The translations under genes were made by a program, and so were the position numbers. This document shows positions 1-64,000 of a stretch of DNA of 64,000 bases, piece after piece (the stretch's first letter is position 1; the number at the start of each line of letters is the position of its first letter). Origin of the DNA: a virus; the IMG/VR virus record IMGVR_UViG_3300010885_033832, positions 1-64,000 of that record; one strand, written 5' to 3'. The notes beneath the pieces were generated by a model. It was not told the origin of the DNA. It saw only the letters and a list, made by a program, of their open reading frames with translations, and searched no databases.

Positions 1-374
1 ATCCCTGTAATGTTAAAAATAGCGTAGGTGTTGTCACCATTTGTGTTGCTTTTTATGATGAGTTGACCCTTGACAGTACTAGTGGAGTCTGCCCACGTCG
101 AAAGGTATGTTGTTACTGTTGCTCCGTCATACGTGGTCAGGGATACATCAATACTGGTAGTTGTTGCTGCGGTATTAGAATAAAATCTGATATTTCCTGA
201 ATTTACGTCATTCTCCCACGAAAAGTCTGAGTTGAAATAGTACTTCAGGCCGCCTTTGTCACCCTGGGCACCAGTGGGTCCCGTAGATCCTGTCGGACCC
301 GTAGGACCAATCGCCCCAGCAACAACTGGCTCCCACGCACTTGTGGAGCTATTGTAGGCTTTTACTTGAGTCAC
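1..374 (-). CDS. Collagen-like tail fibre/minor tail protein (runs off the window edge)
   Basis: Manual translation from GTG at 372-374: [41 protein letters not shown]..., open to position 1; Gly-X-Y repeats; not in the ORF track. Confidence 0.75.
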   Translation of the reverse strand, partial: MTQVKAYNSSTSAWEPVVAGAIGPTGPTGSTGPTGAQGDKGGLKYYFNSDFSWENDVNSGNIRFYSNTAATTTSIDVSLTTYDGATVTTYLSTWADSTSTVKGQLIIKSNTNGDNTYAIFNITG

Positions 375-547
375 TATTTATCTCCTACTGTTTCTTCTGG
401 CGTGGTACGCGCTAAAAACTCCACGTAGCGCGGGTTGGTCTCGTCTGCCGGGAACGATGTCACTGACCCGTCCTCATTGTGAATAACAATGTGTGACGTG
501 AATACACCTACGATGTCTGTCTCGACGTGCACTGTTTCCCAGTTCAT
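374..547 (-). CDS. Small tail-fibre-associated protein/assembly chaperone (57 aa)
   Basis: Manual translation [10 protein letters not shown]...SFPADETNPRYVEFLART...; start and stop overlap the neighbouring genes; PxDxxNxxY motif typical of small proteins that follow fibre genes. Confidence 0.65.
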   Translation of the reverse strand: MNWETVHVETDIVGVFTSHIVIHNEDGSVTSFPADETNPRYVEFLARTTPEETVGDK

Positions 548-2211
548 TATAGCTCCGCACTTGCTGCTAGGTATGGGACGGTTCCGCTTCCTACACCTTC
601 AAGAGCGTAGTTTATGCCCGCGCTTACGCCACTGTCTGCTAGGCTCACGGAAAGAAGTGTCGGCCTGCAGCCCGCCGCGTACAAGGTTATGGTGCCAGAG
701 ATAGTGTTAGAGCCGTTGTATCCGCGAAGGTTGTTGTACTCAATGGCTGTAGGCCTGACCCGCATTGTTGTTGGTAGAGGGATGCCAAAACGAGCGTTGT
801 TCCCGTCGTACCCAAAGCCGTGACCAAAGTACGTGACGTCTGTCGCGGCGCTTCCAGTAAAACGAATATAGTACCGCTGACACGCAGCCAACTCTGCTTG
901 AATACTGGGGGCGTTGCGACGGAACGGCGTAGCAACGGAGCCTTCTTCAAGTTGAACTCCAGTTATTTCGTAGTAGTCGTTTGCACCAGCCGTACCCACG
1001 GGAGTAAATTTCGTCTGCACGTGTAGTTGAGTTGCCAAAGATGAGACAGTCCCCGTGACTGAAAACCTTGTCCAAGTGGAAGTCAATGTAGCGTTTGTTG
1101 TTGCTACTGTTGCTTCACCTGACGGAGTAGTCGTTGCAAAGTTTTGGTCAGTACCTGTACTTGATAAAATGTTGGCGACCAGAATAGAACTTGCTGAAGA
1201 AAAGTTAGCCCCTGAACGTGCCCAGAAACTTAAGGTCACGGTTTCTCCAGCAAGGGCAAGTGAGTTGACCGTCTCGAAACTTTGCGTGTGATACATAACT
1301 GCAGTGCTTGTATTTCCCGAATCACGTTGTACTCGCGCGCAGTACTGAAACCCAGTGAGTCCAGAAGCAAATCGAGTGATAGTTATTCCTGTTGCCGCAG
1401 CAGCGCGAGCCTGAGTCCATCTGTCGGCGTTGTAAACAGCGTGTCCAGTGACACTTGTTCCTCGTTGCCAAATATCAAACGCACCGTTGATAATGTAGTT
1501 GTACGAGGGCGAAGTCGCGTTGACAAAGTTTGTGCCGTTGTAGAGAAGCGTCTGCCCAGTGGCCGCGGACGTGATGGCCACATCAGAGAGATCGTCACTT
1601 GATAAGAGTGAGTTAGCCCAGGCTGATCCTGAGTAACGAACCGTCTGCCCTGTAGCAGGAGACGAGACTGTGACATCATTGAGATCGTTGAACGCCATCT
1701 GAGTGCCATTGACCGTGGTGTCTCCCCACAACACATCGGTACTGACGGGTGCAGTGGCAGAGTAGACAATTCCTGCAGGACCAGTAGATCCTGTTGGACC
1801 GGAAACAGTTGAGTTAGCTCCTGTATTACCAGTTGCACCTGTTGCACCCGTTGGTCCAACCGCGCCAGTAGGTCCAGCCACCGTTGAGTTTGCTCCCGTT
1901 GCTCCAGTAACACCCGTGTTTCCTACCGCGCCAGTTGCACCTGTGACTCCCTGTGCCCCAGTATTTCCCACCGCGCCAGTCGGACCAGTATTTCCCGTAA
2001 GACCTGTATTCCCCGTGAGCCCCGTTGCTCCAGTGTTCCCAACCGCACCAGTTGCACCAGTAACACCCGTGTCGCCAACAGCTCCGGTTGATCCTGTTGG
2101 AGCGGGGGTGGTAACTGATTCCCAGACAACACCAGTCCACACCCATGATCGGGTACCGACAGTATGAATGTCGTTGACAAGGGGTGAGTTTGGGAAATCG
2201 ATTGCTGCCAT
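547..2211 (-). CDS. Tail fibre with collagen-like repeats and C-terminal carbohydrate-binding-like domain
   Basis: 554 aa; long G-x-T/G-A-V triplet run; [14 protein letters not shown] and [13 protein letters not shown] motifs typical of phage fibre beta-sandwich domains. Confidence 0.8.
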
Positions 2212-2229
2212 AATTATATTCTACCTGAC

Positions 2230-3537
2230 TTAGTATCCAGGATCCCCACCAACTATAGCCAGATTTTGTAGAAGAATGTCCGATGCACCACCATAGACTC
2301 CATTATTTAAGTATGATTCAAAAATACCGCCCAAAACTAATTTATCATTATTTAAATTAATTGAAAGACTATATATGGTAAGGGGTGTAGCTCCCGCATT
2401 AGACATAAATTTTGTATCTAGTGTAAAATCGGAGTTGAGTCTAAATATTGATGAATTACTTGCATATCCAGTAATGTATCCACTCGTGAGTGCTGATATC
2501 TTTCCATTACTGTGTCTAGACATTGAATCTATCTGTGGAGCAGAATTCTGTGCAAGATTCCAGCTTATTGCTGGGAGTGTGGCGTCGTATACTCCTAAAT
2601 TGCTTATTCTTACGATACATCGAGATGCATTACCCTTAAAAGTTGTAAAACTCCCATATGCAACAATATTATTTCCATCTGCTATAGCGCCAAATACTTG
2701 TCCACTAAATGCAGTGCCTAGATTTGTATTAAATGTTGTATATAAAGTTCCATCATTTTTTAGAGCTACTGCCCGGTTTATTGTGGTGCCATTAAAACTT
2801 GTAAAATTACCGACTACAAAATAATCAGTGGTGCCAGGAATATGTATAACTGATCTCACTGTTCCTGTGCTTGAGGTTCCAATATTTGTATTAAATGTTG
2901 TATCTGCTGTGCCATCGCTATTTAATCTATAAAGCCTATTTTTTGATACACCATTAAAAGATGTAAAATCTCCATAAATTAAAATTTTGTCATTTGAATC
3001 AACAAATACCCCATTTATTCCTAAATTTGCGCCAGTACCAGTATTAGTGATAAATGTCGTGTCTCTTGTCCCGTTAGCATTTAACCTGACAATTCTTCCT
3101 ACAGCGGACCCATTGAAGTTAGTAAAATCATCTCCAACAAGTATAATTTTGCCATCCGACTGTACGGCAATTCTATGTGGGAGCACACTAGAATATGGCG
3201 ATAAAAGAAATCCTGTTCCAACGTTCGTAAGAAAGTCCGTATCTATACTTAAGTCTTTATTTATTCTAATAATCCTGGGACAAGATACGCCGTTGTAAGC
3301 CGTGAAACTACCATAAAGAATTATTTTTTCATCTGATTGAACTGCTAGTGAAGCTAAAGATGAATTTGGACCAACGTATGTCACTGAGGTATCTAATAAA
3401 CCCCCAGATAGATATATTTGTTTCCAGGTTCCATTTATTTTTGTATATAGCTCTTTTGCTTGTACCCAGACTCCACCGGATTTTGCATATGGAGCAACTG
3501 ATGGGTATCCTGTTGGTGTTTTAGCGTATACGGTCAT
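2230..3537 (-). CDS. Delta-60-repeat beta-propeller protein (candidate receptor-binding/adhesin)
   Basis: Repeats such as AVQSDGKIILVG-FT-FNG---RIVRLN-NG--DT-F; visibly AT-rich compared with flanks. Confidence 0.75.
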   Translation of the reverse strand: MTVYAKTPTGYPSVAPYAKSGGVWVQAKELYTKINGTWKQIYLSGGLLDTSVTYVGPNSSLASLAVQSDEKIILYGSFTAYNGVSCPRIIRINKDLSIDTDFLTNVGTGFLLSPYSSVLPHRIAVQSDGKIILVGDDFTNFNGSAVGRIVRLNANGTRDTTFITNTGTGANLGINGVFVDSNDKILIYGDFTSFNGVSKNRLYRLNSDGTADTTFNTNIGTSSTGTVRSVIHIPGTTDYFVVGNFTSFNGTTINRAVALKNDGTLYTTFNTNLGTAFSGQVFGAIADGNNIVAYGSFTTFKGNASRCIVRISNLGVYDATLPAISWNLAQNSAPQIDSMSRHSNGKISALTSGYITGYASNSSIFRLNSDFTLDTKFMSNAGATPLTIYSLSINLNNDKLVLGGIFESYLNNGVYGGASDILLQNLAIVGGDPGY

Positions 3538-3539
3538 AT

Positions 3540-5465
3540 TTAATACCTAAACCATAGGTCGCCATTAGTGCCCCCTGTGGGTCCAGATGTAGAGATTGTT
3601 ACAGGATACACTGGGCCTGTAGATCCCGTTGACCCAGTCGAGCCAGTCGAGCCAGTGGCTCCTGTTGGGCCAGTTGGACCAGTAGGCCCGGTGGACCCTA
3701 CTTGACCTGGAACTGATCCAGTTGTTTCCACCCAGTAGGAGTCGTAGTAAACAAACTGCTTACCTGTTTCTGAGTTATACCAGACGTCCCCAGTCACTGG
3801 ACTTGGAATAGTAGGTGCTGTAGTTGACACAGTATATGTTCCTTTTGTGCCTGTAGGTCCTGTGAGTCCAGTTGCACCTGTGTTTCCGGTGAGACCTGTT
3901 GGGCCGACAGCACCCGTTTGGCCGACCTGCGTGTACATAACCTGAGTAATGCCGACAATGACTGAAGGCGTGACTGGGTGGACGGGGGAAGTTCCCGCCA
4001 CAGAGTGGTTGAGCGAAAGACTGGTATTGGTACCGTGCCAATAAATCTGAACATAGTCATTGACAGCAGTCGATGTTCCAACAAAAGTTACAGTTACGAG
4101 TTGGGCACTTGGCTCCCCCGCTGACTTTCGAGGGGAGATGGTGACGGTAGTAGACGAGTTAGCGTAGTCCGACCCATTCAGTTTGAGCCAGAAAGTGGCT
4201 TCTTCAACTGAGTTGGCTGTGTTGTATATTTGAGCAACAGCGGTCATGGTGTACGTGCCCGGTTGGGAAATAGTTATTTTGCTACTATCAACAATTGAAA
4301 TACCAGAAGATCCATTGGGGTAAGTAGAGTTGATTGTAACTACTTGAGCAGTATTGATATTTGCAATGGCTTGGTCAGTTGTGTCGTAGAACGATCCGTA
4401 GAGGCCAATAGTGCCGCCAGTTCCAGTTGGTCCAGTTGCGCCTGTATTGCCGATTGCACCTGTATTACCGACAGCTCCGGTTGCGCCAATCGCCCCAGTG
4501 TTTCCTACAGCTCCCGTGTTTCCGATTGCGCCAGTAACACCCGTGTTACCGACCGCCCCAGTATTTCCTACCGCGCCCGTTGGGCCCGTCGCACCCGTGT
4601 TACCGACAGCGCCCGTTGCGCCTATAGCACCCGTTGAGCCCGTTGGACCAGTAGGGCCAACAGATCCTCTAAGTTCAATGGCAATAAGAGTGGGAGAATC
4701 GGATGGAGAAGCTGATTCTCCATAAACCGTAGTATCCCCACCTTGAAATGCTTTGATGGTGTACGTGTAAGTTCCCGCAGCTACAGCGTCAACGTGCGAT
4801 ACGGCAAAAGGAATATTTGCAGAGGCCGTTGAGCCTTGATAAATAACAGCCTTGCCGAGTGCTGTCGTCCCACGATAAAGTTGAATATAGTTCCAAGCAC
4901 CACTTGTTGTGGGGTTTGCATCGCCAGTTCCCGATAGGTAGACAGGACCGCCAGTTGTTGTAATTGAAATCGTTGCAATAGTGGTGGGAGTAGTAGTATT
5001 TACAGTTACAGTTCCCGTAGTACTAGAAATTGCATAGTTCATGTTGCTAGGAGTTAGGGTCCCAGCCCCTGGTTGTTGTGGGTAGACAAGAACTTCGTTT
5101 GTGGCCGGATCAAAGGCAACAGTATACAGACCAGACGTACTTCCGAGCGAATCGTACGGCGCTTCGTATCGTAGTCCGTTAAGAATGAGGTGACCTTCAT
5201 TACCTACATTTAGAGAAAAACTTCCACCCGATGAGAGCGAAGTAATTTGAGACAAGTGCTCAGTGCTGATTGCTCCCAGCTCAATCTTGTTGCTGGTAAC
5301 GGCTCGATCTTGGACGTTGTCGGTAGCAACACCTGAACTAGCAATCTGGGTCGATCCAACAGAGTTTTCTTGGATCGTCTTCTTTTCGGTGGAGATAACT
5401 CTCGACTCGAGGTCGTTGAGCTTGTTTCCGACATTGCGGTTACGTCGTACGCGTCTAGTCGCCAA
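3540..5465 (-). CDS. Collagen-like minor tail/fibre protein
   Basis: 641 aa; three Gly-X-Y blocks separated by beta-rich domains; located in the tail module. Confidence 0.8.
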
Positions 5466-8400
5466 AGCCGTCCACCTCCCACTCAGGAATAACTTCCAGC
5501 GTAACTTGTTCAGGGAACGTCACACCGTCTGGGACGGTAACGGTATATGACTCAATTTTACGAACCAGCACGGTGTCCCTAGGCTCAAGGTCGGTGCTCA
5601 GTCGAGCCTGAATAAACGGGTCTCGTACTACAATACTACACCAGTCGCCAGGGGCATATGATCCGACGATGGGCTCTAACGACCCGTTAACACTGATGGA
5701 AAATTCAGCCATCGGCGGTGCGGCCTCGAGAGCGTATCGTCGAGCGTACCCATAAAGCACGGTTTTATTGTTGGCGTCATCGGCCTTCTCGTCAAAGTCA
5801 AGTAGCGGCCATTTGCGTCCCCGGGAACCATCGAGGAAGTCGGTGAGGGTAGCAACGCCAATGTTTGATCCGTAGTCGTCCCCCGCGTTCTCATTTCCGA
5901 CAACAAACATACGCGTGGCCGAGTCCTCGGCACTCTCATTAACGGAGAACTGGCCGATGTTTCCGGGGTACTCAAAGACCACTTCGTCTGCTCCGTACCT
6001 GCTTACGGGCGACACCACCCCGGCCGCTGGCGGGTTGGGGTACTCGAGAGGGAGCATAACAAAAGTCTTGGTAAAGGTCGATGTCGCCTCATCGTACTCG
6101 CAGTCAATTCGATAATCGAATCCGTCCACAGACGATGCGTACTTTTCTAGTGCCTCTCCAACAGTCGTGAGCTCAAATCCTCGGTGGATAGGGGGGTCGG
6201 TGTTGATGCCAGACGCCTCCCGGGTTGAGAACAGCAGCCCGATGTCGGCACTACCGGGGAAAGGACCAAACGTGCTGGCAATTGCAACAGGTCGGACAGT
6301 AGCTGAGCCTTGACTAATGATGAGTTCAGGAGATCGGTTATCATGCGTGACAGAGTATGAGAACGTCTTTGCCGTTGGGGCCGGACTAGACAGGATAGTT
6401 TTTGTTCCGTTATAGATGCTAGTGGCTTTAGCGTAGGCAACGGAGCTGACTACATCCTCTGTAATTGATGTGGTTTGTGCTCCAGCAGAGTAGTCAAAGA
6501 CATTGTTTGTAGCGTTACTAATTGTCTTATTAGTCCCATTGAATACACTGTTTTTAATGACGACACCAGCCAGTACTGGATCAGTCTTAAAATTTCGGGG
6601 AGGTGTTACAGCAAACGAAAGAGTACCACCATCAACCTTTGTGATAGTCCAATCACCATTTAAGATACTAGTCTTGGGAGTTACCTTAGGGTACGGCGTC
6701 TCAACATTCTTATCAGGTCGTTCTACAGCGACATTGGCAACTTCTGCTCCGTTTTGAACATAGGTAATCTGCGTAGTGGAGACACCAGTAAGCGGGTAGG
6801 TTCCGTTCATCGGGCTGAGAAAAAGAATTTTAGCAGCGGCCGCTGAAGAAGTTAGTGGTGAGTCGTAGGAGTTATTGATTTGATACGAGATTGTCGTAGC
6901 TGAAACTGCAGATACTTCGAAGTCTCCATTAAATATGGCCTCATTAGTAGTTACTGTCCCATCATCAGATTTTTCAGCTACGACAGTTTTCCTACCAGGT
7001 AATTTTATGTCCGCATCCCCGAGCACTACCTCATAGCTAAAACTATTGCTAGTCATGGGTTCGGTAACTCGATGCTCCCCACTAAACCCACCCCCCATGC
7101 TAGAGATTGTGACAGTATCCCCAGAGCTAAAGTTGTGCGGTCCACTCGTTGTAACAGTGGCATATCCACGAGAAGCTCGCTTGCTAATTAAATTTTCAGA
7201 GTCGGTACAACCTTGAACTTTAATCTTGGTACCAACCGTAATTCCATGACCTGTAGGGACAGTTAAAGTTGCTACCTCACTACCAATTCTTTGCTTCTGA
7301 ATAGTGACATAGTCATATATATCTTGGACTACTACATTATCGCCAATTGAGTAGGGGTGCTTGTATGTAGCATCTGTGCTCAGAGTGAGCGTGACGCTGT
7401 TACTAGTGCGAGACTTGTGAGTGACTATTATCGGTGTACTGATCCCAGAAACTTTTACTGTGTCACCATTTTTGAAGTTGACTGATTTAGAAGTCTTGAG
7501 TGTAGCAATATTATCTTTAACGTACACCGACTCGATGAAAGCTGCATCTTGAAGCCCTGTGATGTCAACTACATCACTGTCATTGAGAATGTGGTCTACT
7601 CCAGTTCGGATTGTGGCAGTACCAGTTCCAGATGCAACGCGAAGTGCTCGGGAGGAGATGGAGATAAGCGGAGATACGTTGGCTACCACAACCGACTGAC
7701 CCGCAGTAAACCCGTGGGCTTTATCTGTCGTGATGGTCGCAACATTGGAGGTAAGTTTTGCCTGCACAACACCAACCGCGCTGGCACCAACAGTAGCAGT
7801 AGCATTGTTAAAAGAAGTTTCTGGGATGCTAGCTTTAGACGCTTCTTGGTATGTAAAAGTTGTTGCCGTTGCGGCAGTAATTTTTTGTACTCCATTAAAG
7901 TAGCCTCCATACCCAAGGGATCCGATTTGAGTATTGACTTCTACGGTCTGTCCAACCCTGAATCCATGGTCTGCAGCTGTTGTGATTGTAGTTAGGCCCT
8001 CGACCGCCATCATCTTTGTAACGGTTGCTTTCGACTTTGCTACTGTAGTTGGGGAGAGTGTTCCGGTCTTTTCAAACGTAAACGTGGTGGGACTGGGAAC
8101 CGAGTAGACGCGATATTCACCATCAAAGTTATCGTCAACATTTTTGATCTGAACAGCCTGCTCCGAAACCAGACCGTGCGGCTGAGCCGTTGTGATGGTG
8201 GCAAACCCGTTAGCCAGTTTCTTAGAGACAATGTCGAGTGAGTAGCTGAGTCCGGGCTCAATGTAGACGTTGGGAAAGTTGACACCAACAAAGTCACTGG
8301 CCATGCCCGACAACAAATCTCGAATGTAGTCGTAGGTATCGGTACGCACTGAGACGTTGACATTATTGTAGGTTCCATCTGGAATAGTCCGAGTCCCTGT

Positions 8401-9159
8401 ACCAGTAATGGTAACACTATCGGCGTTGGCTAAGGTTAGGGCATATGAAAATTGCTTTCCGTCTACCCCCGACGCCGTAATTTTAAAGTCGGTTCCATTG
8501 ATACTAGTCAAGGAAGAAGCAATAGTGATAAGATCATCAGTCTTAAATTTGTGATCGTCAACGGTTGTGATGGTCACAACGTTGTCTGCAACTGAGGCAG
8601 AGGACAGCGTCGCCACACTATTGATACTACTAAGGGTGAATTGTTTAGTGGTGGGGGCAGGGCTTGACGCAATTGTGTAGATGCCGTCATACCGGAAGTC
8701 CGCAAACTGCAGTTCTACTGTGCGGCCAGACTTGAGAGCACCGCTAGTGTAGCCCAGGTCGAGATCAACGGTCCCAACTCCGCTGACCACGGTAAGCGTG
8801 GATCCGAGAGTGTGGCTGTAGGTCTTCCAAATCTTGCGGTGGTAGAGGTAGCTAGGGAACTCTGACCCACTGACAGATAGCGTTTTCTGAACGACGTCAT
8901 ACGATCGGGACCAAATAATCCCACCCCATACGCAGATTCCGTCTCGAACAATATATAGAGCGGTATTTCCAGGTGTCGTGCTGGAGTACAAGTTGAGATA
9001 GTTGGTCTGCTCGAACGTCGGGATAGACCCAGAGAAATAACCAGCACCGTTCAAGGCACGTTGATATGACACTCCACGGAATGGGATTTCCTCAAGAATT
9101 TCATTAGTGAGAAGATCGGCGGTGAAGTATCGATAAACGGGTGCGGATATGGTAGCCAT
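5455..9159 (-). CDS. Minor tail (baseplate hub-like) protein with inserted nested beta-barrel repeats
   Basis: 1234 aa; N-terminus ([10 protein letters not shown]...[15 protein letters not shown]) and C-terminus resemble actinophage minor tail proteins; many T-TT--HGF--G--V repeats in the middle. Confidence 0.8.
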
Positions 9160-9193
9160 GTGCCTAGTCTTTTGTCGTTACTTTTATTTTACA

Positions 9194-11317
9194 CTACCCA
9201 ATCCAGCCCGAACGGTATTCTATTTCCGCAGAGGCTGTGCTGGATGTTCGTCGGGCCGTTTCTTCTGGAAAAGCCAGGGCCACATCTTCATTGGTTGCAC
9301 CAGAAGCAGGGACGGTAGTTGCATAAACCACCGTGTCATACCGGGGAATACTTGTGACAATCTTGTCGACAGCGTTGTAAAGATTTTTATTGGCTGGAAC
9401 AGTGACTGTACCAGTAGTGACAGCTTCAGCTTGATCTGTAGCAATGGGCAACGAATAGGTAAATGACGAGGCAGTTGGGACTAATACTACCGCTGTCGTA
9501 GTGGCATTGAATACGCTTGCGTCTAGGCTGTTTGCAGTTCCACCAGTGGCAACGGTAGTAATGTTTGAACCAAGTACCGCACCTGTTACCGAGTAGTAAA
9601 CAGTTGAGCTGGGAGTCGACGTGCTGGAGTCTACTGTAAAATTGCCGCTCAAAGTAGCATTCGTCTTGTTGGTGACAGTAGAACTGATACCAATTGGAGC
9701 AGTGGTACTGGGCTGAAGGCTAGACAATGCAAAAGTAAAAGAGGTAGCTGCCGCTGTCGCAATGGGATAGTCACTACCAAAGATTGGGAGTAATACTTCT
9801 GAGACAGTCCCAAAACCACTATCGACTGATTGAACTGAGTAGGCTGTTCCGCCCGTCACGGGGTAGCTAAATGTCGTGGGGTTGATTACAGTGACTAAAT
9901 TGTCATAGGTCCCATCAAACTCAGCGTTGGTCAAGTTTGCCACAGTGTCGGTAACTTCTTGGATGGAACCATCCACTGGGATGCCCGAGACAGGCGCTGT
10001 CAAACTACCGACTTCAGTAGAGGTTACCAAATACGCTCGAATTGTGTAAGTGTATGAGGTTCCAGCATTCAGAGTCAGACTGCTATCAATATAGCTAGGA
10101 TTTGTCATATTTCCAACAATGGATCCCGCCACACCAACCCCAGCAATTTGCACACCGTCTCGGTAGATTTTGTATCCTCCTGTGTTAGTCATACCAGCAG
10201 GGGCCGTCCACGATAGGCGAAGCTGTTTGGGGACTTCAATTGAGGCCAAAACTGTTGTTGCAATAATTGACGTAACAGCGAGAGCCGATGGGGCGGCCGC
10301 AAAGCCGGGCGCTGTTGCAGTTGCTGTGTTGGATGAACCACTCTCTGTGGTGGAGGTGATAGAGGTGACGTAGAACGAATATGAGAGACCAGGAGATAAG
10401 CCAGTGACGGAGAAGGTCTCAGCCGGGTCTGACGATATCGCTATAGTTTGAATAAGTACACCGTTTTGGTAGATTTTATAGCCATAGTTCCCCGCCACGG
10501 AGGCTGGTGGTGACCACGTCAAATCAATACGCCCCGATATGGCGTTCGGTGTAGCCACCATGTTTGTTGGGTTGCCTACTACTGCTGCAAAGTTTGCTGT
10601 CGCAGTTGCATAGCTGGAGGCTTTACTGGTGGTATTGTCTGCAATTGTTACTTCGTTTTTGGCTCTAACGTCGTAGTAGTAGAGAGTGTTGTTTGGTGCC
10701 GTGTACGAAAATGTTAGTGCAGCAGTACTACCGATTAGCGTTGTAATAGCTGTTGACGTTGTGCCCCGGTAAATGTCGTATCCAGTTACATTTGAGCCGC
10801 CGTCATCTGCGGGAGCGGCCCACGTAAAGTTAACAACACCCGAAGTACCGCTGGGGGTTGCTAGAAACGATGTTGGTGCATCTGGTGATTCGATGTACCG
10901 ATACTCGCAATACGCTGTTCCAGCCCAGGTATATCCAGTACCTTGTTGCGTGGTAGACCCTGAACCAGATCGCTTAAAATAGAGACCACCCTCAGTAGAT
11001 GGATTAAGTCGGAAATTAGTAGAGGTACCACCATAGACAATAGATCCAGAAAGTGTCAACCACGCAGAAAGCCCAGGGGATGAGTCAATGGCAACGTTAT
11101 TAAATGTTCCGCTAAACCCGCCAATGGAAGCAACGATGTTTCCCTTAAGATCATAAGACCCTACATAGGTGCGGAGCTCGGTAATTATCATTGGCTTATT
11201 GTCGTTGAATGCCGTTTTCACTGCAGCAGAGGGCAGTGTCACTGCTGTTTGTACGTAGCTTCCATCCTTACTATAAGGGGTGTAAGTTGTGCCACCAATT
11301 GTTACTGACGTTGCCAT
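9194..11317 (-). CDS. Minor tail protein with three fibronectin type III domains plus C-terminal half-repeats and a Dit-like terminal strand
   Basis: FN3 motifs (FTWAAPADDGGSNVTGYDIYR, LTWSPP...GLSPGLSYSFYV, LSWTAP...AGTSYTYTIRAY); ends AEIEYRSGWIG. Confidence 0.8.
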   Translation of the reverse strand: MATSVTIGGTTYTPYSKDGSYVQTAVTLPSAAVKTAFNDNKPMIITELRTYVGSYDLKGNIVASIGGFSGTFNNVAIDSSPGLSAWLTLSGSIVYGGTSTNFRLNPSTEGGLYFKRSGSGSTTQQGTGYTWAGTAYCEYRYIESPDAPTSFLATPSGTSGVVNFTWAAPADDGGSNVTGYDIYRGTTSTAITTLIGSTAALTFSYTAPNNTLYYYDVRAKNEVTIADNTTSKASSYATATANFAAVVGNPTNMVATPNAISGRIDLTWSPPASVAGNYGYKIYQNGVLIQTIAISSDPAETFSVTGLSPGLSYSFYVTSITSTTESGSSNTATATAPGFAAAPSALAVTSIIATTVLASIEVPKQLRLSWTAPAGMTNTGGYKIYRDGVQIAGVGVAGSIVGNMTNPSYIDSSLTLNAGTSYTYTIRAYLVTSTEVGSLTAPVSGIPVDGSIQEVTDTVANLTNAEFDGTYDNLVTVINPTTFSYPVTGGTAYSVQSVDSGFGTVSEVLLPIFGSDYPIATAAATSFTFALSSLQPSTTAPIGISSTVTNKTNATLSGNFTVDSSTSTPSSTVYYSVTGAVLGSNITTVATGGTANSLDASVFNATTTAVVLVPTASSFTYSLPIATDQAEAVTTGTVTVPANKNLYNAVDKIVTSIPRYDTVVYATTVPASGATNEDVALAFPEETARRTSSTASAEIEYRSGWIG

Positions 11318-11320
11318 GCG

Positions 11321-14275
11321 CTAGCTCGCCTTCGTGTATGTGAATGTCGTGGGGGATGGGACGGATGTGATGGCCGTACCCGCACTGTTAAGTCCAGTGT
11401 TGGTCAAATTTGTGATTGTTCCGGTGGCCGTACCGTCCTCTACTACGGCAGCAGTTTGTGAACCAAAGTAGTAGTAGGTGAAAGACGTCGTAGTCGGGAT
11501 GGACTGAATGTAGTAGGTACCCTCATATGAGTCGTAGGTACTATTAAATAAGGGGCTGATTTGATCCCCAATTGAGAACCCATGCGCGGCTGTTGTTGTG
11601 ACGGTGACAAGCTGAGTGGCATATCCGCCGTAAGCAAAGGCGTCAACTGTGGCGGTGGTTGGCAGATCGATAACTACACGGTCGCCAAGGGAGAATCCAT
11701 GTGCAGCTGTAGTGATCATAGTCACCGTTGTTCCGCTCAGAGCCTTGAGGGCCAGAGTTGTGCTCACTGGGAGGACAACCGACGCATCCCCACCACTGGT
11801 CAATCCGTGCGCTGTTCGAGTAGTAAGTGTTGCAACGCCCGATTCGTTCATGCTCTTAGTGGCAATTGAGGAAAGGGACGGACTAGCAATATTGATTATG
11901 TCGCCCGCGGCAAATCCGTGTGCTGGTTGAGTTGTAATTGTCACAATATCGGTACTGGTGTTAAAAGCGTACGATGTTGCGGTGGTCGTAGAGGGGAGTG
12001 CCACATTAATTCGACTACCATCAGCCCAAGAATGGTTTGAGTTGAGGGTGAGAGTGGCAATATCAGTTGTAGCGTTATAGGCTTTTTGCGTAATGTTTCG
12101 TTCTTCTGTCCCCTCTACTGTAACAAGATCACCAATACCAAGACCATGAGCAGTTTGTGTACTGACAGTTACAATATCAGTTGACGCAACTGCCGAAGTC
12201 GTTGAGATATCAAGAATTTCTGGCAAGAAAACATTTACTGTATCTCCCAATCCAAGGAAGTGTGCCCGATCAAATTTGAGTGTAGCAAGAATAATTTTTG
12301 CGGTGCCCGAATCTGACCCCGCTCCAGCTACGTTTCCACTCGTCGTATGATCAAATGAAAAAGTAAATGGTGACTCGGTAGTGACTCCAGTAATAGACCA
12401 CAGCCCATTGAAAGCACCAGACCCATTAGTAGTCCCTGAAACTCTAACGGGGTATCCAATTTTAAACCCGTGAGCAGCGGAGGTTGTGACCGTTACAGTC
12501 GAGCCGCTTCGCGTTGTATTAGTGATAGTAGCGGTAGTAGTTGCGTACGATTTATTTACAGTGTTGTAGTTATCAAAGCTGTCAGTGAGAGTGATATCAG
12601 TCGAACCAGCGTCAAGTTTGATCCAGTCAATGAGAGGCTCGAGCTTGGAACGCTGACCAACAGTGATGCCATTGAATGATACTTCTTTATTGTAGGTGTC
12701 TACTACCAAAGTGTCTGGGTTTGTGAGCTTTACATCAACCCCGCCGCTAATTGTGGTGGTGACAATGTCTTCCCCATCATCAGTTCCAAATAGAAGTACA
12801 TCGACTAGCGAGTAAGAGAATGTATATGGCGTCTCAGTGGTGGTAGCAGTGACAACATGACTACCCCCTTGCGGGTCGATGTTCGGGTCATTAGATAGCC
12901 AATTAAAAGAAATGGTATCCCCCACTAACAAACCGTGGTCAGCATCAGTAGTAACTGTGACTATCAAGTTATCTCGGGTGTACGACGTACCCCGTGCAAT
13001 GGCCCCAGCATCACGCAACGCCGAAACAAGTGTGATTGTTTCGTCACGGTCTCGGCTTGTAGCATGGATGGTACTTCCCGACCCGATGGGTCCGAGAACA
13101 GTGATACTTGGCGTGACTGTTGTGTTTCCGGCGTTTACTGCCGTCACTGATTTTGATGCACCCGTTGGGCTAGTGGTGGTGTCGGGGACCAGACCATTAA
13201 TACTCTTGACTTCATATCCATTAACCTGGTTGTCAGCCCATGCGTACTTGATTGGGTCAGCGGCCCGAAGAGTGATAGAGAACTCGGTACGACCGCGAGC
13301 GTTTACCGTCGTAATGATTGGCTGTCCGACAAGACGAACTTTGGCAACCTTGGTGGGAACCTCGTCGACACGGAGAGTTGAGACGCGCCGAACCAAGTCT
13401 GTTTCAGTAATTAGTCGGCCAAGTGCCTTGGGGAGGTAGTCCCGGCTTTGAGGGAGGAATACTCCCGAGAGCGTAATGACGCGAGCCATGTAGCGTCCTG
13501 AGACATCGAACGATCCGTCTTCGGTACCGCGTGTGATATCTGGAACGTCGGGAGATGTCTGCCCCCACCAACCAGTGAGGTCTGTACAGACCCACACGGT
13601 GCCATCTTCATCGATGGTGTTAAATATGAGGCGTCCTAGGGAGATGTCGGCATTGAGCTCTGGTCCCGTGATATGTGGGATTGGCGTTGGGGTGAGCGCG
13701 CGGTTGACAAGTTCTTTTTCGCGTCCCTGTTCGTTAGCAGGGGTATCGCTGAGTTGATCAAAGTATTCATTAACCTGAGAAGCCTGCTCGATGAGAAGAG
13801 CATCGAGATAGAAGATTTCACTCGCTGTAGAAACATCAGTAGTAGCTTGGATTGTTGCAATAGCGTAAGAAACCCCAGTAGGTGCTGTTGTTACGATAGA
13901 GAGTCGGTTATCTTCCCAGCGGTCAGTGTCGTATACGCGGTGGATACCCGAGGTTGGCGATGTAGAACCAAGTGTGTTGTTACTACTGTCGTAGAACGTG
14001 ACCAGCATTTCAATGTCGTTGTAGTACGCAGTAGCGGTGGGGTTGTCTGGTAGGTACACATACACCGAGAACGCATAAGACAGACCTGCGGTAAATCCGG
14101 TGATGTTGGTGGTAGTAGTGCCGTAGAGGCCTGTACCCTTGTTGGTGATCTTGAGAGAATTGTCACCAAAGAACGAGACATTGCTCGATCGAAGGATGGT
14201 GGAGTTGGAGGTTGCTTCCCACCCCGTTGTGTTAGTTTTGAAAGACGGGTTGGGGGCTAGATTAATTCGTGCCAT
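11321..14275 (-). CDS. Distal-tail (Dit)-like minor tail protein with N-terminal carbohydrate-binding-like domain and beta-barrel repeats
   Basis: Directly after the tape measure gene; NLAPNPSF---TTGW N-terminus; Dit-like LTGWW...DG...R-ITLSG...LRAADP segment; HGF repeats. Confidence 0.75.
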   Translation of the reverse strand: MARINLAPNPSFKTNTTGWEATSNSTILRSSNVSFFGDNSLKITNKGTGLYGTTTTNITGFTAGLSYAFSVYVYLPDNPTATAYYNDIEMLVTFYDSSNNTLGSTSPTSGIHRVYDTDRWEDNRLSIVTTAPTGVSYAIATIQATTDVSTASEIFYLDALLIEQASQVNEYFDQLSDTPANEQGREKELVNRALTPTPIPHITGPELNADISLGRLIFNTIDEDGTVWVCTDLTGWWGQTSPDVPDITRGTEDGSFDVSGRYMARVITLSGVFLPQSRDYLPKALGRLITETDLVRRVSTLRVDEVPTKVAKVRLVGQPIITTVNARGRTEFSITLRAADPIKYAWADNQVNGYEVKSINGLVPDTTTSPTGASKSVTAVNAGNTTVTPSITVLGPIGSGSTIHATSRDRDETITLVSALRDAGAIARGTSYTRDNLIVTVTTDADHGLLVGDTISFNWLSNDPNIDPQGGSHVVTATTTETPYTFSYSLVDVLLFGTDDGEDIVTTTISGGVDVKLTNPDTLVVDTYNKEVSFNGITVGQRSKLEPLIDWIKLDAGSTDITLTDSFDNYNTVNKSYATTTATITNTTRSGSTVTVTTSAAHGFKIGYPVRVSGTTNGSGAFNGLWSITGVTTESPFTFSFDHTTSGNVAGAGSDSGTAKIILATLKFDRAHFLGLGDTVNVFLPEILDISTTSAVASTDIVTVSTQTAHGLGIGDLVTVEGTEERNITQKAYNATTDIATLTLNSNHSWADGSRINVALPSTTTATSYAFNTSTDIVTITTQPAHGFAAGDIINIASPSLSSIATKSMNESGVATLTTRTAHGLTSGGDASVVLPVSTTLALKALSGTTVTMITTAAHGFSLGDRVVIDLPTTATVDAFAYGGYATQLVTVTTTAAHGFSIGDQISPLFNSTYDSYEGTYYIQSIPTTTSFTYYYFGSQTAAVVEDGTATGTITNLTNTGLNSAGTAITSVPSPTTFTYTKAS

Positions 14276-17200
14276 TAGATACTACCTCGACGCATTTGAC
14301 GCATAAGTTCTTGAGAGACGACGGACGCGAGTTCGCGCTCGTCCATTCCGGGGGATGGGTTTACGGTAATGTTGACGGTTGATCCTGTGGATCCTGCGGC
14401 TCCTCCGTAGTTTATCGCATTGAGGGTAGAAAGGTTTCGAGCAGTTGCTGCCGAGTTCACGACGTACTCACCGTTGGAGAGCATAGCGGGGATGCGATCG
14501 GACCGACCTCCGCCATAGCCACCAGAGACCATGCCACCGTCCGCGAAGCCCATCATGTTGAGGCCACCGACCATGCCACCGTTCTTGAAGCCTGAGAACT
14601 TGAAGGGGATGGGGATTCCGGCAATTGTAACGGTACCAGCCTTTGGTTGGGCACTGGCGCTAACCCTGATTTTACTTACAGCTGATGCTTTATCAGCGGC
14701 CATTTTTGCGTTGGTTTCAATAAGACTGAAAGAACTCGTGTCTGCGGTAATCTTGACAGCTGGTGGTTTCCAGTCTTTAATAGTTCCATTAATAACACCA
14801 ATGAAAGTTGCGTTATCAATCAAACCCTTATCATATGCTATTTTGGCTTGTCGTTGAATCTGGGTAGCTCCTGCAGCAGTAGCCTGCGCCATAGCAGAGC
14901 TAAACTCCCCTGTCTGCCCGAGGATAGCGTTATTCATTTCGCCAAGTTTTTCAGGCCCATAGGTAGCAATCTCGTCGAACACAAGGTAAGCCTGAGCTCC
15001 ATATGTTTCTTTAATGTAGTCGACTGCTTGTTGACTCAGACCGTTGGCTTGTGCTGTTTGAATGTTGTTAAGGTTCTCAACTAACATCTTGGCGTTTTCT
15101 TTCATGGCGTCCATGAAGCCTTCAACCTGGAATTTTCCATCCTTAAAGCTTGAGGCCATGACATCAACACGATCAGCTGTTGCGTACGAGGCAGCTCCCA
15201 TATCAATGGCAGCCTGCTTAGCAGCTTCGGCCTCTCGTCGGAAAGCAACTTCACCCTCACCGAGGGCGTAGTTCATGGCAAGCTGGGCATCAATCAGACC
15301 ATCTTTACCGACGAGTGAGATACCTTCGGCAGCAGCTGATGTTTGGAGAGACTTGACATACTCATCACCAAATGCTTCGACACCACCTGTAAGTTCAATA
15401 AACTCGGCGGTAGTTGCTCCGGTGCTGGTCTTAAATCCTTGGAGAGCTTGCTGAGCAGCTCTAATGTCAGTCGTGGCGACTTGGGCTAGCGAGGCACCTA
15501 CTTCGTCTAAGCTACCTCTAAATTTTTCAACGTCTGCTAGTCCCTGATTAAATGCAGTTCCAGCGTAGCCGTACATACCACTATACGATCGACCTAGACT
15601 TGTATTTACTTTTGTAAGATTAGTAGTTTCATCTCGGACAGCTTCTAGAGCCGAAGTCATGTCAGATGTATCAAACTTATTGAAAGTGTCGCCAGTCTTA
15701 CCCAAAGCAGCATTGACAGTGTCAATGGCACTGGCATTTGCTTTGAGGGATACAGTTGTTGCCTCTACGCGGGCTTGGAACTGCTTCTCAATTTCTCCTG
15801 AAATGAAAGTAATAGCTGCCATTAAGGCTTCTAAGCCAATCAAGATAAGACCAATAGGGCCTAGTGAGGCGTAAAGTGCTTTACCTAGAAATGCGATGGA
15901 TTTAGTCATACCACCAACCGAACCTATAGCAGCCCTGAATGATGTACCCATAGTGAGGCCAGCATCTCGAGCTTTGTTAAATTCGCCAGAAAGTGAGCTC
16001 CATGCTGCTCGCAGGGGAGTCATTTCAATTCCCATTTTAGCAAAACCAACTGTTAGATTGGAAAGAAGACCAATCATAATTGTCTTAACTTTATTAACTG
16101 TTCCCATGACAAACCCAAGAGCGGAAAAACCAGCAAGAATTGGACCAAAAAAGTCAAGAAGTGGTTTAAATGTCTGCGCTAAAGATGCGAATCCATTTAC
16201 CAGAGAAGACACAACATTGAGGAATACAATGGCAGAATTAGAGTCAGCAAAAGCTGCAGCAAGTTTAGTAAGACCAAGGATAATTTGAGCTAGTGGGGCG
16301 GAGGCTTTGAGAGCTTCTTGAACGAGGTACTCCAGGTAGTACGCACCCTGATTGAGGGTGTTATAGAACTTTTCAATCTCAGGAGACCCACCAGCTTGCG
16401 CCAAAATGTCTACAAGAATTCCAAGCGAGTTTCCGAGAGCAATAGTGTTTTTGGCGGCCTGGACGAAGTAGTTTTGCAAGAATGTCTGGTTCATATTGGC
16501 CCAGCCGTCGGAGGCATCAATCATCCACCCGAGGAGGAGATCACCACCCGATCCTGGACCAAAGTTCGCGGCAATGATGTCTCCAAAGCCATTGAATAGA
16601 TTTCCAAATATTTTGCCAAACTGACCCGCAACTTCGCCCGCCCGAGTGAAGAATGTTTCAAGTTGGCCAGTGGCATTTTTTGTGTCAAGGAACTTGGCAA
16701 AGTCGGCTGCTTTACCGTCAATAAAGGCTGTGAATTTATCAATAAGCGGAGAGGCGGCGTCAAAAATAGTGAGAAGAGATGAGAATACTGAACCAAGAAT
16801 AGATCCAACCTTAGGCATGACATTCGCAACCATGGTAAAGAATTTACCAAGATCATCAATGGCACCAGACTTCATAAGTTGATCAGTAAAGTTTTTGACT
16901 GCTAGGCCGAGAGAGTCACCAACTTGACCAAACCCGTCACGAATTTCTGCAAATAGCCCAGCCTTAGAGAGGCGACGCATTTGTATTTCCAGCATTGGCA
17001 GGAATCCACTGGCCACTTCTTCACGGAGACCGACAAGTTGAGGCTGGATTTCGCGCCTGAGGAAGTCGGCAAATTTTTTCTGACTCTTGGTAAGTTTGTC
17101 ATATGCGGCTGTGGCAGCGCCAGCACCGGCAGTTCGGGCATTGGCTAAGGCTTCTTCAGCATCGAGTTGCGCCCTCAGATTATCTCGTACAGTGCGGGCT

Positions 17201-18105
17201 AGTTCTTCTTCAGCGTCAATCAGTCGCTGTTTAGCGTCAATGACTATATCAGTGGCTTCGACACCATTTTGTGCATACCGCTCTTGTTCAGTGGCAAGAT
17301 CACTTGATCGATCAGCAGCTTGACGGTAGTTAAGATCTGCTTCCTTAAAAGCAAGTTCTGCTTCTCGCCGGGCCCGAGAGTTGGGTGGGAGGTCTTGGAC
17401 CCGAGCAAGATTTTCTCTTGCTTCCTCAAGCGACATGGCTGCGCGTTCTTGGCTGAGAGCGGCATCCTCAGCCTCAAATCCTAGTTGCTGTAGGTACTCA
17501 GCGCCCTCTTTGTACGCGTCATTCAGACCAATCTGAGCACTACGAACATTCTCATTAGCAGCTGCTAGAGACTCTGCATTACGTTCTACAGTAAGGGCTA
17601 AGTTTTTTAAGGCCTGTGCTGTTGCATCAACCCCGGAACCACCACCTCCAGTGGTAGTTTTAAGAGCTGCTCCAATACCACCAAGGGCAAACTTCATGAG
17701 GGCAAACCCAGTTGCCGCTGCGGCCATTGCCCCACCAAGTGCAACCACGGAGGCAGCAGCTAAGCCAGCAGAACCAATCAGAGCACCAAGACCGCCAATA
17801 ATAGAGCCAATAGTTCCAGCAAGAGCCCCAAGTCCTGACTGCAGGTAGTAGCCCTTACGAACTAACTTAGTGAAAGCTTCTGCGGCCTGCTCACCACCAG
17901 GAGCAATTTCCCGGAGGTTGGTAAGAAACTTACCAATCCGCATATCGGCTATCTTGCTCTCAAAGCCCTTTTTGTAGCTATTACCTGCGCGGGTACCTGC
18001 AGACTGAACTTCTCGGTCTACTGTGTTAAACCCGCGCTTAATGTCATCCGCTACCTGACTTGTCAGGGCACGGACGACAATCTCGGCTCTACCTACAACT
18101 GCCAC
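14275..18105 (-). CDS. Tape measure protein
   Basis: 1276 aa, Ala/Gly-rich helical with hydrophobic segments; C-terminal FADGG...SDRIPAMLSNGEYVVN motif; follows the chaperone pair. Confidence 0.92.
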   Translation of the reverse strand: MAVVGRAEIVVRALTSQVADDIKRGFNTVDREVQSAGTRAGNSYKKGFESKIADMRIGKFLTNLREIAPGGEQAAEAFTKLVRKGYYLQSGLGALAGTIGSIIGGLGALIGSAGLAAASVVALGGAMAAAATGFALMKFALGGIGAALKTTTGGGGSGVDATAQALKNLALTVERNAESLAAANENVRSAQIGLNDAYKEGAEYLQQLGFEAEDAALSQERAAMSLEEARENLARVQDLPPNSRARREAELAFKEADLNYRQAADRSSDLATEQERYAQNGVEATDIVIDAKQRLIDAEEELARTVRDNLRAQLDAEEALANARTAGAGAATAAYDKLTKSQKKFADFLRREIQPQLVGLREEVASGFLPMLEIQMRRLSKAGLFAEIRDGFGQVGDSLGLAVKNFTDQLMKSGAIDDLGKFFTMVANVMPKVGSILGSVFSSLLTIFDAASPLIDKFTAFIDGKAADFAKFLDTKNATGQLETFFTRAGEVAGQFGKIFGNLFNGFGDIIAANFGPGSGGDLLLGWMIDASDGWANMNQTFLQNYFVQAAKNTIALGNSLGILVDILAQAGGSPEIEKFYNTLNQGAYYLEYLVQEALKASAPLAQIILGLTKLAAAFADSNSAIVFLNVVSSLVNGFASLAQTFKPLLDFFGPILAGFSALGFVMGTVNKVKTIMIGLLSNLTVGFAKMGIEMTPLRAAWSSLSGEFNKARDAGLTMGTSFRAAIGSVGGMTKSIAFLGKALYASLGPIGLILIGLEALMAAITFISGEIEKQFQARVEATTVSLKANASAIDTVNAALGKTGDTFNKFDTSDMTSALEAVRDETTNLTKVNTSLGRSYSGMYGYAGTAFNQGLADVEKFRGSLDEVGASLAQVATTDIRAAQQALQGFKTSTGATTAEFIELTGGVEAFGDEYVKSLQTSAAAEGISLVGKDGLIDAQLAMNYALGEGEVAFRREAEAAKQAAIDMGAASYATADRVDVMASSFKDGKFQVEGFMDAMKENAKMLVENLNNIQTAQANGLSQQAVDYIKETYGAQAYLVFDEIATYGPEKLGEMNNAILGQTGEFSSAMAQATAAGATQIQRQAKIAYDKGLIDNATFIGVINGTIKDWKPPAVKITADTSSFSLIETNAKMAADKASAVSKIRVSASAQPKAGTVTIAGIPIPFKFSGFKNGGMVGGLNMMGFADGGMVSGGYGGGRSDRIPAMLSNGEYVVNSAATARNLSTLNAINYGGAAGSTGSTVNITVNPSPGMDERELASVVSQELMRQMRRGSI

Positions 18106-18108
18106 GGG

Positions 18109-18522
18109 TTATCCTAGCGGTGTATCGAGAACTCCGCCAAATGGGTCTGGGCTCTCGGGGTTGAAATCAGTGGGTGGGGTGTACGGCTTTGCCGTGGGGT
18201 TAACTGGAGTAACATCGTTAAGATTATCCTCAAGATCCTCGGGATCGAGATATTGTCGACCCTGAGGTTCGTCGGTGACTCCATATGTGTAGTCGCGATC
18301 ATAGAATTCTCGGTACATAACCTTCCTTACCCGAGTTTTCTGCGTGGCTTGTTCCCTAGAGTCAGCAAGGTAGTCATCCTCCATATAATAATGAAGTAGA
18401 TCAAGCATTTTACTTGCCCCCATCTTCTCTAGGTGTATGTTGTTACTTAGGGCTCTTCCGTTGACCGTAGGCCAGAGGTCTAACGCCCACTGGATTAGAC
18501 CTCGGACGGCGATTCCGGGCGG
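18109..18522 (-). CDS. Tail assembly chaperone, frameshift extension (gpT-like)
   Basis: The -1 frame relative to 18495..18830 is open from 18522 (after a TGA at 18523-18525) to 18109; sits just before the tape measure gene. Confidence 0.7.
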   Translation of the reverse strand, partial: PPGIAVRGLIQWALDLWPTVNGRALSNNIHLEKMGASKMLDLLHYYMEDDYLADSREQATQKTRVRKVMYREFYDRDYTYGVTDEPQGRQYLDPEDLEDNLNDVTPVNPTAKPYTPPTDFNPESPDPFGGVLDTPLG

Positions 18523-18830
18523 TCACCGTACTGGGACATTACCCAGCCTACAATTTCACCGAGCGTCTCAGCACTGACAATTTTCTTTTTATCCTTGACA
18601 AGAGCCTGGAATCGCTTGTAGCTTTCCTCTTCAAGAGCTGCAGAGAAGAATTGTGTGATCGAACGAACTGAGTCGCCAGAATCATCACTCGAGCTGGCCG
18701 CAACCAGTTCAAGAATGACAAGTCCCTGCATCTCCTCGACGCAGAAAAACTCTTCGTCGTGAATCTTGAAAGAAATTTTTTCGGAGGCAGCATTGCGCTT
18801 GCCTTCACCAAAGTCTTTAAACTTTGACAT
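18495..18830 (-). CDS. Tail assembly chaperone (gpG-like)
   Basis: 111 aa ending YGDRPESPSEV; canonical position upstream of the tape measure gene. Confidence 0.75.
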   Translation of the reverse strand: MSKFKDFGEGKRNAASEKISFKIHDEEFFCVEEMQGLVILELVAASSSDDSGDSVRSITQFFSAALEEESYKRFQALVKDKKKIVSAETLGEIVGWVMSQYGDRPESPSEV

Positions 18831-18902
18831 GAGTAGTACCTCTATTCTTAGTTATGTCGTTTTAGGCGTACATGCCTAAGATAATTATACCGCAGAACAT
18901 AA

Positions 18903-19433
18903 CTATCGAGGAGTGAATACTCCACGGTCACTGCGAATAATCTCTTCCAGACGGTAAGTAAGGTATGGATTGGGCGCAGTACCGGGGTGGAAAATCTGCT
19001 TTGAGTAGACCGTCCGACCTTTAGACGAAAATCTTAATACCTCTTCTTGATCTGCCTGAATAACGTGTGGTGGAGTCCCCTCGTGGTGGTCGTAGGCATA
19101 AGAAGTGTAGGCACCGATGATACGCTCTTGGCCCCCAGCAAATCGGTTGGCTGACCACCTAATTGAGTTTCTCAGGCGTCCAGTTCTAACGCCAACTTTT
19201 AGTCGAGCAGCATCAGCAACTCGGTTAGCAATACGGTTCATATACAGAGCCACAGGACCCGTCGGACCGTTAACCACCTCATCCAGAATCTCTGGGTAGA
19301 GAATTAGACCGCTAAAAGTATAGCTAAATTGAGGTACTGAAAAAGAGCCCCCACTTGGACGACTACGGTGGGTTGCTCCTTTAACCCGCTTGTACGTTCC
19401 ATACAGCAGGCTATCAGGAAGGCCGTAAGTCAT
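18903..19433 (-). CDS. HK97 gp10-like neck/tail-completion protein
   Basis: VRTGRLRNSI, YAYDHHEGT and HPGTAPNPYL motifs. Confidence 0.7.
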   Translation of the reverse strand: MTYGLPDSLLYGTYKRVKGATHRSRPSGGSFSVPQFSYTFSGLILYPEILDEVVNGPTGPVALYMNRIANRVADAARLKVGVRTGRLRNSIRWSANRFAGGQERIIGAYTSYAYDHHEGTPPHVIQADQEEVLRFSSKGRTVYSKQIFHPGTAPNPYLTYRLEEIIRSDRGVFTPR

Positions 19434-19951
19434 TAGGGAATAGCCATCGTGAGGCTAAGGGTGGTCACAATATATCCACCCTGAACTGCTCCGATTTCAA
19501 CGGTAGCAATAACGCCAGGACCCGATAGGGAGCCGAGATCTTCATCCCAATAATCAAACTGGTTTAGAGATTGGAGGAGAACCCACGAGTCTATAAGGGC
19601 AATATCGGAAGCGCCCTGGATCACTTCAGCAGACGGTGTTCCACCATTCTGCCCAATGACGGGGATAGGTCGAGAAATGTCAACGCTCATTACCGCAGTA
19701 CGAGGCATGTTGCATCGTTGCGGACCAGAAGCTTGATCTCCGGGAGGGCCTAGGTACCCTTGTAAAAATGAGACAGTCAACTGCTCGCAGTCAATGACTG
19801 GCTGCCCAATCGTGTAGTAGCGACGAGACGGCAAAGGCACGCCAAACGACGTGAACACACTCTCTACACGTTCAAGAACGCCAGCGAGTAGGTCACGAAG
19901 ATTGAGCGCCTCCGCGTCAATGTCGTAATTTGCTACCTGAATGGATGGCAT
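19433..19951 (-). CDS. Putative tail terminator/head-tail joining protein
   Basis: 172 aa; synteny between the adaptor and the gp10-like gene; DCEQLTV motif. Confidence 0.55.
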   Translation of the reverse strand: MPSIQVANYDIDAEALNLRDLLAGVLERVESVFTSFGVPLPSRRYYTIGQPVIDCEQLTVSFLQGYLGPPGDQASGPQRCNMPRTAVMSVDISRPIPVIGQNGGTPSAEVIQGASDIALIDSWVLLQSLNQFDYWDEDLGSLSGPGVIATVEIGAVQGGYIVTTLSLTMAIP

Positions 19952-19954
19952 GGA

Positions 19955-20104
19955 TTACTCCGCAGGAGCCTCGTCTACCTCTTCAACAGGGGTTTCGACA
20001 ACAACGGGGGCAGGGGCTTCAACTTTTTTTGCCACAGGGACAGTAACGGTAGGCTTCTGGTTTCCGGGCATATCTTGTGCTCGGAAGTTGGTCATAACGG
20101 TCAT
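19955..20104 (-). CDS. Small acidic Pro/Val-rich protein (49 aa)
   Basis: Manual translation MTVMTNFRAQDMPGNQKP...EEVDEAPAE with an AAGGAG RBS; fills the intergenic gap. Confidence 0.6.
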   Translation of the reverse strand: MTVMTNFRAQDMPGNQKPTVTVPVAKKVEAPAPVVVETPVEEVDEAPAE

Positions 20105-20121
20105 GAGGTCGTTCTCCTTAT

Positions 20122-21177
20122 TTATGTGAGGTCTACATCTAGGTTACCAGATGTAATATAGGTGCTTGCGCCGTTTTGTACTCCATACAGATCCCATGTT
20201 CCAGGATCAATCATGCGAAGTACAGAAAAAGCATCAGCATAGGGGATGGTGATAGAAATATTTGTTGAGGTAACCGTGATGTAGGACGCGCCCGAGACGG
20301 TCTTAGAGTACGTCCCGTCATAACTGCGTAGAACCACTTCAGGAGTCCAACCTGCCTGCGAGTATAAGAACGCAGCATTGATAGAGGCAAGCGTTACGGT
20401 AATGGTTTTGGATTCGCCAGCGGGAACAATGATGTCCCGAGCACTGGCAACAAGCTTTCGTGTCTTGCGTGTGTACTTGCGGGCACGGGGGATGTCCGGG
20501 GTAAAGACGCGAGCGCGCTTCTTTGCTCCGTCTGGGTTGTTGGTCTTGAGGAACAGGTCGATTTCGTAGATACCTGTACGGAGTTCAGCGATAAAGTCCT
20601 GCTGATCGAGGATGGTGTAGTTCACTCCTTGACGCGAAACGGAAGTTACACGACGAGGAAGAGCGCAGTCATCGTCACCTGTCCACAGTCGGATGAACTC
20701 CTGAGCAAGACGCTTGGCCGCAACCTTTCCCATGGTGGGTGGGTTCATGCCGTAGGTGTAGGTGACTTCGATGTCAGCGGGGACAATAAGAGCGCCCTCG
20801 GAGAACTGGATTGTCGATCGATCGACAACGTAGTACTTATCTGGGGAGTAAACCTCACCCTTTGTGCTACGAACAGTCTGAATAGATTGAACGGGCTGAC
20901 TGCGAAGTCGGATACGGGTTTCAGCCGAGACCCACGGCTCAATCATCTCCGTTGTCTTGGTGATAATAGCATTGACGAGAGCCGCTTCTTGAAGCAGGTG
21001 CATGTTGAGGAGCGGTGCAAATCGGACGTAGCGCTCGGTGATTGTTTGCGTTCCGAAATACTTACGGCCCGACATTGACCACATCAAGTAGGACGCAGTC
21101 TTCACCGCATCCTGAGCGTATTCATTTTCTTGGAATTGAGGTTCGAGTTCGTCGACCGTGATCCAAAGTCCAGCCAT
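20122..21177 (-). CDS. Head-to-tail adaptor with C-terminal extension
   Basis: A--LMWSMSGRKY, YTYG--PP, CALPRRVTSVSRQGV motifs typical of actinophage adaptors. Confidence 0.75.
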   Translation of the reverse strand: MAGLWITVDELEPQFQENEYAQDAVKTASYLMWSMSGRKYFGTQTITERYVRFAPLLNMHLLQEAALVNAIITKTTEMIEPWVSAETRIRLRSQPVQSIQTVRSTKGEVYSPDKYYVVDRSTIQFSEGALIVPADIEVTYTYGMNPPTMGKVAAKRLAQEFIRLWTGDDDCALPRRVTSVSRQGVNYTILDQQDFIAELRTGIYEIDLFLKTNNPDGAKKRARVFTPDIPRARKYTRKTRKLVASARDIIVPAGESKTITVTLASINAAFLYSQAGWTPEVVLRSYDGTYSKTVSGASYITVTSTNISITIPYADAFSVLRMIDPGTWDLYGVQNGASTYITSGNLDVDLT

Positions 21178-21203
21178 TTTTTATTCCTAATCCTTTATGG
21201 TAA

Positions 21204-21235
21204 ATGGGTGGCACACCGTGAGACGTGCCACCCAT
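21204..21235 (-). terminator. Hairpin downstream of major tail gene
   Basis: ATGGGTGGCAC-N10-GTGCCACCCAT inverted repeat followed by TT on the minus strand. Confidence 0.65.
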
Positions 21236-21254
21236 CCACCTAGTTAACTATTGG

Positions 21255-22283
21255 TTAGGGCGCTCCAGTTGGGCCTGTCTGCGCGACTACCACGTTGTCG
21301 ATGGCGTTGTCAGCGTTGTAGTTGACGTTTCCAGGAACGTTGATAGCGATGTCGCTGTCAAGAGATCCTGTTGCAACTTCGGCGTAGGATCCGTAGCTCG
21401 TGACGGTTCCAGTGTCCGTGCCAGGTGCTGCAATAGTAGCTGTCTTGGCAACGGTGAAGGTAGTCGTCGTAGGAACAGTTGCAATGGTGTAGGTTCCATT
21501 GACGGTGGTACTTGTACCTGCCGCGATAGTTACCTCCTCACCAACGCGGAATCCGTGTGCGCCATCCGTGGTGACGGTAGTAACGCTACCAGCAGCAGTA
21601 ACGTTAGTGATCGTGTCAGTAACACCCCACGTGTAGAAGCCCTTGAGTCCGGTTGGAGCCCATGTCGAACGTGCGTACGAGTAGGGACGGTCCGAAGCCT
21701 GTGGGAACTCCCAGCGGTTGTCGGGTCCGAAGTCAAACGCAATGTTTCCAAGGCCGTAACCTTCGAATGTCGTTGCGAGCATTCCGTTCTCGATAACGCG
21801 GTCGCCCGACTGACGGAGCTTGGCGAATGGGAAAACCCAGTGGAAGTAGGGGTACGAAGCAGCCTTACGTCCATCCTTGATGGCAATCGACCAAGCTTCA
21901 ATGGAAACACCGTTACCAGCAGGGTCGTCTCCAACGCCGGGAGCAGCCCAACCAATGGACTGTACTGCCGATCCGGTGTTCTTGCGAAGCAAGAGTCCAC
22001 CAGAGAGGAGGGCCGAGAGTTCGGGGTCGGGCTCACAGATAGCGAGTTCCATTGTGATGCGCTTGAGTGTGTCGGGGGACTTGTATGTCACGCAGACAGC
22101 ACCGTTGGCGCTCTTTTCCGTGAATTCGTCACCTTCTTCATACTCGGGGGTGAACGATACGCGCATAAACGCGGATGTGGTGTATGAGTCACCAGCACCG
22201 TTCAGAAGGTTGCCGTTGGCATCGAGGCGGGTAACACGAATGGCAACACCTTGAATGCTGGCGGCGTAGTCTTGAGTAGCCAT
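21255..22283 (-). CDS. Major tail protein with a C-terminal beta-barrel (HGF) accessory domain
   Basis: SIQGVAIRVTRLD-NG, EEGDEFTEKSANG-VCV motifs; one complete TVTT--AHGF-VG...NGTYTI...TFT repeat. Confidence 0.85.
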   Translation of the reverse strand: MATQDYAASIQGVAIRVTRLDANGNLLNGAGDSYTTSAFMRVSFTPEYEEGDEFTEKSANGAVCVTYKSPDTLKRITMELAICEPDPELSALLSGGLLLRKNTGSAVQSIGWAAPGVGDDPAGNGVSIEAWSIAIKDGRKAASYPYFHWVFPFAKLRQSGDRVIENGMLATTFEGYGLGNIAFDFGPDNRWEFPQASDRPYSYARSTWAPTGLKGFYTWGVTDTITNVTAAGSVTTVTTDGAHGFRVGEEVTIAAGTSTTVNGTYTIATVPTTTTFTVAKTATIAAPGTDTGTVTSYGSYAEVATGSLDSDIAINVPGNVNYNADNAIDNVVVAQTGPTGAP

Positions 22284-22310
22284 GTAGCTATTCTCCTTAT
22301 TTGTTGTAGG

Positions 22311-23210
22311 TTAGGCCGCTGTCAGATCAACTCGAACAGCGAGGTGGATCGAAGTGTCAAAGAAGACCGATGCGGATCGGTATGCCTTGATCTTCATGTC
22401 ATTTGCATTTCCCGACACGTCATAGCCCTGGGCCAGTGTGTCGTTGACGACCTCAGGCTTACCGAGGTGAACTCGGAGTGTGCCTGTGGCGTACATCCAT
22501 TTGTTGGTGTCGGTAGCCGAAGCTCCCGTTGCGCCAACGGGTCCAGCGCCGGAGTACCCCGAGCCAATAATGACTGGAGTTCCACCCATTGTCTGGTGGT
22601 GGTCTTTTCCCTTTTCGTGGAACAGCATCTGGCTGTTCGAACTCAGAAGAGCTGCAACATCGCGAGTCATGTGAATAAACCCTTGCTCACCAAATGGCGA
22701 GACGTCCCCAATGTAGTGCTCAAGCAAGGCAAGAGCGCGCTTGGGAGAGAGAGCAGTCCCAGAGTTGAGAGTGGTAACCGTCGAGGCCTTGGTGAGATAT
22801 GGGTTAACGAGGGATTCTCCCTGAGCAATCGTACCGCTCCAAAGTTCGGTTTCAACGGCTTTCTGTGTTCCAGCTTCAAGCTGGCGAATAACACGAGCAA
22901 AACGATCTTCGGCAACGAGACCAAGAGTAGAAGCGTCGTCCTCTACTTCAATAAAGAATGGACGAATTTGAGCGATAAATCGATCTGCCCTACGAGCACC
23001 TGAATCAGGGCCGTGGATAACGTCATCAGTGTCACTGGTAATGTCCCAGTTGGTGAAGGCATAGGGAGAAGATTCAAGAATTTGTGCGTAGCCGCGTTCC
23101 CAGCGCTCGTCGTAGTCGCGCGAAGCGTGGGTGATTGGGGGAACCGCAGCGAAGAGTCCGAACTGAGTCGGCTCGAGGGGAAGTGCCGGGTGGACTCCAT
23201 TGAATGCCAT
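22311..23210 (-). CDS. Second capsid protein (pentamer-type major capsid protein)
   Basis: 299 aa directly after the MCP; FGLF, PFFIE, E-ELWSG, GFIH, GTPVIIGSGY and WMYATG pattern resembles the actinophage 'major capsid pentamer' family as I recall it. Confidence 0.65.
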   Translation of the reverse strand: MAFNGVHPALPLEPTQFGLFAAVPPITHASRDYDERWERGYAQILESSPYAFTNWDITSDTDDVIHGPDSGARRADRFIAQIRPFFIEVEDDASTLGLVAEDRFARVIRQLEAGTQKAVETELWSGTIAQGESLVNPYLTKASTVTTLNSGTALSPKRALALLEHYIGDVSPFGEQGFIHMTRDVAALLSSNSQMLFHEKGKDHHQTMGGTPVIIGSGYSGAGPVGATGASATDTNKWMYATGTLRVHLGKPEVVNDTLAQGYDVSGNANDMKIKAYRSASVFFDTSIHLAVRVDLTAA

Positions 23211-23249
23211 TTGGTTCTTTCCTTAAGGTCTGATCTTGTGTGGGGAGTC

Positions 23250-23273
23250 CCCCAGGGGCCGAAGCCCCTGGGG
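23250..23273 (-). terminator. Hairpin with UUCG loop after the major capsid gene
   Basis: CCCCAGGGGC-CGAA-GCCCCTGGGG (loop reads TTCG on the minus strand). Confidence 0.7.
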
Positions 23274-23303
23274 AACAACCACGGGGTGGTTACCTATCGA
23301 GGA

Positions 23304-25307
23304 TTAGTACTCGATGGTTGCTGCAGCCGTGCCACCAGTGGTGTCGCGGAGTGCTGCGGCGGTACCGTTGACGTTGATCGTCGAGGTGATGGCGAGAGAC
23401 TCGACACCAACCTTGGCGACGCCTTCGAAGGTTTCAACGAACATCTTGTAGTCGTTGGTTCCGACGAGGGTCGAGTCACGGATGATACCGAGGTCGAGGG
23501 TTCCACCGTCAAGGAAGACGAAGGTTCCTTCAGCAAACAGGTACCAAACGAACGAGTCAGGGAACTCGAGGAGTGCAGCAGCACTCTGCGAGCCGAAGAC
23601 CGACGAGTCGAACGAGGCAACGAGCGTCACGTTCGAGGTGGCAAGGTATCCGTTGATTTCTGACATCGAGATCGAGATTGTACCGTCACCAGGCATCGAC
23701 AGCGTGAGGTCTGCTGCGATTGCGTCATATACCCAGTCAGGGATGATGGCGCGAAGCTGGGTGCTGGTCTCGATACGGTGACGCGAGCGGTAAGCTGCGG
23801 CCGCACGACGGATCTGAACGAGGAAGTCGCGACCAAAGCCGATGAGGCTTGTGGTTGTGACTGCTGTCGAGTCAGTTGCGATACGCGAGAGCAGGTTCTG
23901 CTCTGCCTCACGAGCGTGCTGGATCAAGCCAAGCTCGTTGTGGCGAGCGAGGAGCTCGGGGTACGCACGGGTGAACAGGTTACCAAACTGCATCTGCAGA
24001 GTAACAGCGTCGGTGACGGCTGTAAGCTCAGCAGCAGCAGTAACGGTCAACGACAACTTCGACGCAGGCGAAGGAGTTGTTGCTGAGTCGTTAGCAGCGG
24101 TCCACACACCAACAGCGTTAGCGTAGGAGCTAAGTACTGGAGGAGTGACGTAGCGAACGCCGCCACGGTCTGCCTGGAAACGGGGGAGTGAGTCGCGGAC
24201 AGGACGCATGTTCGTTCCAAGTCCAAAGACGTCGTACTTTACCTCGAGAGGCGTTGCAAATCCACCGGAAGCGATAAGAGCTTCTGGGCCAACAACTGCT
24301 TGGATCTTTGCGCGGTTCTCTTCGGGGTCCGAGCTCAAAACGCGAGAGTCGGGGTACTGGGTCGAGAGGGATGCAACAATGTGCTGTTCTCCATCTCCAC
24401 CATTGACGCGACGGAGGGTGTGCAGGCGCTTTTCAAAAGCCTGTGCCACCTCCGACATGTCTGTAAGGGTGCTTCCAGCCGTGTAGCCAGGGATGTCCGC
24501 GCCCGCTGTGATAGCAACGGGTGCTGCGGGTGCAGCCTGAGCAACTGGACGGCGGTCTGCTGGAGCTTCGAAAGCTCCTTCTGCTGCGGCGGTCACGGGT
24601 GCCTCTTCCTGCGCCTCGGGCGCAATGTCGGTGATTTCTTCGGTTGGTGCCTCAGCCTCTTCAGCACCCTCGACGGAAGCAACAACTGCTTCTTCGCCAG
24701 CGGGAGCCTCTTCGGCAGGGGCGGGTTCTGCTGTTTCAGCAGGGACGACTTCCTCATCAGTTGAGAATTCAGCAACAGGAGCATCGACATCAGCCGATCC
24801 ATCCAGTACTTCTTCAACAACTTCGGGTTCTTCATCCGTCGAGAATTCGGCATTCTCATCGGAGACAGTCGATGCCTCAGACATTTTGTCTTTCTTGTCC
24901 TCTTCGGGCATGGTCATTGGAGCTTCTTCTTCTACAACGATCTCTTCCTCAGTTGGAGCGGTGGGCTCTTCGGTCTCTTCTACCATTTCTGGTTCAGTAG
25001 CCATTGGGGCTTCCTCTTCTTCCTCGGCGGGGATCATCTCTTCAGATTCTCCATCACCATATACTCGATTAGTGGCTTCGGCGGCCATGGAAACAAGTTC
25101 CTCAGCCTGCGCCTCACGGCGCTGTACCTCACCACGGACGGTCTCTAGCATGTCCGCTAGAGTTGTCATGGCATCCACTGACTCAGGTGTGAGATCGCCG
25201 TTCTCGTCGATAGACTCGAACTCGGTGATGATGCCCGCCTGAAGCTCCGAGACTTGCTCGTCGTTCAGTTCGGACAGTCGGTCCAGTTGGTTCTTAAAAG
25301 AATCCAC
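23304..25307 (-). CDS. Major capsid (hexamer-type) protein with fused acidic N-terminal scaffold region
   Basis: 667 aa; ~260-aa E/A/P-rich N-terminus; RPVRDSLPRF--DRGG and LDLGIIRDSTL--TNDY-MFVETFEG capsid motifs; GGAG RBS. Confidence 0.88.
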   Translation of the reverse strand: MDSFKNQLDRLSELNDEQVSELQAGIITEFESIDENGDLTPESVDAMTTLADMLETVRGEVQRREAQAEELVSMAAEATNRVYGDGESEEMIPAEEEEEAPMATEPEMVEETEEPTAPTEEEIVVEEEAPMTMPEEDKKDKMSEASTVSDENAEFSTDEEPEVVEEVLDGSADVDAPVAEFSTDEEVVPAETAEPAPAEEAPAGEEAVVASVEGAEEAEAPTEEITDIAPEAQEEAPVTAAAEGAFEAPADRRPVAQAAPAAPVAITAGADIPGYTAGSTLTDMSEVAQAFEKRLHTLRRVNGGDGEQHIVASLSTQYPDSRVLSSDPEENRAKIQAVVGPEALIASGGFATPLEVKYDVFGLGTNMRPVRDSLPRFQADRGGVRYVTPPVLSSYANAVGVWTAANDSATTPSPASKLSLTVTAAAELTAVTDAVTLQMQFGNLFTRAYPELLARHNELGLIQHAREAEQNLLSRIATDSTAVTTTSLIGFGRDFLVQIRRAAAAYRSRHRIETSTQLRAIIPDWVYDAIAADLTLSMPGDGTISISMSEINGYLATSNVTLVASFDSSVFGSQSAAALLEFPDSFVWYLFAEGTFVFLDGGTLDLGIIRDSTLVGTNDYKMFVETFEGVAKVGVESLAITSTINVNGTAAALRDTTGGTAAATIEY

Positions 25308-25427
25308 TGTACCTCTCCTTAGGTCAGTCGGCAGACGGGATGTCTACCTGGGGGATATAGTCTGAGGCGTAGGGACTATCATCATCGATGCAGGCGCTAC
25401 ACCCTTCTTACTAATTGTAACTTATTA

Positions 25428-28319
25428 TTAAGTTAGCAATCGAAGCAAACGATTCATCTGCGATGAAATATCTGCTTGACTGTATACATCCGATCCTGCT
25501 TGGAAACCTTTCAGTTCCCGGGTAGCAATATCGGCGTCCTCTTTCCCAATTTTATCTTCGACACGGGTTACCATGTCGTCCATCAACTTCTTCAGCGTAG
25601 GGGGAAGATCGCTGTAGCGAACTTTCTGCGCTTGGTTGTCAAATGGGAGAGGAAGATTTGCAATCGCTTTTCCAAGTTCTGTTGTGGAAGAGCGAACATT
25701 TTCGAGGGAGTCGGCGTTTAGTGCGCCAGCATCAAGACGATCAATGATGTCAATGAGGTCCTTTGAGGCCATAACGGAACCCAAGTAGTTTCCAGTGTTG
25801 TCAAGGTTCTCAATGTCTTCAATTTTTTGAAGAACATCTTGACTACCTGAGTCTCCAAGGTCTTGCTTCAGTCGAGCAAGAACCTGACGGAATCGACCCT
25901 GAGCATCACGAGGCTGAGTCTTGGGTGTGTACTTGACACGACCATCGTTCTTTCCCTCTTTGGCATCGATGATGTCCTGAATGTTGACACCAGGGAGGAG
26001 AATCTCCAACTGCTTGGGGTCAACCTCAGTAAGGTCAGGAGTGTTTCCGGCACGGATTTGGCGAACAGCCTCAATAACTGCATCTCCACTAGCAGAGGCC
26101 AAGATTGTCGCACGGTTACGCATTGACTCAAGACTGGCGGTGATGGAGTCTGAGGCCGCAGTCTTCCATTTTTCAGGAATCATCTTTGCTTCACCCAGCG
26201 CACGAGCGCGCTTGGCGATGTGCTTACGAACCTTGGCTTGGTCAGACTTCTTAGCGCGACCATATGCTTGGATGGCGTTCTTCAGGTCTGAGGCATTACG
26301 GATTGGATATGAGCCATCTGGAAGAGCCTGACCCTTGTCAGCAAGAGTCTCGCGCTCTTTTGAGGTAAACTTGGCAAACTCTGTAATAGCCGAGAGTTCG
26401 CGAACGCGCTGGACAATGTCGCCCGCGCTAGCCGTGAGGCCAGCCTCGAGGATACCCTGCTTGGAGAGAGATGCAAAGAACATGTCGTAGTTCTCTTCCT
26501 CCATCTCGTAGGGCTCTTCGGTCTTTTCAGAACGCTCTTCTTCGTACTCGTGCTTCTCATAGTTAGCGAGTGATACGCGCAACTGCCATGCCCACTTCTG
26601 GTGCATTTCAATGCGTCCACCAATGAAGTTGGTAATACCCTGCTCATTGACTTCATTTGCCACGTCAAAGACGGCCTTGAGAAGTCCAACAACACTTTCG
26701 TTGACTTCATGAAGATCAGCCACCATATCTTGAGGCGTTGCGTCACTACCGAGGGTAGACTCACCAAACTGACTCATTTTAGCAAAAGTAGCAAGATCAA
26801 AAGGAGCCTTGTATCCAAGCTTTCGGATATTCTCCGCAAGTGGATCAAGTGATTCTTCGACATCTTCATAAATTTCATCAAAGAGAGCGTGAAACTGTGG
26901 GAAGTCATTTCCTTCAACGTTCCAGTGGTAGCCCTTAACCTTGGCCGCAAAGACAGATACATCAGCGAGGGTCTGCTGGAGAATCTCAGCCAGACGTCCA
27001 TCAATCTTAGGAGCGTAGGACTTCATCTTCTTGTCAGCAAAGTCAACCCGAGCTTTTTCGGCAGCTGCTGTAAGAGCATTGCGCTCTTTTGTTTCGATGC
27101 GTGCAATGCGCTCGTGAAGCTCGTCAACGGGATTGGACTTCATACGAGCGAGAGTGGCAGCCCCAGCAGCAACCAGAGCCATGACCTGACCTGAGGCAAC
27201 GCGGGCACGAGCAATTGGGAAGCCGGGAACATTGACCTGGCATACGGCTACAAGCTCAAGTGAGCCGCGGATCGGACGCCAGTCACCCGAAGGTGCCGAC
27301 GCGCGAAGGGCACGAACCTGCTCAGGCTGGACTCCGGGGCGAAGTGCTCCAGCAACCCAGATTCCATAGCGGTCCTCGCCAGCGTGGACATCGGCAACGG
27401 CGCTCGCCGTGTCATCGTAGTGCTTGATGGCTTCGGCTGCTGATGCGGTAAGGTCGGCGTGTCCACCAGCGAGAGTGAGCTGACCAACAGGAACATCTGT
27501 TCCTCCGTCGGTGCGGATAACTCCAGTGTGGAAGAATCCATAGTCACTACGACTACGAGGTGGCTTAGTACCAAAGGGAAGACCAATGTGGTCGGTATCC
27601 CATGACGCAATGTGTCCGTATACATGACCGTCGTCAGAAACAGTAAGTGGGGTCGCCCTTTCAAGGCGTGGGTTTTCGAACCACATTGTGGGTGGTACGA
27701 CGGGGATCTGCTGAGCAACCATGCCGCACGCCACTAATGACGCGGCATCCATGGGGTCAGCATCGTCGGCGTATACGCCATCTGTCAACACAGTTTCCTC
27801 CTGAGTATAAGCTTCTTGCCCTTCATCGGCAAGAGCAATTTGACACTCTTGAAAAGCGGGCTTTGATACTATTGTAACCGCCATTACACGAGCCTTATTT
27901 ACAACAATTTTGTCTTTCTCGATTTTGTCCGGTTTCTTGGCCATATCCGAGACGTCTTTATCTTTTTCCTTGCGATTGTCTTCCGCTTCAAAGCGATCCA
28001 TGTCCGCAGAAACACCGCGCAGGAAACCGTTTCGGACGAGGCGCTCGGCCTCACGTCCATATGGGCCGTCATCGAAAGTGCCGTAGCAGTTTCCAATTCC
28101 GTTCTCAGTGCGTTCCATTTGATCGATGCGACCAACAACTACCGAACCATCGTGACCAGAGCCAGTCTTAATCTGCCACAGAAGCGGGAGGGGTAGTTCA
28201 CGAATCTCAATGGCGTCCTTGCGGAACATACGACCATCGCCAGACTCAACCTCCTCAGGGATAACAAGAGGAATAATAAACTTAGACCCGTTCATGCGAA
28301 TTTCACTGTCGTCGTGCAT
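25428..28319 (-). CDS. Capsid maturation protease polyprotein with an internal Dps/ferritin-like domain
   Basis: N-terminal protease-like region (E-ESGDGR, LPLPLLWQ, GH-GSVVVGRI, GVSAD, VTIV--PAF); second domain with SGDWR; Dps motif KGYHWNVEG-DF-QFH-LFDE-Y...D-LAE at ~26565-26995; LPDGSYPI domain. Confidence 0.85.
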   Translation of the reverse strand: MHDDSEIRMNGSKFIIPLVIPEEVESGDGRMFRKDAIEIRELPLPLLWQIKTGSGHDGSVVVGRIDQMERTENGIGNCYGTFDDGPYGREAERLVRNGFLRGVSADMDRFEAEDNRKEKDKDVSDMAKKPDKIEKDKIVVNKARVMAVTIVSKPAFQECQIALADEGQEAYTQEETVLTDGVYADDADPMDAASLVACGMVAQQIPVVPPTMWFENPRLERATPLTVSDDGHVYGHIASWDTDHIGLPFGTKPPRSRSDYGFFHTGVIRTDGGTDVPVGQLTLAGGHADLTASAAEAIKHYDDTASAVADVHAGEDRYGIWVAGALRPGVQPEQVRALRASAPSGDWRPIRGSLELVAVCQVNVPGFPIARARVASGQVMALVAAGAATLARMKSNPVDELHERIARIETKERNALTAAAEKARVDFADKKMKSYAPKIDGRLAEILQQTLADVSVFAAKVKGYHWNVEGNDFPQFHALFDEIYEDVEESLDPLAENIRKLGYKAPFDLATFAKMSQFGESTLGSDATPQDMVADLHEVNESVVGLLKAVFDVANEVNEQGITNFIGGRIEMHQKWAWQLRVSLANYEKHEYEEERSEKTEEPYEMEEENYDMFFASLSKQGILEAGLTASAGDIVQRVRELSAITEFAKFTSKERETLADKGQALPDGSYPIRNASDLKNAIQAYGRAKKSDQAKVRKHIAKRARALGEAKMIPEKWKTAASDSITASLESMRNRATILASASGDAVIEAVRQIRAGNTPDLTEVDPKQLEILLPGVNIQDIIDAKEGKNDGRVKYTPKTQPRDAQGRFRQVLARLKQDLGDSGSQDVLQKIEDIENLDNTGNYLGSVMASKDLIDIIDRLDAGALNADSLENVRSSTTELGKAIANLPLPFDNQAQKVRYSDLPPTLKKLMDDMVTRVEDKIGKEDADIATRELKGFQAGSDVYSQADISSQMNRLLRLLT

Positions 28320-31063
28320 TACTCTGCTCCTTCTTCCGCGTAAGCGCTAAATACCTTGGCTTTGACGTAGTCATTGCCATTGAGGTAGTTGCCGACACAT
28401 CGGTGGTGGCCATCGATAAGTTTGTAGCCTTCGTCGTCTTTCCAGACCTTGACAGGCTTGTCCGAAGTGTAGTTACGCCCGACTCTACGCATGTTGACAC
28501 TCTTCTGGGTAGGGATGAGATCCATAAACAAGATTTCTTCAATCTGATCTGAGTCACCATCTTCGACCATAACGCGAATAGATTCTGGGACCTCTACACG
28601 ATCAAGGTTGAAATAGTTAGCGGTGCTGGAGTTGTAGTCGTCACCAACGGTCTGGATCTGCCCGCCTGCACGGAGCGCAGACATACGTTGCACTAAATCG
28701 TCACGCTCAGCACGAAGGACAGCCGCAGTGAGAACTTGCTCTTCCGATACAAGGTATGTGGCGTCATCAATTATTCCGGCCTCGTGGTTACGCTTGTCAC
28801 CAGGCCAGTAGCCGTTCATTTCCTTGTGACGGAGAGCACAGTACCCCTTGGCGCGAGGGCCCATGTACTTGCGAAGGTTACGAACACAGCGAGTCCAGTC
28901 GCCGGGTGTCGTCCAGCGGATCTTGAGCCCGCCGCGACCAATGGTCCAGTATCGACGAAGTTCTTCGGCATTGCCGCGGTTGCGGTCAAGACCGCCCGCT
29001 GCCGTAACAGGGACGCTGGGTCCGAGTAAGACGGCGAGAGCAACAGAGGCAGCCATAGGCTTGTTGGGATCTTCCTCTTTTTTAACTCCGTGGCTTGAAT
29101 CAACCTGCTTGAGTACGTCGTTAAGCGTGTCATTATCGAGGGGGACAACGGGAGGAGGCGTTGTAGAGTTGAGTTCAGCAAGGCTCTGTGGGTCGCGGTT
29201 CCACTTTCCATCTTTGCGGGTGTAGACCATGGGCTGGCTCGACTGCGAGCTGGCGGGGATCAGGCTGATTAGTTTGAGAACAGCGCGGGGGTCATTGGAG
29301 TCAACGATAGCCATATACATAGGCTGAACGTCGGTGGTCTTGGGGGTAAGTTCTTGCTCGGGGTCTTTGTTGACACCAGCAGCAGTAATGGGGTTGTACC
29401 AAATGCTATTCTTGACACCTAAACCGCTAGTTCTTTTGAGCCAATTCTTGAGGAGCGGGTGGTAGTCAGGAGTTGTCTCCATCTCCTTGCCAACCTTGCG
29501 CTCAAGCTTCTCGCCGTAGGCTCCCTTTCCTCGGTAGCCCTTGTCTTGGACATCAATCTGAGGAACATCCATTGGGACGTAGTTATCACGCTGGGACTGA
29601 ACCCATGCAGGCCAGTCGCGGAGGATTTGCTGAAGGTCTTGGCTTGTCAGGCGAGGGAGTGTTCCGGGGAGGACGGCGTCGGGGTTAAGTCCCGAGTCGC
29701 GAGGCTCACCAAGAATCCCACTTGTGTCTAGTTGAGGAGATTCAGTCTGCGCGGCTACAGGAGCTGACTCGGCAGGTGAAGCCGAAGGAGCTCCTTCAGC
29801 AGTTGGGAGCATGGTTTTAGCAGGAGCAACACTCTTACCGGGGACGTTTACCTCGGTACCGTTATCCATCTGGACAGTGACGGAGCCACGAGAAGGATCG
29901 ATAGCGGTGATGTTACCCTGACGCGATGAGTCGCCGTCAATGGTTACGCGAGTCCCAGTCTTGGCAAACTTTCCAGTAGCGTCGCGGACCTGCTTTGACG
30001 CTTTCTGCGATCGCTCTTCAGGAGTGTAAACGCCGTCTTGATTGGTAACTGGCTCCCCAGCAGCGGTAAGGCTGTCGATGAAAGACCAATCAATTTCGTA
30101 GACGGCACTAGCAGCCAGTGTGGCCTCTTCAAGGTCAAGGTCTTCGAGACCGACAAACTGATGGGGACGGTACGTTAGTGAGGCAGCAATAGCAATAGCA
30201 GATTCTGGATCAACATCAAAGTGACTGACCTCAGGGTAGTGCTCTGCCTCCGAATCCATAATCTCGTCGATGTAGTAGATATTGGTATGTGGGTTTCCAA
30301 GATCGTCCCACTGGCCGTCGTCCCACATATAGGTGCGACCATCGAGATCTACTTTGTAGAGTCGATCGATGCCTGATCCGTCGTGGTGGAGGCGCACAAT
30401 AAAGTGTGGAATAATTTCTTCGACTTCGGTCTTGGCAAGCATGAAGTCGGAAAGCTCAGTAGTTGGGTGGATGTAGATGGGTTCGTACATCGGAGTTGCG
30501 TAACCATCGGCGCGGATAGCGGCCTTGTTCTCGCGCTCTACAATTGCTCGCGCCCAACGCCATGCTGGATCGCCACCCCACAAAGCCCATGCAATGCGTC
30601 CGTTGCTGGGGAATCCGTCTTCTCCTGGCGACCAGCCCTTGCCCTTTTTGTCAACTTCGTGACGGGGGAAATACTTAGCAATGTGGCGGACCTTCTCAAT
30701 GCCGATCTGTCCACCCTTAGCAAGAGTGCGGGCAGTGTTGACGCCGACAGGCGTACCACCGCGCTTCTCTTCTTTGCGCCATTCGAGGGCTTTTTTAGCT
30801 TCTTCTTGTGCGGTCTTGGGGATAGTGTAGAGCCGAGATTTGCCCGCAGCGGTGATAGAAACATCAAGAGTAGTCAGAGCTGAGTTGGCTAATTCAGTGG
30901 CAGGGCCCGCGTAATAGGGTTCTTCCCAGCCAGATTGAGACATCTTTACAACTTCAAAGTTGCCGGAAGCAACGACCACATTTAAAGAGGAGTCGATGAC
31001 GACTCCCTTTGATCCGTTGTTATACAGAAGTAAATCTCTGTACTGCCCGACTAGCTCTGTCAA
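28319..31063 (-). CDS. Multidomain head-associated protein with C-terminal ParB/Srx-like domain
   Basis: 914 aa; RIAWALWGG domain, QVRDATGKF plus SH3-like barrel, W-TPGDWTRC...KGYC domain, PTQ...LIDGHHR ParB/Srx motif. Confidence 0.7.
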   Translation of the reverse strand: MTELVGQYRDLLLYNNGSKGVVIDSSLNVVVASGNFEVVKMSQSGWEEPYYAGPATELANSALTTLDVSITAAGKSRLYTIPKTAQEEAKKALEWRKEEKRGGTPVGVNTARTLAKGGQIGIEKVRHIAKYFPRHEVDKKGKGWSPGEDGFPSNGRIAWALWGGDPAWRWARAIVERENKAAIRADGYATPMYEPIYIHPTTELSDFMLAKTEVEEIIPHFIVRLHHDGSGIDRLYKVDLDGRTYMWDDGQWDDLGNPHTNIYYIDEIMDSEAEHYPEVSHFDVDPESAIAIAASLTYRPHQFVGLEDLDLEEATLAASAVYEIDWSFIDSLTAAGEPVTNQDGVYTPEERSQKASKQVRDATGKFAKTGTRVTIDGDSSRQGNITAIDPSRGSVTVQMDNGTEVNVPGKSVAPAKTMLPTAEGAPSASPAESAPVAAQTESPQLDTSGILGEPRDSGLNPDAVLPGTLPRLTSQDLQQILRDWPAWVQSQRDNYVPMDVPQIDVQDKGYRGKGAYGEKLERKVGKEMETTPDYHPLLKNWLKRTSGLGVKNSIWYNPITAAGVNKDPEQELTPKTTDVQPMYMAIVDSNDPRAVLKLISLIPASSQSSQPMVYTRKDGKWNRDPQSLAELNSTTPPPVVPLDNDTLNDVLKQVDSSHGVKKEEDPNKPMAASVALAVLLGPSVPVTAAGGLDRNRGNAEELRRYWTIGRGGLKIRWTTPGDWTRCVRNLRKYMGPRAKGYCALRHKEMNGYWPGDKRNHEAGIIDDATYLVSEEQVLTAAVLRAERDDLVQRMSALRAGGQIQTVGDDYNSSTANYFNLDRVEVPESIRVMVEDGDSDQIEEILFMDLIPTQKSVNMRRVGRNYTSDKPVKVWKDDEGYKLIDGHHRCVGNYLNGNDYVKAKVFSAYAEEGAE

Positions 31064-31099
31064 AATAATCCCTCGCTGTTTGGATACAGTCTTATTACT

Positions 31100-31375
31100 T
31101 TATTTTACCGCTGATTTGTCGTCGCCACTAAACTTTCTTGAGGCGTCAAACAATTCCATCTTTAGTGGCGAGAGCGGGAAGTCTGGGTCATTAATTTCCC
31201 GAGTTTCGAGGTCGAGAATAAAGCGTTGATCCTCTTCAGGGAGTTCCTCAAATGTCTGGTATCGAGCCTTCTGGGCGCGACCTTTGATCTCCATAAACTG
31301 GATATTTAGTTCAGGGAAGAACAGGCGGACGGCAGAACCTGACCACCCAAGTCGGCGTGCTAAGTCTGGACTCAT
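31100..31375 (-). CDS. Hypothetical protein (91 aa)
   Basis: GGAG RBS; fits between the giant gene and the 914-aa gene. Confidence 0.65.
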   Translation of the reverse strand: MSPDLARRLGWSGSAVRLFFPELNIQFMEIKGRAQKARYQTFEELPEEDQRFILDLETREINDPDFPLSPLKMELFDASRKFSGDDKSAVK

Positions 31376-31384
31376 TATCTACTC

Positions 31385-34300
31385 CTATGCTAACTCGTCT
31401 GGGGTGAACCCCATCAATTCTAGTGCCTGCATGATCTCTTCGATTGAGGCGTTGTAGCGGTTAGCCACACCACCAGCAGAGTACTCAAGCGGTACGGACA
31501 TACGACCCTCAGACATGGCTTTCCGGTACTGAGCAAGAAGCGCATATCGGTCGAAGATCTCAGCCATAGTATCGGGCGAGAGCTGGCTCTGGCCTGTGGT
31601 CGGTGCTTGGCGAGAACCTGCGCCCTTGCCTGAATCTTCTGGCTTGTCAGCAGAATCTCCGCCCATCAAGAAATCAAAACTCTTGAGGATGTCGAGTACG
31701 TCCTCTGAAGCTTTTGGCGCTGGCGTCTCTTCTACTGGCTCGGCTGGAGGCTGCGCGGGCTTGCGCGGTGGACGTGGCTTACGCGGCGCTTTGGGGGGAG
31801 TAACTGTCTCAGTGGGCGGAGCCACTTCTGGGGTGTCTGGCGCAACAGGCACCTCTGGAACCTCAGGAACCTCAGGTGCGTCAGCAGGCTCAGCAAAGTA
31901 CGCGTTGAGCTTATCCAGCTCACCATCAAACAGCGCAGCAAACTGACGACGAACTTCTGGAATAACCACTCCTGCATTCTCTTTAGCTCGGAGTCGCTTG
32001 AAGATTAATCCTTCATAGAGTCCACGCAGGTTAGTTTTACGCTTATACAGCGCCTCAATTGCTGGATCGCCGGTGGGGATCTCGAGAGACGGATTGTTGT
32101 TGCGATCAACTAAGAACTTAGCAAACCCAAGAAGCTGTTCCTCCGAGAACTTCTCCAGAATTGGGAATGGAGCATCCCCGGGAATACGTCGCCAGTCTAG
32201 TGAGTTGTCGAAGGGCTCTGGGAGTGCCGGGAAGTCCTGGTAGTGAGTAGAAGTAGAAGTTGGGCTTCTCCACTGCACGCTTGGGTTCTCAAGGTTGATT
32301 CCCTCAGGCAGAGCCATCGTTGCTCGGGACGCCCGTCGTGCGCGGGAGCTGGTGCTGGCAGGTCCTGCGCCTTTCTCCTTGCCCTTTTCCTGCTCTTCGT
32401 AGGCTTCTTTGTACTGTTCAATGAAGAAGTCAGTTGGGTAGGCGGACGTGGTGGTACTCCAGATGTCGTAATCCTCGAGATCCTTTTTATCGATTCCACG
32501 TTCTTGGAGAAGATCCTCTACTGTGGCGGCGATTTCCAGGAGGCGAGCCATGTTACCAATATCCATGGCTTCTTCAGCTCGGGAGAGAGCGACATAGAGC
32601 ATGTTAGCCTGTTGCATAATCTCGTCATCTGAGAGATCACGGAGTTCGCGCTTTGGCTCACCATCTGCGTTCTTTTCAACTTCCCAGAAAGCAAAGACAC
32701 TGTCACCTACCTTAACATTGGGGGCTTCCAGACCTTTTGCGCCGTGCACGGTCAGCAAGGCCACATCGTAGCCCAGCTCGTCAGTGTAGGGGTCGCCAGA
32801 TTTAGTTCCATCAATCAATGCGCTGTACTTTGTACGAGCCGACTTGTCGACAGCGCTCATCTGGAAAACAGTTTGACCCGGACGGATTGTCTCATATTGA
32901 GCGTAGGCCACGGCGTAGAAGAGATCATCGGTAGATTCTTTGTTCTTTGCTCTACCGTCGATAAACTGACCAACTACCTCTTCGCGCGGCTTGGGCGACC
33001 CAACAGCCTTGCCGTTAGACCATAGTGTCAACATATCTTCGCCGTCAGAGCCTTCACTAACAATATATGTGCGAAGACTCTCAATGGTAGGAGTCCCCTC
33101 TTCATCAGGGGCTCCCTCGAGTCCAAAAGTAACAAGGTTTCCCGCTCCCAATGAGTACTTGAAGTCAATTAAGCCGGGTAGATTTTGCTTAAGAGAGGGT
33201 TTTTCGTTAGGACTATTGGTTCTCTTTTTGTCCTCTTTGCCCAGATTATTTGTGTAAAACTTAGAGAACTCTCCTGGAGTAGGTTTGTCGGCTTTTTCAG
33301 CCTCACGATACGTAGACTCAAATCCGAGGACATTGAGAGCGTCTTTACTGAGTGGGTTGTGCACCGAAGCATCTGCTTGGTACTTGAGACCACCGTCCAG
33401 GATTGATACAGTGACAATCTTTGTGCCTTCATTGCGCTCGAAGAGAAGCTCAACAACGCCCTCACCGAGGATTACACTAGGATTGCCAGCTTTGTTAATT
33501 TTATCTGGGTCCCGGAGTACGTTTCCGTCTTCATCACGGAGGGCAAAATTGGTGGAGGTGTAGAACTGCTTGACAATCGGCTTACCACCAGCGGCCCGGA
33601 ACTCAGCGTCAGTTGGCATACTGACATCGCCCATCAACTTGTCTTTGTCGAGAGCTTCAATTCTACTGCGGGCTTTGGCTGCTTCTTTGAGCAAGACATT
33701 GACTGTATCAGAGCCTGGGTACACATTTGCAATTCTCATACCCTCGAACTCTTTGTCGGTGGTGTTGAATTTAATTAATTCAAGCTCTTCCCGCAGTCTG
33801 TCTGAGATGTTTGGATCGGCCAGCAGGTCACGCTTGGAGCGCTCGAGTCGCTGACGGAAGCCTAACAATCCAATGTTCGAACCTGTGATTCTAAGGTTTA
33901 ACAGCTCGGAAGACTTTCCCTTTGTAACCGCGTACTTGAATCTGCCGGGAACGAGGGGCTCAAAGTCAAACCCATCACCATCAAGATCAGCCATCCGCTG
34001 AGGAATGTTGGGAGTTATTAGTCCCTCATACTCTTCGACATAGTCCTTTTGTCCGGAGATCAGGTATGAAGGCTTGGGAGATACAGTCTGACGGATAAGT
34101 CGGAGCATTTCTTGACGCCGTTCAACTGCCTTGACAACTACATCTTTCTTTATGGTTTTTCCGTCAGAAGATTTTTCTTTTACGGTTTTGGTATCATCCG
34201 AAATCATGCCAAATTCTTCGGCGACTCGGAGGAAGGCAATCACCTTGGAAGACAAGCCAGCACCACCTTTTCGGTACTTATCCATGATAGATTGCTCACC

Positions 34301-37300
34301 GCTAGTTCCAGGAGCGTTCAACCGAAGATCGGGGTAGTTTTGGAATACGCCCATTTCATGGTTGGCAAATGCCTCTTTACGAGACCTAGTTGTTGGTCTC
34401 ATTTGCATCAAACTTAGAGCTTCAATGTTTGTGATGAACTCTTCACGTCGGTTGGCGTTGATTGCAACGCGACGTCCAGCAGAGGCATATGTAGGTAGGA
34501 CACCTAAGAGTGCGGTGTTAGTGGCTTCGATGTGCATGTCAACTTGTTCAGTTGGCATAGAAGTGCCGCCAGCGCGCTTGATAGCCGCTTGAATTTCAGG
34601 AGTCATCTTTTTCAAAACTTCGGGGGGAAGAATTCTAGAGAAGATTTTTCCCTTGGGTGCTTCGTCTGACTTGCCAGAGGTAGTACGAAGCGGCTCACCC
34701 ATCAACCACAGTGGGACGTTCGCCACATCAACGAGTGCCTGGGGGGAGCGGTATGTTTTGGTAAGACCATTCTTGACGTCAGCGACGCTATCTGCTTGAT
34801 CGTAGAACTTGAACATCTGGTTGACAGCACCACGGAACGCGTACAGAGCTTGTCGGTTGTCACCGACTACAACCACTTGCACAGCTAGCCCATCTTCGTT
34901 CGGCATAGCAAGCTGGTTTACTAGGTCGATTTGTGCAGCGTTAAGGTCCTGAGCTTCATCAACAAACAGAGTGTCTGCTGTGGAACCTCCAGGGACTTTT
35001 TTCACAACATTGGCAAGGCCCGATAACTGCCAAATCTTTGACAACATAGAGTTAGTGACTGGAAGCGGGGAGAAGGGCTGTCCATCGATAGCGCTAAACG
35101 CCAGCTTATTCTTGATGGTGATAGGGACCGTTATATTTTCGTCCCACATCCTCTGTGCAATTTTGACATAGTCCCATGCAAGCGCCTCATCTTTAAGAAC
35201 CTTTTTTCTTAGAGCTGAGCTCATGTGTGGGAGCAGGTGATCTAGTGTTATTTTTCTATCTGCTGTAGACGCAAATCCATTCGCAATACCGCTCATGAGG
35301 TCGCTAAAAATAATATCAGAAGTTATTTTGTCATCTTTACTGATTACTACTTCTTCAATACCGTAAAGCTCGGTGGCCTCATAAGCAGACATAAATGAGG
35401 TGCTATCTAGTTTGGCGGACCTTCCGTCTTTGGCTCCCATCGACAAGTCGAGCTTGGCGTTGAGAGTGGCTCGTTTTGTTGCTTTGAGGTCAGAGTCAAC
35501 GTAGGTTGTGTTGGGGTCGTCGAGTGTCATTTCTACCCCGAAGAAACCCAAGCTGTCCAAGGTTCGAGCCTGTACGTTGGCTCCAAATCGAGCAGCGGCT
35601 TCCTCGGCAGTGCTACGGTTGAACGCGGCCAAGAGTATCTTGTGTTCGGGGAACATATCGGACAACAGTTTGAGCGTACTGGTTTTTCCGGTACCAGCGC
35701 GGGCGACAATCACCATACTCTGGTTCTGACCAAAGTCGTTGATGATCTTCAGCTGTTGCTCACTGGGGGTAATACCAGTCTGTTGGTAGACCTGCTCAGC
35801 GGTATACGTCCGGGCCTTGTAGCCACCCACTTTTCCTCGACGAATCTTGGAGAAGTTGTCAGGCTCGCCAGACTTGCTCACACGCGAGGCGGCCCCAGTA
35901 CCAGTTGAATTTTGCTGATCCGACAGGGCGTCGCGGAGGCTTTGCTTCTTATCGGAGATGAAGATCATGCCAGAGTCAATCTCGGAAATGAGCGCACTCT
36001 TTTGGGCATCGCTAATCGGGTCTTCTTCGGTGAGATCGGTTTCAGGGGAGACACGGTACCACTGGCCGTCTTCACCCTTGGCGTAGGTGTCCAAGGAGAC
36101 CTGACGAGCGCCCTTAGTTGACTCTCCATCTGCGCCTGCGATTACGTCGCGGGAAATACGAGCACCTGTTGGAGCCACATCGAAGATGTCCGCCGACGTT
36201 ACGCGGGTACGAGAAGCAGACTGGTTACGGTCCTGAGAAGTGACCGGACGCTCAGAGTTGGTAAGGCTCGGAGTGAAAGGAGCGCGCGAACCGCTAATCT
36301 CAGACTGACCGTCGGCTGCATCAAGAGCGTCAAACACCTCAGACGATGAATACGAACGCGTGTTGTCGGAGACTCCAGCATCGTCAGCCGCGTACCACAG
36401 TCCGTCGGATCCCCGGACAAAGTTGTCTACTCCGTTGGATACTATATCTCCAGCAGTTGCTGAGTTGAGATCGTCAACGGTAGAGATAGACATATCAATC
36501 TCATCGGGCAGCGCTGCACCAGCGCCCTTACCTTCTTCAGCATCTTCTTGTTTAGGTGCTCGTCCTCGGTCAGGACGGCGGCCCGATGCTTCGGTAAAGG
36601 CAGCGATGACACGCTGGACGGTTTCTTGTCGTTCTTGCGCCTTAGCAATTCGCTCGCTGTACCCATTGAGGATTTCGCGCTGTTCGTCCGTCAGGTACTG
36701 CTCGTCAGGGTTGTCAAGCGAGTTGGCGTATTCGCTCTTCTCGTTGTTTAGTTCCCCGAGAAGTTCTTGGTACTCACGCCACTTACGGAGTGCCTGTTTG
36801 CGTCGACGAGCAAACTCCTCAATGGGGATACTGAGGAAGTCGCGGTAGTTAGTCGACTCTGTGTAATCTTCTTCGTCCTCGCTAGCAGCAGAAGGCCTCG
36901 ATCCGTCGCCATCACTCGGCTCGGGCTCTGGTTTGCTTGGCTCGCTGGGTAGGGCACCCGGACCCTTGGGTGGTGGGTTACCTTCAAGAGGGAGGAATGG
37001 ACCAGACGGTCCTCGGCCATCAGGCTGTCCGTCTTGAGAGTCGCTTTTACCCTTCTTTCCCAACTCAATGAGTGGGATAAGTCCGCCAAAGAATTCGATG
37101 TGCTTGATGTAACCAACCATGTCGTTTTCGTCGTACATCTTGCGAATCTGGACAGAGCGCTTATACGCCCAACGATCCCAGAGTGCCCGCTCATTGGGGT
37201 CCAGTCGCTGAAGGAACTTGTACGAGTCAGTGACAAAGTCTGAACGCTCTTTTTCGGCGCGCTGAAAGTTAGCGAAAGCTGCGGCTTTTTCAGAGGCAGA

Positions 37301-40300
37301 AGCATCGGGATTTTTCTGAGCTTCGCGCGCATCAAAGTAAGCACGGCGGACACGATCTTCAAGGTAGTCGATGTTTGAGATGATGTCGTCGACCTTGAGA
37401 GGCATGAACTTGGTATCTTTGAATGCCTGCCATGCATTGAATACGGCTCGGGGATCGGCCCCGACCGGACCATCAGCAAAGCGATCTGCTGTAGGGGAGT
37501 AGGGGGCTCCTTCGTCGTTGACGTAGTCCCCACTCTTCATCTCTTCGTTGATGCGGTCGTCGAGATCCTTAATGGATATGTTAAGTTTTCGCTCTTCAGC
37601 AGCAATCTGGTTCTCAAGGATGGTGATACGCCCACGCCAGAAGTTGAAGTCGCGAAGCAGCTCAGTGCGGCTAATGATGCCCATTTGATCAGCGTTCTCG
37701 ATCATCTTACGCACACGGTTGTATTCGCGGTGAGCATCTTCGAGGCGACGCTGAATATCGATTAGCTTGCGGACACGCTTGTCTTGGAAGATTGGAGCGT
37801 TAAAGTCGGTACGCGAGTTGATGGGTAGTTCTTCTTCTACCAACTCAGGGTATTCATCCCACCAATTTTTCTTACCTCGGGGCTCCTTGTCGCGTGGACG
37901 TCGACCGCCACCGCCACCGCCGCCTCCGGATCCCCCACCACCGCCGGGTCCGCCCGGACCACCAGGAGGGGGAGTCTTACCGCCAGGCTTGGCTCCTTCG
38001 CCTTGACCAGTGCCAGGTTGTTCGCCTCCTTGACCGGATTCTCCGCCTTCTTCTGGTTCAGGGTCAGGTTCAGTGTAGTCTTTTCCGTTGATAACGCCAG
38101 CCAAAAGTTTGCGACGGCGCATTATTTCTTCGATGCGACGTTTTTTCTCAGCCATCGACAGACGAGCGTCCTTGAGGCGATCCATCTCAACACCGTAGTC
38201 GTTGTAGAGGCCACGCAGAGCATCTTTTTGATTGTCGTTTAAGTTCTGGCCCAAATCCGTAAGGTCTTGATTAACTCCATCAACAAAATCAGCGTAGTTT
38301 TCAGCGTTAAGGAAGAACTTTCTGGGTTGATCTACACCCCTATCGTCCTTTTCAGTGCCGTAAACAACCTCAACTTCACCAATCTCTTCGATGTCGTTCA
38401 GGATTTGCGTAAATGACTCATACGCATTGAGAGCGTCCTTGAAACGCTTAATAGTTTCTTTAGCTTCGGCCTTTTCGTCTTTGTCCTGGTCCTTATCCTT
38501 ATCCTGCCCAGCACCAGTATCACGCTGGCCCTGACCGCCAGAAGTGGGGGGAACTTCTTCCTCGGCACCGTCAGGAATACCGGCGTCCTGGTTGATAAAC
38601 ATCTGACCAGTGCCCTCCATGCGTTTGAGCTTGGAGGGGTCATAACGACGCTTCTGGATGTCGATTAGATCGGCTGCGGTATAGCTTTCAGGGAAGAATT
38701 TTCCAGTTGCTGGGTTGAGTCGTCGCCACGACGTAGTTCCGTCTTCTCGAACTTGGTAGAACTCAAAGATGTTCTTTTTGGTTTCGTCGTCCTCGTACCG
38801 AATAACTACACGCGATCCCCGAGGAACTCCGGTTACATCTGCAATTCCCGTAACAGGGGTGAGGTTTTCTTCGTCGGTGGTGGTTGTGGTTTCATCGTCT
38901 TCGTCGCCGGGACCCTGCAGGTTGATATAGCCGTTTTCAGTCTTGGCAAAAAGCTCTTCGCTAGAGAGTCCTACAGCGTCTTCGCCGTCGGCCACATTAA
39001 ACCAAAGACCGTCTCTCTTGGTGTAGAACTCGTCGTCAAGCTCAGGGTCGTTAATGCGGAAGTCAGCTTCTGCGCCCTCGACGGAGTCATTAAGTTGGTC
39101 GACACTATCAACTTCGTCGCCCAGAAAAAGCGTAATGTTGTCGTCAGTAAGTTCAGAGATAAGATCAAAAATTTCTTGGCTATCAGGAGTATCTCCAACG
39201 AGTTGTTCAATATCCTTGAGATACCCTCGGAGATCATCGCGATCTTGACGGTTTGATAGATCATCCAGACCTTCAATAGTGCTGTTGAAGTCGTCAATGA
39301 GCGAGAGTACTGCATCACCGTCTTCTTCACCGAGCAATGCCTTGAGGCGCTCGCGTTTGAGCTTGCGAGCAATCTCTTCGTCGGAATCTTCCGTGGTGGT
39401 AGCGGTGCTGGCAGCCTTGAGCTTTTTGATGGCTGCTTCGTGAATACGAGCCAGCTTTTCAAAATTAGCTTTGTTCTCGAGGTTGTCGTCAAAACGTCCC
39501 GAATCGATGGCGGCCCTGATTTGGTCGAGTTTTGCTTGGAGAGCTTCGACGTCGTTGTTCATTTCCGCAATGAGATCGTCGACATCCTTATCGCTGAAAG
39601 CATTGGGGTCGACTTCTTCTTCGATACCGAGGAGTTTGTTGACCTGCTTCTTGATGTCTGAAAGTGCTTCTTGAGCAAGCTCCTGCACTTCAGGGTCGTC
39701 GTCAAAATCTCGCATTCGAGTTTCAACAGCCTCAACCAAAGTGTTCAGCGCCTCAATAAGGCTTTGGCGGTCTTCGTCAGAAATTTCATCCAGCTCGTCG
39801 ACGTAGTCGAATAGGTCTTTCACATCACTCAACGCTGAGTCAACGTCTGGGTCTAGCAACGAGTTCTTTAGGTCATTGTATGGATCACCCGTTGAGCTGA
39901 CCGCTGTCTCTTCTTCGGAGAGGTCCGCCACCTTTGAGTTGATATATCCGTTGTATACCTCGGTCGGGATAGCGACGTTGTCTTCCCGAGACTTGTTGAT
40001 GGCAAAGTCAATGTCATCGCGGTACTTGGTCAACTCGTCAACACGGTCGGGAGACAGGCTCAACTGTCCGTTGGCGTTGCGATTCAGAATGTCGTCAACT
40101 AGTTTGCGTCGCTTCTCGAGATTCTGGACATACGCTTTATTGGTCGGAGAATCAAATCCGCTAGGGGTTTTGGCGCGATCGATGGCGGCTGCCAAAAGCT
40201 TCATAACAAGTTCTGCTCGAGCTTTGCGCTCTAGAGTGTCATTGAAGACTCCATCATCGTAGTCCTTCTTGACTGCGTCATAGTCAGCCTGCATCTCATC

Positions 40301-43300
40301 AATAGAATTGTTGTACTTATCAAGAATTTCTTGGATGTCATCGTCAGAAACAGCAGTAGACGTTGGTGTAGCCGGGACTGCTGGGGCTGCAGGAGCCTTT
40401 GTCGTACGAGCGGCTTTTTTGGCTGCATCAATTTTATCTTGCTCAACTTTGAGAGCTTGGAATGCTTCAGAGGAGAGTTTGACACCCTTATCGTTGCGGG
40501 GGAACTCTCCCTTGTACAGGTTTGAAATGCTACCTTGATCTAGGGCAGCAGCAAGATCCTCGCCACTAGCAATTCCAGTGTCTGGGTTGTTAGCGTCGTA
40601 CCAGTACCCGTCGTCGCCTCGAACTACTTCTTGGAACTTTCCGCCTCTTCGGTTGAAGAATACTCGGTCTCCGGTTTTACCATTGAGAAGGAATGCCTTT
40701 GTCGCACGCGTGAGTACGTTGGCCTGTGGCTTAGGGGTTGCAGGAGCTGCAGGTGCTTTGGCCTCAGGCAAAGTCTCAACTGTATAAGTACGCTCCTTGA
40801 GGAACTCTGCTACTTGCTCTTCGGACGGCACAACCATGCCGTTCCAGACATTCTTTGTATTCTTCTTGAGTAGCTGTGCGCCGTTGACCTTGCCGTCTGG
40901 ACCAACAGTGAGTCGCATGGCCTGCTTGCGACCTGACTGAGGTGTGAAAATAACTGTGTTGAGTGGCAGAGTCTTGAGCTCATCAAGCGTCGTTACTTGA
41001 TCCCCTACTTTGAGGGGTGCAATCTCCGGCTTGGCTGGGCCGACACGTTCGACGGTTGACTCTCGTTGGCCAAGCTGGTAGGTGATGTCCTTGTCTGAGG
41101 GGAGCACTGCTTGTTCGAGCCACTGGCCACTGTTAGTCTGTAGCTCTCCCTTAGAGACGAGGTTGTTAGGGTCATTGCTGTCACTACGCGTGTAGCGGAA
41201 TGGAAGATTAGTTCCCTGTCGCAGAATGATGGTGGACCCGGCAGGAAGGTTCTTAAAATCTTTAATGGTGGCAACATTATCGCCGACCTTAGGGGTTGCA
41301 GGAGTCGCAGGAGTTTGAGCCTGCTGACGAGCTTTTAGCCAATCTCTGAGGGCCTCTGTCTTTTTTATGTACGGCTTAACTCCGTCTGTCCAACCCCAGT
41401 CCATGTCCACATCAGAGGCGTCTAAATCCTTGGTTAGTTTCTTAGCTTCGAGGAACTTGCGATTTCCTTGAATGACGAGTCCCGTGGGGATGTGATATAT
41501 AACAGATTCCCCTGGACGTCCACCAACAACACCAAGAAGACCGCTCGGAGAGATGTCTTTCTTCTTAATAACAGCAACCCCTAGGCGGAGAGATTGTCCA
41601 TTTGGACCGAATTTTTCGATCTCAATGTCGCCGTTTTCTAGACGAGTAACACGGGTTGTTCCCCCATCCTCGCCGTAGGGAACAAATCGCTCTGCGGCAG
41701 TCTTTACGTCGGCAGGGGTTGCAGAAGTTGCAGGAGTTGCAGGAGTTGCAGTCTTTGCTACAGGATCCTTGAGCAATTTTTCTGGAACAACAGACTTAGC
41801 CCGGGGAGCCCCCTTGACGGGGAGCTTGTCCGTACCCTTGACATACCTCTTGAGCAGAGTGGGCCAGACCTCAAAAGTGTAGTGAGACTGAAGTGCGGCA
41901 ATCGCGTTCTGAACGTGGGTCTGGTCTGCATCTGGGCGACCCTTCCACTCATTGATTTTGTCGACAGCCTTGTAGTACTCGGCCATGTCTGGGTCAATCT
42001 CTGCCAATTTACGCAGGAATTCGACGCCAGCTGTTTTATCTTTTTGTTCCTTGGCAGCGGCAGCGCGAGCGTCCCAAAGCTTTTGCCCAAACTCAACCTT
42101 TTCGTCGTAGGACATGTTTGAGGTGTCTACGGAGAGGAGTTCGTCGGTAGCAGTGTCTGCGTCTGTCGCGGCAATCTCTTCCTCGACGATGAAAGCGTCA
42201 TAAACTTCCTTGCTAACCTCTACCTCGTGGTCTTCAGGGTCGGTTGCGGATGTTCTTTCATCTATACGAACAAAATACTTGTTAGTGTCCGGGTCAAATC
42301 TCTTAGCGTAGCCACCCTCTTTGAGAAGTTGTTCGAGTGTTAGAGCCTTACCGCTGGCTCGTCTCTCCGCTATGTTTGTGTTTAGGCGGCGAGCCAGACC
42401 AGGAGTAGCGTCAACTATAGCTTGATCAAAAGAGCCATACTTTTTGAGATCAGGAACAGTGGCGTCGCGGGACACCAAATCAAAATCTTTAATCTCAGTA
42501 GGATTTTCGTACTTTCGTTCAAGATCTTTTCTGGGGTTATCCGTGGCAAAGGTAATAATGACGCCTCGTCGTTCGTTGTCACGTCCAATCCCAGACCAAG
42601 TGACCCCAGTTGAGATGGATCGAACAGTTACGGGTTTTCCGTCAACTGTAACCACATCTCCAGCGCGAAGTTCTGAGAAGGGGAGCTTCTTAGGTGCATT
42701 AGTGTCGGCTGCAGGAATCGTGGCAACGGGGGTGGATTTTACATCTTTCTTAAACTTAACCTGTTCGAAGAGATCGTCGCTTCTAAAATCATCAAGGAGC
42801 ATGTCCTGCAACTCTTCGTCGTCAAGACCAAGTGCAGTAATCTCGGCGTCAGCCGCGTCCAGAAGATTGAATGCCTCTTCGCGCGTGAGGTCTTGGTTGT
42901 CCTTGGAAAGTGCGGCCTGCTGATTGATCTTGGCTTCGAGGGCTTTGAAGGCGTCGGTCTTTCGGAGGGCGAGGAGTTTGGTGGCGTCTTCATCTGAAAG
43001 CTCACGTCCGGTGACGGATTTGAAGTGCTCTTTGATCTTGGGGCGTGAGAGGTCTTTACTATCGACGTTGAAGTGCTTCTTGAAAGCGTCTTTGTAGGAC
43101 TTTTGGAAGTTGTTGACGTCGGCAATGAGGCTATCGTCGCGACCAGGAGTCTCGACGTCGGTAATATCCTCAGCGGTGACTGGGGTACCCTCTTTTACAG
43201 GAGGAACATCAGGAACGTCTTTGCCGTAAACATCTTCGAAAGACTCAGCTGGCTTGTCGCCGTTCAGTGTGGCATAAAGCTCTTTTGCCTTTTTACCTTG

Positions 43301-44662
43301 ACTGCGCTTGACAAGACCCTCAATGATACTACTTACGGTCTTCTTGACGCGGTTATCGTATTCTTCTTTAGTCTCTCCTGGGCGCGCCCTGAGGTTGAAT
43401 TTAGCACTAGTCGCTAGGTTTTTAGCAAGAGTCAATGTATATCCGTAGTCTTGCTCGAGAAATTTTTGATCGGCGAGTTTGCCAAACTTTTCTTGGTTGG
43501 CCGCTGCGGCTGCTTCGCGCTCTTCCTTGGTCATAGGGGGGGAAATTGGCGTCTGGAATCCGACTGACCGCTCCCGAGCGGGGGATTTTTTAGGCTTTTC
43601 TACAATCTCGCCATCTTCAGTAATATCGACAACATCTTCTTCATCTTGATTTTTAATGTCTTTATTAGATGGCTCTTCAGGCGTGACTACTTCTGGCTCT
43701 ACTTTTGTATCTTCTTGGGCTTTTGTTTCTTTGTACTGAGCGCGAGTAGCATCAATCTTCTGCTGGAGGGCGGCGTCTTTCTTGTCGAAGTCTTTGTCCA
43801 TGGGGTCGAGGTCTTGTTGCTTACCCTCGAGGGCAACAATCTCGTCAGCGAGTTGTGCTGAGGTCTTTTCGGTCGGCTTCTTAGCTGCAGCACCCTTACC
43901 CTTGGCAGTGCCGCTTGAGAGAGCGTCCCGGAGGGCACCCTTGGCACGGTTCTGCATGGCCGCGGCTTCTTCTTTAGACTCGGGGACCTTCTCGCCAGCC
44001 TCTTCAATGAGGGTGCGGTTGACCGTGGCAATAGCGTCTACCCAGTCGTCAGCCTCGTAACTCTCTCCGGTAAGTTTGTCTTTGATGAGGAACTTGCCCT
44101 CAGACGTAGTTGTGACGTCGAAGTCGCCACCCTCAGTTTCGTAGTGACGGTTGCCATCCGAATTAGTTCCGAGGTCTTTCCACCCAAGGGGGACGTCGCG
44201 ACGAGTGATGCTGGAAAGATCAGGAGTAGCGGTCGTTACCCGAGCTCCAGCAGGAGTCTTGACTCCGGCACGCTGAAGTGCTTCGGTGGAGAGTTCGGCC
44301 TCAACCTCAGAGGTTGCGCTGACGTCGACGTCATAGAATCCAGAGCGGATCCCAGCTTCTCGAGCCTGCTTGGGGTTGACGTAAATTTCAATGTTCTTGT
44401 CACCAGAACCAGGCTGGGTGACAGTACCTGTGATACGAACGGGCTTGGCGTTACCGTTCTTGTCGCGACCGAGAAGAGCAAACAAACGACGAAGGGCGCG
44501 CTTGAGGCCTCCACCCATATAAATCCACTGACCACCGTTTTCTCCGCCTGGGTCACGGAGCTGTCGACGGGCTCGAAGTGAGAGGGCTAGGCGGGAGTTA
44601 CCACCTGCTGCGATGAGCGCCTCAATCTCGTTGAAGTCGTCGAAGTCGTTATTGTCCGTCAC
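31385..44662 (-). CDS. Giant (4425 aa) polyvalent virion-associated protein with UvrD/Rep-type SF1 helicase domain
   Basis: ARAGTGKT (motif I), LFVDEAQD (II), VGDNRQALYAFRGA (III), LTKTYRS (IV), TVHGAKGLE (V), LYVALSRA (VI); located inside the head module; GGAG RBS before GTG. Confidence 0.85.
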   Translation of the reverse strand: MTDNNDFDDFNEIEALIAAGGNSRLALSLRARRQLRDPGGENGGQWIYMGGGLKRALRRLFALLGRDKNGNAKPVRITGTVTQPGSGDKNIEIYVNPKQAREAGIRSGFYDVDVSATSEVEAELSTEALQRAGVKTPAGARVTTATPDLSSITRRDVPLGWKDLGTNSDGNRHYETEGGDFDVTTTSEGKFLIKDKLTGESYEADDWVDAIATVNRTLIEEAGEKVPESKEEAAAMQNRAKGALRDALSSGTAKGKGAAAKKPTEKTSAQLADEIVALEGKQQDLDPMDKDFDKKDAALQQKIDATRAQYKETKAQEDTKVEPEVVTPEEPSNKDIKNQDEEDVVDITEDGEIVEKPKKSPARERSVGFQTPISPPMTKEEREAAAAANQEKFGKLADQKFLEQDYGYTLTLAKNLATSAKFNLRARPGETKEEYDNRVKKTVSSIIEGLVKRSQGKKAKELYATLNGDKPAESFEDVYGKDVPDVPPVKEGTPVTAEDITDVETPGRDDSLIADVNNFQKSYKDAFKKHFNVDSKDLSRPKIKEHFKSVTGRELSDEDATKLLALRKTDAFKALEAKINQQAALSKDNQDLTREEAFNLLDAADAEITALGLDDEELQDMLLDDFRSDDLFEQVKFKKDVKSTPVATIPAADTNAPKKLPFSELRAGDVVTVDGKPVTVRSISTGVTWSGIGRDNERRGVIITFATDNPRKDLERKYENPTEIKDFDLVSRDATVPDLKKYGSFDQAIVDATPGLARRLNTNIAERRASGKALTLEQLLKEGGYAKRFDPDTNKYFVRIDERTSATDPEDHEVEVSKEVYDAFIVEEEIAATDADTATDELLSVDTSNMSYDEKVEFGQKLWDARAAAAKEQKDKTAGVEFLRKLAEIDPDMAEYYKAVDKINEWKGRPDADQTHVQNAIAALQSHYTFEVWPTLLKRYVKGTDKLPVKGAPRAKSVVPEKLLKDPVAKTATPATPATSATPADVKTAAERFVPYGEDGGTTRVTRLENGDIEIEKFGPNGQSLRLGVAVIKKKDISPSGLLGVVGGRPGESVIYHIPTGLVIQGNRKFLEAKKLTKDLDASDVDMDWGWTDGVKPYIKKTEALRDWLKARQQAQTPATPATPKVGDNVATIKDFKNLPAGSTIILRQGTNLPFRYTRSDSNDPNNLVSKGELQTNSGQWLEQAVLPSDKDITYQLGQRESTVERVGPAKPEIAPLKVGDQVTTLDELKTLPLNTVIFTPQSGRKQAMRLTVGPDGKVNGAQLLKKNTKNVWNGMVVPSEEQVAEFLKERTYTVETLPEAKAPAAPATPKPQANVLTRATKAFLLNGKTGDRVFFNRRGGKFQEVVRGDDGYWYDANNPDTGIASGEDLAAALDQGSISNLYKGEFPRNDKGVKLSSEAFQALKVEQDKIDAAKKAARTTKAPAAPAVPATPTSTAVSDDDIQEILDKYNNSIDEMQADYDAVKKDYDDGVFNDTLERKARAELVMKLLAAAIDRAKTPSGFDSPTNKAYVQNLEKRRKLVDDILNRNANGQLSLSPDRVDELTKYRDDIDFAINKSREDNVAIPTEVYNGYINSKVADLSEEETAVSSTGDPYNDLKNSLLDPDVDSALSDVKDLFDYVDELDEISDEDRQSLIEALNTLVEAVETRMRDFDDDPEVQELAQEALSDIKKQVNKLLGIEEEVDPNAFSDKDVDDLIAEMNNDVEALQAKLDQIRAAIDSGRFDDNLENKANFEKLARIHEAAIKKLKAASTATTTEDSDEEIARKLKRERLKALLGEEDGDAVLSLIDDFNSTIEGLDDLSNRQDRDDLRGYLKDIEQLVGDTPDSQEIFDLISELTDDNITLFLGDEVDSVDQLNDSVEGAEADFRINDPELDDEFYTKRDGLWFNVADGEDAVGLSSEELFAKTENGYINLQGPGDEDDETTTTTDEENLTPVTGIADVTGVPRGSRVVIRYEDDETKKNIFEFYQVREDGTTSWRRLNPATGKFFPESYTAADLIDIQKRRYDPSKLKRMEGTGQMFINQDAGIPDGAEEEVPPTSGGQGQRDTGAGQDKDKDQDKDEKAEAKETIKRFKDALNAYESFTQILNDIEEIGEVEVVYGTEKDDRGVDQPRKFFLNAENYADFVDGVNQDLTDLGQNLNDNQKDALRGLYNDYGVEMDRLKDARLSMAEKKRRIEEIMRRRKLLAGVINGKDYTEPDPEPEEGGESGQGGEQPGTGQGEGAKPGGKTPPPGGPGGPGGGGGSGGGGGGGGRRPRDKEPRGKKNWWDEYPELVEEELPINSRTDFNAPIFQDKRVRKLIDIQRRLEDAHREYNRVRKMIENADQMGIISRTELLRDFNFWRGRITILENQIAAEERKLNISIKDLDDRINEEMKSGDYVNDEGAPYSPTADRFADGPVGADPRAVFNAWQAFKDTKFMPLKVDDIISNIDYLEDRVRRAYFDAREAQKNPDASASEKAAAFANFQRAEKERSDFVTDSYKFLQRLDPNERALWDRWAYKRSVQIRKMYDENDMVGYIKHIEFFGGLIPLIELGKKGKSDSQDGQPDGRGPSGPFLPLEGNPPPKGPGALPSEPSKPEPEPSDGDGSRPSAASEDEEDYTESTNYRDFLSIPIEEFARRRKQALRKWREYQELLGELNNEKSEYANSLDNPDEQYLTDEQREILNGYSERIAKAQERQETVQRVIAAFTEASGRRPDRGRAPKQEDAEEGKGAGAALPDEIDMSISTVDDLNSATAGDIVSNGVDNFVRGSDGLWYAADDAGVSDNTRSYSSSEVFDALDAADGQSEISGSRAPFTPSLTNSERPVTSQDRNQSASRTRVTSADIFDVAPTGARISRDVIAGADGESTKGARQVSLDTYAKGEDGQWYRVSPETDLTEEDPISDAQKSALISEIDSGMIFISDKKQSLRDALSDQQNSTGTGAASRVSKSGEPDNFSKIRRGKVGGYKARTYTAEQVYQQTGITPSEQQLKIINDFGQNQSMVIVARAGTGKTSTLKLLSDMFPEHKILLAAFNRSTAEEAAARFGANVQARTLDSLGFFGVEMTLDDPNTTYVDSDLKATKRATLNAKLDLSMGAKDGRSAKLDSTSFMSAYEATELYGIEEVVISKDDKITSDIIFSDLMSGIANGFASTADRKITLDHLLPHMSSALRKKVLKDEALAWDYVKIAQRMWDENITVPITIKNKLAFSAIDGQPFSPLPVTNSMLSKIWQLSGLANVVKKVPGGSTADTLFVDEAQDLNAAQIDLVNQLAMPNEDGLAVQVVVVGDNRQALYAFRGAVNQMFKFYDQADSVADVKNGLTKTYRSPQALVDVANVPLWLMGEPLRTTSGKSDEAPKGKIFSRILPPEVLKKMTPEIQAAIKRAGGTSMPTEQVDMHIEATNTALLGVLPTYASAGRRVAINANRREEFITNIEALSLMQMRPTTRSRKEAFANHEMGVFQNYPDLRLNAPGTSGEQSIMDKYRKGGAGLSSKVIAFLRVAEEFGMISDDTKTVKEKSSDGKTIKKDVVVKAVERRQEMLRLIRQTVSPKPSYLISGQKDYVEEYEGLITPNIPQRMADLDGDGFDFEPLVPGRFKYAVTKGKSSELLNLRITGSNIGLLGFRQRLERSKRDLLADPNISDRLREELELIKFNTTDKEFEGMRIANVYPGSDTVNVLLKEAAKARSRIEALDKDKLMGDVSMPTDAEFRAAGGKPIVKQFYTSTNFALRDEDGNVLRDPDKINKAGNPSVILGEGVVELLFERNEGTKIVTVSILDGGLKYQADASVHNPLSKDALNVLGFESTYREAEKADKPTPGEFSKFYTNNLGKEDKKRTNSPNEKPSLKQNLPGLIDFKYSLGAGNLVTFGLEGAPDEEGTPTIESLRTYIVSEGSDGEDMLTLWSNGKAVGSPKPREEVVGQFIDGRAKNKESTDDLFYAVAYAQYETIRPGQTVFQMSAVDKSARTKYSALIDGTKSGDPYTDELGYDVALLTVHGAKGLEAPNVKVGDSVFAFWEVEKNADGEPKRELRDLSDDEIMQQANMLYVALSRAEEAMDIGNMARLLEIAATVEDLLQERGIDKKDLEDYDIWSTTTSAYPTDFFIEQYKEAYEEQEKGKEKGAGPASTSSRARRASRATMALPEGINLENPSVQWRSPTSTSTHYQDFPALPEPFDNSLDWRRIPGDAPFPILEKFSEEQLLGFAKFLVDRNNNPSLEIPTGDPAIEALYKRKTNLRGLYEGLIFKRLRAKENAGVVIPEVRRQFAALFDGELDKLNAYFAEPADAPEVPEVPEVPVAPDTPEVAPPTETVTPPKAPRKPRPPRKPAQPPAEPVEETPAPKASEDVLDILKSFDFLMGGDSADKPEDSGKGAGSRQAPTTGQSQLSPDTMAEIFDRYALLAQYRKAMSEGRMSVPLEYSAGGVANRYNASIEEIMQALELMGFTPDELA

Positions 44663-44742
44663 AAAATCTCCAATGCGGATCTGGCTAGCAGAGCGTAGGT
44701 CTTAGAACTATTTTACACTAATAATGGTGTCTAGTGTTGAGT

Positions 44743-44910
44743 CTACTTGTTCTTGCGTTCGGCTATTTTCTTGAGCAGGCCACGTCGGATGTACTCCGCC
44801 TCGTGCGCCAAAGAACCTCGGGATCCAGCAACAATGAGGTCGGACTCGGGGACCTGTGACAGGTCCTCATCGTCTCCAGGGAACAAGTTGTCAACAATTT
44901 CTTTAGCCAT
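44743..44910 (-). CDS. Small hypothetical protein (55 aa)
   Basis: Manual translation MAKEIVDNLFPGDDEDLSQVPESDLIVAGSRG...ERKNK; AGGA upstream. Confidence 0.6.
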   Translation of the reverse strand: MAKEIVDNLFPGDDEDLSQVPESDLIVAGSRGSLAHEAEYIRRGLLKKIAERKNK

Positions 44911-44939
44911 GTGTCTATCCTATCTAACTTTGTCTCAGA

Positions 44940-46421
44940 CTAGAAAACGTACTTCTCAATAAAGTCGCGGAGGGCGTCGGGGATTCGAGAGTCAATGCCA
45001 GCGCCAGAGAACTTTTCCATGAATACCTGAGCAAAAAGTTCGGCAAACGCTTCGTACGGGTTAGTCATTCCATACTCGCTGAGCGCGGCCAAGATCCATG
45101 GGTTAGCCTGAATGAGTTTGGCTAGTCGAGCTGAAAACTGAGCTGCGTCTTCGCGTTCTCCGTTGAAGTCGACCTCTTCTGTTACACCCTCAGGGGAGTC
45201 GCCAAAGTCGATGACGTGCCCCCACTCATGGTTGATCACATACTCAACAAATCGGTCTACCCCACCTGAGTAAGCAGCCATCATCTGCCATGCCTGATCA
45301 CCGCGCTGTGCTTTTAGACGTTGTCTATCAAAGAACCTGTCAAGACGGTCTTGCGCGGCAATGTTGTCAGGGAGGAGGACCGACGCGTCAACAATGATTG
45401 ACCTCGTGGCTTTGTCGTAAGTTGGTTCACCATTTTGATCTAAATACGAGACTGTGGAGCTTCGAGCATACCCAGTGTAATTATCGTTGTCTGTATCATC
45501 AGGAATTCGATTAGCCAAAATAGTTACTTCAACAAGTCCTCCAGTGTCCTTGGTGTTATCACGAAGCTTTTGAATATTCTTGAGGAAAGAGTCAATCTTA
45601 TTGGGGTGCGCCCTAAATTCTTTACTGATTGCAACGGTAACATTGCCTAGCCGATAAAGATCGACATTCTCGTAGGCTTCAGCCTGTTTCGCAATAAAAT
45701 CTTGCTGAATATCGAGGATATCCTTGCGAAGACGATCCTCCCACCCCGGACCATCAGCTTTGTAGCTATCGATGATGCTAGCGCTACTAGGGTCACTGAT
45801 AAATCGATCATATTGCCTACTCGCAACGCGCCCAGCAATCTCATCAAGATAGGACGAGGCCGATACATTTTCCCAGCCGTCGATATCTACGCGGGGGAGA
45901 GACCGAGCACTCCCAGCATCTCGCGCCATAGAAGACCCGGGAGTGACGTCGGGACTTTGATATCGCTGGGTGTAGTCGTCGTCAATGATGATTTCTATAC
46001 CATCGTCGTCTTCGCCCATCTGAGAGGCAGCACCCTTACCCATGTCGGAGAGATTAGGGATGTTGCTAAGATCGGTGGGAGGCTTGGATTTGATTCCCAG
46101 TTTACGAAGAGTGCTTTCGGGAATAATGGCACTGGCTTGAGTAAGATTTTTAGAATCAGCGAGGTAGTCTCCGCCGGGGACGTCGCCACCGTTCTTAGCA
46201 TCGACGCGGACAACGGCTTGGGTCGGCGACGTGATTTTGACAATCTTGCCAACACCACTACCAATTTTTCCATTAGCAAGGCGTGCAAAGAAGCGGACTA
46301 AACCGCCCATGTAAATCCACTGGCCTTCTGCATCTCGCAGTTGCCACTTCCAGTTGTCGTTTCCTTGGAAGGCGGCAGATACTAGTGAGTCAATGTCTCC
46401 ATCGTTACTCTGTGGTGCCAT
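44940..46421 (-). CDS. Zincin metallopeptidase-domain head protein
   Basis: HEWGH zinc motif plus downstream SEYG-TN-YEAFAE; N-terminal ~120 aa similar to the N-terminus of the 4425-aa protein. Confidence 0.78.
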   Translation of the reverse strand: MAPQSNDGDIDSLVSAAFQGNDNWKWQLRDAEGQWIYMGGLVRFFARLANGKIGSGVGKIVKITSPTQAVVRVDAKNGGDVPGGDYLADSKNLTQASAIIPESTLRKLGIKSKPPTDLSNIPNLSDMGKGAASQMGEDDDGIEIIIDDDYTQRYQSPDVTPGSSMARDAGSARSLPRVDIDGWENVSASSYLDEIAGRVASRQYDRFISDPSSASIIDSYKADGPGWEDRLRKDILDIQQDFIAKQAEAYENVDLYRLGNVTVAISKEFRAHPNKIDSFLKNIQKLRDNTKDTGGLVEVTILANRIPDDTDNDNYTGYARSSTVSYLDQNGEPTYDKATRSIIVDASVLLPDNIAAQDRLDRFFDRQRLKAQRGDQAWQMMAAYSGGVDRFVEYVINHEWGHVIDFGDSPEGVTEEVDFNGEREDAAQFSARLAKLIQANPWILAALSEYGMTNPYEAFAELFAQVFMEKFSGAGIDSRIPDALRDFIEKYVF

Positions 46422-47115
46422 CGTACTTGTCCATTAGCGTCAGACCATCTGCGTCATCGAGGTCTGGGTCAAGAGCGGACGTTGGTGTCCACCGAGGTTT
46501 GTCGATGCGGTCAAGGTCGTTGGCTAAACGCTGTTCAGCGTTAGCCTCAATCTCAAGTAACTGCTGGACATACTGAGGGTCGTCTTCAGGATCGTCCACC
46601 TCATCTTGCTGGGCTATTTCTGCAGCAGCAACAATGACCGAGTCTGCCAAGTCAACAAGGTAGGCGTAACTCACGCCTTGGTCCATGATGGCGTAGTTGT
46701 TGAACTCACGCTCAAGGCTTCGTGGCTGAGCACAGATTGATGCAATAAGGGCATCTTCGATAGATGCAGGAGCCTGCGTCGAGAGGTATTCAGCAAGAGC
46801 AGCGCGGGGCTGAGCGTCGGGGCGTCGAGGGTGTCCGTCAGGGAGGAGTTCCGTGTAGGAGGTGAGGACGTTGCTGTGGATGTTCTCCGCGTCGGAGATG
46901 TAGTTCATGACCTCGCGGAATGCCTGGGCGTCTCCGTATCCTTGGTAGCGCTCGTTGGCGTAAATGTAGGACAAGACCTCGTGATCGATATAAACCCGAC
47001 TCTTGTCAGCAACCTCAAAGGCAGATGCGAGAAGAGGGTCTACCGCTGGTGCGGGGAGAGACTTCTTAGCGCGGAGAGGCTCTTCGTCGTAGGAATCAAT
47101 GATGTCTTGGAACAT
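46405..47115 (-). CDS. Hypothetical head-module protein
   Basis: 236-aa acidic ORF with a leaderless -10 (TAGAAT, 6 nt before ATG). Confidence 0.65.
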   Translation of the reverse strand: MFQDIIDSYDEEPLRAKKSLPAPAVDPLLASAFEVADKSRVYIDHEVLSYIYANERYQGYGDAQAFREVMNYISDAENIHSNVLTSYTELLPDGHPRRPDAQPRAALAEYLSTQAPASIEDALIASICAQPRSLEREFNNYAIMDQGVSYAYLVDLADSVIVAAAEIAQQDEVDDPEDDPQYVQQLLEIEANAEQRLANDLDRIDKPRWTPTSALDPDLDDADGLTLMDKYDGTTE

Positions 47116-47124
47116 GGTGCGATT

Positions 47125-47562
47125 CTACCTCTCGGTCTTGTACGGAAGCAAATCAGCGTCGGGCGATTCGTAAGTCTGGGTCGCCAAGCTAGTTACGCGG
47201 GAGAAGGGGTCGTCACCTTCGGAGACAGCGCGGAGCCACGTGGCCCGAAGGGCGGGGACAATCTCGTGCCCGAGTCCCGAGTATTCTGCCAAAGAGAACA
47301 GCGCATGCTCAGGGGAGGAGTATTCCTCCTCAGGAAGGATGGTCGTGAAGGACGGAACCTCGGGAAGTTCATAAATAGGAATGTAGTTGTCCGAAACCGC
47401 ATACTGAGCCGCTTCTCGAGGGGTGAACCCTGACGCCGTAACCGCGTAGCGGTAGCGGGCACGTACATCAAGTGGGTCGAGGTTCTTTTCGTCAGCGGTC
47501 TTGTGGAGGAGTGACTCCACCTCAACCGAGAACATGAGTGGACGCTCTGGATACTGGTTCAT
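47125..47562 (-). CDS. Hypothetical protein (145 aa, start reassigned to MNQYPERP)
   Basis: ATG immediately after the portal stop codon. Confidence 0.6.
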   Translation of the reverse strand: MNQYPERPLMFSVEVESLLHKTADEKNLDPLDVRARYRYAVTASGFTPREAAQYAVSDNYIPIYELPEVPSFTTILPEEEYSSPEHALFSLAEYSGLGHEIVPALRATWLRAVSEGDDPFSRVTSLATQTYESPDADLLPYKTER

Positions 47563-47563
47563 A

Positions 47564-49195
47564 TTAGACCTCGGGTTCTGCAAGTGGGACAGGAGGAAGT
47601 GCCTCAGGTGGTGCTTCACCTGGGTTTACGGGTGTGGGTCCGGGAGCGCCGAGAGGCTGACCTGCGAGAGCCTGTTGGACCTCGGGTGGGATCGGAGCGG
47701 GGTTGTTAGCCTGTGCGCCCTGACGGATTGTCTCCATAACCTCGGGTGCGAACGCCGAGAGCATGGCTTCGGTGAGTTCGGGCGTGATAACGGCGCGAGA
47801 CTGAAGCAGGCGGAGCGTAAGTTCAGTTGGCGTGGGTGCATCGGCGTCGGAGAAGCCGTGGGCACGTCGCCACGTCTGGTACGAGATCGCCATGTTGCTA
47901 AATCCAGCATCTGCATCAGCCGCGCGGTCGTTTCGAGTCGAAACTTCGGCGGGGTCATACCAAACTACAACGCGAGAGATCTCTTCGTCGATGAACCCGA
48001 GGCTTTTGAGGTAGGGGCGGAGGTAGACAACGGTCAACGCGTCAGACAGGAGCAACATGATGGGTTCGATGTGTGCCTTGTAGAGGCTTTCATCAATTTG
48101 GACGGCGTTGGAGTACTTGACGTTGGCAAGACCAGTAACGGTGTCCTTAGGAACGTCGAGGCCCTGCAAGATACGCTCCAAAACTCGGTCTGAACGCTGA
48201 GCGAGGGCTGGGTCAAAGGAACGCTCAAACTTAAACTGCTTAATCTTGTCGGCAAGCTCGGCTGGGCCGCGAATAATGAGTGGCACGACGGCGCTCGCAG
48301 AGGATTCGTCCGAGATCGGAGTCGTCATGGCGTCAACGAGTTGATCTTCGAAGTCGTCCTCCTGCTCCTCAGGCAAAATGTTGGTTCCTTGCTCGTCATC
48401 GTCCGAGTAGGGGTAGTCAGCATCGGCAGAAGCGGCCAAAGAGAGGCCGTCGGGGAGGTAGAGTGCTCCGGCGTTGAGGCGCGAGCGTGCTGTAGCGCGG
48501 AAGGTGCGGTTCAAGAGGAGAAGTTCGGCGCACAGGTCGAGGACACCGCGCATTGAAGAGTCTGGCTCGTCCGAGAAGCGGGGGTGAGCTCGCCAAATGC
48601 GTCCGACGAAGGCTGACTTAGAGATAGGGATAGAATCTCCTGCTGGTGAGTCGCGTCGCTGGAGGATGGAGTAGTTTCCACGTGCGTCCATGACTAATTC
48701 GTCGGTGGAACGGATATCCCAGCTCTCAAGGAGGCCAGAACCAATCATTTCGGGACGCTGGACGAGGTAGCACTCGCCTGTGACGCAGAGATTGAGAGCA
48801 GCGTCGCGCAAGAGGCCAGCCTGACCACCAAAGGTTGAGCTGAGGCGAGCAAGACCACGTTCTGCAGCCTCCGCCATACCGTCGGGGATCATATCGGACG
48901 AACGAGCGTTGACTGGAGTCTCGGCGGGGTTCTCAATAACGGCTGCGTAGAGCTTGATTCGGGAAACGATAGACGCAACGAGGTTGAAGGCATACTTGAC
49001 TTCACCAATAGCGTCGTAGTATTCCCACGCCTCTTGTTGCCACTGCGTTCCGCCCGATGCCTTGCGACGTTTGAAGGCTTCGCCCTCGGCTTTGTCGTCG
49101 AGACGCATGCGAGTAGCAGCAGCGGTCAGTCCTCGGGGGGCTGCGTAGGGGGCAGCGGTGAAGGGGATGCCCGAGTCCTTGCGAAAAACGCCCAC
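47564..49195 (-). CDS. Portal protein
   Basis: 543 aa; WQQEAWEYYDAIGEVKYA, RIWRAHPR---EPDS and RILQGLD-P motifs of actinophage portals. Confidence 0.88.
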   Translation of the reverse strand: MGVFRKDSGIPFTAAPYAAPRGLTAAATRMRLDDKAEGEAFKRRKASGGTQWQQEAWEYYDAIGEVKYAFNLVASIVSRIKLYAAVIENPAETPVNARSSDMIPDGMAEAAERGLARLSSTFGGQAGLLRDAALNLCVTGECYLVQRPEMIGSGLLESWDIRSTDELVMDARGNYSILQRRDSPAGDSIPISKSAFVGRIWRAHPRFSDEPDSSMRGVLDLCAELLLLNRTFRATARSRLNAGALYLPDGLSLAASADADYPYSDDDEQGTNILPEEQEDDFEDQLVDAMTTPISDESSASAVVPLIIRGPAELADKIKQFKFERSFDPALAQRSDRVLERILQGLDVPKDTVTGLANVKYSNAVQIDESLYKAHIEPIMLLLSDALTVVYLRPYLKSLGFIDEEISRVVVWYDPAEVSTRNDRAADADAGFSNMAISYQTWRRAHGFSDADAPTPTELTLRLLQSRAVITPELTEAMLSAFAPEVMETIRQGAQANNPAPIPPEVQQALAGQPLGAPGPTPVNPGEAPPEALPPVPLAEPEV

Positions 49196-49197
49196 GC

Positions 49198-49494
49198 TTA
49201 CGTCCTATCTAGAAAATCAGAGATAATTCCCGTCACAGCAGAGAGTGCGAGCACCACGCAGACAGGGAAAAATATGGTTGGTATAAGTATACAACCGATT
49301 ACAATAAGTGAGGCCGTCCAAATGGACGTGCACCAGTTGCAGGTGAGGAGGTACCCGAGTTGAGTGTTCGGGGGGAACCGCTTCCAGATTCGATCCCGAA
49401 TGGGCGCGGAAATTTGGTCGGTTGTGATGATCCGCGCGAGGCGGAAGGTTGCCAAGGTGAGGGTCAGGAGAATTATGGGGTCTGTGAAACTCAT
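49198..49494 (-). CDS. DUF1360-like membrane protein
   Basis: LATFRLARIITTDQI--PIR and LLTCNWCTSIW motifs; start reassigned to MSFTDP. Confidence 0.75.
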   Translation of the reverse strand: MSFTDPIILLTLTLATFRLARIITTDQISAPIRDRIWKRFPPNTQLGYLLTCNWCTSIWTASLIVIGCILIPTIFFPVCVVLALSAVTGIISDFLDRT

Positions 49495-49835
49495 GCGAGA
49501 GCCTTGTAGGGGTTCCATGAGCGGAGGCGCGACCCACAACCACAACTCGAGGTGATGTGGAAGGCGATTTGACGCCCTCCTCGAGTCTGGATGCGATGGA
49601 GGCCTCGACGTTCGGCGTCGCGGATGTAGAGTCCGGGGTCGTACTCTTCTTTGAACACAACTTGAGGCCCGCCCGGCCCGTCCTGCGCCATGATGATGTG
49701 CGTAGGAGTGACAATGATACGGACAGCCGTGATGTCATGCCTTTCCGCGACAGAGAAGTCAAAGGTGTTGAGGGGCTGATCGGTGGCTGGGCGGAGGATG
49801 GCCTCGGCGGGAAACAGGTCTTGGAGGATTTTCAC
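49491..49835 (-). CDS. Hypothetical protein
   Basis: 114 aa ending CGCGSRLRSWNP; overlaps neighbours in operon fashion. Confidence 0.65.
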   Translation of the reverse strand: MKILQDLFPAEAILRPATDQPLNTFDFSVAERHDITAVRIIVTPTHIIMAQDGPGGPQVVFKEEYDPGLYIRDAERRGLHRIQTRGGRQIAFHITSSCGCGSRLRSWNPYKALA

Positions 49836-50323
49836 TAGTTCTTGATCCTTTTGTACATTGCGCGGTAGGAAACCTTGGCCGCGTCGGCTAGTTCTTGAAT
49901 CTTAACGCCATTTTCATAGAGAGAGACAACAAGAATAGTGAGTTGCTGATTCGCGAGGGCGTAAGGGTGGTTGAGGGCGTGACGCGAACGGAAAAGTCGG
50001 GCTTGTTGGGAAAGGTACAAGATGGTTGACAGGTCGGTCGGGTTGACACCAGGCGAGGGAAGTCGACGATTGACGTACTCGGAGAGGTGTGGGATGGGGA
50101 TTGGGGTGGTATCCGTGGTTAGAGTGAGGGTTTCGTGGATCCAGTAGTGAAGAGCGCTTCTCGAACGTCGAGCGTGGCGGGGGAGGGCTTCTTGGATGGA
50201 GCGAAGAGTCCATCCTGCATTGAAGAGATCGCGTACTCGTTCGCGGAGGTGTTGAGGGGCGAGATCGTACAGGTAGACGGATTCACATTCGGGGAGGTGC
50301 TGTCCACGGGCTGACTTTCTCAT
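49835..50323 (-). CDS. Double helix-turn-helix DNA-binding protein
   Basis: GWTLRSIQEAL...SALHYWI and GVKIQELADAAKVSYRAMYKRI HTH-like segments. Confidence 0.7.
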   Translation of the reverse strand: MRKSARGQHLPECESVYLYDLAPQHLRERVRDLFNAGWTLRSIQEALPRHARRSRSALHYWIHETLTLTTDTTPIPIPHLSEYVNRRLPSPGVNPTDLSTILYLSQQARLFRSRHALNHPYALANQQLTILVVSLYENGVKIQELADAAKVSYRAMYKRIKN

Positions 50324-51113
50324 GGTTTCATTTTACGCCATATGTTCAGGACGGATAAAACTGAACAGAAGACGATGTTTTAGTACCTTTACGATAAATG
50401 CTTTTGGCCGGAGAGACGGATACGCGCTATTTTCGGGCCTTCGCGAAACGTTTCCAAAACACCGACGCCCCCCTTGCGCCACGTCGCCAAGTGTGGTAGG
50501 GGGTCAGTCTTTTCTAGAATGGTCGACCCCCTCCCCCTCCCCTGCCAATCATCATGTCGTGCCTGTCGACGACGACGAGGTCGAGGTGGTCATGATGCCT
50601 GACCTTGATGACAGGGGGGGTGGGGGTAGGGGCTGGCTAAGTCACCACCTAGTCAACGAGGTTGAGTCACCACCTGCCCACGCCCACCACCATCGAGCAT
50701 GCCTAACATCACTTGATGAGTGTGACAGTCACGAGGGGGCTGGGCTAGGTGATAGACATCAAGGCTAGTCGACTAGGCTACCTGCCTCGACGATGCCTCG
50801 AGGTGACCCTGACCACGACCCTGCCCAGCCTGCCAGCCCGACCACCCTGCCAGCCCACCCTGCCAGATAGGCTAGCCGCATGACCTTGATGGTCGATACA
50901 TATTGTCAGGGACCATGACCACTACACGAGAACACGTCGAGAGATGCATCGAGGCAGGGGGGTGGATGCATCGACAGGTATGCACATCAAGGTTGATGGA
51001 CTCGACTCGACCATGCTCACCCGACCGACCATCGAGGGGATGCCCCTAGGTACCCATCACCTCGAGGTACATCACCTAGGTAGGACGGCGTAAAAGGCTC
51101 ACCGCAAGGGGTG

Positions 51114-52910
51114 TCAGCGACTCGTGCCAGCGGTGGTCAGAGCCTTAGCCGCAAGGCGACCCACGACCTCGACGACGTTGACGACTGACCCATTCCCGAG
51201 GGGTACGAATTCAGCTGACCCTCGAGTGCAGAACGCCTTAGCCTTGGACAGGCCATAGTCTCCAGCACCTAGCCATAGCACGCCCACCCCGGCGCGAGCG
51301 GCCTGAGCCAACCGCGCATCGACGGCCTTGAGCTGGTCGAGGCGGTACTGCCCATCGGACACGATCACGAGTAAGCGAGCACCCTTGCCCTCGGTCAGGG
51401 TCAGCCCACCATCGAGCGCGAGGAACGCCTTGTCGAACTCCTCGGTCGAGTCGGGGGCAGTGTAGACCTGCACCTCGTTCAGGTGTTGTCCAGGCTTGAG
51501 CGTCGAGAACACGGACGACCCATAGTAGACCATGGCCACTCGCCCCTGAACTCGGCGTACTGCTTCGGATAGCACCCACGCAGTTGAGGCCATCGACTTC
51601 ATCGCCGAGCCCATCGAGCCACTGACATCGACCATCACCCCAATGGTCAGGGGTGGGTTGTCAACATGACGATGCTGGACTCGATTCCATGGCTCGACGT
51701 CGACCATCATCCCACGTGCACGTTGCGCCTGCCCCTGTACGAGAGCACGAGTTCGGAGTCGTCCAGGTGGTAGTCGACTGGCTGACTCGGTGCGAACGCG
51801 GTCACGATAACGGGCCTTCTCGAGTTGACGTGCGAGGAGTACTGCTGCCTGTCGTTCTTGAGCGTTGGGGGCACGGGTCTCAACGAGCTTGGACGAGGTC
51901 GAGCTACCCCTGACCACGGACTTGACACCAGCCTGAAACACCTCGCGAGCCATCGTCTTGGCCTGTGCACGCTCGTTGGCCTTGGCCCTGTTCTCGACCG
52001 ACCTCTCATCGTACTCAGCCATCTTGGCCTGCCTGCCTGCCTCGGACTCGACAGCCATCGTGACAGTGAATCCATCCTCGCCTAGTGCATCGAGCATCTC
52101 GCCCAACTGCTTGGACGTGAGGATCATGCCCTCCTTGCCCGACTGACCCTGACGTTCAGCCTCAGTGGTGATGATCGTGTTCCAGTCTCGCGCGAGGTCG
52201 ATCATCCCATCGACATCACCATGTGAGGTGACAGCGAACTTGGACCATACGCGAGACAGTGCATCGACGACCTCGTCCGACAGGACACGTCCCACGAATG
52301 CGCGGACGTTGACCACGTCCTCGTCGAGGAGGATGCCCACGTCACGTCGCCCGAGGATGAGCGTTGCCATCTTGGCAGCCTGCCTGACCTTGGGGATGTC
52401 ATCGTCGACGCCCACCTTGAGGTCGGACATTACGATGCCCATCGCCGATGCTCGGAGCATGATCTGATTCTCTGGGTACTCCAGAACACCTCGTGCCTCG
52501 ATACGTACCTCCTCGAGGACGACCATTGCATCCCATACACCAGCCTCGTGCTTGAGGCGTTCTTGGGTCGCCTCGAGTGGCCACAACGAGTATCGTGCAT
52601 GACACGCCTCGTGGAAGATTGCCCCTGTCGCCTTGGCATTCTCGAGCTGGACCACACGACGTGTGAAGTCACCAATCACCTCGGGGTTGCCATGGTCGAA
52701 CGCGATGTCGGAGTTGACCTCGATCTCGGACGTGGCAGGGTTGTACGCTGCGGGGGCACCATGGTCCATGCCTACCCATGGGCCGACGAATACAGTGAGG
52801 TCACCACGACCTGACCACTCGTTGACCATCGACCCAATCGAGGCACCGACCTTGAGCCACTTGGATGATGTGGTGCGACGTGCAACGACGCTGTGCCCGA
52901 AGTGTGTCAT
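51114..52910 (-). CDS. VWA (MIDAS) domain protein with N-terminal HExxH region, CobT-like partner of MoxR
   Basis: FHEACH...LEEVRIE; VDVSGSM MIDAS motif; VIVSDG. Confidence 0.85.
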   Translation of the reverse strand: MTHFGHSVVARRTTSSKWLKVGASIGSMVNEWSGRGDLTVFVGPWVGMDHGAPAAYNPATSEIEVNSDIAFDHGNPEVIGDFTRRVVQLENAKATGAIFHEACHARYSLWPLEATQERLKHEAGVWDAMVVLEEVRIEARGVLEYPENQIMLRASAMGIVMSDLKVGVDDDIPKVRQAAKMATLILGRRDVGILLDEDVVNVRAFVGRVLSDEVVDALSRVWSKFAVTSHGDVDGMIDLARDWNTIITTEAERQGQSGKEGMILTSKQLGEMLDALGEDGFTVTMAVESEAGRQAKMAEYDERSVENRAKANERAQAKTMAREVFQAGVKSVVRGSSTSSKLVETRAPNAQERQAAVLLARQLEKARYRDRVRTESASRLPPGRLRTRALVQGQAQRARGMMVDVEPWNRVQHRHVDNPPLTIGVMVDVSGSMGSAMKSMASTAWVLSEAVRRVQGRVAMVYYGSSVFSTLKPGQHLNEVQVYTAPDSTEEFDKAFLALDGGLTLTEGKGARLLVIVSDGQYRLDQLKAVDARLAQAARAGVGVLWLGAGDYGLSKAKAFCTRGSAEFVPLGNGSVVNVVEVVGRLAAKALTTAGTSR

Positions 52911-52918
52911 GCCCGGCC

Positions 52919-53992
52919 TCAGATACGCGAGGGGAGCATGGACTCACCAAAAGCACGACTGAAGACATCGGACACTACAGGTCGGTCCATCTCAGGCGCG
53001 GAGGCCAACAGGTTCTGAATCGCGAATCGTGCCCCGAACTTCTCGGTCACATCCCTGAATGCCAGGAGCTCACGGAGCTGTGGAGCCCACGACACGTCGC
53101 CTGACTCGAGGCGCTTGTTGAGGTTCTGGGCCGCGGTCACTGCGAGGCGTTCGACGCCCAGCTTCTTGGCCAGTGCCCAGTCCGTCGTCATCTCAGTCTG
53201 GATTGCGAATCGAGACAGCAACGCCTCGGACAGGTTGACACCTGGGGCGTGGGGATTCGTCGCGGCCACGATGAAGAATCCAGCCTGAGCCTTGACGGTC
53301 CCGCGTTCAGGGTTGGCAGTGACGGTGTACTCGCGACGACCATCCATCAGGCCATAGACCACGGACAGGACCTTGGGGTCGATGAGGCCGACCTCGTCGA
53401 TGAGAAGGACCTTGCCCTCCTCGGCTGCCTTGATGAGCGGGCCGTCGACCCACGAGAATCCATCGGGGGTCTGGATGTATCCGCCAACGAGGTCGGACAC
53501 CTCGGTGTCGCCCGAGCCCAAGATCGTGTACAGATTCGTCCCGAACGCGGCCTCGACCAGCGCGGTCTTGCCTGTGCCGGGCGGGCCATAGAACAACGAG
53601 TACAGCCCTGACTCACGTGCCTCGCGAAGGACATCGACGTCGACGTGCTCGCCCCACTTGCGCGTGTAGTACTTCTCTCCGTTGGGCCGGAGGAACGACT
53701 CGTCTTCGGTTGCGTTCGGGAGCATCTTCTTCTCTTCTAAGGACTTGGGAGGAATCATGGCTTTCGAGGGGGTCGAGCCATTCTGACCGCGACCACGTGC
53801 TCGTGAGGACGGCGTTGAGTATGCCTCGAAGTTGCCCGTGAGCATGTCGACGTCGGCCCACTTCGAGTCTACCTCACTGAGTAGGGCCGAGACGAGGATG
53901 TATGAGATCTCCTCAGGCAGGTGGATGTCCTTGCCATAGTGATCGGCCAGTCTCTTGTTGATCTTGAATGGTGATGTGCTGTACGTAGGCAT
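52919..53992 (-). CDS. MoxR-family (CobS/CbbQ-like) AAA+ ATPase
   Basis: GPPGTGKT, LLIDE, AATNP, LSEALLSRF, RELL. Confidence 0.9.
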   Translation of the reverse strand: MPTYSTSPFKINKRLADHYGKDIHLPEEISYILVSALLSEVDSKWADVDMLTGNFEAYSTPSSRARGRGQNGSTPSKAMIPPKSLEEKKMLPNATEDESFLRPNGEKYYTRKWGEHVDVDVLREARESGLYSLFYGPPGTGKTALVEAAFGTNLYTILGSGDTEVSDLVGGYIQTPDGFSWVDGPLIKAAEEGKVLLIDEVGLIDPKVLSVVYGLMDGRREYTVTANPERGTVKAQAGFFIVAATNPHAPGVNLSEALLSRFAIQTEMTTDWALAKKLGVERLAVTAAQNLNKRLESGDVSWAPQLRELLAFRDVTEKFGARFAIQNLLASAPEMDRPVVSDVFSRAFGESMLPSRI

Positions 53993-53994
53993 GG

Positions 53995-54627
53995 CTAGAC
54001 TGCACTCCCCGTTGTCAGCAGTGCAGGGATCGACTTGCCTATGGGCTCGGTCACGGACTCAGGGAATCCGGCGTCACGACGGACACGCTCGAGACGTCGG
54101 AGCAGGGCCGATGGGGTCTGCTTGCTATACGCCTCGCGAGCATCGGTGTCGGTCACCTCGATGTACAACGGCTTCTGGATCGCGTACACCTCGGGCTTGC
54201 CCATCATCGCACCGAGCCAGTCCATGATGTACTCGTACGCGTTGGAGTCCATGACTTCGGACACCACCTCTTGGACATCGAGGAGACGATCGAAGACGAG
54301 GCTCTGCTGCTCGATTCGGGTCATGTAGTGCATCTTCGGGGCGGTGACACTGCCAGCGCTATGCACGACGCCGCCCGAGCTCGAGAACGTTTCATTACGG
54401 ACTGAGCCATGAATCGCAGCGAATCGCCAACGGGCTCGAGGATTGGTCGGGGCGGTAGAGCGGTGGAAGATCGACGGCCACTTCCACTCCCGAGTGGTCA
54501 CGTCGCGGTGGGGTGGCATCACCAGCACCTGACGGGTGTAGACCTCGGTCCCATTCCCAGCGATGGGTCGGGCCTCAAGGTACAGTGCGAATCGTTTCGG
54601 TGGGGCTTTAGTGGTGACGACAGCCAT
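53995..54627 (-). CDS. Hypothetical protein
   Basis: 210 aa with GAAAGGA RBS, directly upstream of the AAA gene. Confidence 0.65.
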   Translation of the reverse strand: MAVVTTKAPPKRFALYLEARPIAGNGTEVYTRQVLVMPPHRDVTTREWKWPSIFHRSTAPTNPRARWRFAAIHGSVRNETFSSSGGVVHSAGSVTAPKMHYMTRIEQQSLVFDRLLDVQEVVSEVMDSNAYEYIMDWLGAMMGKPEVYAIQKPLYIEVTDTDAREAYSKQTPSALLRRLERVRRDAGFPESVTEPIGKSIPALLTTGSAV

Positions 54628-54657
54628 CAGAGTCCTTTCGTGGAGACGTAAGACTCA

Positions 54658-54888
54658 CTATACGCCCATGGCCTCCAGCGTCAAGCTAAGACACGCTGAG
54701 CACGAGATCTGCACATCACCATCGTCGGCCATCACGGCCCATCTCTCGGTGCCTTGAGCATCCTGACACCCAGCGCAGGCAATACTTCTACCCTCGTCGA
54801 CGATGCCTGACTTCTCAACGGCGTCGAGGTCACAGCGAAGTCCGGCGTCGAACTTGACGACCTCGAACGCGCGTACGGTCATGCTCAT
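54658..54888 (-). CDS. Small CxxC...CxxC zinc-binding protein (76 aa)
   Basis: ATG overlaps the terminase TGA; CAGC and CSAC motifs. Confidence 0.6.
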   Translation of the reverse strand: MSMTVRAFEVVKFDAGLRCDLDAVEKSGIVDEGRSIACAGCQDAQGTERWAVMADDGDVQISCSACLSLTLEAMGV

Positions 54889-56303
54889 CGGACCCTGAAC
54901 TTCGATCCGCCAGCACCCTGCTGACCGATGCCGGGCAGGGTGAATCGGCGACCTGCTGGTGACTTGGCTGATAGCCCACCACCGAGGAATCCAGCGGGTG
55001 GCTTGATGAGCAACGCGGTCAGTGCATGCACGAGGGCGTCGACGCGGTCGGGGGACTTGCCCTCGCCAGGGATCCACGACATCATCTGGGACTCGAGCTG
55101 AGGGAACACGCCCACGTGGTGGACACGGCCCTGCTCATACGCGAGGGTGATCGGCTCAGCGCGGAGTGCCTTGCCATACTTGGAGTGCACCTCGAGGACC
55201 TTGATCGTGGGGTCGATTGTGTGGATGGCGTTCTTGACGAGCGCCCCACCCTGATTGACCTCGGCGACAACGGGGCATCCCCACTTCTTGGCCGCGGCGA
55301 CAACGGCCTGTGCCCACACGGTGGGGGACCCGAGGATAGATGTATCCTCGAGTACCCATGACTGACGCTTATACAAGTCTCGTTCGCCCGTTGAGCCTAC
55401 CACGACGATGCCACACTCGTCCTTGGGGCTCTCGGCGACGGATGGGTCGACACCGATCACGCGCAGTGGCATCTGTGGCGGGTAGGCACCCTGTCGATAG
55501 TTGTCGATGATGTCTTCGGTCCAGAGCGCACCATCAACGGAGTCGAGCATCTCACCATAGAGCTCTTGAGCGGCGAGGGAAGTACCACCATAGACACCGA
55601 GCATGGTATCGAGGTACGCGCTCGACAGGTTCCCGGCGTTGTCCATCGTCGATCCGCGAGTGACACGGACGCGGTTGGGGTGTTCCTCGGATTCCTTGAG
55701 AAGTTCGCGGAGCATGGCCACGCGCTTCGGTGTGGTCGTGATCATGATCTTGGGGACGGCTCCGAGACGCGTAGCGATACGGAGGTTCTGCCACGCGGTC
55801 AGTCCCGAGTCGTCGGGCATCTGTCGCCAAGCGGCGGCCTCGTCGGCGAGTGACGCGTGGAACTGTGGACCACGGAGAAGGTTGGGTTCGTCGGCGGAGA
55901 ACGTCGTCGCGATGGTTCCGTTGGGCCACGTCAGTCGTCGCTTCGACGGCTCGTACAGTGGCATCTCACTCGGTGGTGAGATCGACATAATCCCTGACTG
56001 TCCTTCGACCACAACGTCGCGGGCGTCGGCGGCTGTACGGGCAACGATGGCGATACGCTTCGGCCCTGTCTTACTGATGTCGCGGGCTTGCTCTCTGAGC
56101 CACTCGGCTCCGGTCCGGGTCTTACCCCAACCACGACCCGCGAGGGCAATCCAGATGTTCCAGTCACCATCCGGCGCGTGTTGTTCGGGGCGACCCCAGA
56201 ACGACCAATCCCACAGCAGACCCTCGGGGTCCATACCTGCCATCATCCGAGCGCGATCGTCGGGGGATAGCTCAGCGATTACCTGCGCGAGTGACTTCGA
56301 CAT
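54885..56303 (-). CDS. terL: Terminase large subunit
   Basis: AGRGWGKT Walker A, LRGPQF--SLADEAAAW Walker B, TTTP, VIGVDPS and DRVDAL nuclease motifs. Confidence 0.93.
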   Translation of the reverse strand: MSKSLAQVIAELSPDDRARMMAGMDPEGLLWDWSFWGRPEQHAPDGDWNIWIALAGRGWGKTRTGAEWLREQARDISKTGPKRIAIVARTAADARDVVVEGQSGIMSISPPSEMPLYEPSKRRLTWPNGTIATTFSADEPNLLRGPQFHASLADEAAAWRQMPDDSGLTAWQNLRIATRLGAVPKIMITTTPKRVAMLRELLKESEEHPNRVRVTRGSTMDNAGNLSSAYLDTMLGVYGGTSLAAQELYGEMLDSVDGALWTEDIIDNYRQGAYPPQMPLRVIGVDPSVAESPKDECGIVVVGSTGERDLYKRQSWVLEDTSILGSPTVWAQAVVAAAKKWGCPVVAEVNQGGALVKNAIHTIDPTIKVLEVHSKYGKALRAEPITLAYEQGRVHHVGVFPQLESQMMSWIPGEGKSPDRVDALVHALTALLIKPPAGFLGGGLSAKSPAGRRFTLPGIGQQGAGGSKFRVR

Positions 56304-56325
56304 GACACAATCCTACCTAAAGGTT

Positions 56326-56351
56326 GGACCCCCTAGAAAACTAGGGGGTCC
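56326..56351 (-). terminator. Hairpin between thioredoxin and terminase genes
   Basis: GGACCCCCTAG-AAAA-CTAGGGGGTCC perfect 11-bp inverted repeat. Confidence 0.65.
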
Positions 56352-56373
56352 CGACGGCGACGACAGCAGGGCG

Positions 56374-56694
56374 TTATACGAGGTAGTCCGATAGGTCAGA
56401 CTCGAGGGCTGGGCGTGGCTTCGCGCCGACAATTGTCTTGACGACTTCTCCGCCAACGAACACCTTCATCGTCGGAATCGAGACAACACCATACGCGGTG
56501 GGTGTCTCGGGATCCTCTTCGATGTTCAGCTTCACGATTGTAAGGCTGGGGTATTCATCGGCGATAGCGTCAAGTACTGGACCAACGGCGCGGCAGGGGC
56601 CACACCATTCAGCCCAGAAGTCAACGAGGACCGGACCCTCGGCGCTGAGCACATCGGCGTCGAAGGTCGAGTCGGTTGTTTTTCCAGCGGGCAC
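56374..56694 (-). CDS. trxA: Thioredoxin
   Basis: VLVDFWAEWCGPC active site, SIPT cis-Pro motif, GAKP. Confidence 0.95.
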   Translation of the reverse strand: MPAGKTTDSTFDADVLSAEGPVLVDFWAEWCGPCRAVGPVLDAIADEYPSLTIVKLNIEEDPETPTAYGVVSIPTMKVFVGGEVVKTIVGAKPRPALESDLSDYLV

Positions 56695-57068
56695 TACACA
56701 ACCACCTTGACGGTGTTGTCACCCTTGAAGATAGCCTTGAGTGTATCGGCGTTGAGGACGTCGGTCACCTCGAGTCGGTTCTTCGACTGGAACTGCTGAA
56801 CGGCGATCTGGGTACCGTTCTGGTAGACACCGGGCTTGTCCCCAATTACGGACACGAACTCAAGTTCGCGGAGGCGACGCTGAAGTTCGGTGACGCTGGT
56901 GGACTCGCGCTGGTGCAGTGGGTTCTGCAGAATCGCAGCGAGCACAACCTGAACGGCGGTGCTCGGTGCTTCGACAGACGCGGGGGCAGACGGCGCAGCG
57001 GGCTTGGACGGAGTCGAGGCGGGCTCGAAGGGTTCGGGGACGATGGAGTCGATGTTGTTATCAGTCAT
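56694..57068 (-). CDS. Peptidoglycan-binding-domain protein
   Basis: VTELQRRLRELEF...GVY--GTQIAVQQFQ...LEVT motif; start reassigned to MTDNNID from the leaderless -10. Confidence 0.7.
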   Translation of the reverse strand: MTDNNIDSIVPEPFEPASTPSKPAAPSAPASVEAPSTAVQVVLAAILQNPLHQRESTSVTELQRRLRELEFVSVIGDKPGVYQNGTQIAVQQFQSKNRLEVTDVLNADTLKAIFKGDNTVKVVV

Positions 57069-57088
57069 GGAATTCATTCTACCGAAGG

Positions 57089-57274
57089 TTACTCACCCTT
57101 ACTCGAGAGGACGGCGAGCGCCACCGCGGCCAGTCCTAGAGCTTGGATAGTAGCGAACGGATTACCGAGATCGACGGCGACGACTATCGCAGCGACGGCG
57201 AGCGCCAGCGCGACGACAGGTAGCCAGTTGGTGTTGCTGATGATGAAACGGATTCGTCGGAGTAGTTGATTCAT
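57089..57274 (-). CDS. Small two-TM membrane protein (holin-like)
   Basis: Two hydrophobic helices; next to the peptidoglycan-binding gene. Confidence 0.55.
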   Translation of the reverse strand: MNQLLRRIRFIISNTNWLPVVALALAVAAIVVAVDLGNPFATIQALGLAAVALAVLSSKGE

Positions 57275-57286
57275 ACCGAAATCCTA

Positions 57287-57466
57287 TCACGACTCTTCAT
57301 CGCGGATCGTGGCCCGGAGATCGTCGGCGCGAGTACGTCGGCGCTTCGTGCGCTTGTCGGCATGCGTTCCCCACGCGTTCGATTGGGCGCGCTCGGCGTC
57401 TGCCCGTGCCTTGTCTGGATTCGCAGCGGGCACGTAACGGCGTGGCTTCTTGTCGTCGGCGCTCAT
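57287..57466 (-). CDS. Small basic protein (59 aa)
   Basis: MSADDKKPRR...AWGTHADKRTKRRRTR; TACAAT 6 nt before ATG. Confidence 0.6.
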   Translation of the reverse strand: MSADDKKPRRYVPAANPDKARADAERAQSNAWGTHADKRTKRRRTRADDLRATIRDEES

Positions 57467-57709
57467 CCCCCCATTGTACCGCGAGCGCCGGAGTCCCGTC
57501 AACGGCGCTCAGCGCCTCTCTGACGGCGTAACGCGTTCCGGCCACTACGACAGACGGCCTGCCGGAGTGACGCGTCTAACGACGGCGCAGAGCGTCGGCG
57601 AGCGCCTAACGGCGTCGGCGTCCGGCGTCCGCGATCGCAGCGCAACGGCGAGCGCCGACCAACGGCGAAACGCCCAACCGTTTCCACTCGGCTGGGCGTT
57701 TCGTCGGCG

Positions 57710-57925
57710 CTAGTTGTTCGGGTCGAATTCTTCGACGTGGCGGACGTTGCAGACTTCGCAGTCGTCGACGATGGCGAGCGCCTTACCGTCGGCGAAGTAC
57801 TGGAACGTGGCGGGCTGGTTGTGGAGCGTGGTGTCGTCGTTGTCCCAGCCACAGGCTCGGAATCCAAACTCTCCCTCGTTCTCGGCGACGCACCCGTTTG
57901 GGTCGGTGTCGTAGTATCCGCTCAT
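57710..57925 (-). CDS. Cassette gene: Cys-containing hypothetical protein (71 aa)
   Basis: GAAAGGA RBS, own promoter and downstream hairpin at 57666-57703. Confidence 0.7.
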   Translation of the reverse strand: MSGYYDTDPNGCVAENEGEFGFRACGWDNDDTTLHNQPATFQYFADGKALAIVDDCEVCNVRHVEEFDPNN

Positions 57926-58137
57926 TGTGTTTCCTTTCGTCGCGGTCGGCGTTTCCTCCCGCGTAATCAGTCTATCGGCGGGCACCGACATGTAATAGCC
58001 TCCCCTCCCCGACTGTGGCCGGAATCAGGCCGGCCATCGATGGCCACAACGTCACGACGACGAGCGCCGAAGTCGCCGCGGACAGTCGACGCAGACGACG
58101 AAACGCCTACCCTTTCGGGTAGGCGTTTCGGAGGGAC

Positions 58138-58383
58138 TCACGCCTGAGGGTAGGCGCGAGTGGACAGGCTCTCGGTGCTCTGAGCGAGTCGGGCAAACGT
58201 CTTCGCGAGACGGTACAGTGCGTCTCCGACGACGACGCGGACGCGGTACTCGGCGTCGACCTTCGGCGTGAAGGGGTAATCCTCCGTGATGGTCGCAACG
58301 ATGTCGGCATAGCACGTCGCGCAGACTGCGTCGTACGCTCCGTCGGCGAAGTTGGCAGAGCAAAGGCGCTCGTCGTGGTACAT
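58138..58383 (-). CDS. Cassette gene: hypothetical protein (81 aa)
   Basis: GAAAGGA RBS, MYHDERLC...CATC; hairpin at 58099-58130. Confidence 0.7.
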   Translation of the reverse strand: MYHDERLCSANFADGAYDAVCATCYADIVATITEDYPFTPKVDAEYRVRVVVGDALYRLAKTFARLAQSTESLSTRAYPQA

Positions 58384-58530
58384 GGTCGATTCCTTTCGGT
58401 TGGGGAGGCGTGTTCCTCCGTGACTCCACTCTATTGGCGAGCGCCGACATGTAACGGTATCCCCTCCCCATCGGCGAGCGCCGCACAACGACAAACAGCC
58501 TCCCCGAAGGGAGGCTGTCGGTCGTCCAAG

Positions 58531-58725
58531 TCAGGCGAAGTCGGGGAGGTGATACTTTGCGGCGAGAGCGGATTCCATTGCTTGGAGCGAGGCGATGGAC
58601 TCGGCGATGTGGTCGCGCATATCTCCGACCTCGTTCGCTTTCCACAGCACCATCGCGTCGGTGAGTGACGCGGCGGCGGCCGCGTAGTTTGACAGCACAG
58701 CGCTGTCGGTAGCGTCGTACAACAT
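58531..58725 (-). CDS. Cassette gene: hypothetical helical protein (64 aa)
   Basis: GAAGGAG RBS; hairpin at 58495-58518. Confidence 0.7.
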   Translation of the reverse strand: MLYDATDSAVLSNYAAAAASLTDAMVLWKANEVGDMRDHIAESIASLQAMESALAAKYHLPDFA

Positions 58726-58836
58726 GGTGACTCCTTCGATTCGGGAGGCGTGTTCCTCCGTGATATCAGACTACGGCACGGCACGGACAAACAACAACCT
58801 CCCCTCCCCGAATCGGGAGGAGAGGTTGTCGGCGCG

Positions 58837-59031
58837 TCAGAGGATTATCGGCTCAACGACTAGGCGCGTTTCGTTCAGCGCACCGCAACCGCACCGATAC
58901 CATTGCGCGATTCGACCATCGGTGCGCCAGATGATATGAATGGTCGGGTGTTCGTGACCGACTCGGCATCGTGGGCAACGGTGATTCAGCGGGGAACGGC
59001 GTTCCTCCGTCTGGATGATATCGTCTAACAT
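58837..59031 (-). CDS. Cassette gene: zinc-ribbon-like protein (64 aa)
   Basis: CPRC...CGC; GAAAGGA RBS. Confidence 0.7.
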   Translation of the reverse strand: MLDDIIQTEERRSPLNHRCPRCRVGHEHPTIHIIWRTDGRIAQWYRCGCGALNETRLVVEPIIL

Positions 59032-59128
59032 TCGGGATTCCTTTCGTTCGTGATTCCAGACTACGGCCGCAACGGCATAGACGGCGATAGCCCCCCTGAC
59101 GGTGTGTCAGAGGGGCTACCGTATGGCG

Positions 59129-59365
59129 TTACGCTTGGCGAGCGTATCGGGCAACCGCATCGGCAATTCGCGTACCGATGTAGTCGGGCGTGAGCATCGA
59201 ACGGCGAGGCGCGCGTGCTTGGGCGAACCGTCCAGAGGTGTTGCCGACCTCGTGAACGATGACAACATAATCGCTACGCGAGATGTTGCCGAGGTAGCGG
59301 AGTAGGTACTCCGCACCCTCGTAGGTGAACGGCGTGAGGGTGCCGCGTTTGAGTGTGATGGACAT
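59129..59365 (-). CDS. Cassette gene: hypothetical protein (78 aa)
   Basis: AAAGGAGG RBS; flanked by promoter and hairpin. Confidence 0.72.
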   Translation of the reverse strand: MSITLKRGTLTPFTYEGAEYLLRYLGNISRSDYVVIVHEVGNTSGRFAQARAPRRSMLTPDYIGTRIADAVARYARQA

Positions 59366-59456
59366 TGTGTCCTCCTTTCGTTTTCAGACTACGGCATACC
59401 CCCGACACGAAACAACCAACCCCCACCGCATAGGCGGTGAGGGTTGGCGTTTGGCG

Positions 59457-59687
59457 TTACCGCGAGCGCCGAAGACTACGGCGGTACACTTCTTCCCCGA
59501 CATTCCAACTGAGTAGGGCAGAGGCGACAACGATACAACCGACAACCATAACGCGGTCGAATGTAGCGTTGTAGGACAGTCCCGACATCTCGGCGGAACG
59601 GGCGAGGCTATCGGCGGTAAGCGCGGTGACAACCGCAACCGCATACAGCCCCAGCGCCATAAGGGCGCGGAATCGACGAATGGACAT
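59457..59687 (-). CDS. Cassette gene: two-TM membrane protein (76 aa)
   Basis: Two hydrophobic segments; AAAGGAG RBS. Confidence 0.68.
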   Translation of the reverse strand: MSIRRFRALMALGLYAVAVVTALTADSLARSAEMSGLSYNATFDRVMVVGCIVVASALLSWNVGEEVYRRSLRRSR

Positions 59688-59790
59688 TCCATTCTCCTTT
59701 CGTTGGTGATATCAGATTACAACGGCGAGCGCCGAAACGGCAACAACCCCCCACCGCATAAGCGATAGGGGGTTGTCGGCGGCGACTACT

Positions 59791-59895
59791 TCATCGGTTG
59801 AAGACGAAGTCGAGGTCGTGCGTGTGGTACGCAATTCCCTCGGTGTCGCGAGTACCGCACTCGGGGCACGGGTCGGTGAGGTCACCAGTAGCCAT
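59791..59895 (-). CDS. Cassette gene: CxxC microprotein (34 aa)
   Basis: AAGGAGG RBS; MATGDLTDPCPECG...HTHD. Confidence 0.6.
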   Translation of the reverse strand: MATGDLTDPCPECGTRDTEGIAYHTHDLDFVFNR

Positions 59896-60017
59896 AAGAG
59901 TCACCTCCTTGGGGCAACGGCGTGGGGCGTGTCCCCCACGCCGACAACGATACGCGGCCCCACGCCGACAACGCAACAACCCCCCACGCCGATTGGCGTG
60001 AGGGGCTGTTGGTGGCG

Positions 60018-60419
60018 TTACTCGGCGGTGGCTTCGGCGGTAACGGGGGCGTTCGCGTTGGACACTACAACGCGCTTGGCTTCAGCGGTACACCAGAACA
60101 GGTCGTGACCGAGCGTTTCCGCTTCGATTTCGACATTCGTTCCCGTGCGGTCGTCGGTCTGCCAATCGCGAACGCGCAAGCGACCGACGACTACGATACG
60201 GTCGCCCTTGTTCAGCGACGCCATTGAGTTCACGGCGAGAGCGCGGAACGCCGTGACCGTGTACCAATTGGTCGAAGCGTCAAGCCACTTTTCAGTAGCC
60301 TTGTCGTATCGTCGCTGTGACGACGCGAGGCGGAATGAAGTGATGGGCAGACCTTCTGCCGTCACGATATGGCGTGGTGTCGTGGCGATAAGCCCCGTCA
60401 CCGTGAGCGTGTCGCTCAT
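60018..60419 (-). CDS. ssb: Single-stranded DNA-binding protein (short, no acidic tail)
   Basis: OB-fold motifs SFRLASSQRRYD, WYTVTAF--LA-N, KGDRIVVVGRL, EIEAETLGHDL; start at MSDTLTV. Confidence 0.92.
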   Translation of the reverse strand: MSDTLTVTGLIATTPRHIVTAEGLPITSFRLASSQRRYDKATEKWLDASTNWYTVTAFRALAVNSMASLNKGDRIVVVGRLRVRDWQTDDRTGTNVEIEAETLGHDLFWCTAEAKRVVVSNANAPVTAEATAE

Positions 60420-60532
60420 GTGATTCTCCCTTGCTTGTGTGAGCCGTGTTGCCCACACCTCAACGATAGCGCGGCCACACCCGACAACGCAACAACCCCC
60501 CCACCGCATAAGCGATAGGGGGTTGTCGGCGG

Positions 60533-60712
60533 TTAGACAGGTTCGTTGTTGATTGTTCCGTTGGCGCAGGCTTGGTTGTATTCCTCAACTAGTCGCGTTG
60601 CGTTGTCCACTACGATAAAGTTCGCACCTACTCCCTCACCGAAGATACCCTCTTCGGTAATCGCGCGAGTGATGAGCGTGTGGGCTTGTTTCAGGATTTC
60701 GTAATCCGTCAT
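60533..60712 (-). CDS. Cassette gene: hypothetical protein (59 aa)
   Basis: Manual translation MTDYEILKQAHTLITRAITEEG...; GAAAGGA RBS; not in the ORF track. Confidence 0.65.
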   Translation of the reverse strand: MTDYEILKQAHTLITRAITEEGIFGEGVGANFIVVDNATRLVEEYNQACANGTINNEPV

Positions 60713-60780
60713 TTCGTTCCTTTCGTTCGGTTGAGAGTGTAGCGCGCCACCGTGTTCCCAACGGTGGCGCGCCGTGTCAC

Positions 60781-60963
60781 CTATTCGGTGACGGTGGCGT
60801 TCGCCGTGTTATCGGCGTTAGCCGTAGAGAGCTTTTCGATTTGGGCGTTGATTTCGCCCAACCGCATAGCGTTCTCCACCATCAACTCTGCCACCGTGTT
60901 TCGCATTTCTTTTAGGGTGGCGATTGAGTTTTCCAGAAACTCAATCTGTTCTTGCTTGTCCAT
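60781..60963 (-). CDS. Cassette gene: coiled-coil protein (60 aa)
   Basis: MDKQEQIEFLENSIATLKEM...; GAAAGGT RBS. Confidence 0.65.
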   Translation of the reverse strand: MDKQEQIEFLENSIATLKEMRNTVAELMVENAMRLGEINAQIEKLSTANADNTANATVTE

Positions 60964-61071
60964 TGGACACCTTTCGATTAGCGGGGCGTGTTCCCCACAT
61001 TCACAACGATACGCCGAACGCCGAACAAACGCCAACACCCCCCACCTTTCGGCGGGGGGTGTCGCGTTCCG

Positions 61072-61197
61072 TTATTTCAGTTTGTCCAAGATTGCCATTA
61101 TCTCGGCGCGTTGTGCTTCGGGCAACGCTTCGATTCGTTCCGCAGCGTCGGGGACGAAAAGGCTATCCAAATCGTCGGGGTTAGTCCAGTCGAACAT
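61072..61197 (-). CDS. Cassette gene: acidic microprotein (41 aa)
   Basis: MFDWTNPDDLDSLF...; GAAAGGA RBS. Confidence 0.62.
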   Translation of the reverse strand: MFDWTNPDDLDSLFVPDAAERIEALPEAQRAEIMAILDKLK

Positions 61198-61302
61198 TGT
61201 TTCCTTTCGGGGGCGGTTCCCCCATACCGCAAAGGTAGCACCGGCATCGGCCAGAACGCAAACACCCCCCACACCGTTAGGCGTAGGGGGCGTTCGTTCG
61301 CG

Positions 61303-61485
61303 TTACTTGTTCTTGGACTTGGTGAACGGTGAGTGGTTCATCGCGTAGATGTATTGGCGTTGACGGCGATTGAACCGTGGGCGGTGCTTGAGCAGATAGA
61401 ACCAGTTGATCGTGAATAGCGTGACGGCGATACCCGTCACGAAACTCGCGACAACCGTCACGATGAATATCGTGTCGTTGGACAT
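61303..61485 (-). CDS. Cassette gene: single-TM protein (60 aa)
   Basis: MSNDTIFIVTVVASFVTGIAVTLFTINWFYLL followed by a basic tail. Confidence 0.65.
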   Translation of the reverse strand: MSNDTIFIVTVVASFVTGIAVTLFTINWFYLLKHRPRFNRRQRQYIYAMNHSPFTKSKNK

Positions 61486-61550
61486 TGTTTCCCTCTCGTG
61501 AGAGTTGGGAACGGTGTGACCCTCTCGCGAGAGCCACACCGTTCGATGGA

Positions 61551-61838
61551 CTAGGGGAGGCGAACCGAAGTCACCGAAGCGACATTGGTGAACTCGCCTT
61601 TGGATACCGCTTCCGCGATAGCAGGGTACGCCGAGAGAATGGATTTGGTGTCCGTTGTCTTGCGTTCGGTGACGGTTACGCGAGCGATTGTCTGCCCTTT
61701 GTATTCCACCGTTCCCTCGCCGACCGCGCCGATGATGAGCGCGCGGAGCGTTTCACTCTGCTTGGTGAGTGTGTCGATTTCCGCCTTGAGAGCGCGGAAC
61801 TCGGCGACCGCGTCAGCGACCTTTTTGGTTACGACCAT
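61551..61838 (-). CDS. Cassette gene: hypothetical protein (95 aa)
   Basis: MVVTKKVADAVAEFRALKAEID...; GAAAGGA RBS. Confidence 0.7.
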   Translation of the reverse strand: MVVTKKVADAVAEFRALKAEIDTLTKQSETLRALIIGAVGEGTVEYKGQTIARVTVTERKTTDTKSILSAYPAIAEAVSKGEFTNVASVTSVRLP

Positions 61839-61950
61839 TGTCGTGTCCTTTCGTTGGGAGAGGGCGTGTCCCTCTCGTGATTCCACTCTACGCGGCCACA
61901 CCCGACAAACGCAAACACCCCCCACCTTTCGGTGGAGGGTGTTCGTGGCG

Positions 61951-62205
61951 TTAGCCGATGTAGCGAGCGTAAACGGTAACGCGCTTACTGCGGTTGGAGT
62001 TCTTGCGCGAAGTCGCTTCAAACGACCCAGCAGGGGTGAATCCAATCAAGATACCTCGCTTGATTGACACCACATAACTTGCTGGTGCGTTGTCGCTAAC
62101 GACGGCCCATTCTCCTGGATTTGCTTTGAGGGCTTTAGCAATCGCCCCGTACTTACCTGTTTGCACAGCGCGCTTCGGCGGTGCTTCCCAGCGGATTTTT
62201 ACCAC
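61951..62205 (-). CDS. Cassette gene: putative DNA-binding protein (84 aa)
   Basis: WEAPP...LKANPGEWAVV...FEATSR...VYARY pattern common in actinophages; AAAGGAG RBS. Confidence 0.68.
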   Translation of the reverse strand: MVKIRWEAPPKRAVQTGKYGAIAKALKANPGEWAVVSDNAPASYVVSIKRGILIGFTPAGSFEATSRKNSNRSKRVTVYARYIG

Positions 62206-62313
62206 GTCTCTCCTTTGCGAGGGGCGTGTCCCCTCTCGGTTCTACTTTACGACCAGAGCGAACACAACGCAAACAACCCCCCCACCCGATAGGGCAGGGG
62301 GGCGCGGTTGGGG

Positions 62314-62406
62314 CTAGTACCCGAACACCCACTCACCTTTGTGTTCGCAGGTGAAGAGCGCACCGCACTCGTCGCACGGCACTAGCACAATCTCTTCGTT
62401 GTCCAT
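62314..62406 (-). CDS. Cassette gene: CxxC microprotein (30 aa)
   Basis: Manual translation MDNEEIVLVPCDECGALFTCEHKGEWVFGY; AAAGGAG RBS, own promoter and hairpin. Confidence 0.58.
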   Translation of the reverse strand: MDNEEIVLVPCDECGALFTCEHKGEWVFGY

Positions 62407-62516
62407 CGGTTCTCCTTTGTTGGCAGGGCGTGTTCCCCACATCTCCACCGTACGCGATCGTGGGGCGAACCGACAAACACCCCCCACCCTTTCGGGTGAG
62501 GGGCGTTCGGTTCAGG

Positions 62517-63005
62517 CTACCAACTTGCTCGGTAGGTGAAGTCACAATCGGCGAGTGACTTGTTGGCGAGTATCTGCGAGAGTTCGTCACGAGTGGTTTC
62601 CAAGTCCTTCCAGTACCACTCGTCAATCTCGGTCGAACCGAAGAAGAAGCCAGCCTGTGGTGGCAGGTGTTCTTCCGCGATTGCCGTTCGGTTTGCTTCG
62701 CTCGCGCCGAGAATGATGTCGCACAGGTTTCGCAACGCTTCCAAGCCGTCACGCGGTACGCCGATTTCTTGGCACTCGTCAAGCCCATCAGCGAAGTTGC
62801 TCACGAACCATTGGTGAATGGCGTTCGCTTTCCGCCAATACATTACCGTCACAGCGAGGGTCGCAGACGGCGAGTATTCGGGCAGTATCGCAGGGTCGAA
62901 CCCTGCCGTTTCCAGCACACTCGCAAACTGCTCGCGGTCTGCTTCGGGTCGGTGTTCCCAACCCGATAGGTACTTCTCGGCAGATAGATACATATCCAGT
63001 CCCAT
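62517..63005 (-). CDS. Cassette gene: conserved phage protein (MGLDMYL...YWRKANAIH-WF family)
   Basis: Recognisable widespread phage family: YWRKANAIHQWFV, LPPQAGFFFGS, YRASW. Confidence 0.8.
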   Translation of the reverse strand: MGLDMYLSAEKYLSGWEHRPEADREQFASVLETAGFDPAILPEYSPSATLAVTVMYWRKANAIHQWFVSNFADGLDECQEIGVPRDGLEALRNLCDIILGASEANRTAIAEEHLPPQAGFFFGSTEIDEWYWKDLETTRDELSQILANKSLADCDFTYRASW

Positions 63006-63114
63006 TATGTTTCCTTTGCTTGGTGTGAACCGTGTTGCTCACATTTCCAAACTACGGCACCGGCGGCCACAACGCAAACAACCCCCCACCGTGAGGTGAG
63101 GGGTTGCTCGGCGG

Positions 63115-63321
63115 TCACTCGTATTGAGCGTGGATTACATCCCAGCAGGGGAAGCAGTACGGCTCTCCGTTGTCGCGGTGAGTTTTCTTACCACAGGCAT
63201 CACAGGGAACTTTCCCCTCTCCACCGTCATAGCACGAATAGCAGGTGTAACCGTCTTCTTCGAGAATGTCCTCGTCGAGTTGGTCGCAGGTACAGGTCGG
63301 GTTGTTCGGGTTCTTTTTCAT
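63115..63321 (-). CDS. Cys-rich zinc-binding protein (68 aa)
   Basis: CTC, CYSC, CDAC, CFPC; ATG overlaps the upstream TGA. Confidence 0.65.
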   Translation of the reverse strand: MKKNPNNPTCTCDQLDEDILEEDGYTCYSCYDGGEGKVPCDACGKKTHRDNGEPYCFPCWDVIHAQYE

Positions 63322-63449
63322 CAGTTCCCCTCGCAATCGTGTCCGTAGGACAGTTCCTGCTCGTCAACCTCGTTGGTCGGGTCGAACACTCGCGAGCATT
63401 CGACACACTTGAGCAGAAGTCCTGCTCGCGTAATGGTGAGTTCCATCAT
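63321..63449 (-). CDS. Cassette gene: CxxC...HxC microprotein (42 aa)
   Basis: Manual translation MMELTITRAGLLLKCVECSRVFDP...YGHDCEGN; GAAAGGA RBS. Confidence 0.62.
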   Translation of the reverse strand: MMELTITRAGLLLKCVECSRVFDPTNEVDEQELSYGHDCEGN

Positions 63450-63514
63450 CTCGGTTCCTTTCAGGGGCGGTTCCCCTCTACTTCCAATCTACGCGATCGG
63501 GGCGCAAACGCAAA

Positions 63515-63608
63515 GTACCCCCCGAGCGAAAGGGATAACTCTCGGGGGGCGTTTCTTTGTGTGTGGCGTTACCGTCAAGGGGTAAACACGATTCCCTGAC
63601 AACCACTC
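63515..63608 (-). ncRNA. Candidate ~90-nt small RNA (ORF-less cassette)
   Basis: Extended -10 TGTGG-TAGCCT (63614-63624), hairpin GUCAGGG/CCUUGAC with a loop containing CGUGUU, terminator hairpin at 63518-63549, no RBS-led ORF inside. Confidence 0.45.
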
Positions 63609-63691
63609 CGTCTAGGCTACCACACCGTGACGCGCGCAAAATACCAAAACAACGAACCCCCCTACCGAAGTAGAGGGGTTCGCGGTGACCG

Positions 63692-64000
63692 TCAGACGGT
63701 GAGGTTGCTTGCTTGGATTTCAGCGAGCGAGCGCGGTTCCCAGTAGAGGTCGCGTTCGACCATCATTCCCATCGGACCGACCACGCCTGAGAGTTCCGAG
63801 AGCGAGAAGTATCCCAACTCCATCTCGAAGCCGTTGACCAGACCGAAGAACTGGTCTTCGCCATCGAACTCGGTTGCGTACCAAGTCCAGTTCGCCCAGG
63901 GGGTGAAGTACTTGACCGTAGCCATCGTTTCCTCAAGCGACTTGTTCTCGTTCGTGTAGAGCGGTGGAAGTGCTGCGCGCACCTCGTCGTTCATCAGTTC
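63692..64000 (-). CDS. DUF2958-like protein (5' end may lie outside the window)
   Basis: LPPLY, VKYFTPWANWTWYATE, FFGLV-GFE-ELGYFSL-EL, ERDLYW. Confidence 0.8.
   Translation of the reverse strand, partial: ELMNDEVRAALPPLYTNENKSLEETMATVKYFTPWANWTWYATEFDGEDQFFGLVNGFEMELGYFSLSELSGVVGPMGMMVERDLYWEPRSLAEIQASNLTV

Follow-up and report, generated by a model that had tools for sequence, protein, structure and literature searches.

The window analysed here, 64,000 nucleotides from the genome (at least 95 kb) of an uncultured freshwater actinophage, ends within an array of self-contained small-gene cassettes on the minus strand (Table 1). The array cassette consists, 5' to 3', of a host-type promoter (-35 TTGCGT, 16-18 and typically about 17 nucleotides, -10 TAnnnT), six nucleotides, a leader hairpin, a GAAAGGA SD sequence, and a small ORF, and an intrinsic terminator is present in each. 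The hairpin is absent from three cassettes of the 58380-64000 segment, those with ATG codons at 59031, 59365, and 59687. The genes from the array through to the terminase and the structural genes all lie on one strand. Many small proteins without assigned function are encoded in the array, several of them with CxxC pairs. A Pfam scan of 17 array proteins recognised SSB alone, and gave no match to N-type or other RNA-binding or antiterminator families. In one metatranscriptome run, contigs lie inside gene bodies only.

Table 1. Features of the cassette array (positions in the window; CM, covariance-model score in bits)
Feature	Position	Strand	Arm-loop-arm	-10	Predicted +1	Start codon	CM	Remarks
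Cassette array segment	58380..64000	(-)						Small-ORF units; array runs on to ~76.5 kb of genome
Leader hairpin	58404..58419	(-)	GGAGG-AACACG-CCTCC	TAGAGT 58428-58433	58421	ATG 58383	28.3	SD 58392-58397
Leader hairpin	58744..58759	(-)	GGAGG-AACACG-CCTCC	TAGTCT 58768-58773	58761	ATG 58725	30.0	
Leader hairpin	59918..59943	(-)	CGGCGTGGGG-GACACG-CCCCACGCCG	TATCGT 59947-59952		ATG 59895	29.0	
Leader hairpin	60437..60458	(-)	GTGTGGGC-AACACG-GCTCACAC	TATCGT 60463-60468		ATG 60419	33.6	One G:U; precedes SSB gene
Leader hairpin	60981..60998	(-)	GTGGGG-AACACG-CCCCGC			ATG 60963	33.1	One U:G
Leader hairpin	61208..61224	(-)	TGGGGG-AACCG-CCCCCG			ATG 61197	11.7	Abuts SD
Leader hairpin	61858..61876	(-)	GAGAGGG-ACACG-CCCTCTC	TAGAGT 61885-61890		ATG 61838	17.8	
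Leader hairpin	62219..62235	(-)	GAGGGG-ACACG-CCCCTC	TAAAGT 62244-62249		GTG 62205	20.0	
Leader hairpin	62423..62440	(-)	GTGGGG-AACACG-CCCTGC		62440 (first base)	ATG 62406	31.6	Two G:U
Leader hairpin	63024..63043	(-)	TGTGAGC-AACACG-GTTCACA			ATG 63005	27.9	One G:U; gene for 162-aa protein
Leader hairpin	63463..63477	(-)	AGGGG-AACCG-CCCCT	TAGATT 63486-63491		ATG 63449		Abuts SD
Candidate trans-acting partner	~63510..63605	(-)		Extended, TGgTAGCCT				Array's sole ORF-less cassette; own terminator

The original prediction, made from the letters of the window, listed eleven minus-strand hairpins in the leaders of these genes. All eleven are present, with arms and loops as quoted, although the one placed at 61209 can be drawn one pair longer, from 61208. 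They are not the whole set, however, because the array holds about 35 promoter-proximal hairpins, from 58404 to approximately 76491 of the genome, which is beyond the window's end. AAC(A)CG-type loops are confined to the array block nearest the terminase gene, and about 24 further leader hairpins have other, unrelated loops, ACTT among them. Loop classes follow position, with AAC(A)CG at 58.4-63.5 kb, AAACG or AAACA at 64-67 kb, NGG triloops at 66-71 kb, and ACCC at 71-72 kb.

Between 58301 and 63600, the eleven hairpins (stem of at least five pairs; loop (A/G)ACACG, ACACG, or AACCG) compare with 0.29 on average, and never more than 4, in 2000 dinucleotide-preserving shuffles. Covariation among the six-nucleotide-loop hairpins (17 different sequences, drawn from this phage and one relative) is 0.506, versus 0.206 in shuffles (0/500) and at most 0.15 in controls with slid positions; for five-nucleotide loops it is 0.548 versus 0.248 (0/500 shuffles). 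In the six-nucleotide group the inner five pairs are 100% paired and the sixth is paired in 14 of 17 sequences, and both sides change in seven of eight pairs. The stems had been described as fully co-varying, which is somewhat too strong: they are mostly GNGGGG/CCCCNC variants differing at one to three pairs. Between paralogs and between orthologs, the stems change by G-C/G:U/A-U steps and, once, by a full compensatory change. In the relative, the ortholog of the 60981 hairpin reads GTAGGG/CCCTGC, a compensatory change of G-C to A-U, the G:U pair of the 63024 hairpin is replaced by G-C, and the ortholog of the 61208 hairpin has an AAACG loop.

The G:U pairs were expected to be valid on the mRNA strand, and this is what we find: total stem length rises from 141 bp with Watson-Crick pairs only to 180 bp when G:T is allowed on the mRNA-sense strand, but to only 144 bp when it is allowed on the other. 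The claimed conservation of the loop also holds. We took every cassette with a hairpin between 58.4 and 64.3 kb (13 in total), selected on position irrespective of loop, and compared them pairwise: the loop has a mean identity of 0.81, ahead of the -10 hexamer (0.67), the arms (0.55-0.62), the stretch that follows the hairpin (0.39), and the promoter spacer (0.37). Covariation, strand asymmetry, and loop identity together support the proposal of a functional RNA motif whose mRNA-strand structure is selected and whose loop is constrained, and we consider selection of the hairpin at the RNA level very probable.

A relative phage with approximately 87% DNA identity has 20 further hairpins, some of which head unrelated genes. 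It has 22 units in 12.5 kb, whereas 79 other phage loci have 0-2 each and a 420-kb sample has 19. All 20 of its hairpin-bearing units, located by promoter and SD sequence alone, have AAC(A)CG, AAACG, or AAACA loops, including those in cassettes without a counterpart in the phage studied here. Another strain variant carries GGCAG-ACACG-CTGCC. Covariance-model matches with E<0.1 are all in the two arrays, except for one weak match (E 0.08) in a TerL-70% relative. The possibility that an existing Rfam family explains the motif had been raised, and a search of Rfam with the hairpin gave no match. A comparable hairpin array was found neither in other phages nor in 185,579 prokaryote genomes, where the motif has 76 single, scattered matches against about 74 expected by our own estimate. 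The array is lineage-specific and dense.

We infer the transcription starts from promoter sequence. The predicted +1 is -3 to +2 nucleotides from the first paired base in all eleven cases (for the hairpin at 59918-59943, a +1 at 59940 would give a 7-bp transcribed stem), and 0-7 nucleotides separate the hairpin from the SD sequence. MFE folds leave 0-3 unpaired 5' nucleotides and an unpaired SD in the ~35 units. The promoters would thus fire 0-2 nucleotides ahead of, or a few nucleotides within, the drawn stem, so that each of these separately transcribed early messages would open with a G+C-rich hairpin of 5-7 bp, followed by the unpaired GAAAGGA. This anatomy fits the previously suggested role as a 5' stabiliser. 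In the account given in PMC3997798, 5'-terminal stem-loops are established mRNA stabilisers, those of the E. coli ompA and papA leaders being examples (Emory, Bouvet & Belasco 1992, cited there), and B. subtilis RppH requires at least two unpaired 5' nucleotides. As in those leaders, the hairpin would be at the very 5' end, with at most a few unpaired nucleotides and an accessible ribosome-binding site, and a block of 5'-end-dependent decay would be expected. Unlike the ompA and papA elements, which serve single genes independently of loop sequence, the predicted stabilisers head ~35 cassettes, and one block of them has a constrained loop. A generic role, common to the ~24 hairpins with other loops, would most likely be to shield the 5' end from decay by RppH-type pyrophosphohydrolase, RNase E, or RNase J, and the hairpin may additionally keep the ribosome-binding site clear of interference from whichever coding sequence its cassette carries. 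On these grounds we lean slightly towards a role in 5'-end protection.

A binding site for an RNA regulator was also among the functions first suggested, and the ORF-less cassette now provides a concrete candidate, whose pairing with the leaders is itself a prediction. The putative sRNA of about 95 nucleotides, which would be produced from an extended -10 without a good -35, is predicted to fold stably into a hairpin (GUCAGGG / CCCUUGAC) with a 13-nucleotide apical loop, AAUCGUGUUUACC, at 63581-63593. Within it, CGUGUU (63585-63590) is the exact complement of AACACG. The loop can pair over at least five contiguous nucleotides with 10 of the 13 leader loops by Watson-Crick pairs only, and with 11 of 13 if G:U is allowed, a result that random or shuffled 13-mers match in 6e-4 to 1.2e-3 of trials. 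Contiguous pairing is absent for the AACCG loops (2 of the 11 hairpins). CGUGUU is not enriched in the genome, with 13 minus-strand copies versus ~23 expected. The core of the candidate is identical in the relative, but the 65-nucleotide run that spans it stands only at about rank 18 among the exact matches shared by the two phages, which is no exceptional degree of conservation. Intermediate relatives in which loop and candidate sRNA change together were sought among other phages, and none was found. Loop-loop kissing is known from antisense control by CopA/CopT, RNAI/RNAII, and OxyS-fhlA, and c4 RNA of P1/P7 is a phage anti-leader RNA. As in CopA/CopT-type control, an exposed sRNA loop would be complementary to a target loop or leader, and one RNA could address many messages; the putative target here, however, is not a ribosome-binding site but the 5-6-nucleotide loop of a 5'-terminal stabiliser hairpin. 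We propose this RNA tentatively as the loop's partner, at somewhat less than even odds.

Two further phage systems resemble the array in part. The PeSL of T4-like phages is a composite of terminator stem-loop and early promoter that bounds small early genes (PMC4122927). Here too, small early genes lie between terminator-promoter repeats, and related phages differ there by cassette indels, but PeSL are terminator-promoter units of phages with Gram-negative hosts, whereas this array, from a phage of the Actinobacteria host group, has an extra hairpin that lies past the -10, within the transcribed region. SAS/ESAS elements of Cluster K mycobacteriophages and Cluster EF Microbacterium phages, and the 17-18-bp inverted repeats of Cluster O/EG, lie just upstream of many starts and have no assigned function (PMC7302621, PMC3203893). 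The EF SAS, GGGAAAGGACCCC, contains the same GAAAGGA, and the EF ESAS is centred on GTAGAG, similar to the (cg)TAGAGT -10 used here. However, SAS/ESAS are conserved in sequence and the EG/O repeats in their arms, whereas in this array conservation is confined to the loop, and the arms change in a compensatory manner.

The hairpins could instead be purely structural stabilisers or insulators, whose AAC(A)CG loop has no partner and became common through tandem duplication and gene conversion of the terminase-proximal cassettes. A/C-rich loops, being unable to mispair with the G-rich and C-rich arms, might then be mildly favoured as well. The clustering of loop classes along the array is consistent with such an origin, as is the identity of the 58404 and 58744 hairpins, flanks included. 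Some of the similarity comes from local duplication or gene conversion, as neighbouring cassettes also share -10 variants (TATCGT and TAGTCT three times each, TAGTTT four times). Strain and species differences consist of cassette indels flanked by promoter repeats. Since the ~24 other hairpins evidently work in the same array with unrelated loops, and a stabiliser needs no conserved loop, the loop could be a subfamily trait. Yet a loop without constraint should drift faster than the paired arms, whereas this one exceeds even the -10 hexamer in identity. That the same loop precedes non-homologous genes in the relative, sits on new stems in another strain, and has its exact complement in the sole ORF-less cassette makes a partnerless loop unlikely. 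If the partner were a protein, either of the phage's early set or of the host, it might repress or activate translation at the ribosome-binding site, or load onto RNA polymerase as lambda N does at boxB, with read-through of the cassette terminators into downstream late genes. A short G+C-rich stem with a conserved A/C-rich loop of 5-6 nucleotides is a typical protein-recognised format, shared by boxB and the MS2 and PP7 operators. The closeness of the hairpins to the SD sequence, the terminator that ends each cassette ahead of late genes on the same strand, and the supply of small unassigned array proteins would all suit such a factor. Like lambda and P22 boxB, the motif is a promoter-proximal hairpin of the 5-bp class, upstream of terminators, with a purine/A-C-rich loop (GACAA in P22, GACACG here). 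However, the loop is not GNRA-like, no room exists for boxA between +1 and the hairpin, the Pfam scan revealed no N-like protein, and there is one hairpin per gene, whereas a phage with N-type antitermination has only one or two nut sites in its genome; we therefore set aside the suggested boxB-like signal. Moreover, the chance-level matches in prokaryote genomes argue against a motif borrowed from a host regulon, and we regard a protein ligand as improbable.

It is very improbable that the element acts as DNA, whether as a +1 to +20 operator, a single-strand hairpin promoter like those of the N4 virion RNA polymerase, or an attC-like, structure-specific site for cassette recombination. The inverted repeat does overlap the predicted start site, the cassettes look mobile, and strain contig joints lie at or beside hairpins (58403>58755, 60996>62471). 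But variable arms around a conserved centre are the reverse of a dimer operator, and G:T pairing is found on the non-template strand only, while in N4 promoters it is the template strand that folds, with 3-nucleotide loops. Every hairpin already has a good host-type promoter in front of it. The phage encodes a mostly unassigned 4425-aa protein, but a UvrD-type helicase domain is its sole match, and a search of it for RNA polymerase found none. Where the two phages differ by indels, the boundaries lie in repeated promoter or terminator sequence and not specifically at the hairpin, and the hairpins, at 16-26 nucleotides, are far below attC site length.

We favour the joint reading, with a probability of about 0.5, that these are stem-loops at the extreme 5' end of early mRNAs that protect or insulate that end, and that their loop is a docking site for which the sRNA is the best candidate partner. 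In the terminase-proximal block, the AAC(A)CG loop is under a sequence constraint of its own and would dock a trans-acting factor. The sRNA loop, CGUGUU(U), could form a kissing complex of 5-7 bp with most leaders of this block, placing them under joint control; early genes might, for example, be shut off when pairing exposes the 5' end or brings in an RNase. With its exact complement present in a gene-less RNA cassette, the conserved loop has the look of a common handle by which early messages of this phage could be controlled.

Eleven minus-strand hairpins had been predicted in the terminase-proximal block of the phage genome (58404-63477), and all are present there. Defined by a stem of at least five pairs and a loop of (A/G)ACACG, ACACG or AACCG, 11 such hairpins occur in the region, and 2000 dinucleotide-preserving shuffles gave a mean of 0.29 and a maximum of 4. 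Genome-wide, hairpins of this type that follow a -10-like hexamer are confined to 58404-63477. These leader hairpins are a real, statistically solid and lineage-specific RNA motif; they start the predicted transcripts of early phage cassettes, and their AAC(A)CG-type loop is constrained in the terminase-proximal block.

The window comes from a single 95,416-bp contig (53% G+C), a tailed-phage genome that also encodes an AAA ATPase and carries nearly all of its genes on the minus strand. Its portal protein shares 69% identity with the portal of the uncultured "Actinomycetia phage DSL-LC01" and 63% with the one in Microbacterium phage Pumpernickel, and is more remotely akin to portals of Arthrobacter, Gordonia and Mycobacterium phages. 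The sequencing runs with phage DNA are freshwater and lake metagenomes, and the host is probably a freshwater actinobacterium. About 790 nt that separate the ATPase/CobT-like genes from those upstream of the portal gene are without a convincing ORF and are rich in short direct and inverted repeats (CTCGATGCATC, CATCAAGG, GGTGAT/GGTGGT runs and G-rich blocks); this stretch might be a packaging or replication signal.

Positions of features in the phage genome
Feature	Position	Strand	Remarks
4425-aa ORF	31385-44662	minus	family match only at residues about 2968-4032 (UvrD/REP-type helicase)
Portal protein	47564-49195		
Repeat-rich stretch	50324-51113	minus	
Large terminase	54885-56303		
Loops AACACG, GACACG, ACACG, AACCG	58.4-63.5 kb		
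CxxC cassette proteins	58837-59031, 59791-59895, 62314-62406, 63115-63321, 63321-63449	minus	
TGTCGG(G/C)GTG promoters	59953-59980, 60469-60495, 61891-61915	minus	
Long intercistronic hairpin	60741-60773	minus	loop UGGGAAC (UUGGAAACG in the relative); AAC present again
Long intercistronic hairpin	about 61520-61548	minus	
Candidate small RNA	63510-63625	minus	sole ORF-less cassette of the array; extended -10 TGgTAGCCT; own terminator
Loops AAACA, AAACG, (AGG)AAACG, AAATC, GAAACG	64-67 kb		
A-U-closed NGG triloops (four or five), ACCC (two), ACTT, AGGTC, ACATC, AGACG	farther upstream		
A-NGG-U triloops on long stems	about 66641, 67595, 68177, 70773		
GTG(A/C)C-ACCC-G(T/G)CAC hairpins	71251, 72043		

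Hairpins with six-nucleotide loops were aligned from this phage and from a relative with a collinear array, IMGVR_UViG_3300027499_000013, giving 18 sequences, 17 of them distinct. The inner five pairs form in every sequence and the sixth in 14 of 17, and changes on both sides are seen at seven of eight pairs. Covariation is 0.506, compared with 0.206 in shuffles (0 of 500 as high) and 0.15 or less with the 3' partner slid; the group with five-nucleotide loops gives 0.548 versus 0.248. The stems thus differ and still pair, as had been claimed. Watson-Crick pairs alone number 141 in total, and G:T pairs raise this to 180 when counted on the mRNA-sense strand and only to 144 on the opposite strand, which bears out the proposal that G:U pairs operate on the message. 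G-C, G:U and A-U steps separate the paralogs at 60437 and 63024, the 63024 arm is GTTCACA here and GCTCACA in the relative, and the hairpin at 60981 shows a full compensatory change (GTGGGG/CCCCGC here versus GTAGGG/CCCTGC in the relative). Strand-specific G:T pairing with compensatory steps is as predicted for an RNA structure on the message strand, and not as predicted for a double-stranded operator or a template-strand hairpin, so the original prediction of a functional RNA motif holds.

Each cassette begins with the intrinsic terminator that closes the gene before it; this terminator is G+C-rich, and in most units the -35 hexamer (consensus TTGCGT) overlaps its T-rich tail. A spacer of 16-18 nt leads to a TAnnnT -10 hexamer, often with CG just before it; the hairpin lies six nucleotides 3' of the -10 and is followed, after 0-7 nt, by GAAAGGA, which can base-pair with the 3' tail of actinobacterial 16S rRNA, and then by the start codon. 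A generic sigma-70 scan was blind to the array promoters because TTGCGT/TAnnnT is too distant from TTGACA/TATAAT. With the +1 predicted rather than mapped, and placed at the seventh base beyond the -10, its distance from the first paired base is -3 to +2 nt in 11 of 11 hairpins, and in about 35 units 0-3 unpaired 5' nucleotides are predicted. In the three longest stems, the outer 1-3 drawn pairs lie outside the predicted transcript, leaving 6-7 bp. Minimum free energy folds of the predicted leaders form the hairpin and keep the Shine-Dalgarno (SD) sequence unpaired. Phage contigs from the sole RNA run all lie within gene bodies, without starts or ends, and uncovered parts in that run carry no meaning. 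Three cassettes in the block (starts 59031, 59365 and 59687) share this promoter and SD and lack a hairpin.

The cassettes have several other features. Some promoters carry TGTCGG(G/C)GTG, 8-9 nt and TAnnnT, an arrangement that in sequence appears similar to the actinobacterial RecA-independent (PafBC) DNA-damage promoter motif. Two long hairpins (12-13 bp) with no promoter in front sit in the intergenic space of two-gene cassettes, just before the second SD, and could be processing or stabilizing elements for the distal cistron. Several tiny cassette proteins (30-68 aa) have one or two CxxC pairs and are zinc-ribbon-like; none matched a Pfam family above threshold.

A search that disregarded the loop found about 35 minus-strand leaders with the order -10, hairpin, SD and ORF, which span 58404 to about 76491 and so extend past the end of the window. 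About 24 additional promoter-proximal hairpins, with other loop families, lie at 64017-76491 of the genome, and stems vary within each of these families. Many stems of the array start with GUG and end with CAC, with the SD directly adjoining. Because loop classes differ by position across the array, it is the 5'-end hairpin that is the general conserved feature, and the AAC(A)CG loop defines a subfamily of leader hairpins.

Conservation of the loop, another element of the original prediction, was assessed in all 13 hairpin-bearing cassettes of 58.4-64.3 kb, whatever their loop, to avoid circularity. Mean pairwise identity is highest in the loop, at 0.81. The -10 hexamer follows with 0.67, and the two arms reach 0.62 and 0.55; the lowest values are those of the four bases that follow the hairpin (0.39) and of the promoter spacer (0.37). 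Gap placement in the five-nucleotide loops was optimized, a slight bias in the loop's favor. Some of the similarity has another source, since -10 variants shared by neighboring cassettes and two units that are identical, flanks included, indicate that duplication and gene conversion add to it. In the relative, whose large terminase (TerL) is 99% identical and whose array is collinear at about 86-92% DNA identity, several cassettes have been gained, lost or replaced. All 20 of its hairpin-bearing units, picked by promoter and SD alone, have an AACACG, ACACG, AACCG, AAACG or AAACA loop, and AAC(A)CG-type loops there also head genes without a counterpart here. A lake metagenome from 2025 contains a strain contig in which a new hairpin, GGCAG-ACACG-CTGCC, stands in place of the sequence separating two hairpins. 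The loop on genes lacking counterparts and in the strain's new hairpin argues that it goes with the leader design and not with particular genes.

The motif appears restricted to this lineage. A covariance model built from the six-nucleotide-loop group recovered 9 of the 11 hairpins at E<0.05, a tenth (61208) only at E 2.8, and missed the AACCG hairpin at 63463; in the relative it recovered all members. Neither 50 kb of DSL-LC01 nor 32 kb of Pumpernickel gave a match at E<0.1. Of three TerL relatives searched, two were also negative at this threshold, and the third (L002) gave one weak, insertion-bearing match (E 0.08). A detector for promoter, hairpin and SD counted 22 units in the relative (12.5 kb). 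In 79 other phage loci, all of which encode a homolog of a 162-aa array protein, it found 0-2 per locus, and in metagenome loci totaling 420 kb it found 19. DSL-LC01 has 3-5 promoter-proximal hairpins with other loops, the first 32 kb of Pumpernickel have none, and relatives with 70% TerL identity have TATAAT promoters and occasional hairpins with AAACG, AAACCCCA or GAAC loops. An array of intermediate divergence was not found through TerL relatives, the 162-aa protein in IMG/VR or JGI metagenomes. A protein search returned relatives (P0001-P0008) at 63-97% protein identity, and none of 50,697 phage records matched the region by megablast. An existing Rfam family, which would have removed the novelty, does not account for the hairpins: nothing in the whole window reached a gathering score, and the three matches in 58000-64000 are at chance level (E 0.1-0.55), far below gathering. 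The pattern GGGAACACGCCC-N(2-18)-GAAAGGA occurs at 10 IMG/VR loci, of which one is the relative and the other nine are chance-like and without arrays. In 185,579 prokaryote genomes, this stringent pattern gave 76 single matches scattered over all phyla, about as many as estimated for chance; a host regulon represented there is therefore not the source of the motif.

The cassette of the candidate small RNA, whose predicted length is about 95 nt, has no SD and lies between terminators at about 63652-63683 and about 63516-63550. In the predicted fold of the RNA (z about -2.5), a hairpin, GUCAGGG / CCCUUGAC, has a 13-nt apical loop, AAUCGUGUUUACC, and is followed 3' by an A/C-rich linker and then the terminator. 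The apical loop contains CGUGUU, the exact complement of AACACG, and its UGUUU can pair fully with AAACA and, through one G:U pair, with AAACG. At least five contiguous nucleotides pair with the small RNA loop in 10 of 13 leader loops by Watson-Crick pairs only and in 11 of 13 with G:U, a result reached by random or shuffled 13-mers in 0.06-0.12% of trials. In both partners the complementary sequences lie in predicted hairpin loops (5-6 nt in the leaders). Two AACCG loops are not covered, and CGUGUU shows no enrichment across the genome; position 50931, in a repeat-rich region, has a second non-coding copy that looks unrelated. In the relative, the small RNA core is identical and the leader loops are the same. 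The 65-nt exact run spanning this core ranks about 18th among exact runs, and we therefore do not count it as a sign of selection. An RNA partner for the loop thus has positive in silico support. Specifically, we give a probability of about 0.35 to the proposal that this phage RNA kisses, through 5-7 bp of loop-loop pairing, the 5'-terminal stabilizer hairpins of ten or more early mRNAs, each transcribed on its own, so that the whole block is switched on or off together.

The functions originally suggested were weighed against the same data. A 5'-terminal stabilizer, one of these functions, calls for structure without a loop requirement; the stems co-vary and other loops occur in the same array, but the loop is the most conserved element in the terminase-proximal block, which implies a constraint beyond structure. 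That constraint could come from a protein that binds the loop, but no candidate protein was found: SSB alone has a family among 17 array proteins. No antiterminator or RNA-binding Pfam family was found among these 17, although phage N-like proteins with an arginine-rich motif are poorly covered by profiles. The suggestion of a boxB-like antitermination signal fares poorly, as the loops (AACACG, GACACG, ACACG, AACCG) are not GNRA-like pentaloops of the kind in lambda-type nut sites, and there is one copy per gene. Nor is there a boxA: only 0-2 nt separate the predicted +1 from the hairpin, and the sequence after it is variable (identity 0.39) up to the SD.

Readings at the DNA level are rejected or judged weak. 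In an operator, neither variable arms around a conserved center nor strand-specific G:T pairing would fit. N4-type hairpin promoters are disfavored by the preference for the non-template strand, by loops of 5-6 nt and not 3 nt, and by the failure to find an RNA polymerase; the 4425-aa protein, considered as an N4-like giant polymerase, has a UvrD-type helicase domain only, its sole PDB match is a helicase, and about 2900 N-terminal residues have no recognized family. An attC-like recombination site would be longer than these hairpins, and it is in promoter repeats that the indel boundaries fall. The likeness of leader stems to upstream terminator stems (59918, 58744) might suggest 5'-3' pairing, and is put down to low-complexity G/C similarity or shared origin.

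The array itself resembles PeSL-type arrays, in that small genes are separated by a terminator stem-loop joined to an early promoter, and repeats bound the cassettes that differ between the two phages or among strains by gain and loss. This likeness concerns the array and not the leader hairpin. Lake strain contigs join 58403/58755, 60725/62420, 60996/62471 and 63103/63323, with whole cassettes deleted or replaced, and cassette indels in the relative are bounded by repeated terminator-promoter sequence, reminiscent of PeSL-like shuffling.

The most economical reading has two layers. In the first, common to roughly 35 leaders, the 5'-end stem-loop would leave too few unpaired nucleotides for pyrophosphate removal and would likewise hinder 5'-end-dependent attack by RNase E or RNase J; blocking such decay is established behavior of 5'-terminal stem-loops (PMC3997798). 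It would also keep a standard SD free whichever ORF is inserted, which would suit a PeSL-like array of exchangeable cassettes (PMC4122927). In the second layer, specific to the terminase-proximal block, the loop would be a recognition element. Mycobacterial RNase E prefers single-stranded RN/CNU, the slash marking the cut (PMC10641625); A-to-C steps are present in the A/C-rich loops, and no argument was rested on them. The known kinds behind the motif are thus 5' stabilizer hairpins and PeSL-type cassettes, and docking of a small RNA on the loops would be a newer possibility.

The way in which large lytic actinophages time the expression of their dozens of tiny host-takeover genes is poorly understood. 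The array has a very regular design of terminator, promoter, 5'-terminal hairpin, standard ribosome-binding site and exchangeable ORF. If our reading is right, this design would explain how new genes can be dropped in with immediate expression, and it would offer compact, portable 5' leader parts for Actinobacteria. A constrained loop and a complementary loop in a gene-less cassette make a specific regulatory idea directly testable. If true, this would be one-to-many RNA control that targets a 5' cap-like hairpin and not the ribosome-binding site; the idea at stake is that early messages are controlled together, after transcription, by way of their 5' hairpins.

Follow-up and report, generated by a model that had tools for sequence, protein, structure and literature searches.

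An ORF-less unit in an array of small-gene cassettes

The window analysed here is the first 64 kb (64,000 nucleotides) of a 95.4-kb freshwater virus record from IMG/VR (IMGVR_UViG_3300010885_033832), whose completeness is estimated at ∼56%. Judging from the terminase, the nearest cultured relatives are the Actinomycetia phage DSL-LC01 (67% amino acid identity) and large Microbacterium phages; searches in near and distant modes found no close DNA relatives among deposited phages. Towards the end of the window, in a region where all genes lie on the minus strand, a unit at 63512–63624 comprises an extended −10, a 5′ hairpin and a terminator and contains no ORF. It belongs to an array of ∼30 self-contained cassettes that extends from 76.6 kb down to 57.6 kb of the record and thus beyond the window. 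Each cassette is built from a GC-rich terminator, a −35, a TANNNT −10, a 5′ hairpin, a GAAAGGA-type ribosome-binding box and a small ORF. The promoters combine a TANNNT(gg) −10 with a TTGCGT or TTGACN −35, the latter placed within the tail or the apex of the preceding terminator (28 cassettes). The loop of the 5′ hairpin begins at a fixed distance of 12–14 nt past the −10, and the ribosome-binding box CGAAAGG is found in 26 copies on the coding strand of the array. At the downstream end, two minus-strand cassettes (58440–58505 and 57960–58015) share a different upstream motif, GGGGAGGGGA..TTACATGTCGG.GC.CGCC.ATAGA.TG, which replaces the usual terminator/−35 arrangement and may be another promoter class or an operator.

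The gene located immediately upstream of the unit (63692–63994) encodes a DUF2958 protein and ends at an intrinsic terminator (T1, 63652–63683, minus strand) with a 14-bp stem, a UUCG loop and a U-rich tail. The products of ten neighbouring genes were assigned to DUF2958, to SSB or to no family, and no RNA-binding domain was found in any of the ten. Two SSB-like paralogues occupy separate cassettes, one at 60018–60419 of the window and the other at 64463–64786 of the record, beyond the window. Also beyond it, the minus strand of record positions 64330–64420 contains a short hydrophobic ORF of ∼29 aa (VLIFVLIVLPNV...) that follows a terminator and has no obvious Shine-Dalgarno (SD) sequence or leader hairpin. 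Elsewhere in the window, the minus strand of 31385–44662 is taken up by a single ORF of 4425 aa, and the counterpart position in DSL-LC01 holds a 3289-aa hypothetical protein.

The array is mosaic between this record (G000) and a close relative, IMGVR_UViG_3300027499_000013 (G001), which is ∼92% identical over the neighbourhood; the two differ by cassette-sized replacements and indels. Strains X6 and X17 likewise show a 219-nt, cassette-sized deletion (window 63104–63322) bounded at terminator/promoter motifs. This deletion removes a 68-aa Cys-rich ORF (63115–63321), and 17 other bases stand in its place.

Anatomy and predicted fold of the unit

An earlier note on this DNA, made from the sequence alone, had described the unit as the only gene-less cassette, with an extended −10 and a terminator like those of its neighbours and with no ORF led by a ribosome-binding site. 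The first of these statements holds for the whole array. No SD-led ORF was detected in the unit, and all the frames that cross it are shifted in G001 by a 1-nt indel, so that no ORF is conserved. The extended −10, TGTGG-TAGCCT, is present at 63624–63614 of the minus strand and belongs to the TGnGnTAnnnT type. The likeness to the neighbours proved to be partial: the unit does have the extended −10 and the terminator, but its promoter has no usable −35 and the terminator loop measures 14 nt, compared with 3–8 nt in the other terminators, which makes it the sole large loop among the ∼28 of the array.

Transcription from the −10 is predicted to start near 63607, in a region (GGAGUGG) that resembles the neighbours' GAGGUGUGG. 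RNAfold returned the same hairpin that the earlier note had drawn, with the stems GUCAGGG and CCUUGAC closing a 13-nt loop (AAUCGUGUUUACC, 63593–63581), and extended it by an outer helix, GUGGU/GCCAC. The resulting 5′ hairpin (63563–63606) thus consists of the outer helix, a 5-nt bulge, an inner 8-bp helix and the loop. At the centre of the loop lies CGUGUU (63585–63590), hereafter seed 1; its six bases are unpaired with probabilities of 0.88–1.0, as the note had proposed, and opening them costs 0.14 kcal/mol. A single-stranded, A/C-rich spacer (63551–63562), which resembles a decayed SD box (CAAAGAAAC), separates this hairpin from the terminator hairpin T2 (63550–63517). T2 has a 10-bp GC stem and is followed by a U-rich tail (63516–63505) that overlaps the −35 of the next cassette. 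Its 14-nt loop, to which the note had paid no attention, carries CCUUUCG (63527–63533, seed 2), the complement of the CGAAAGG ribosome-binding box. Six of the seven bases of seed 2 are unpaired with a probability of 0.77–1.0, and the remaining base with 0.27.

Considered alone, the 5′ hairpin folds with −15.4 kcal/mol on the minus strand and with −11.0 kcal/mol on the plus strand, where the fold is weaker because of three G-U pairs. Fold z-scores were modest (−2.3 for the whole unit and −1.5 for the 5′ hairpin). A cmscan of 50000–64000 with E values of up to 1 found no known RNA family on the unit, and no tRNA was found there.

In the promoter, no −35 is found 16–18 nt from the −10, and the only candidate, TTGCGC, is located 14 nt upstream. 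When scored with a matrix built from 28 neighbouring promoters, the unit reached −25.6, far below all 28 (median, +23.6), a value that 38% of the TANNNT sites in the record attain. The −10 does fit the actinobacterial extended −10 form TGnGnTAnnnT, and, from its sequence, transcription from it is possible. One metatranscriptome run that shares sequence words with the window gave no contig at this place, which is uninformative either way.

Both enlarged loops mirror conserved motifs of the leaders

The earlier note had further claimed that CGUGUU is the exact reverse complement of the AACACG loop in six leader hairpins and that it would pair through G-U with three GACACG versions. The first claim was borne out. 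AACACG hexaloops were located at 63036, 62434, 60992, 60450, 58754 and 58414, on the minus-strand hairpins 63024–63043, 62423–62440, 60981–60998, 60437–60458, 58744–58759 and 58404–58419, respectively. As for the second, three (G)ACACG loops do exist, but only one is a hexaloop (GACACG at 59933, hairpin 59918–59943); the other two (62230 and 61870, hairpins 62219–62235 and 61858–61876) are ACACG pentaloops in which the G is paired and only five loop bases are free. Seed 1 is therefore the perfect complement of the commonest leader loop, and its predicted targets are nine leader loops located 17–28 nt upstream of start codons. In the two SSB-like paralogues mentioned above, which both begin with MSDT, GACACG also occurs in the first codons and matches seed 1 as well.

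We found 22 leaders with an RACACG loop in G000 and G001 taken together. They represent 10 stem types, and all of them keep (A/G)ACACG; a loop that remains unchanged on ten stem types is therefore under selection. The probability of finding CGTGTT by chance within a 13-nt loop is 1.1 × 10−3 to 2.5 × 10−3. On the coding strand of the array this hexamer occurs in only three copies, and that of the unit is the only non-coding one.

We then compared both loops with shuffled versions that kept the base composition of the loop, counting the leaders with an accessible site at −4 kcal/mol or below, net of target opening. This test is stricter than the chance figure for CGTGTT, its null being broader: for loop 1, any accessible site common to at least 10 leaders counted. 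Loop 1 reached 10 of the 28 leaders, a number matched by 2.75% of the shuffles, and 5% of them matched the summed energy. Loop 2 was predicted to pair with the SD box in 22 of the 28 leaders, which 0.75% of the shuffles equalled. Multiplied, the two fractions give ∼2 × 10−4, and with both loops combined 27 of the 28 leaders were reached. Seed 2 was found after looking, once the first test had been done, and had not been predicted; in addition, two further terminators of the array contain CCTTTCG in a partly paired state. For these reasons we regard the loop statistics as moderate, not strong, evidence. Both seeds are also short, 6 nt for the first and 7 nt for the second, and the net energies predicted for them are no better than about −5 to −7 kcal/mol.

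Six leaders have a deviant SD box and hence no seed 2 site; five of these carry a seed 1 site, with a Fisher estimate of p ∼0.013 that is confounded by the shared ancestry of the cassettes, and the pattern is only suggestive. Beyond the seeds, extended antisense complementarity to the unit's 5′ hairpin was best for the leader at 62423–62440, and even this case was not significant against shuffles. Perfect complementarity of 9–11 nt between the candidate RNA and other transcripts in the record was at chance level. Two further lines were discarded: whole-molecule RNAduplex scores were uninformative, as long, loop-rich duplexes are allowed, and a YUNR U-turn (UUUA) in loop 1 would present the wrong bases.

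Position and conservation of the unit among strains

The unit occupies a particular position in the array. All the RACACG leaders are located downstream of it (9 in G000 and 14 in G001), and none is present among the 17–20 leaders upstream of it in these genomes. In both genomes the unit thus heads the RACACG block, with only one AACCG cassette in between. The promoters of the upstream and downstream groups of cassettes are alike.

The unit is present in five haplotypes, always at the same place; in addition to the two IMG/VR records, it was recovered from Logan contigs of three further freshwater runs (X4, X6 and X17). In G001, 63571–63634 shows no changes, and the six that were found in the unit lie in its 3′ half. 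All of them affect positions predicted to be unpaired (bulge, spacer, terminator loop or tail; two of them are in the spacer 63551–63562) and none affects a seed, the chance of six out of six being ∼0.01. Seed 2 is kept in G001, where the base immediately 5′ of it differs. The perfect run of 64 nt is not exceptional in the alignment with G001, in which other runs measure 58 and 49 nt. In run X4, a 90-nt unitig (63535–63624) that includes seed 1 is common to two haplotypes, which differ by ∼10–15% on both flanks (12 substitutions and 3 gaps to one side of it; 18 and 3, respectively, to the other). The earlier note had asked for conservation of CGUGUU in relatives, and the hexamer is indeed invariant both in G001 and in this unitig. 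The block that is invariant in relatives begins at ∼63634, and it reflects either purifying selection or recent modular exchange; in both cases the unit has been kept. No variation of seeds or targets, and no compensatory change between them, was seen in G001 or the other strains.

No further relatives carrying the unit turned up in the collections searched. A pattern scan for the hairpin with a free loop matched only G001 among viral contigs. Among metagenome contigs, the same pattern matched two more G001-type copies and 41 unrelated sequences. Of the latter, 38 are one conserved element (on contigs among L028–L070, several labelled as human-gut metagenome), which has a hairpin GGTTGTCAGGGGAC...GTCCCTTGACGG, conserved flanks and three sequence variants. 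A scan of genome contigs revealed no host copy, and the ideas of a CRISPR-repeat mimic or a homologue of a host small RNA are not supported. A covariance model of the unit found neither paralogues nor distant homologues in 249 kb of fetched loci. Distant relatives reached through the terminase (L005–L010) or the DUF2958 neighbour (L022–L026) have other leaders and, in the DNA fetched, no comparable unit.

A parallel element in phage DSL-LC01

DSL-LC01 has the same genome plan, with 27 cassettes and a different promoter, TAAAGnnGTTATART. Its leader is unstructured and ends in ACGACGAAAGG, a motif present in 16 copies, on the plus strand only and all within 24.0–43.4 kb. The 9-mer complement of this motif, TTCGTCGTT, occurs twice on the coding (plus) strand in the 129 kb of DSL-LC01, once inside a gene. 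The only non-coding copy is located in the 14-nt loop of a 14-bp hairpin (L076:17277–17319, ∼41339–41381 of the DSL-LC01 record), whose loop contains the complement of the leader motif AACGACGAA and which lies in a 293-nt ORF-less gap of the array. This hairpin folds with −28.6 kcal/mol (z = −4.8), and the remainder of the 293-nt gap is also highly structured. At the sequence level, leader motif and loop of the ORF-less hairpin differ together between this phage and DSL-LC01, which is the nearest thing to co-variation. The minus strand of the DSL-LC01 loop resembles a leader with a spoiled SD, suggesting that anti-leader loops may arise from inverted copies of leaders. The second, anti-SD loop and the anti-leader hairpin of DSL-LC01 strengthen the idea of a regulatory RNA beyond what the earlier note had claimed.

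Leaders of the form GGGG-AACACG-CCCC were also found singly in three unrelated phage contigs, and no partner RNA like the unit was seen in the parts of these contigs that were fetched. One of the three, IMGVR_UViG_3300006879_000403, contains a minus-strand array of at least 8 cassettes with a conserved promoter, TGATAGACTGTATATAACAAC; its leader hairpins combine a constant GGGG/CCCC stem with varied A-rich loops (AAAGG, GAACAAG, GACAAG, GCAAG, AACACG, GAAAG and GACAG). The layout of Microbacterium phage Cece is heterogeneous and in part leaderless, and we were unable to map it to this scheme. In Cece (L080, 3.6–17 kb), the motif GTTTAGTG(C/G)C...ACTCTTGCGC is repeated in many intergenic regions, in both orientations and beside promoters, and looks like a dispersed operator.

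Other explanations for the unit

The unit might instead be an inert, empty cassette, left over from recombination between terminator-promoter motifs after its ORF was removed or never received. It would then play no role in trans, and its complementarities would be due to chance or to descent from leader or terminator sequences. We regard this as improbable. The mosaic structure of the array, with strain differences that amount to whole-cassette indels bounded at motifs, speaks for such an origin, and so do the normal order of the parts (the −10, the GGAGUGG start, the hairpin and the SD-like spacer), the degraded-looking promoter and the presence of CCTTTCG in two other terminators. The identical 90-nt block, too, could be the product of recent exchange and not of selection, given that such arrays shuffle. 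However, an empty cassette would hardly persist in one location through five haplotypes, its core unchanged while the flanks diverge by 10–15%, and with substitutions that spare the paired positions and both seeds. It would also leave two independent oversized loops that complement shared leader motifs, at the joint shuffle fraction given above, as well as an analogous element in DSL-LC01, to coincidence. Descent from a leader bears directly on this point, and the earlier note had named an inverted, decayed copy of a leader hairpin as a possible origin; alignments to the 28 leaders in inverted and direct orientation were no better than those of shuffled sequences, so that no leader can be named as the source in either orientation, a result that neither establishes nor excludes such a copy.

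It is likewise unlikely, in our view, that the unit encodes a small RNA directed at something else, such as host mRNAs, a protein that it would sponge or the downstream gene in cis, and that the RACACG loops are read by an RNA-binding protein of the phage or the host. Hairpins bound by proteins classically show a conserved loop on co-varying stems: boxB is read by lambda N, and operator hairpins are read by coat proteins. The RACACG leaders resemble boxB/N-type sites in just this respect, with an invariant loop on variable, co-varying stems (10 stem types in 22 leaders), and the fixed spacing of the loop from the −10, the occurrence of AACACG leaders in unrelated phages with no visible partner RNA and the shortness of the seeds all agree with recognition by a protein. 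Against it, no RNA-binding domain was found in the ten neighbouring products, though most of them have no known family. Host genomes gave no match to the hairpin, and the record shows no long complementarity beyond chance to suggest another target. This explanation also does not account for the match of both oversized loops to the phage's own leader motifs, nor for the parallel in DSL-LC01.

Finally, we consider it very unlikely that the unit is a boundary between two cassette classes that acts in cis or at the DNA level, without any function of a diffusible RNA; a double terminator, an insulator, a recombination site and a signal for replication or packaging would be examples. In favour of this, the unit lies exactly between the varied-loop upstream cassettes and the RACACG downstream cassettes in both genomes, T1 and T2 are 130 nt apart and the −10 hexamer comes close to a palindrome (TAGCCT, with TAGGCT on the opposite strand). 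Against it, the G-U pairs make the fold strand-specific in favour of a minus-strand RNA, promoters that are alike in the two classes create no obvious need for insulation, and the two complementary loops would be left unexplained.

Comparison with known regulatory RNAs and phage arrays

C/U-rich loops are used by small RNAs such as RNAIII of S. aureus (acting on rot and spa), RsaE and LhrC of Listeria, which target the SD regions of multiple chromosomal genes, and OxyS forms a two-site kissing complex with fhlA. The candidate RNA shares with them pyrimidine-rich loop seeds against SD regions or leader loops, the joint use of two sites and the many targets that have a motif in common; by analogy, it may work like a multi-target anti-SD small RNA with an additional kissing-loop contact. 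It differs from them in that the regulator and its presumed targets lie in one phage array, in that one seed aims at a dedicated hexaloop at the very 5′ end of the mRNAs and in the lack of any sequence relation.

In the kissing pairs RNA I/RNA II of ColE1 and CopA/CopT of R1, recognition starts with a contact between loops of 6–7 nt. These RNAs are cis-encoded and fully complementary, and the kiss extends to a long duplex. Recognition by complementary hairpin loops is predicted here too, but complementarity beyond the loop is weak, even in the best case, the leader at 62440.

The precedent invoked by the earlier note was that of the P1 c4 and P4 CI RNAs. The c4 RNA of P1/P7 and the CI RNA of P4 are phage small RNAs in which short complementary segments act on the leaders of phage mRNAs (PMC12197685). 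As a principle, short loop segments directed at phage leaders, the precedent applies, but the c4 family itself was not matched: the unit has no Rfam match to C4 or to any other family. Like c4, the candidate RNA is phage-encoded, is not antisense to its own locus and would use short segments that are likely presented by loops. In c4, both segments pair within a single leader of its own operon, at two sites, and the RNA is processed from that operon's transcript. Here the presumed targets are many separately promoted mRNAs, and the contacts would be a kissing site on a 5′ hairpin and an anti-SD site; seeds and target sites are not arranged in colinear order, and the setting is a lytic-type actinophage array and not an immunity locus.

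The array itself has a counterpart in the PeSL elements of T4-type phages, where a conserved terminator and an early-promoter motif frame small, mostly unknown genes and indels are bounded at these motifs (PMC4122927). With a terminator stem-loop fused to a promoter in 28 cassettes and motif-bounded indels, the array described here is the actinophage equivalent. It differs in the phage lineage, in its actinobacterial TANNNT promoters, which do not follow the T4-type sigma-70 consensus, and in the leader hairpin that its cassettes also bear; moreover, the work on PeSL covers shuffling and not an RNA directed against leaders (PMC4122927).

A candidate dual-seed anti-leader RNA

The proposal that we favour, and to which we give about an even chance of being right, is that the ORF-less cassette is the gene for a dual-seed anti-leader small non-coding RNA of ∼95 nt (from ∼63607 to ∼63512, minus strand). 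The suggestion of the earlier note, a phage small RNA that controls a regulon of dispersed genes, survives in part, in that the unit is a conserved non-coding module with a single-stranded apical loop complementary to the commonest leader loop; its weak and atypical promoter speaks against it. We infer that the RNA is transcribed, that it pairs in vivo and that its effect is negative, as well as the timing of this effect and a need of the promoter for other factors.

According to this proposal, an RNA of ∼95 nt would be made from the extended −10 and end at T2. It would be composed of the same parts as the neighbouring cassettes (−10, 5′ hairpin and terminator), with both loops enlarged (13 and 14 nt) so that each displays a short antisense seed that mirrors a different one of the leaders' two conserved single-stranded motifs. 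Seed 1 would form a kissing contact with the 5′-terminal (A/G)ACACG hexaloop of nine cassette mRNAs (14 in G001), and seed 2 would pair with the CGAAAGG box of most cassette mRNAs. As the 3′ end of the kissed hexaloop is 17–28 nt before the start codon, the contact would fall at the upstream edge of the 30S footprint or just outside it. Once paired, the RNA would mask the ribosome-binding site or crowd it, and it might also open the 5′ hairpin that protects the mRNA. The expected outcome is a reduced initiation, perhaps accompanied by a faster decay, since 5′ stem-loops are likely mRNA stabilisers, so that the cassette mRNAs would be lowered as a group.

More tentatively, with somewhat less than an even chance, we propose that phages with arrays of small-gene cassettes carry a dedicated anti-leader master RNA whose enlarged loops mirror leader motifs that are private to the array (in this phage the 5′ hexaloop and the SD box) and which switches the whole array down, motif and loop changing together between lineages as they do between this phage and DSL-LC01. 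Because DSL-LC01 is cultured, the idea can be tested there directly. It would also provide a sequence rule that can be searched for in metagenomes, namely a leader motif matched by the loop of one ORF-less unit. The timing and the shut-off of the dozens of small early genes of large lytic phages are poorly understood outside a few model phages. If the proposal is true, one small RNA acting on 20–30 separately promoted mRNAs would constitute a compact post-transcriptional master switch, and this would explain why such arrays keep private, highly uniform leaders.
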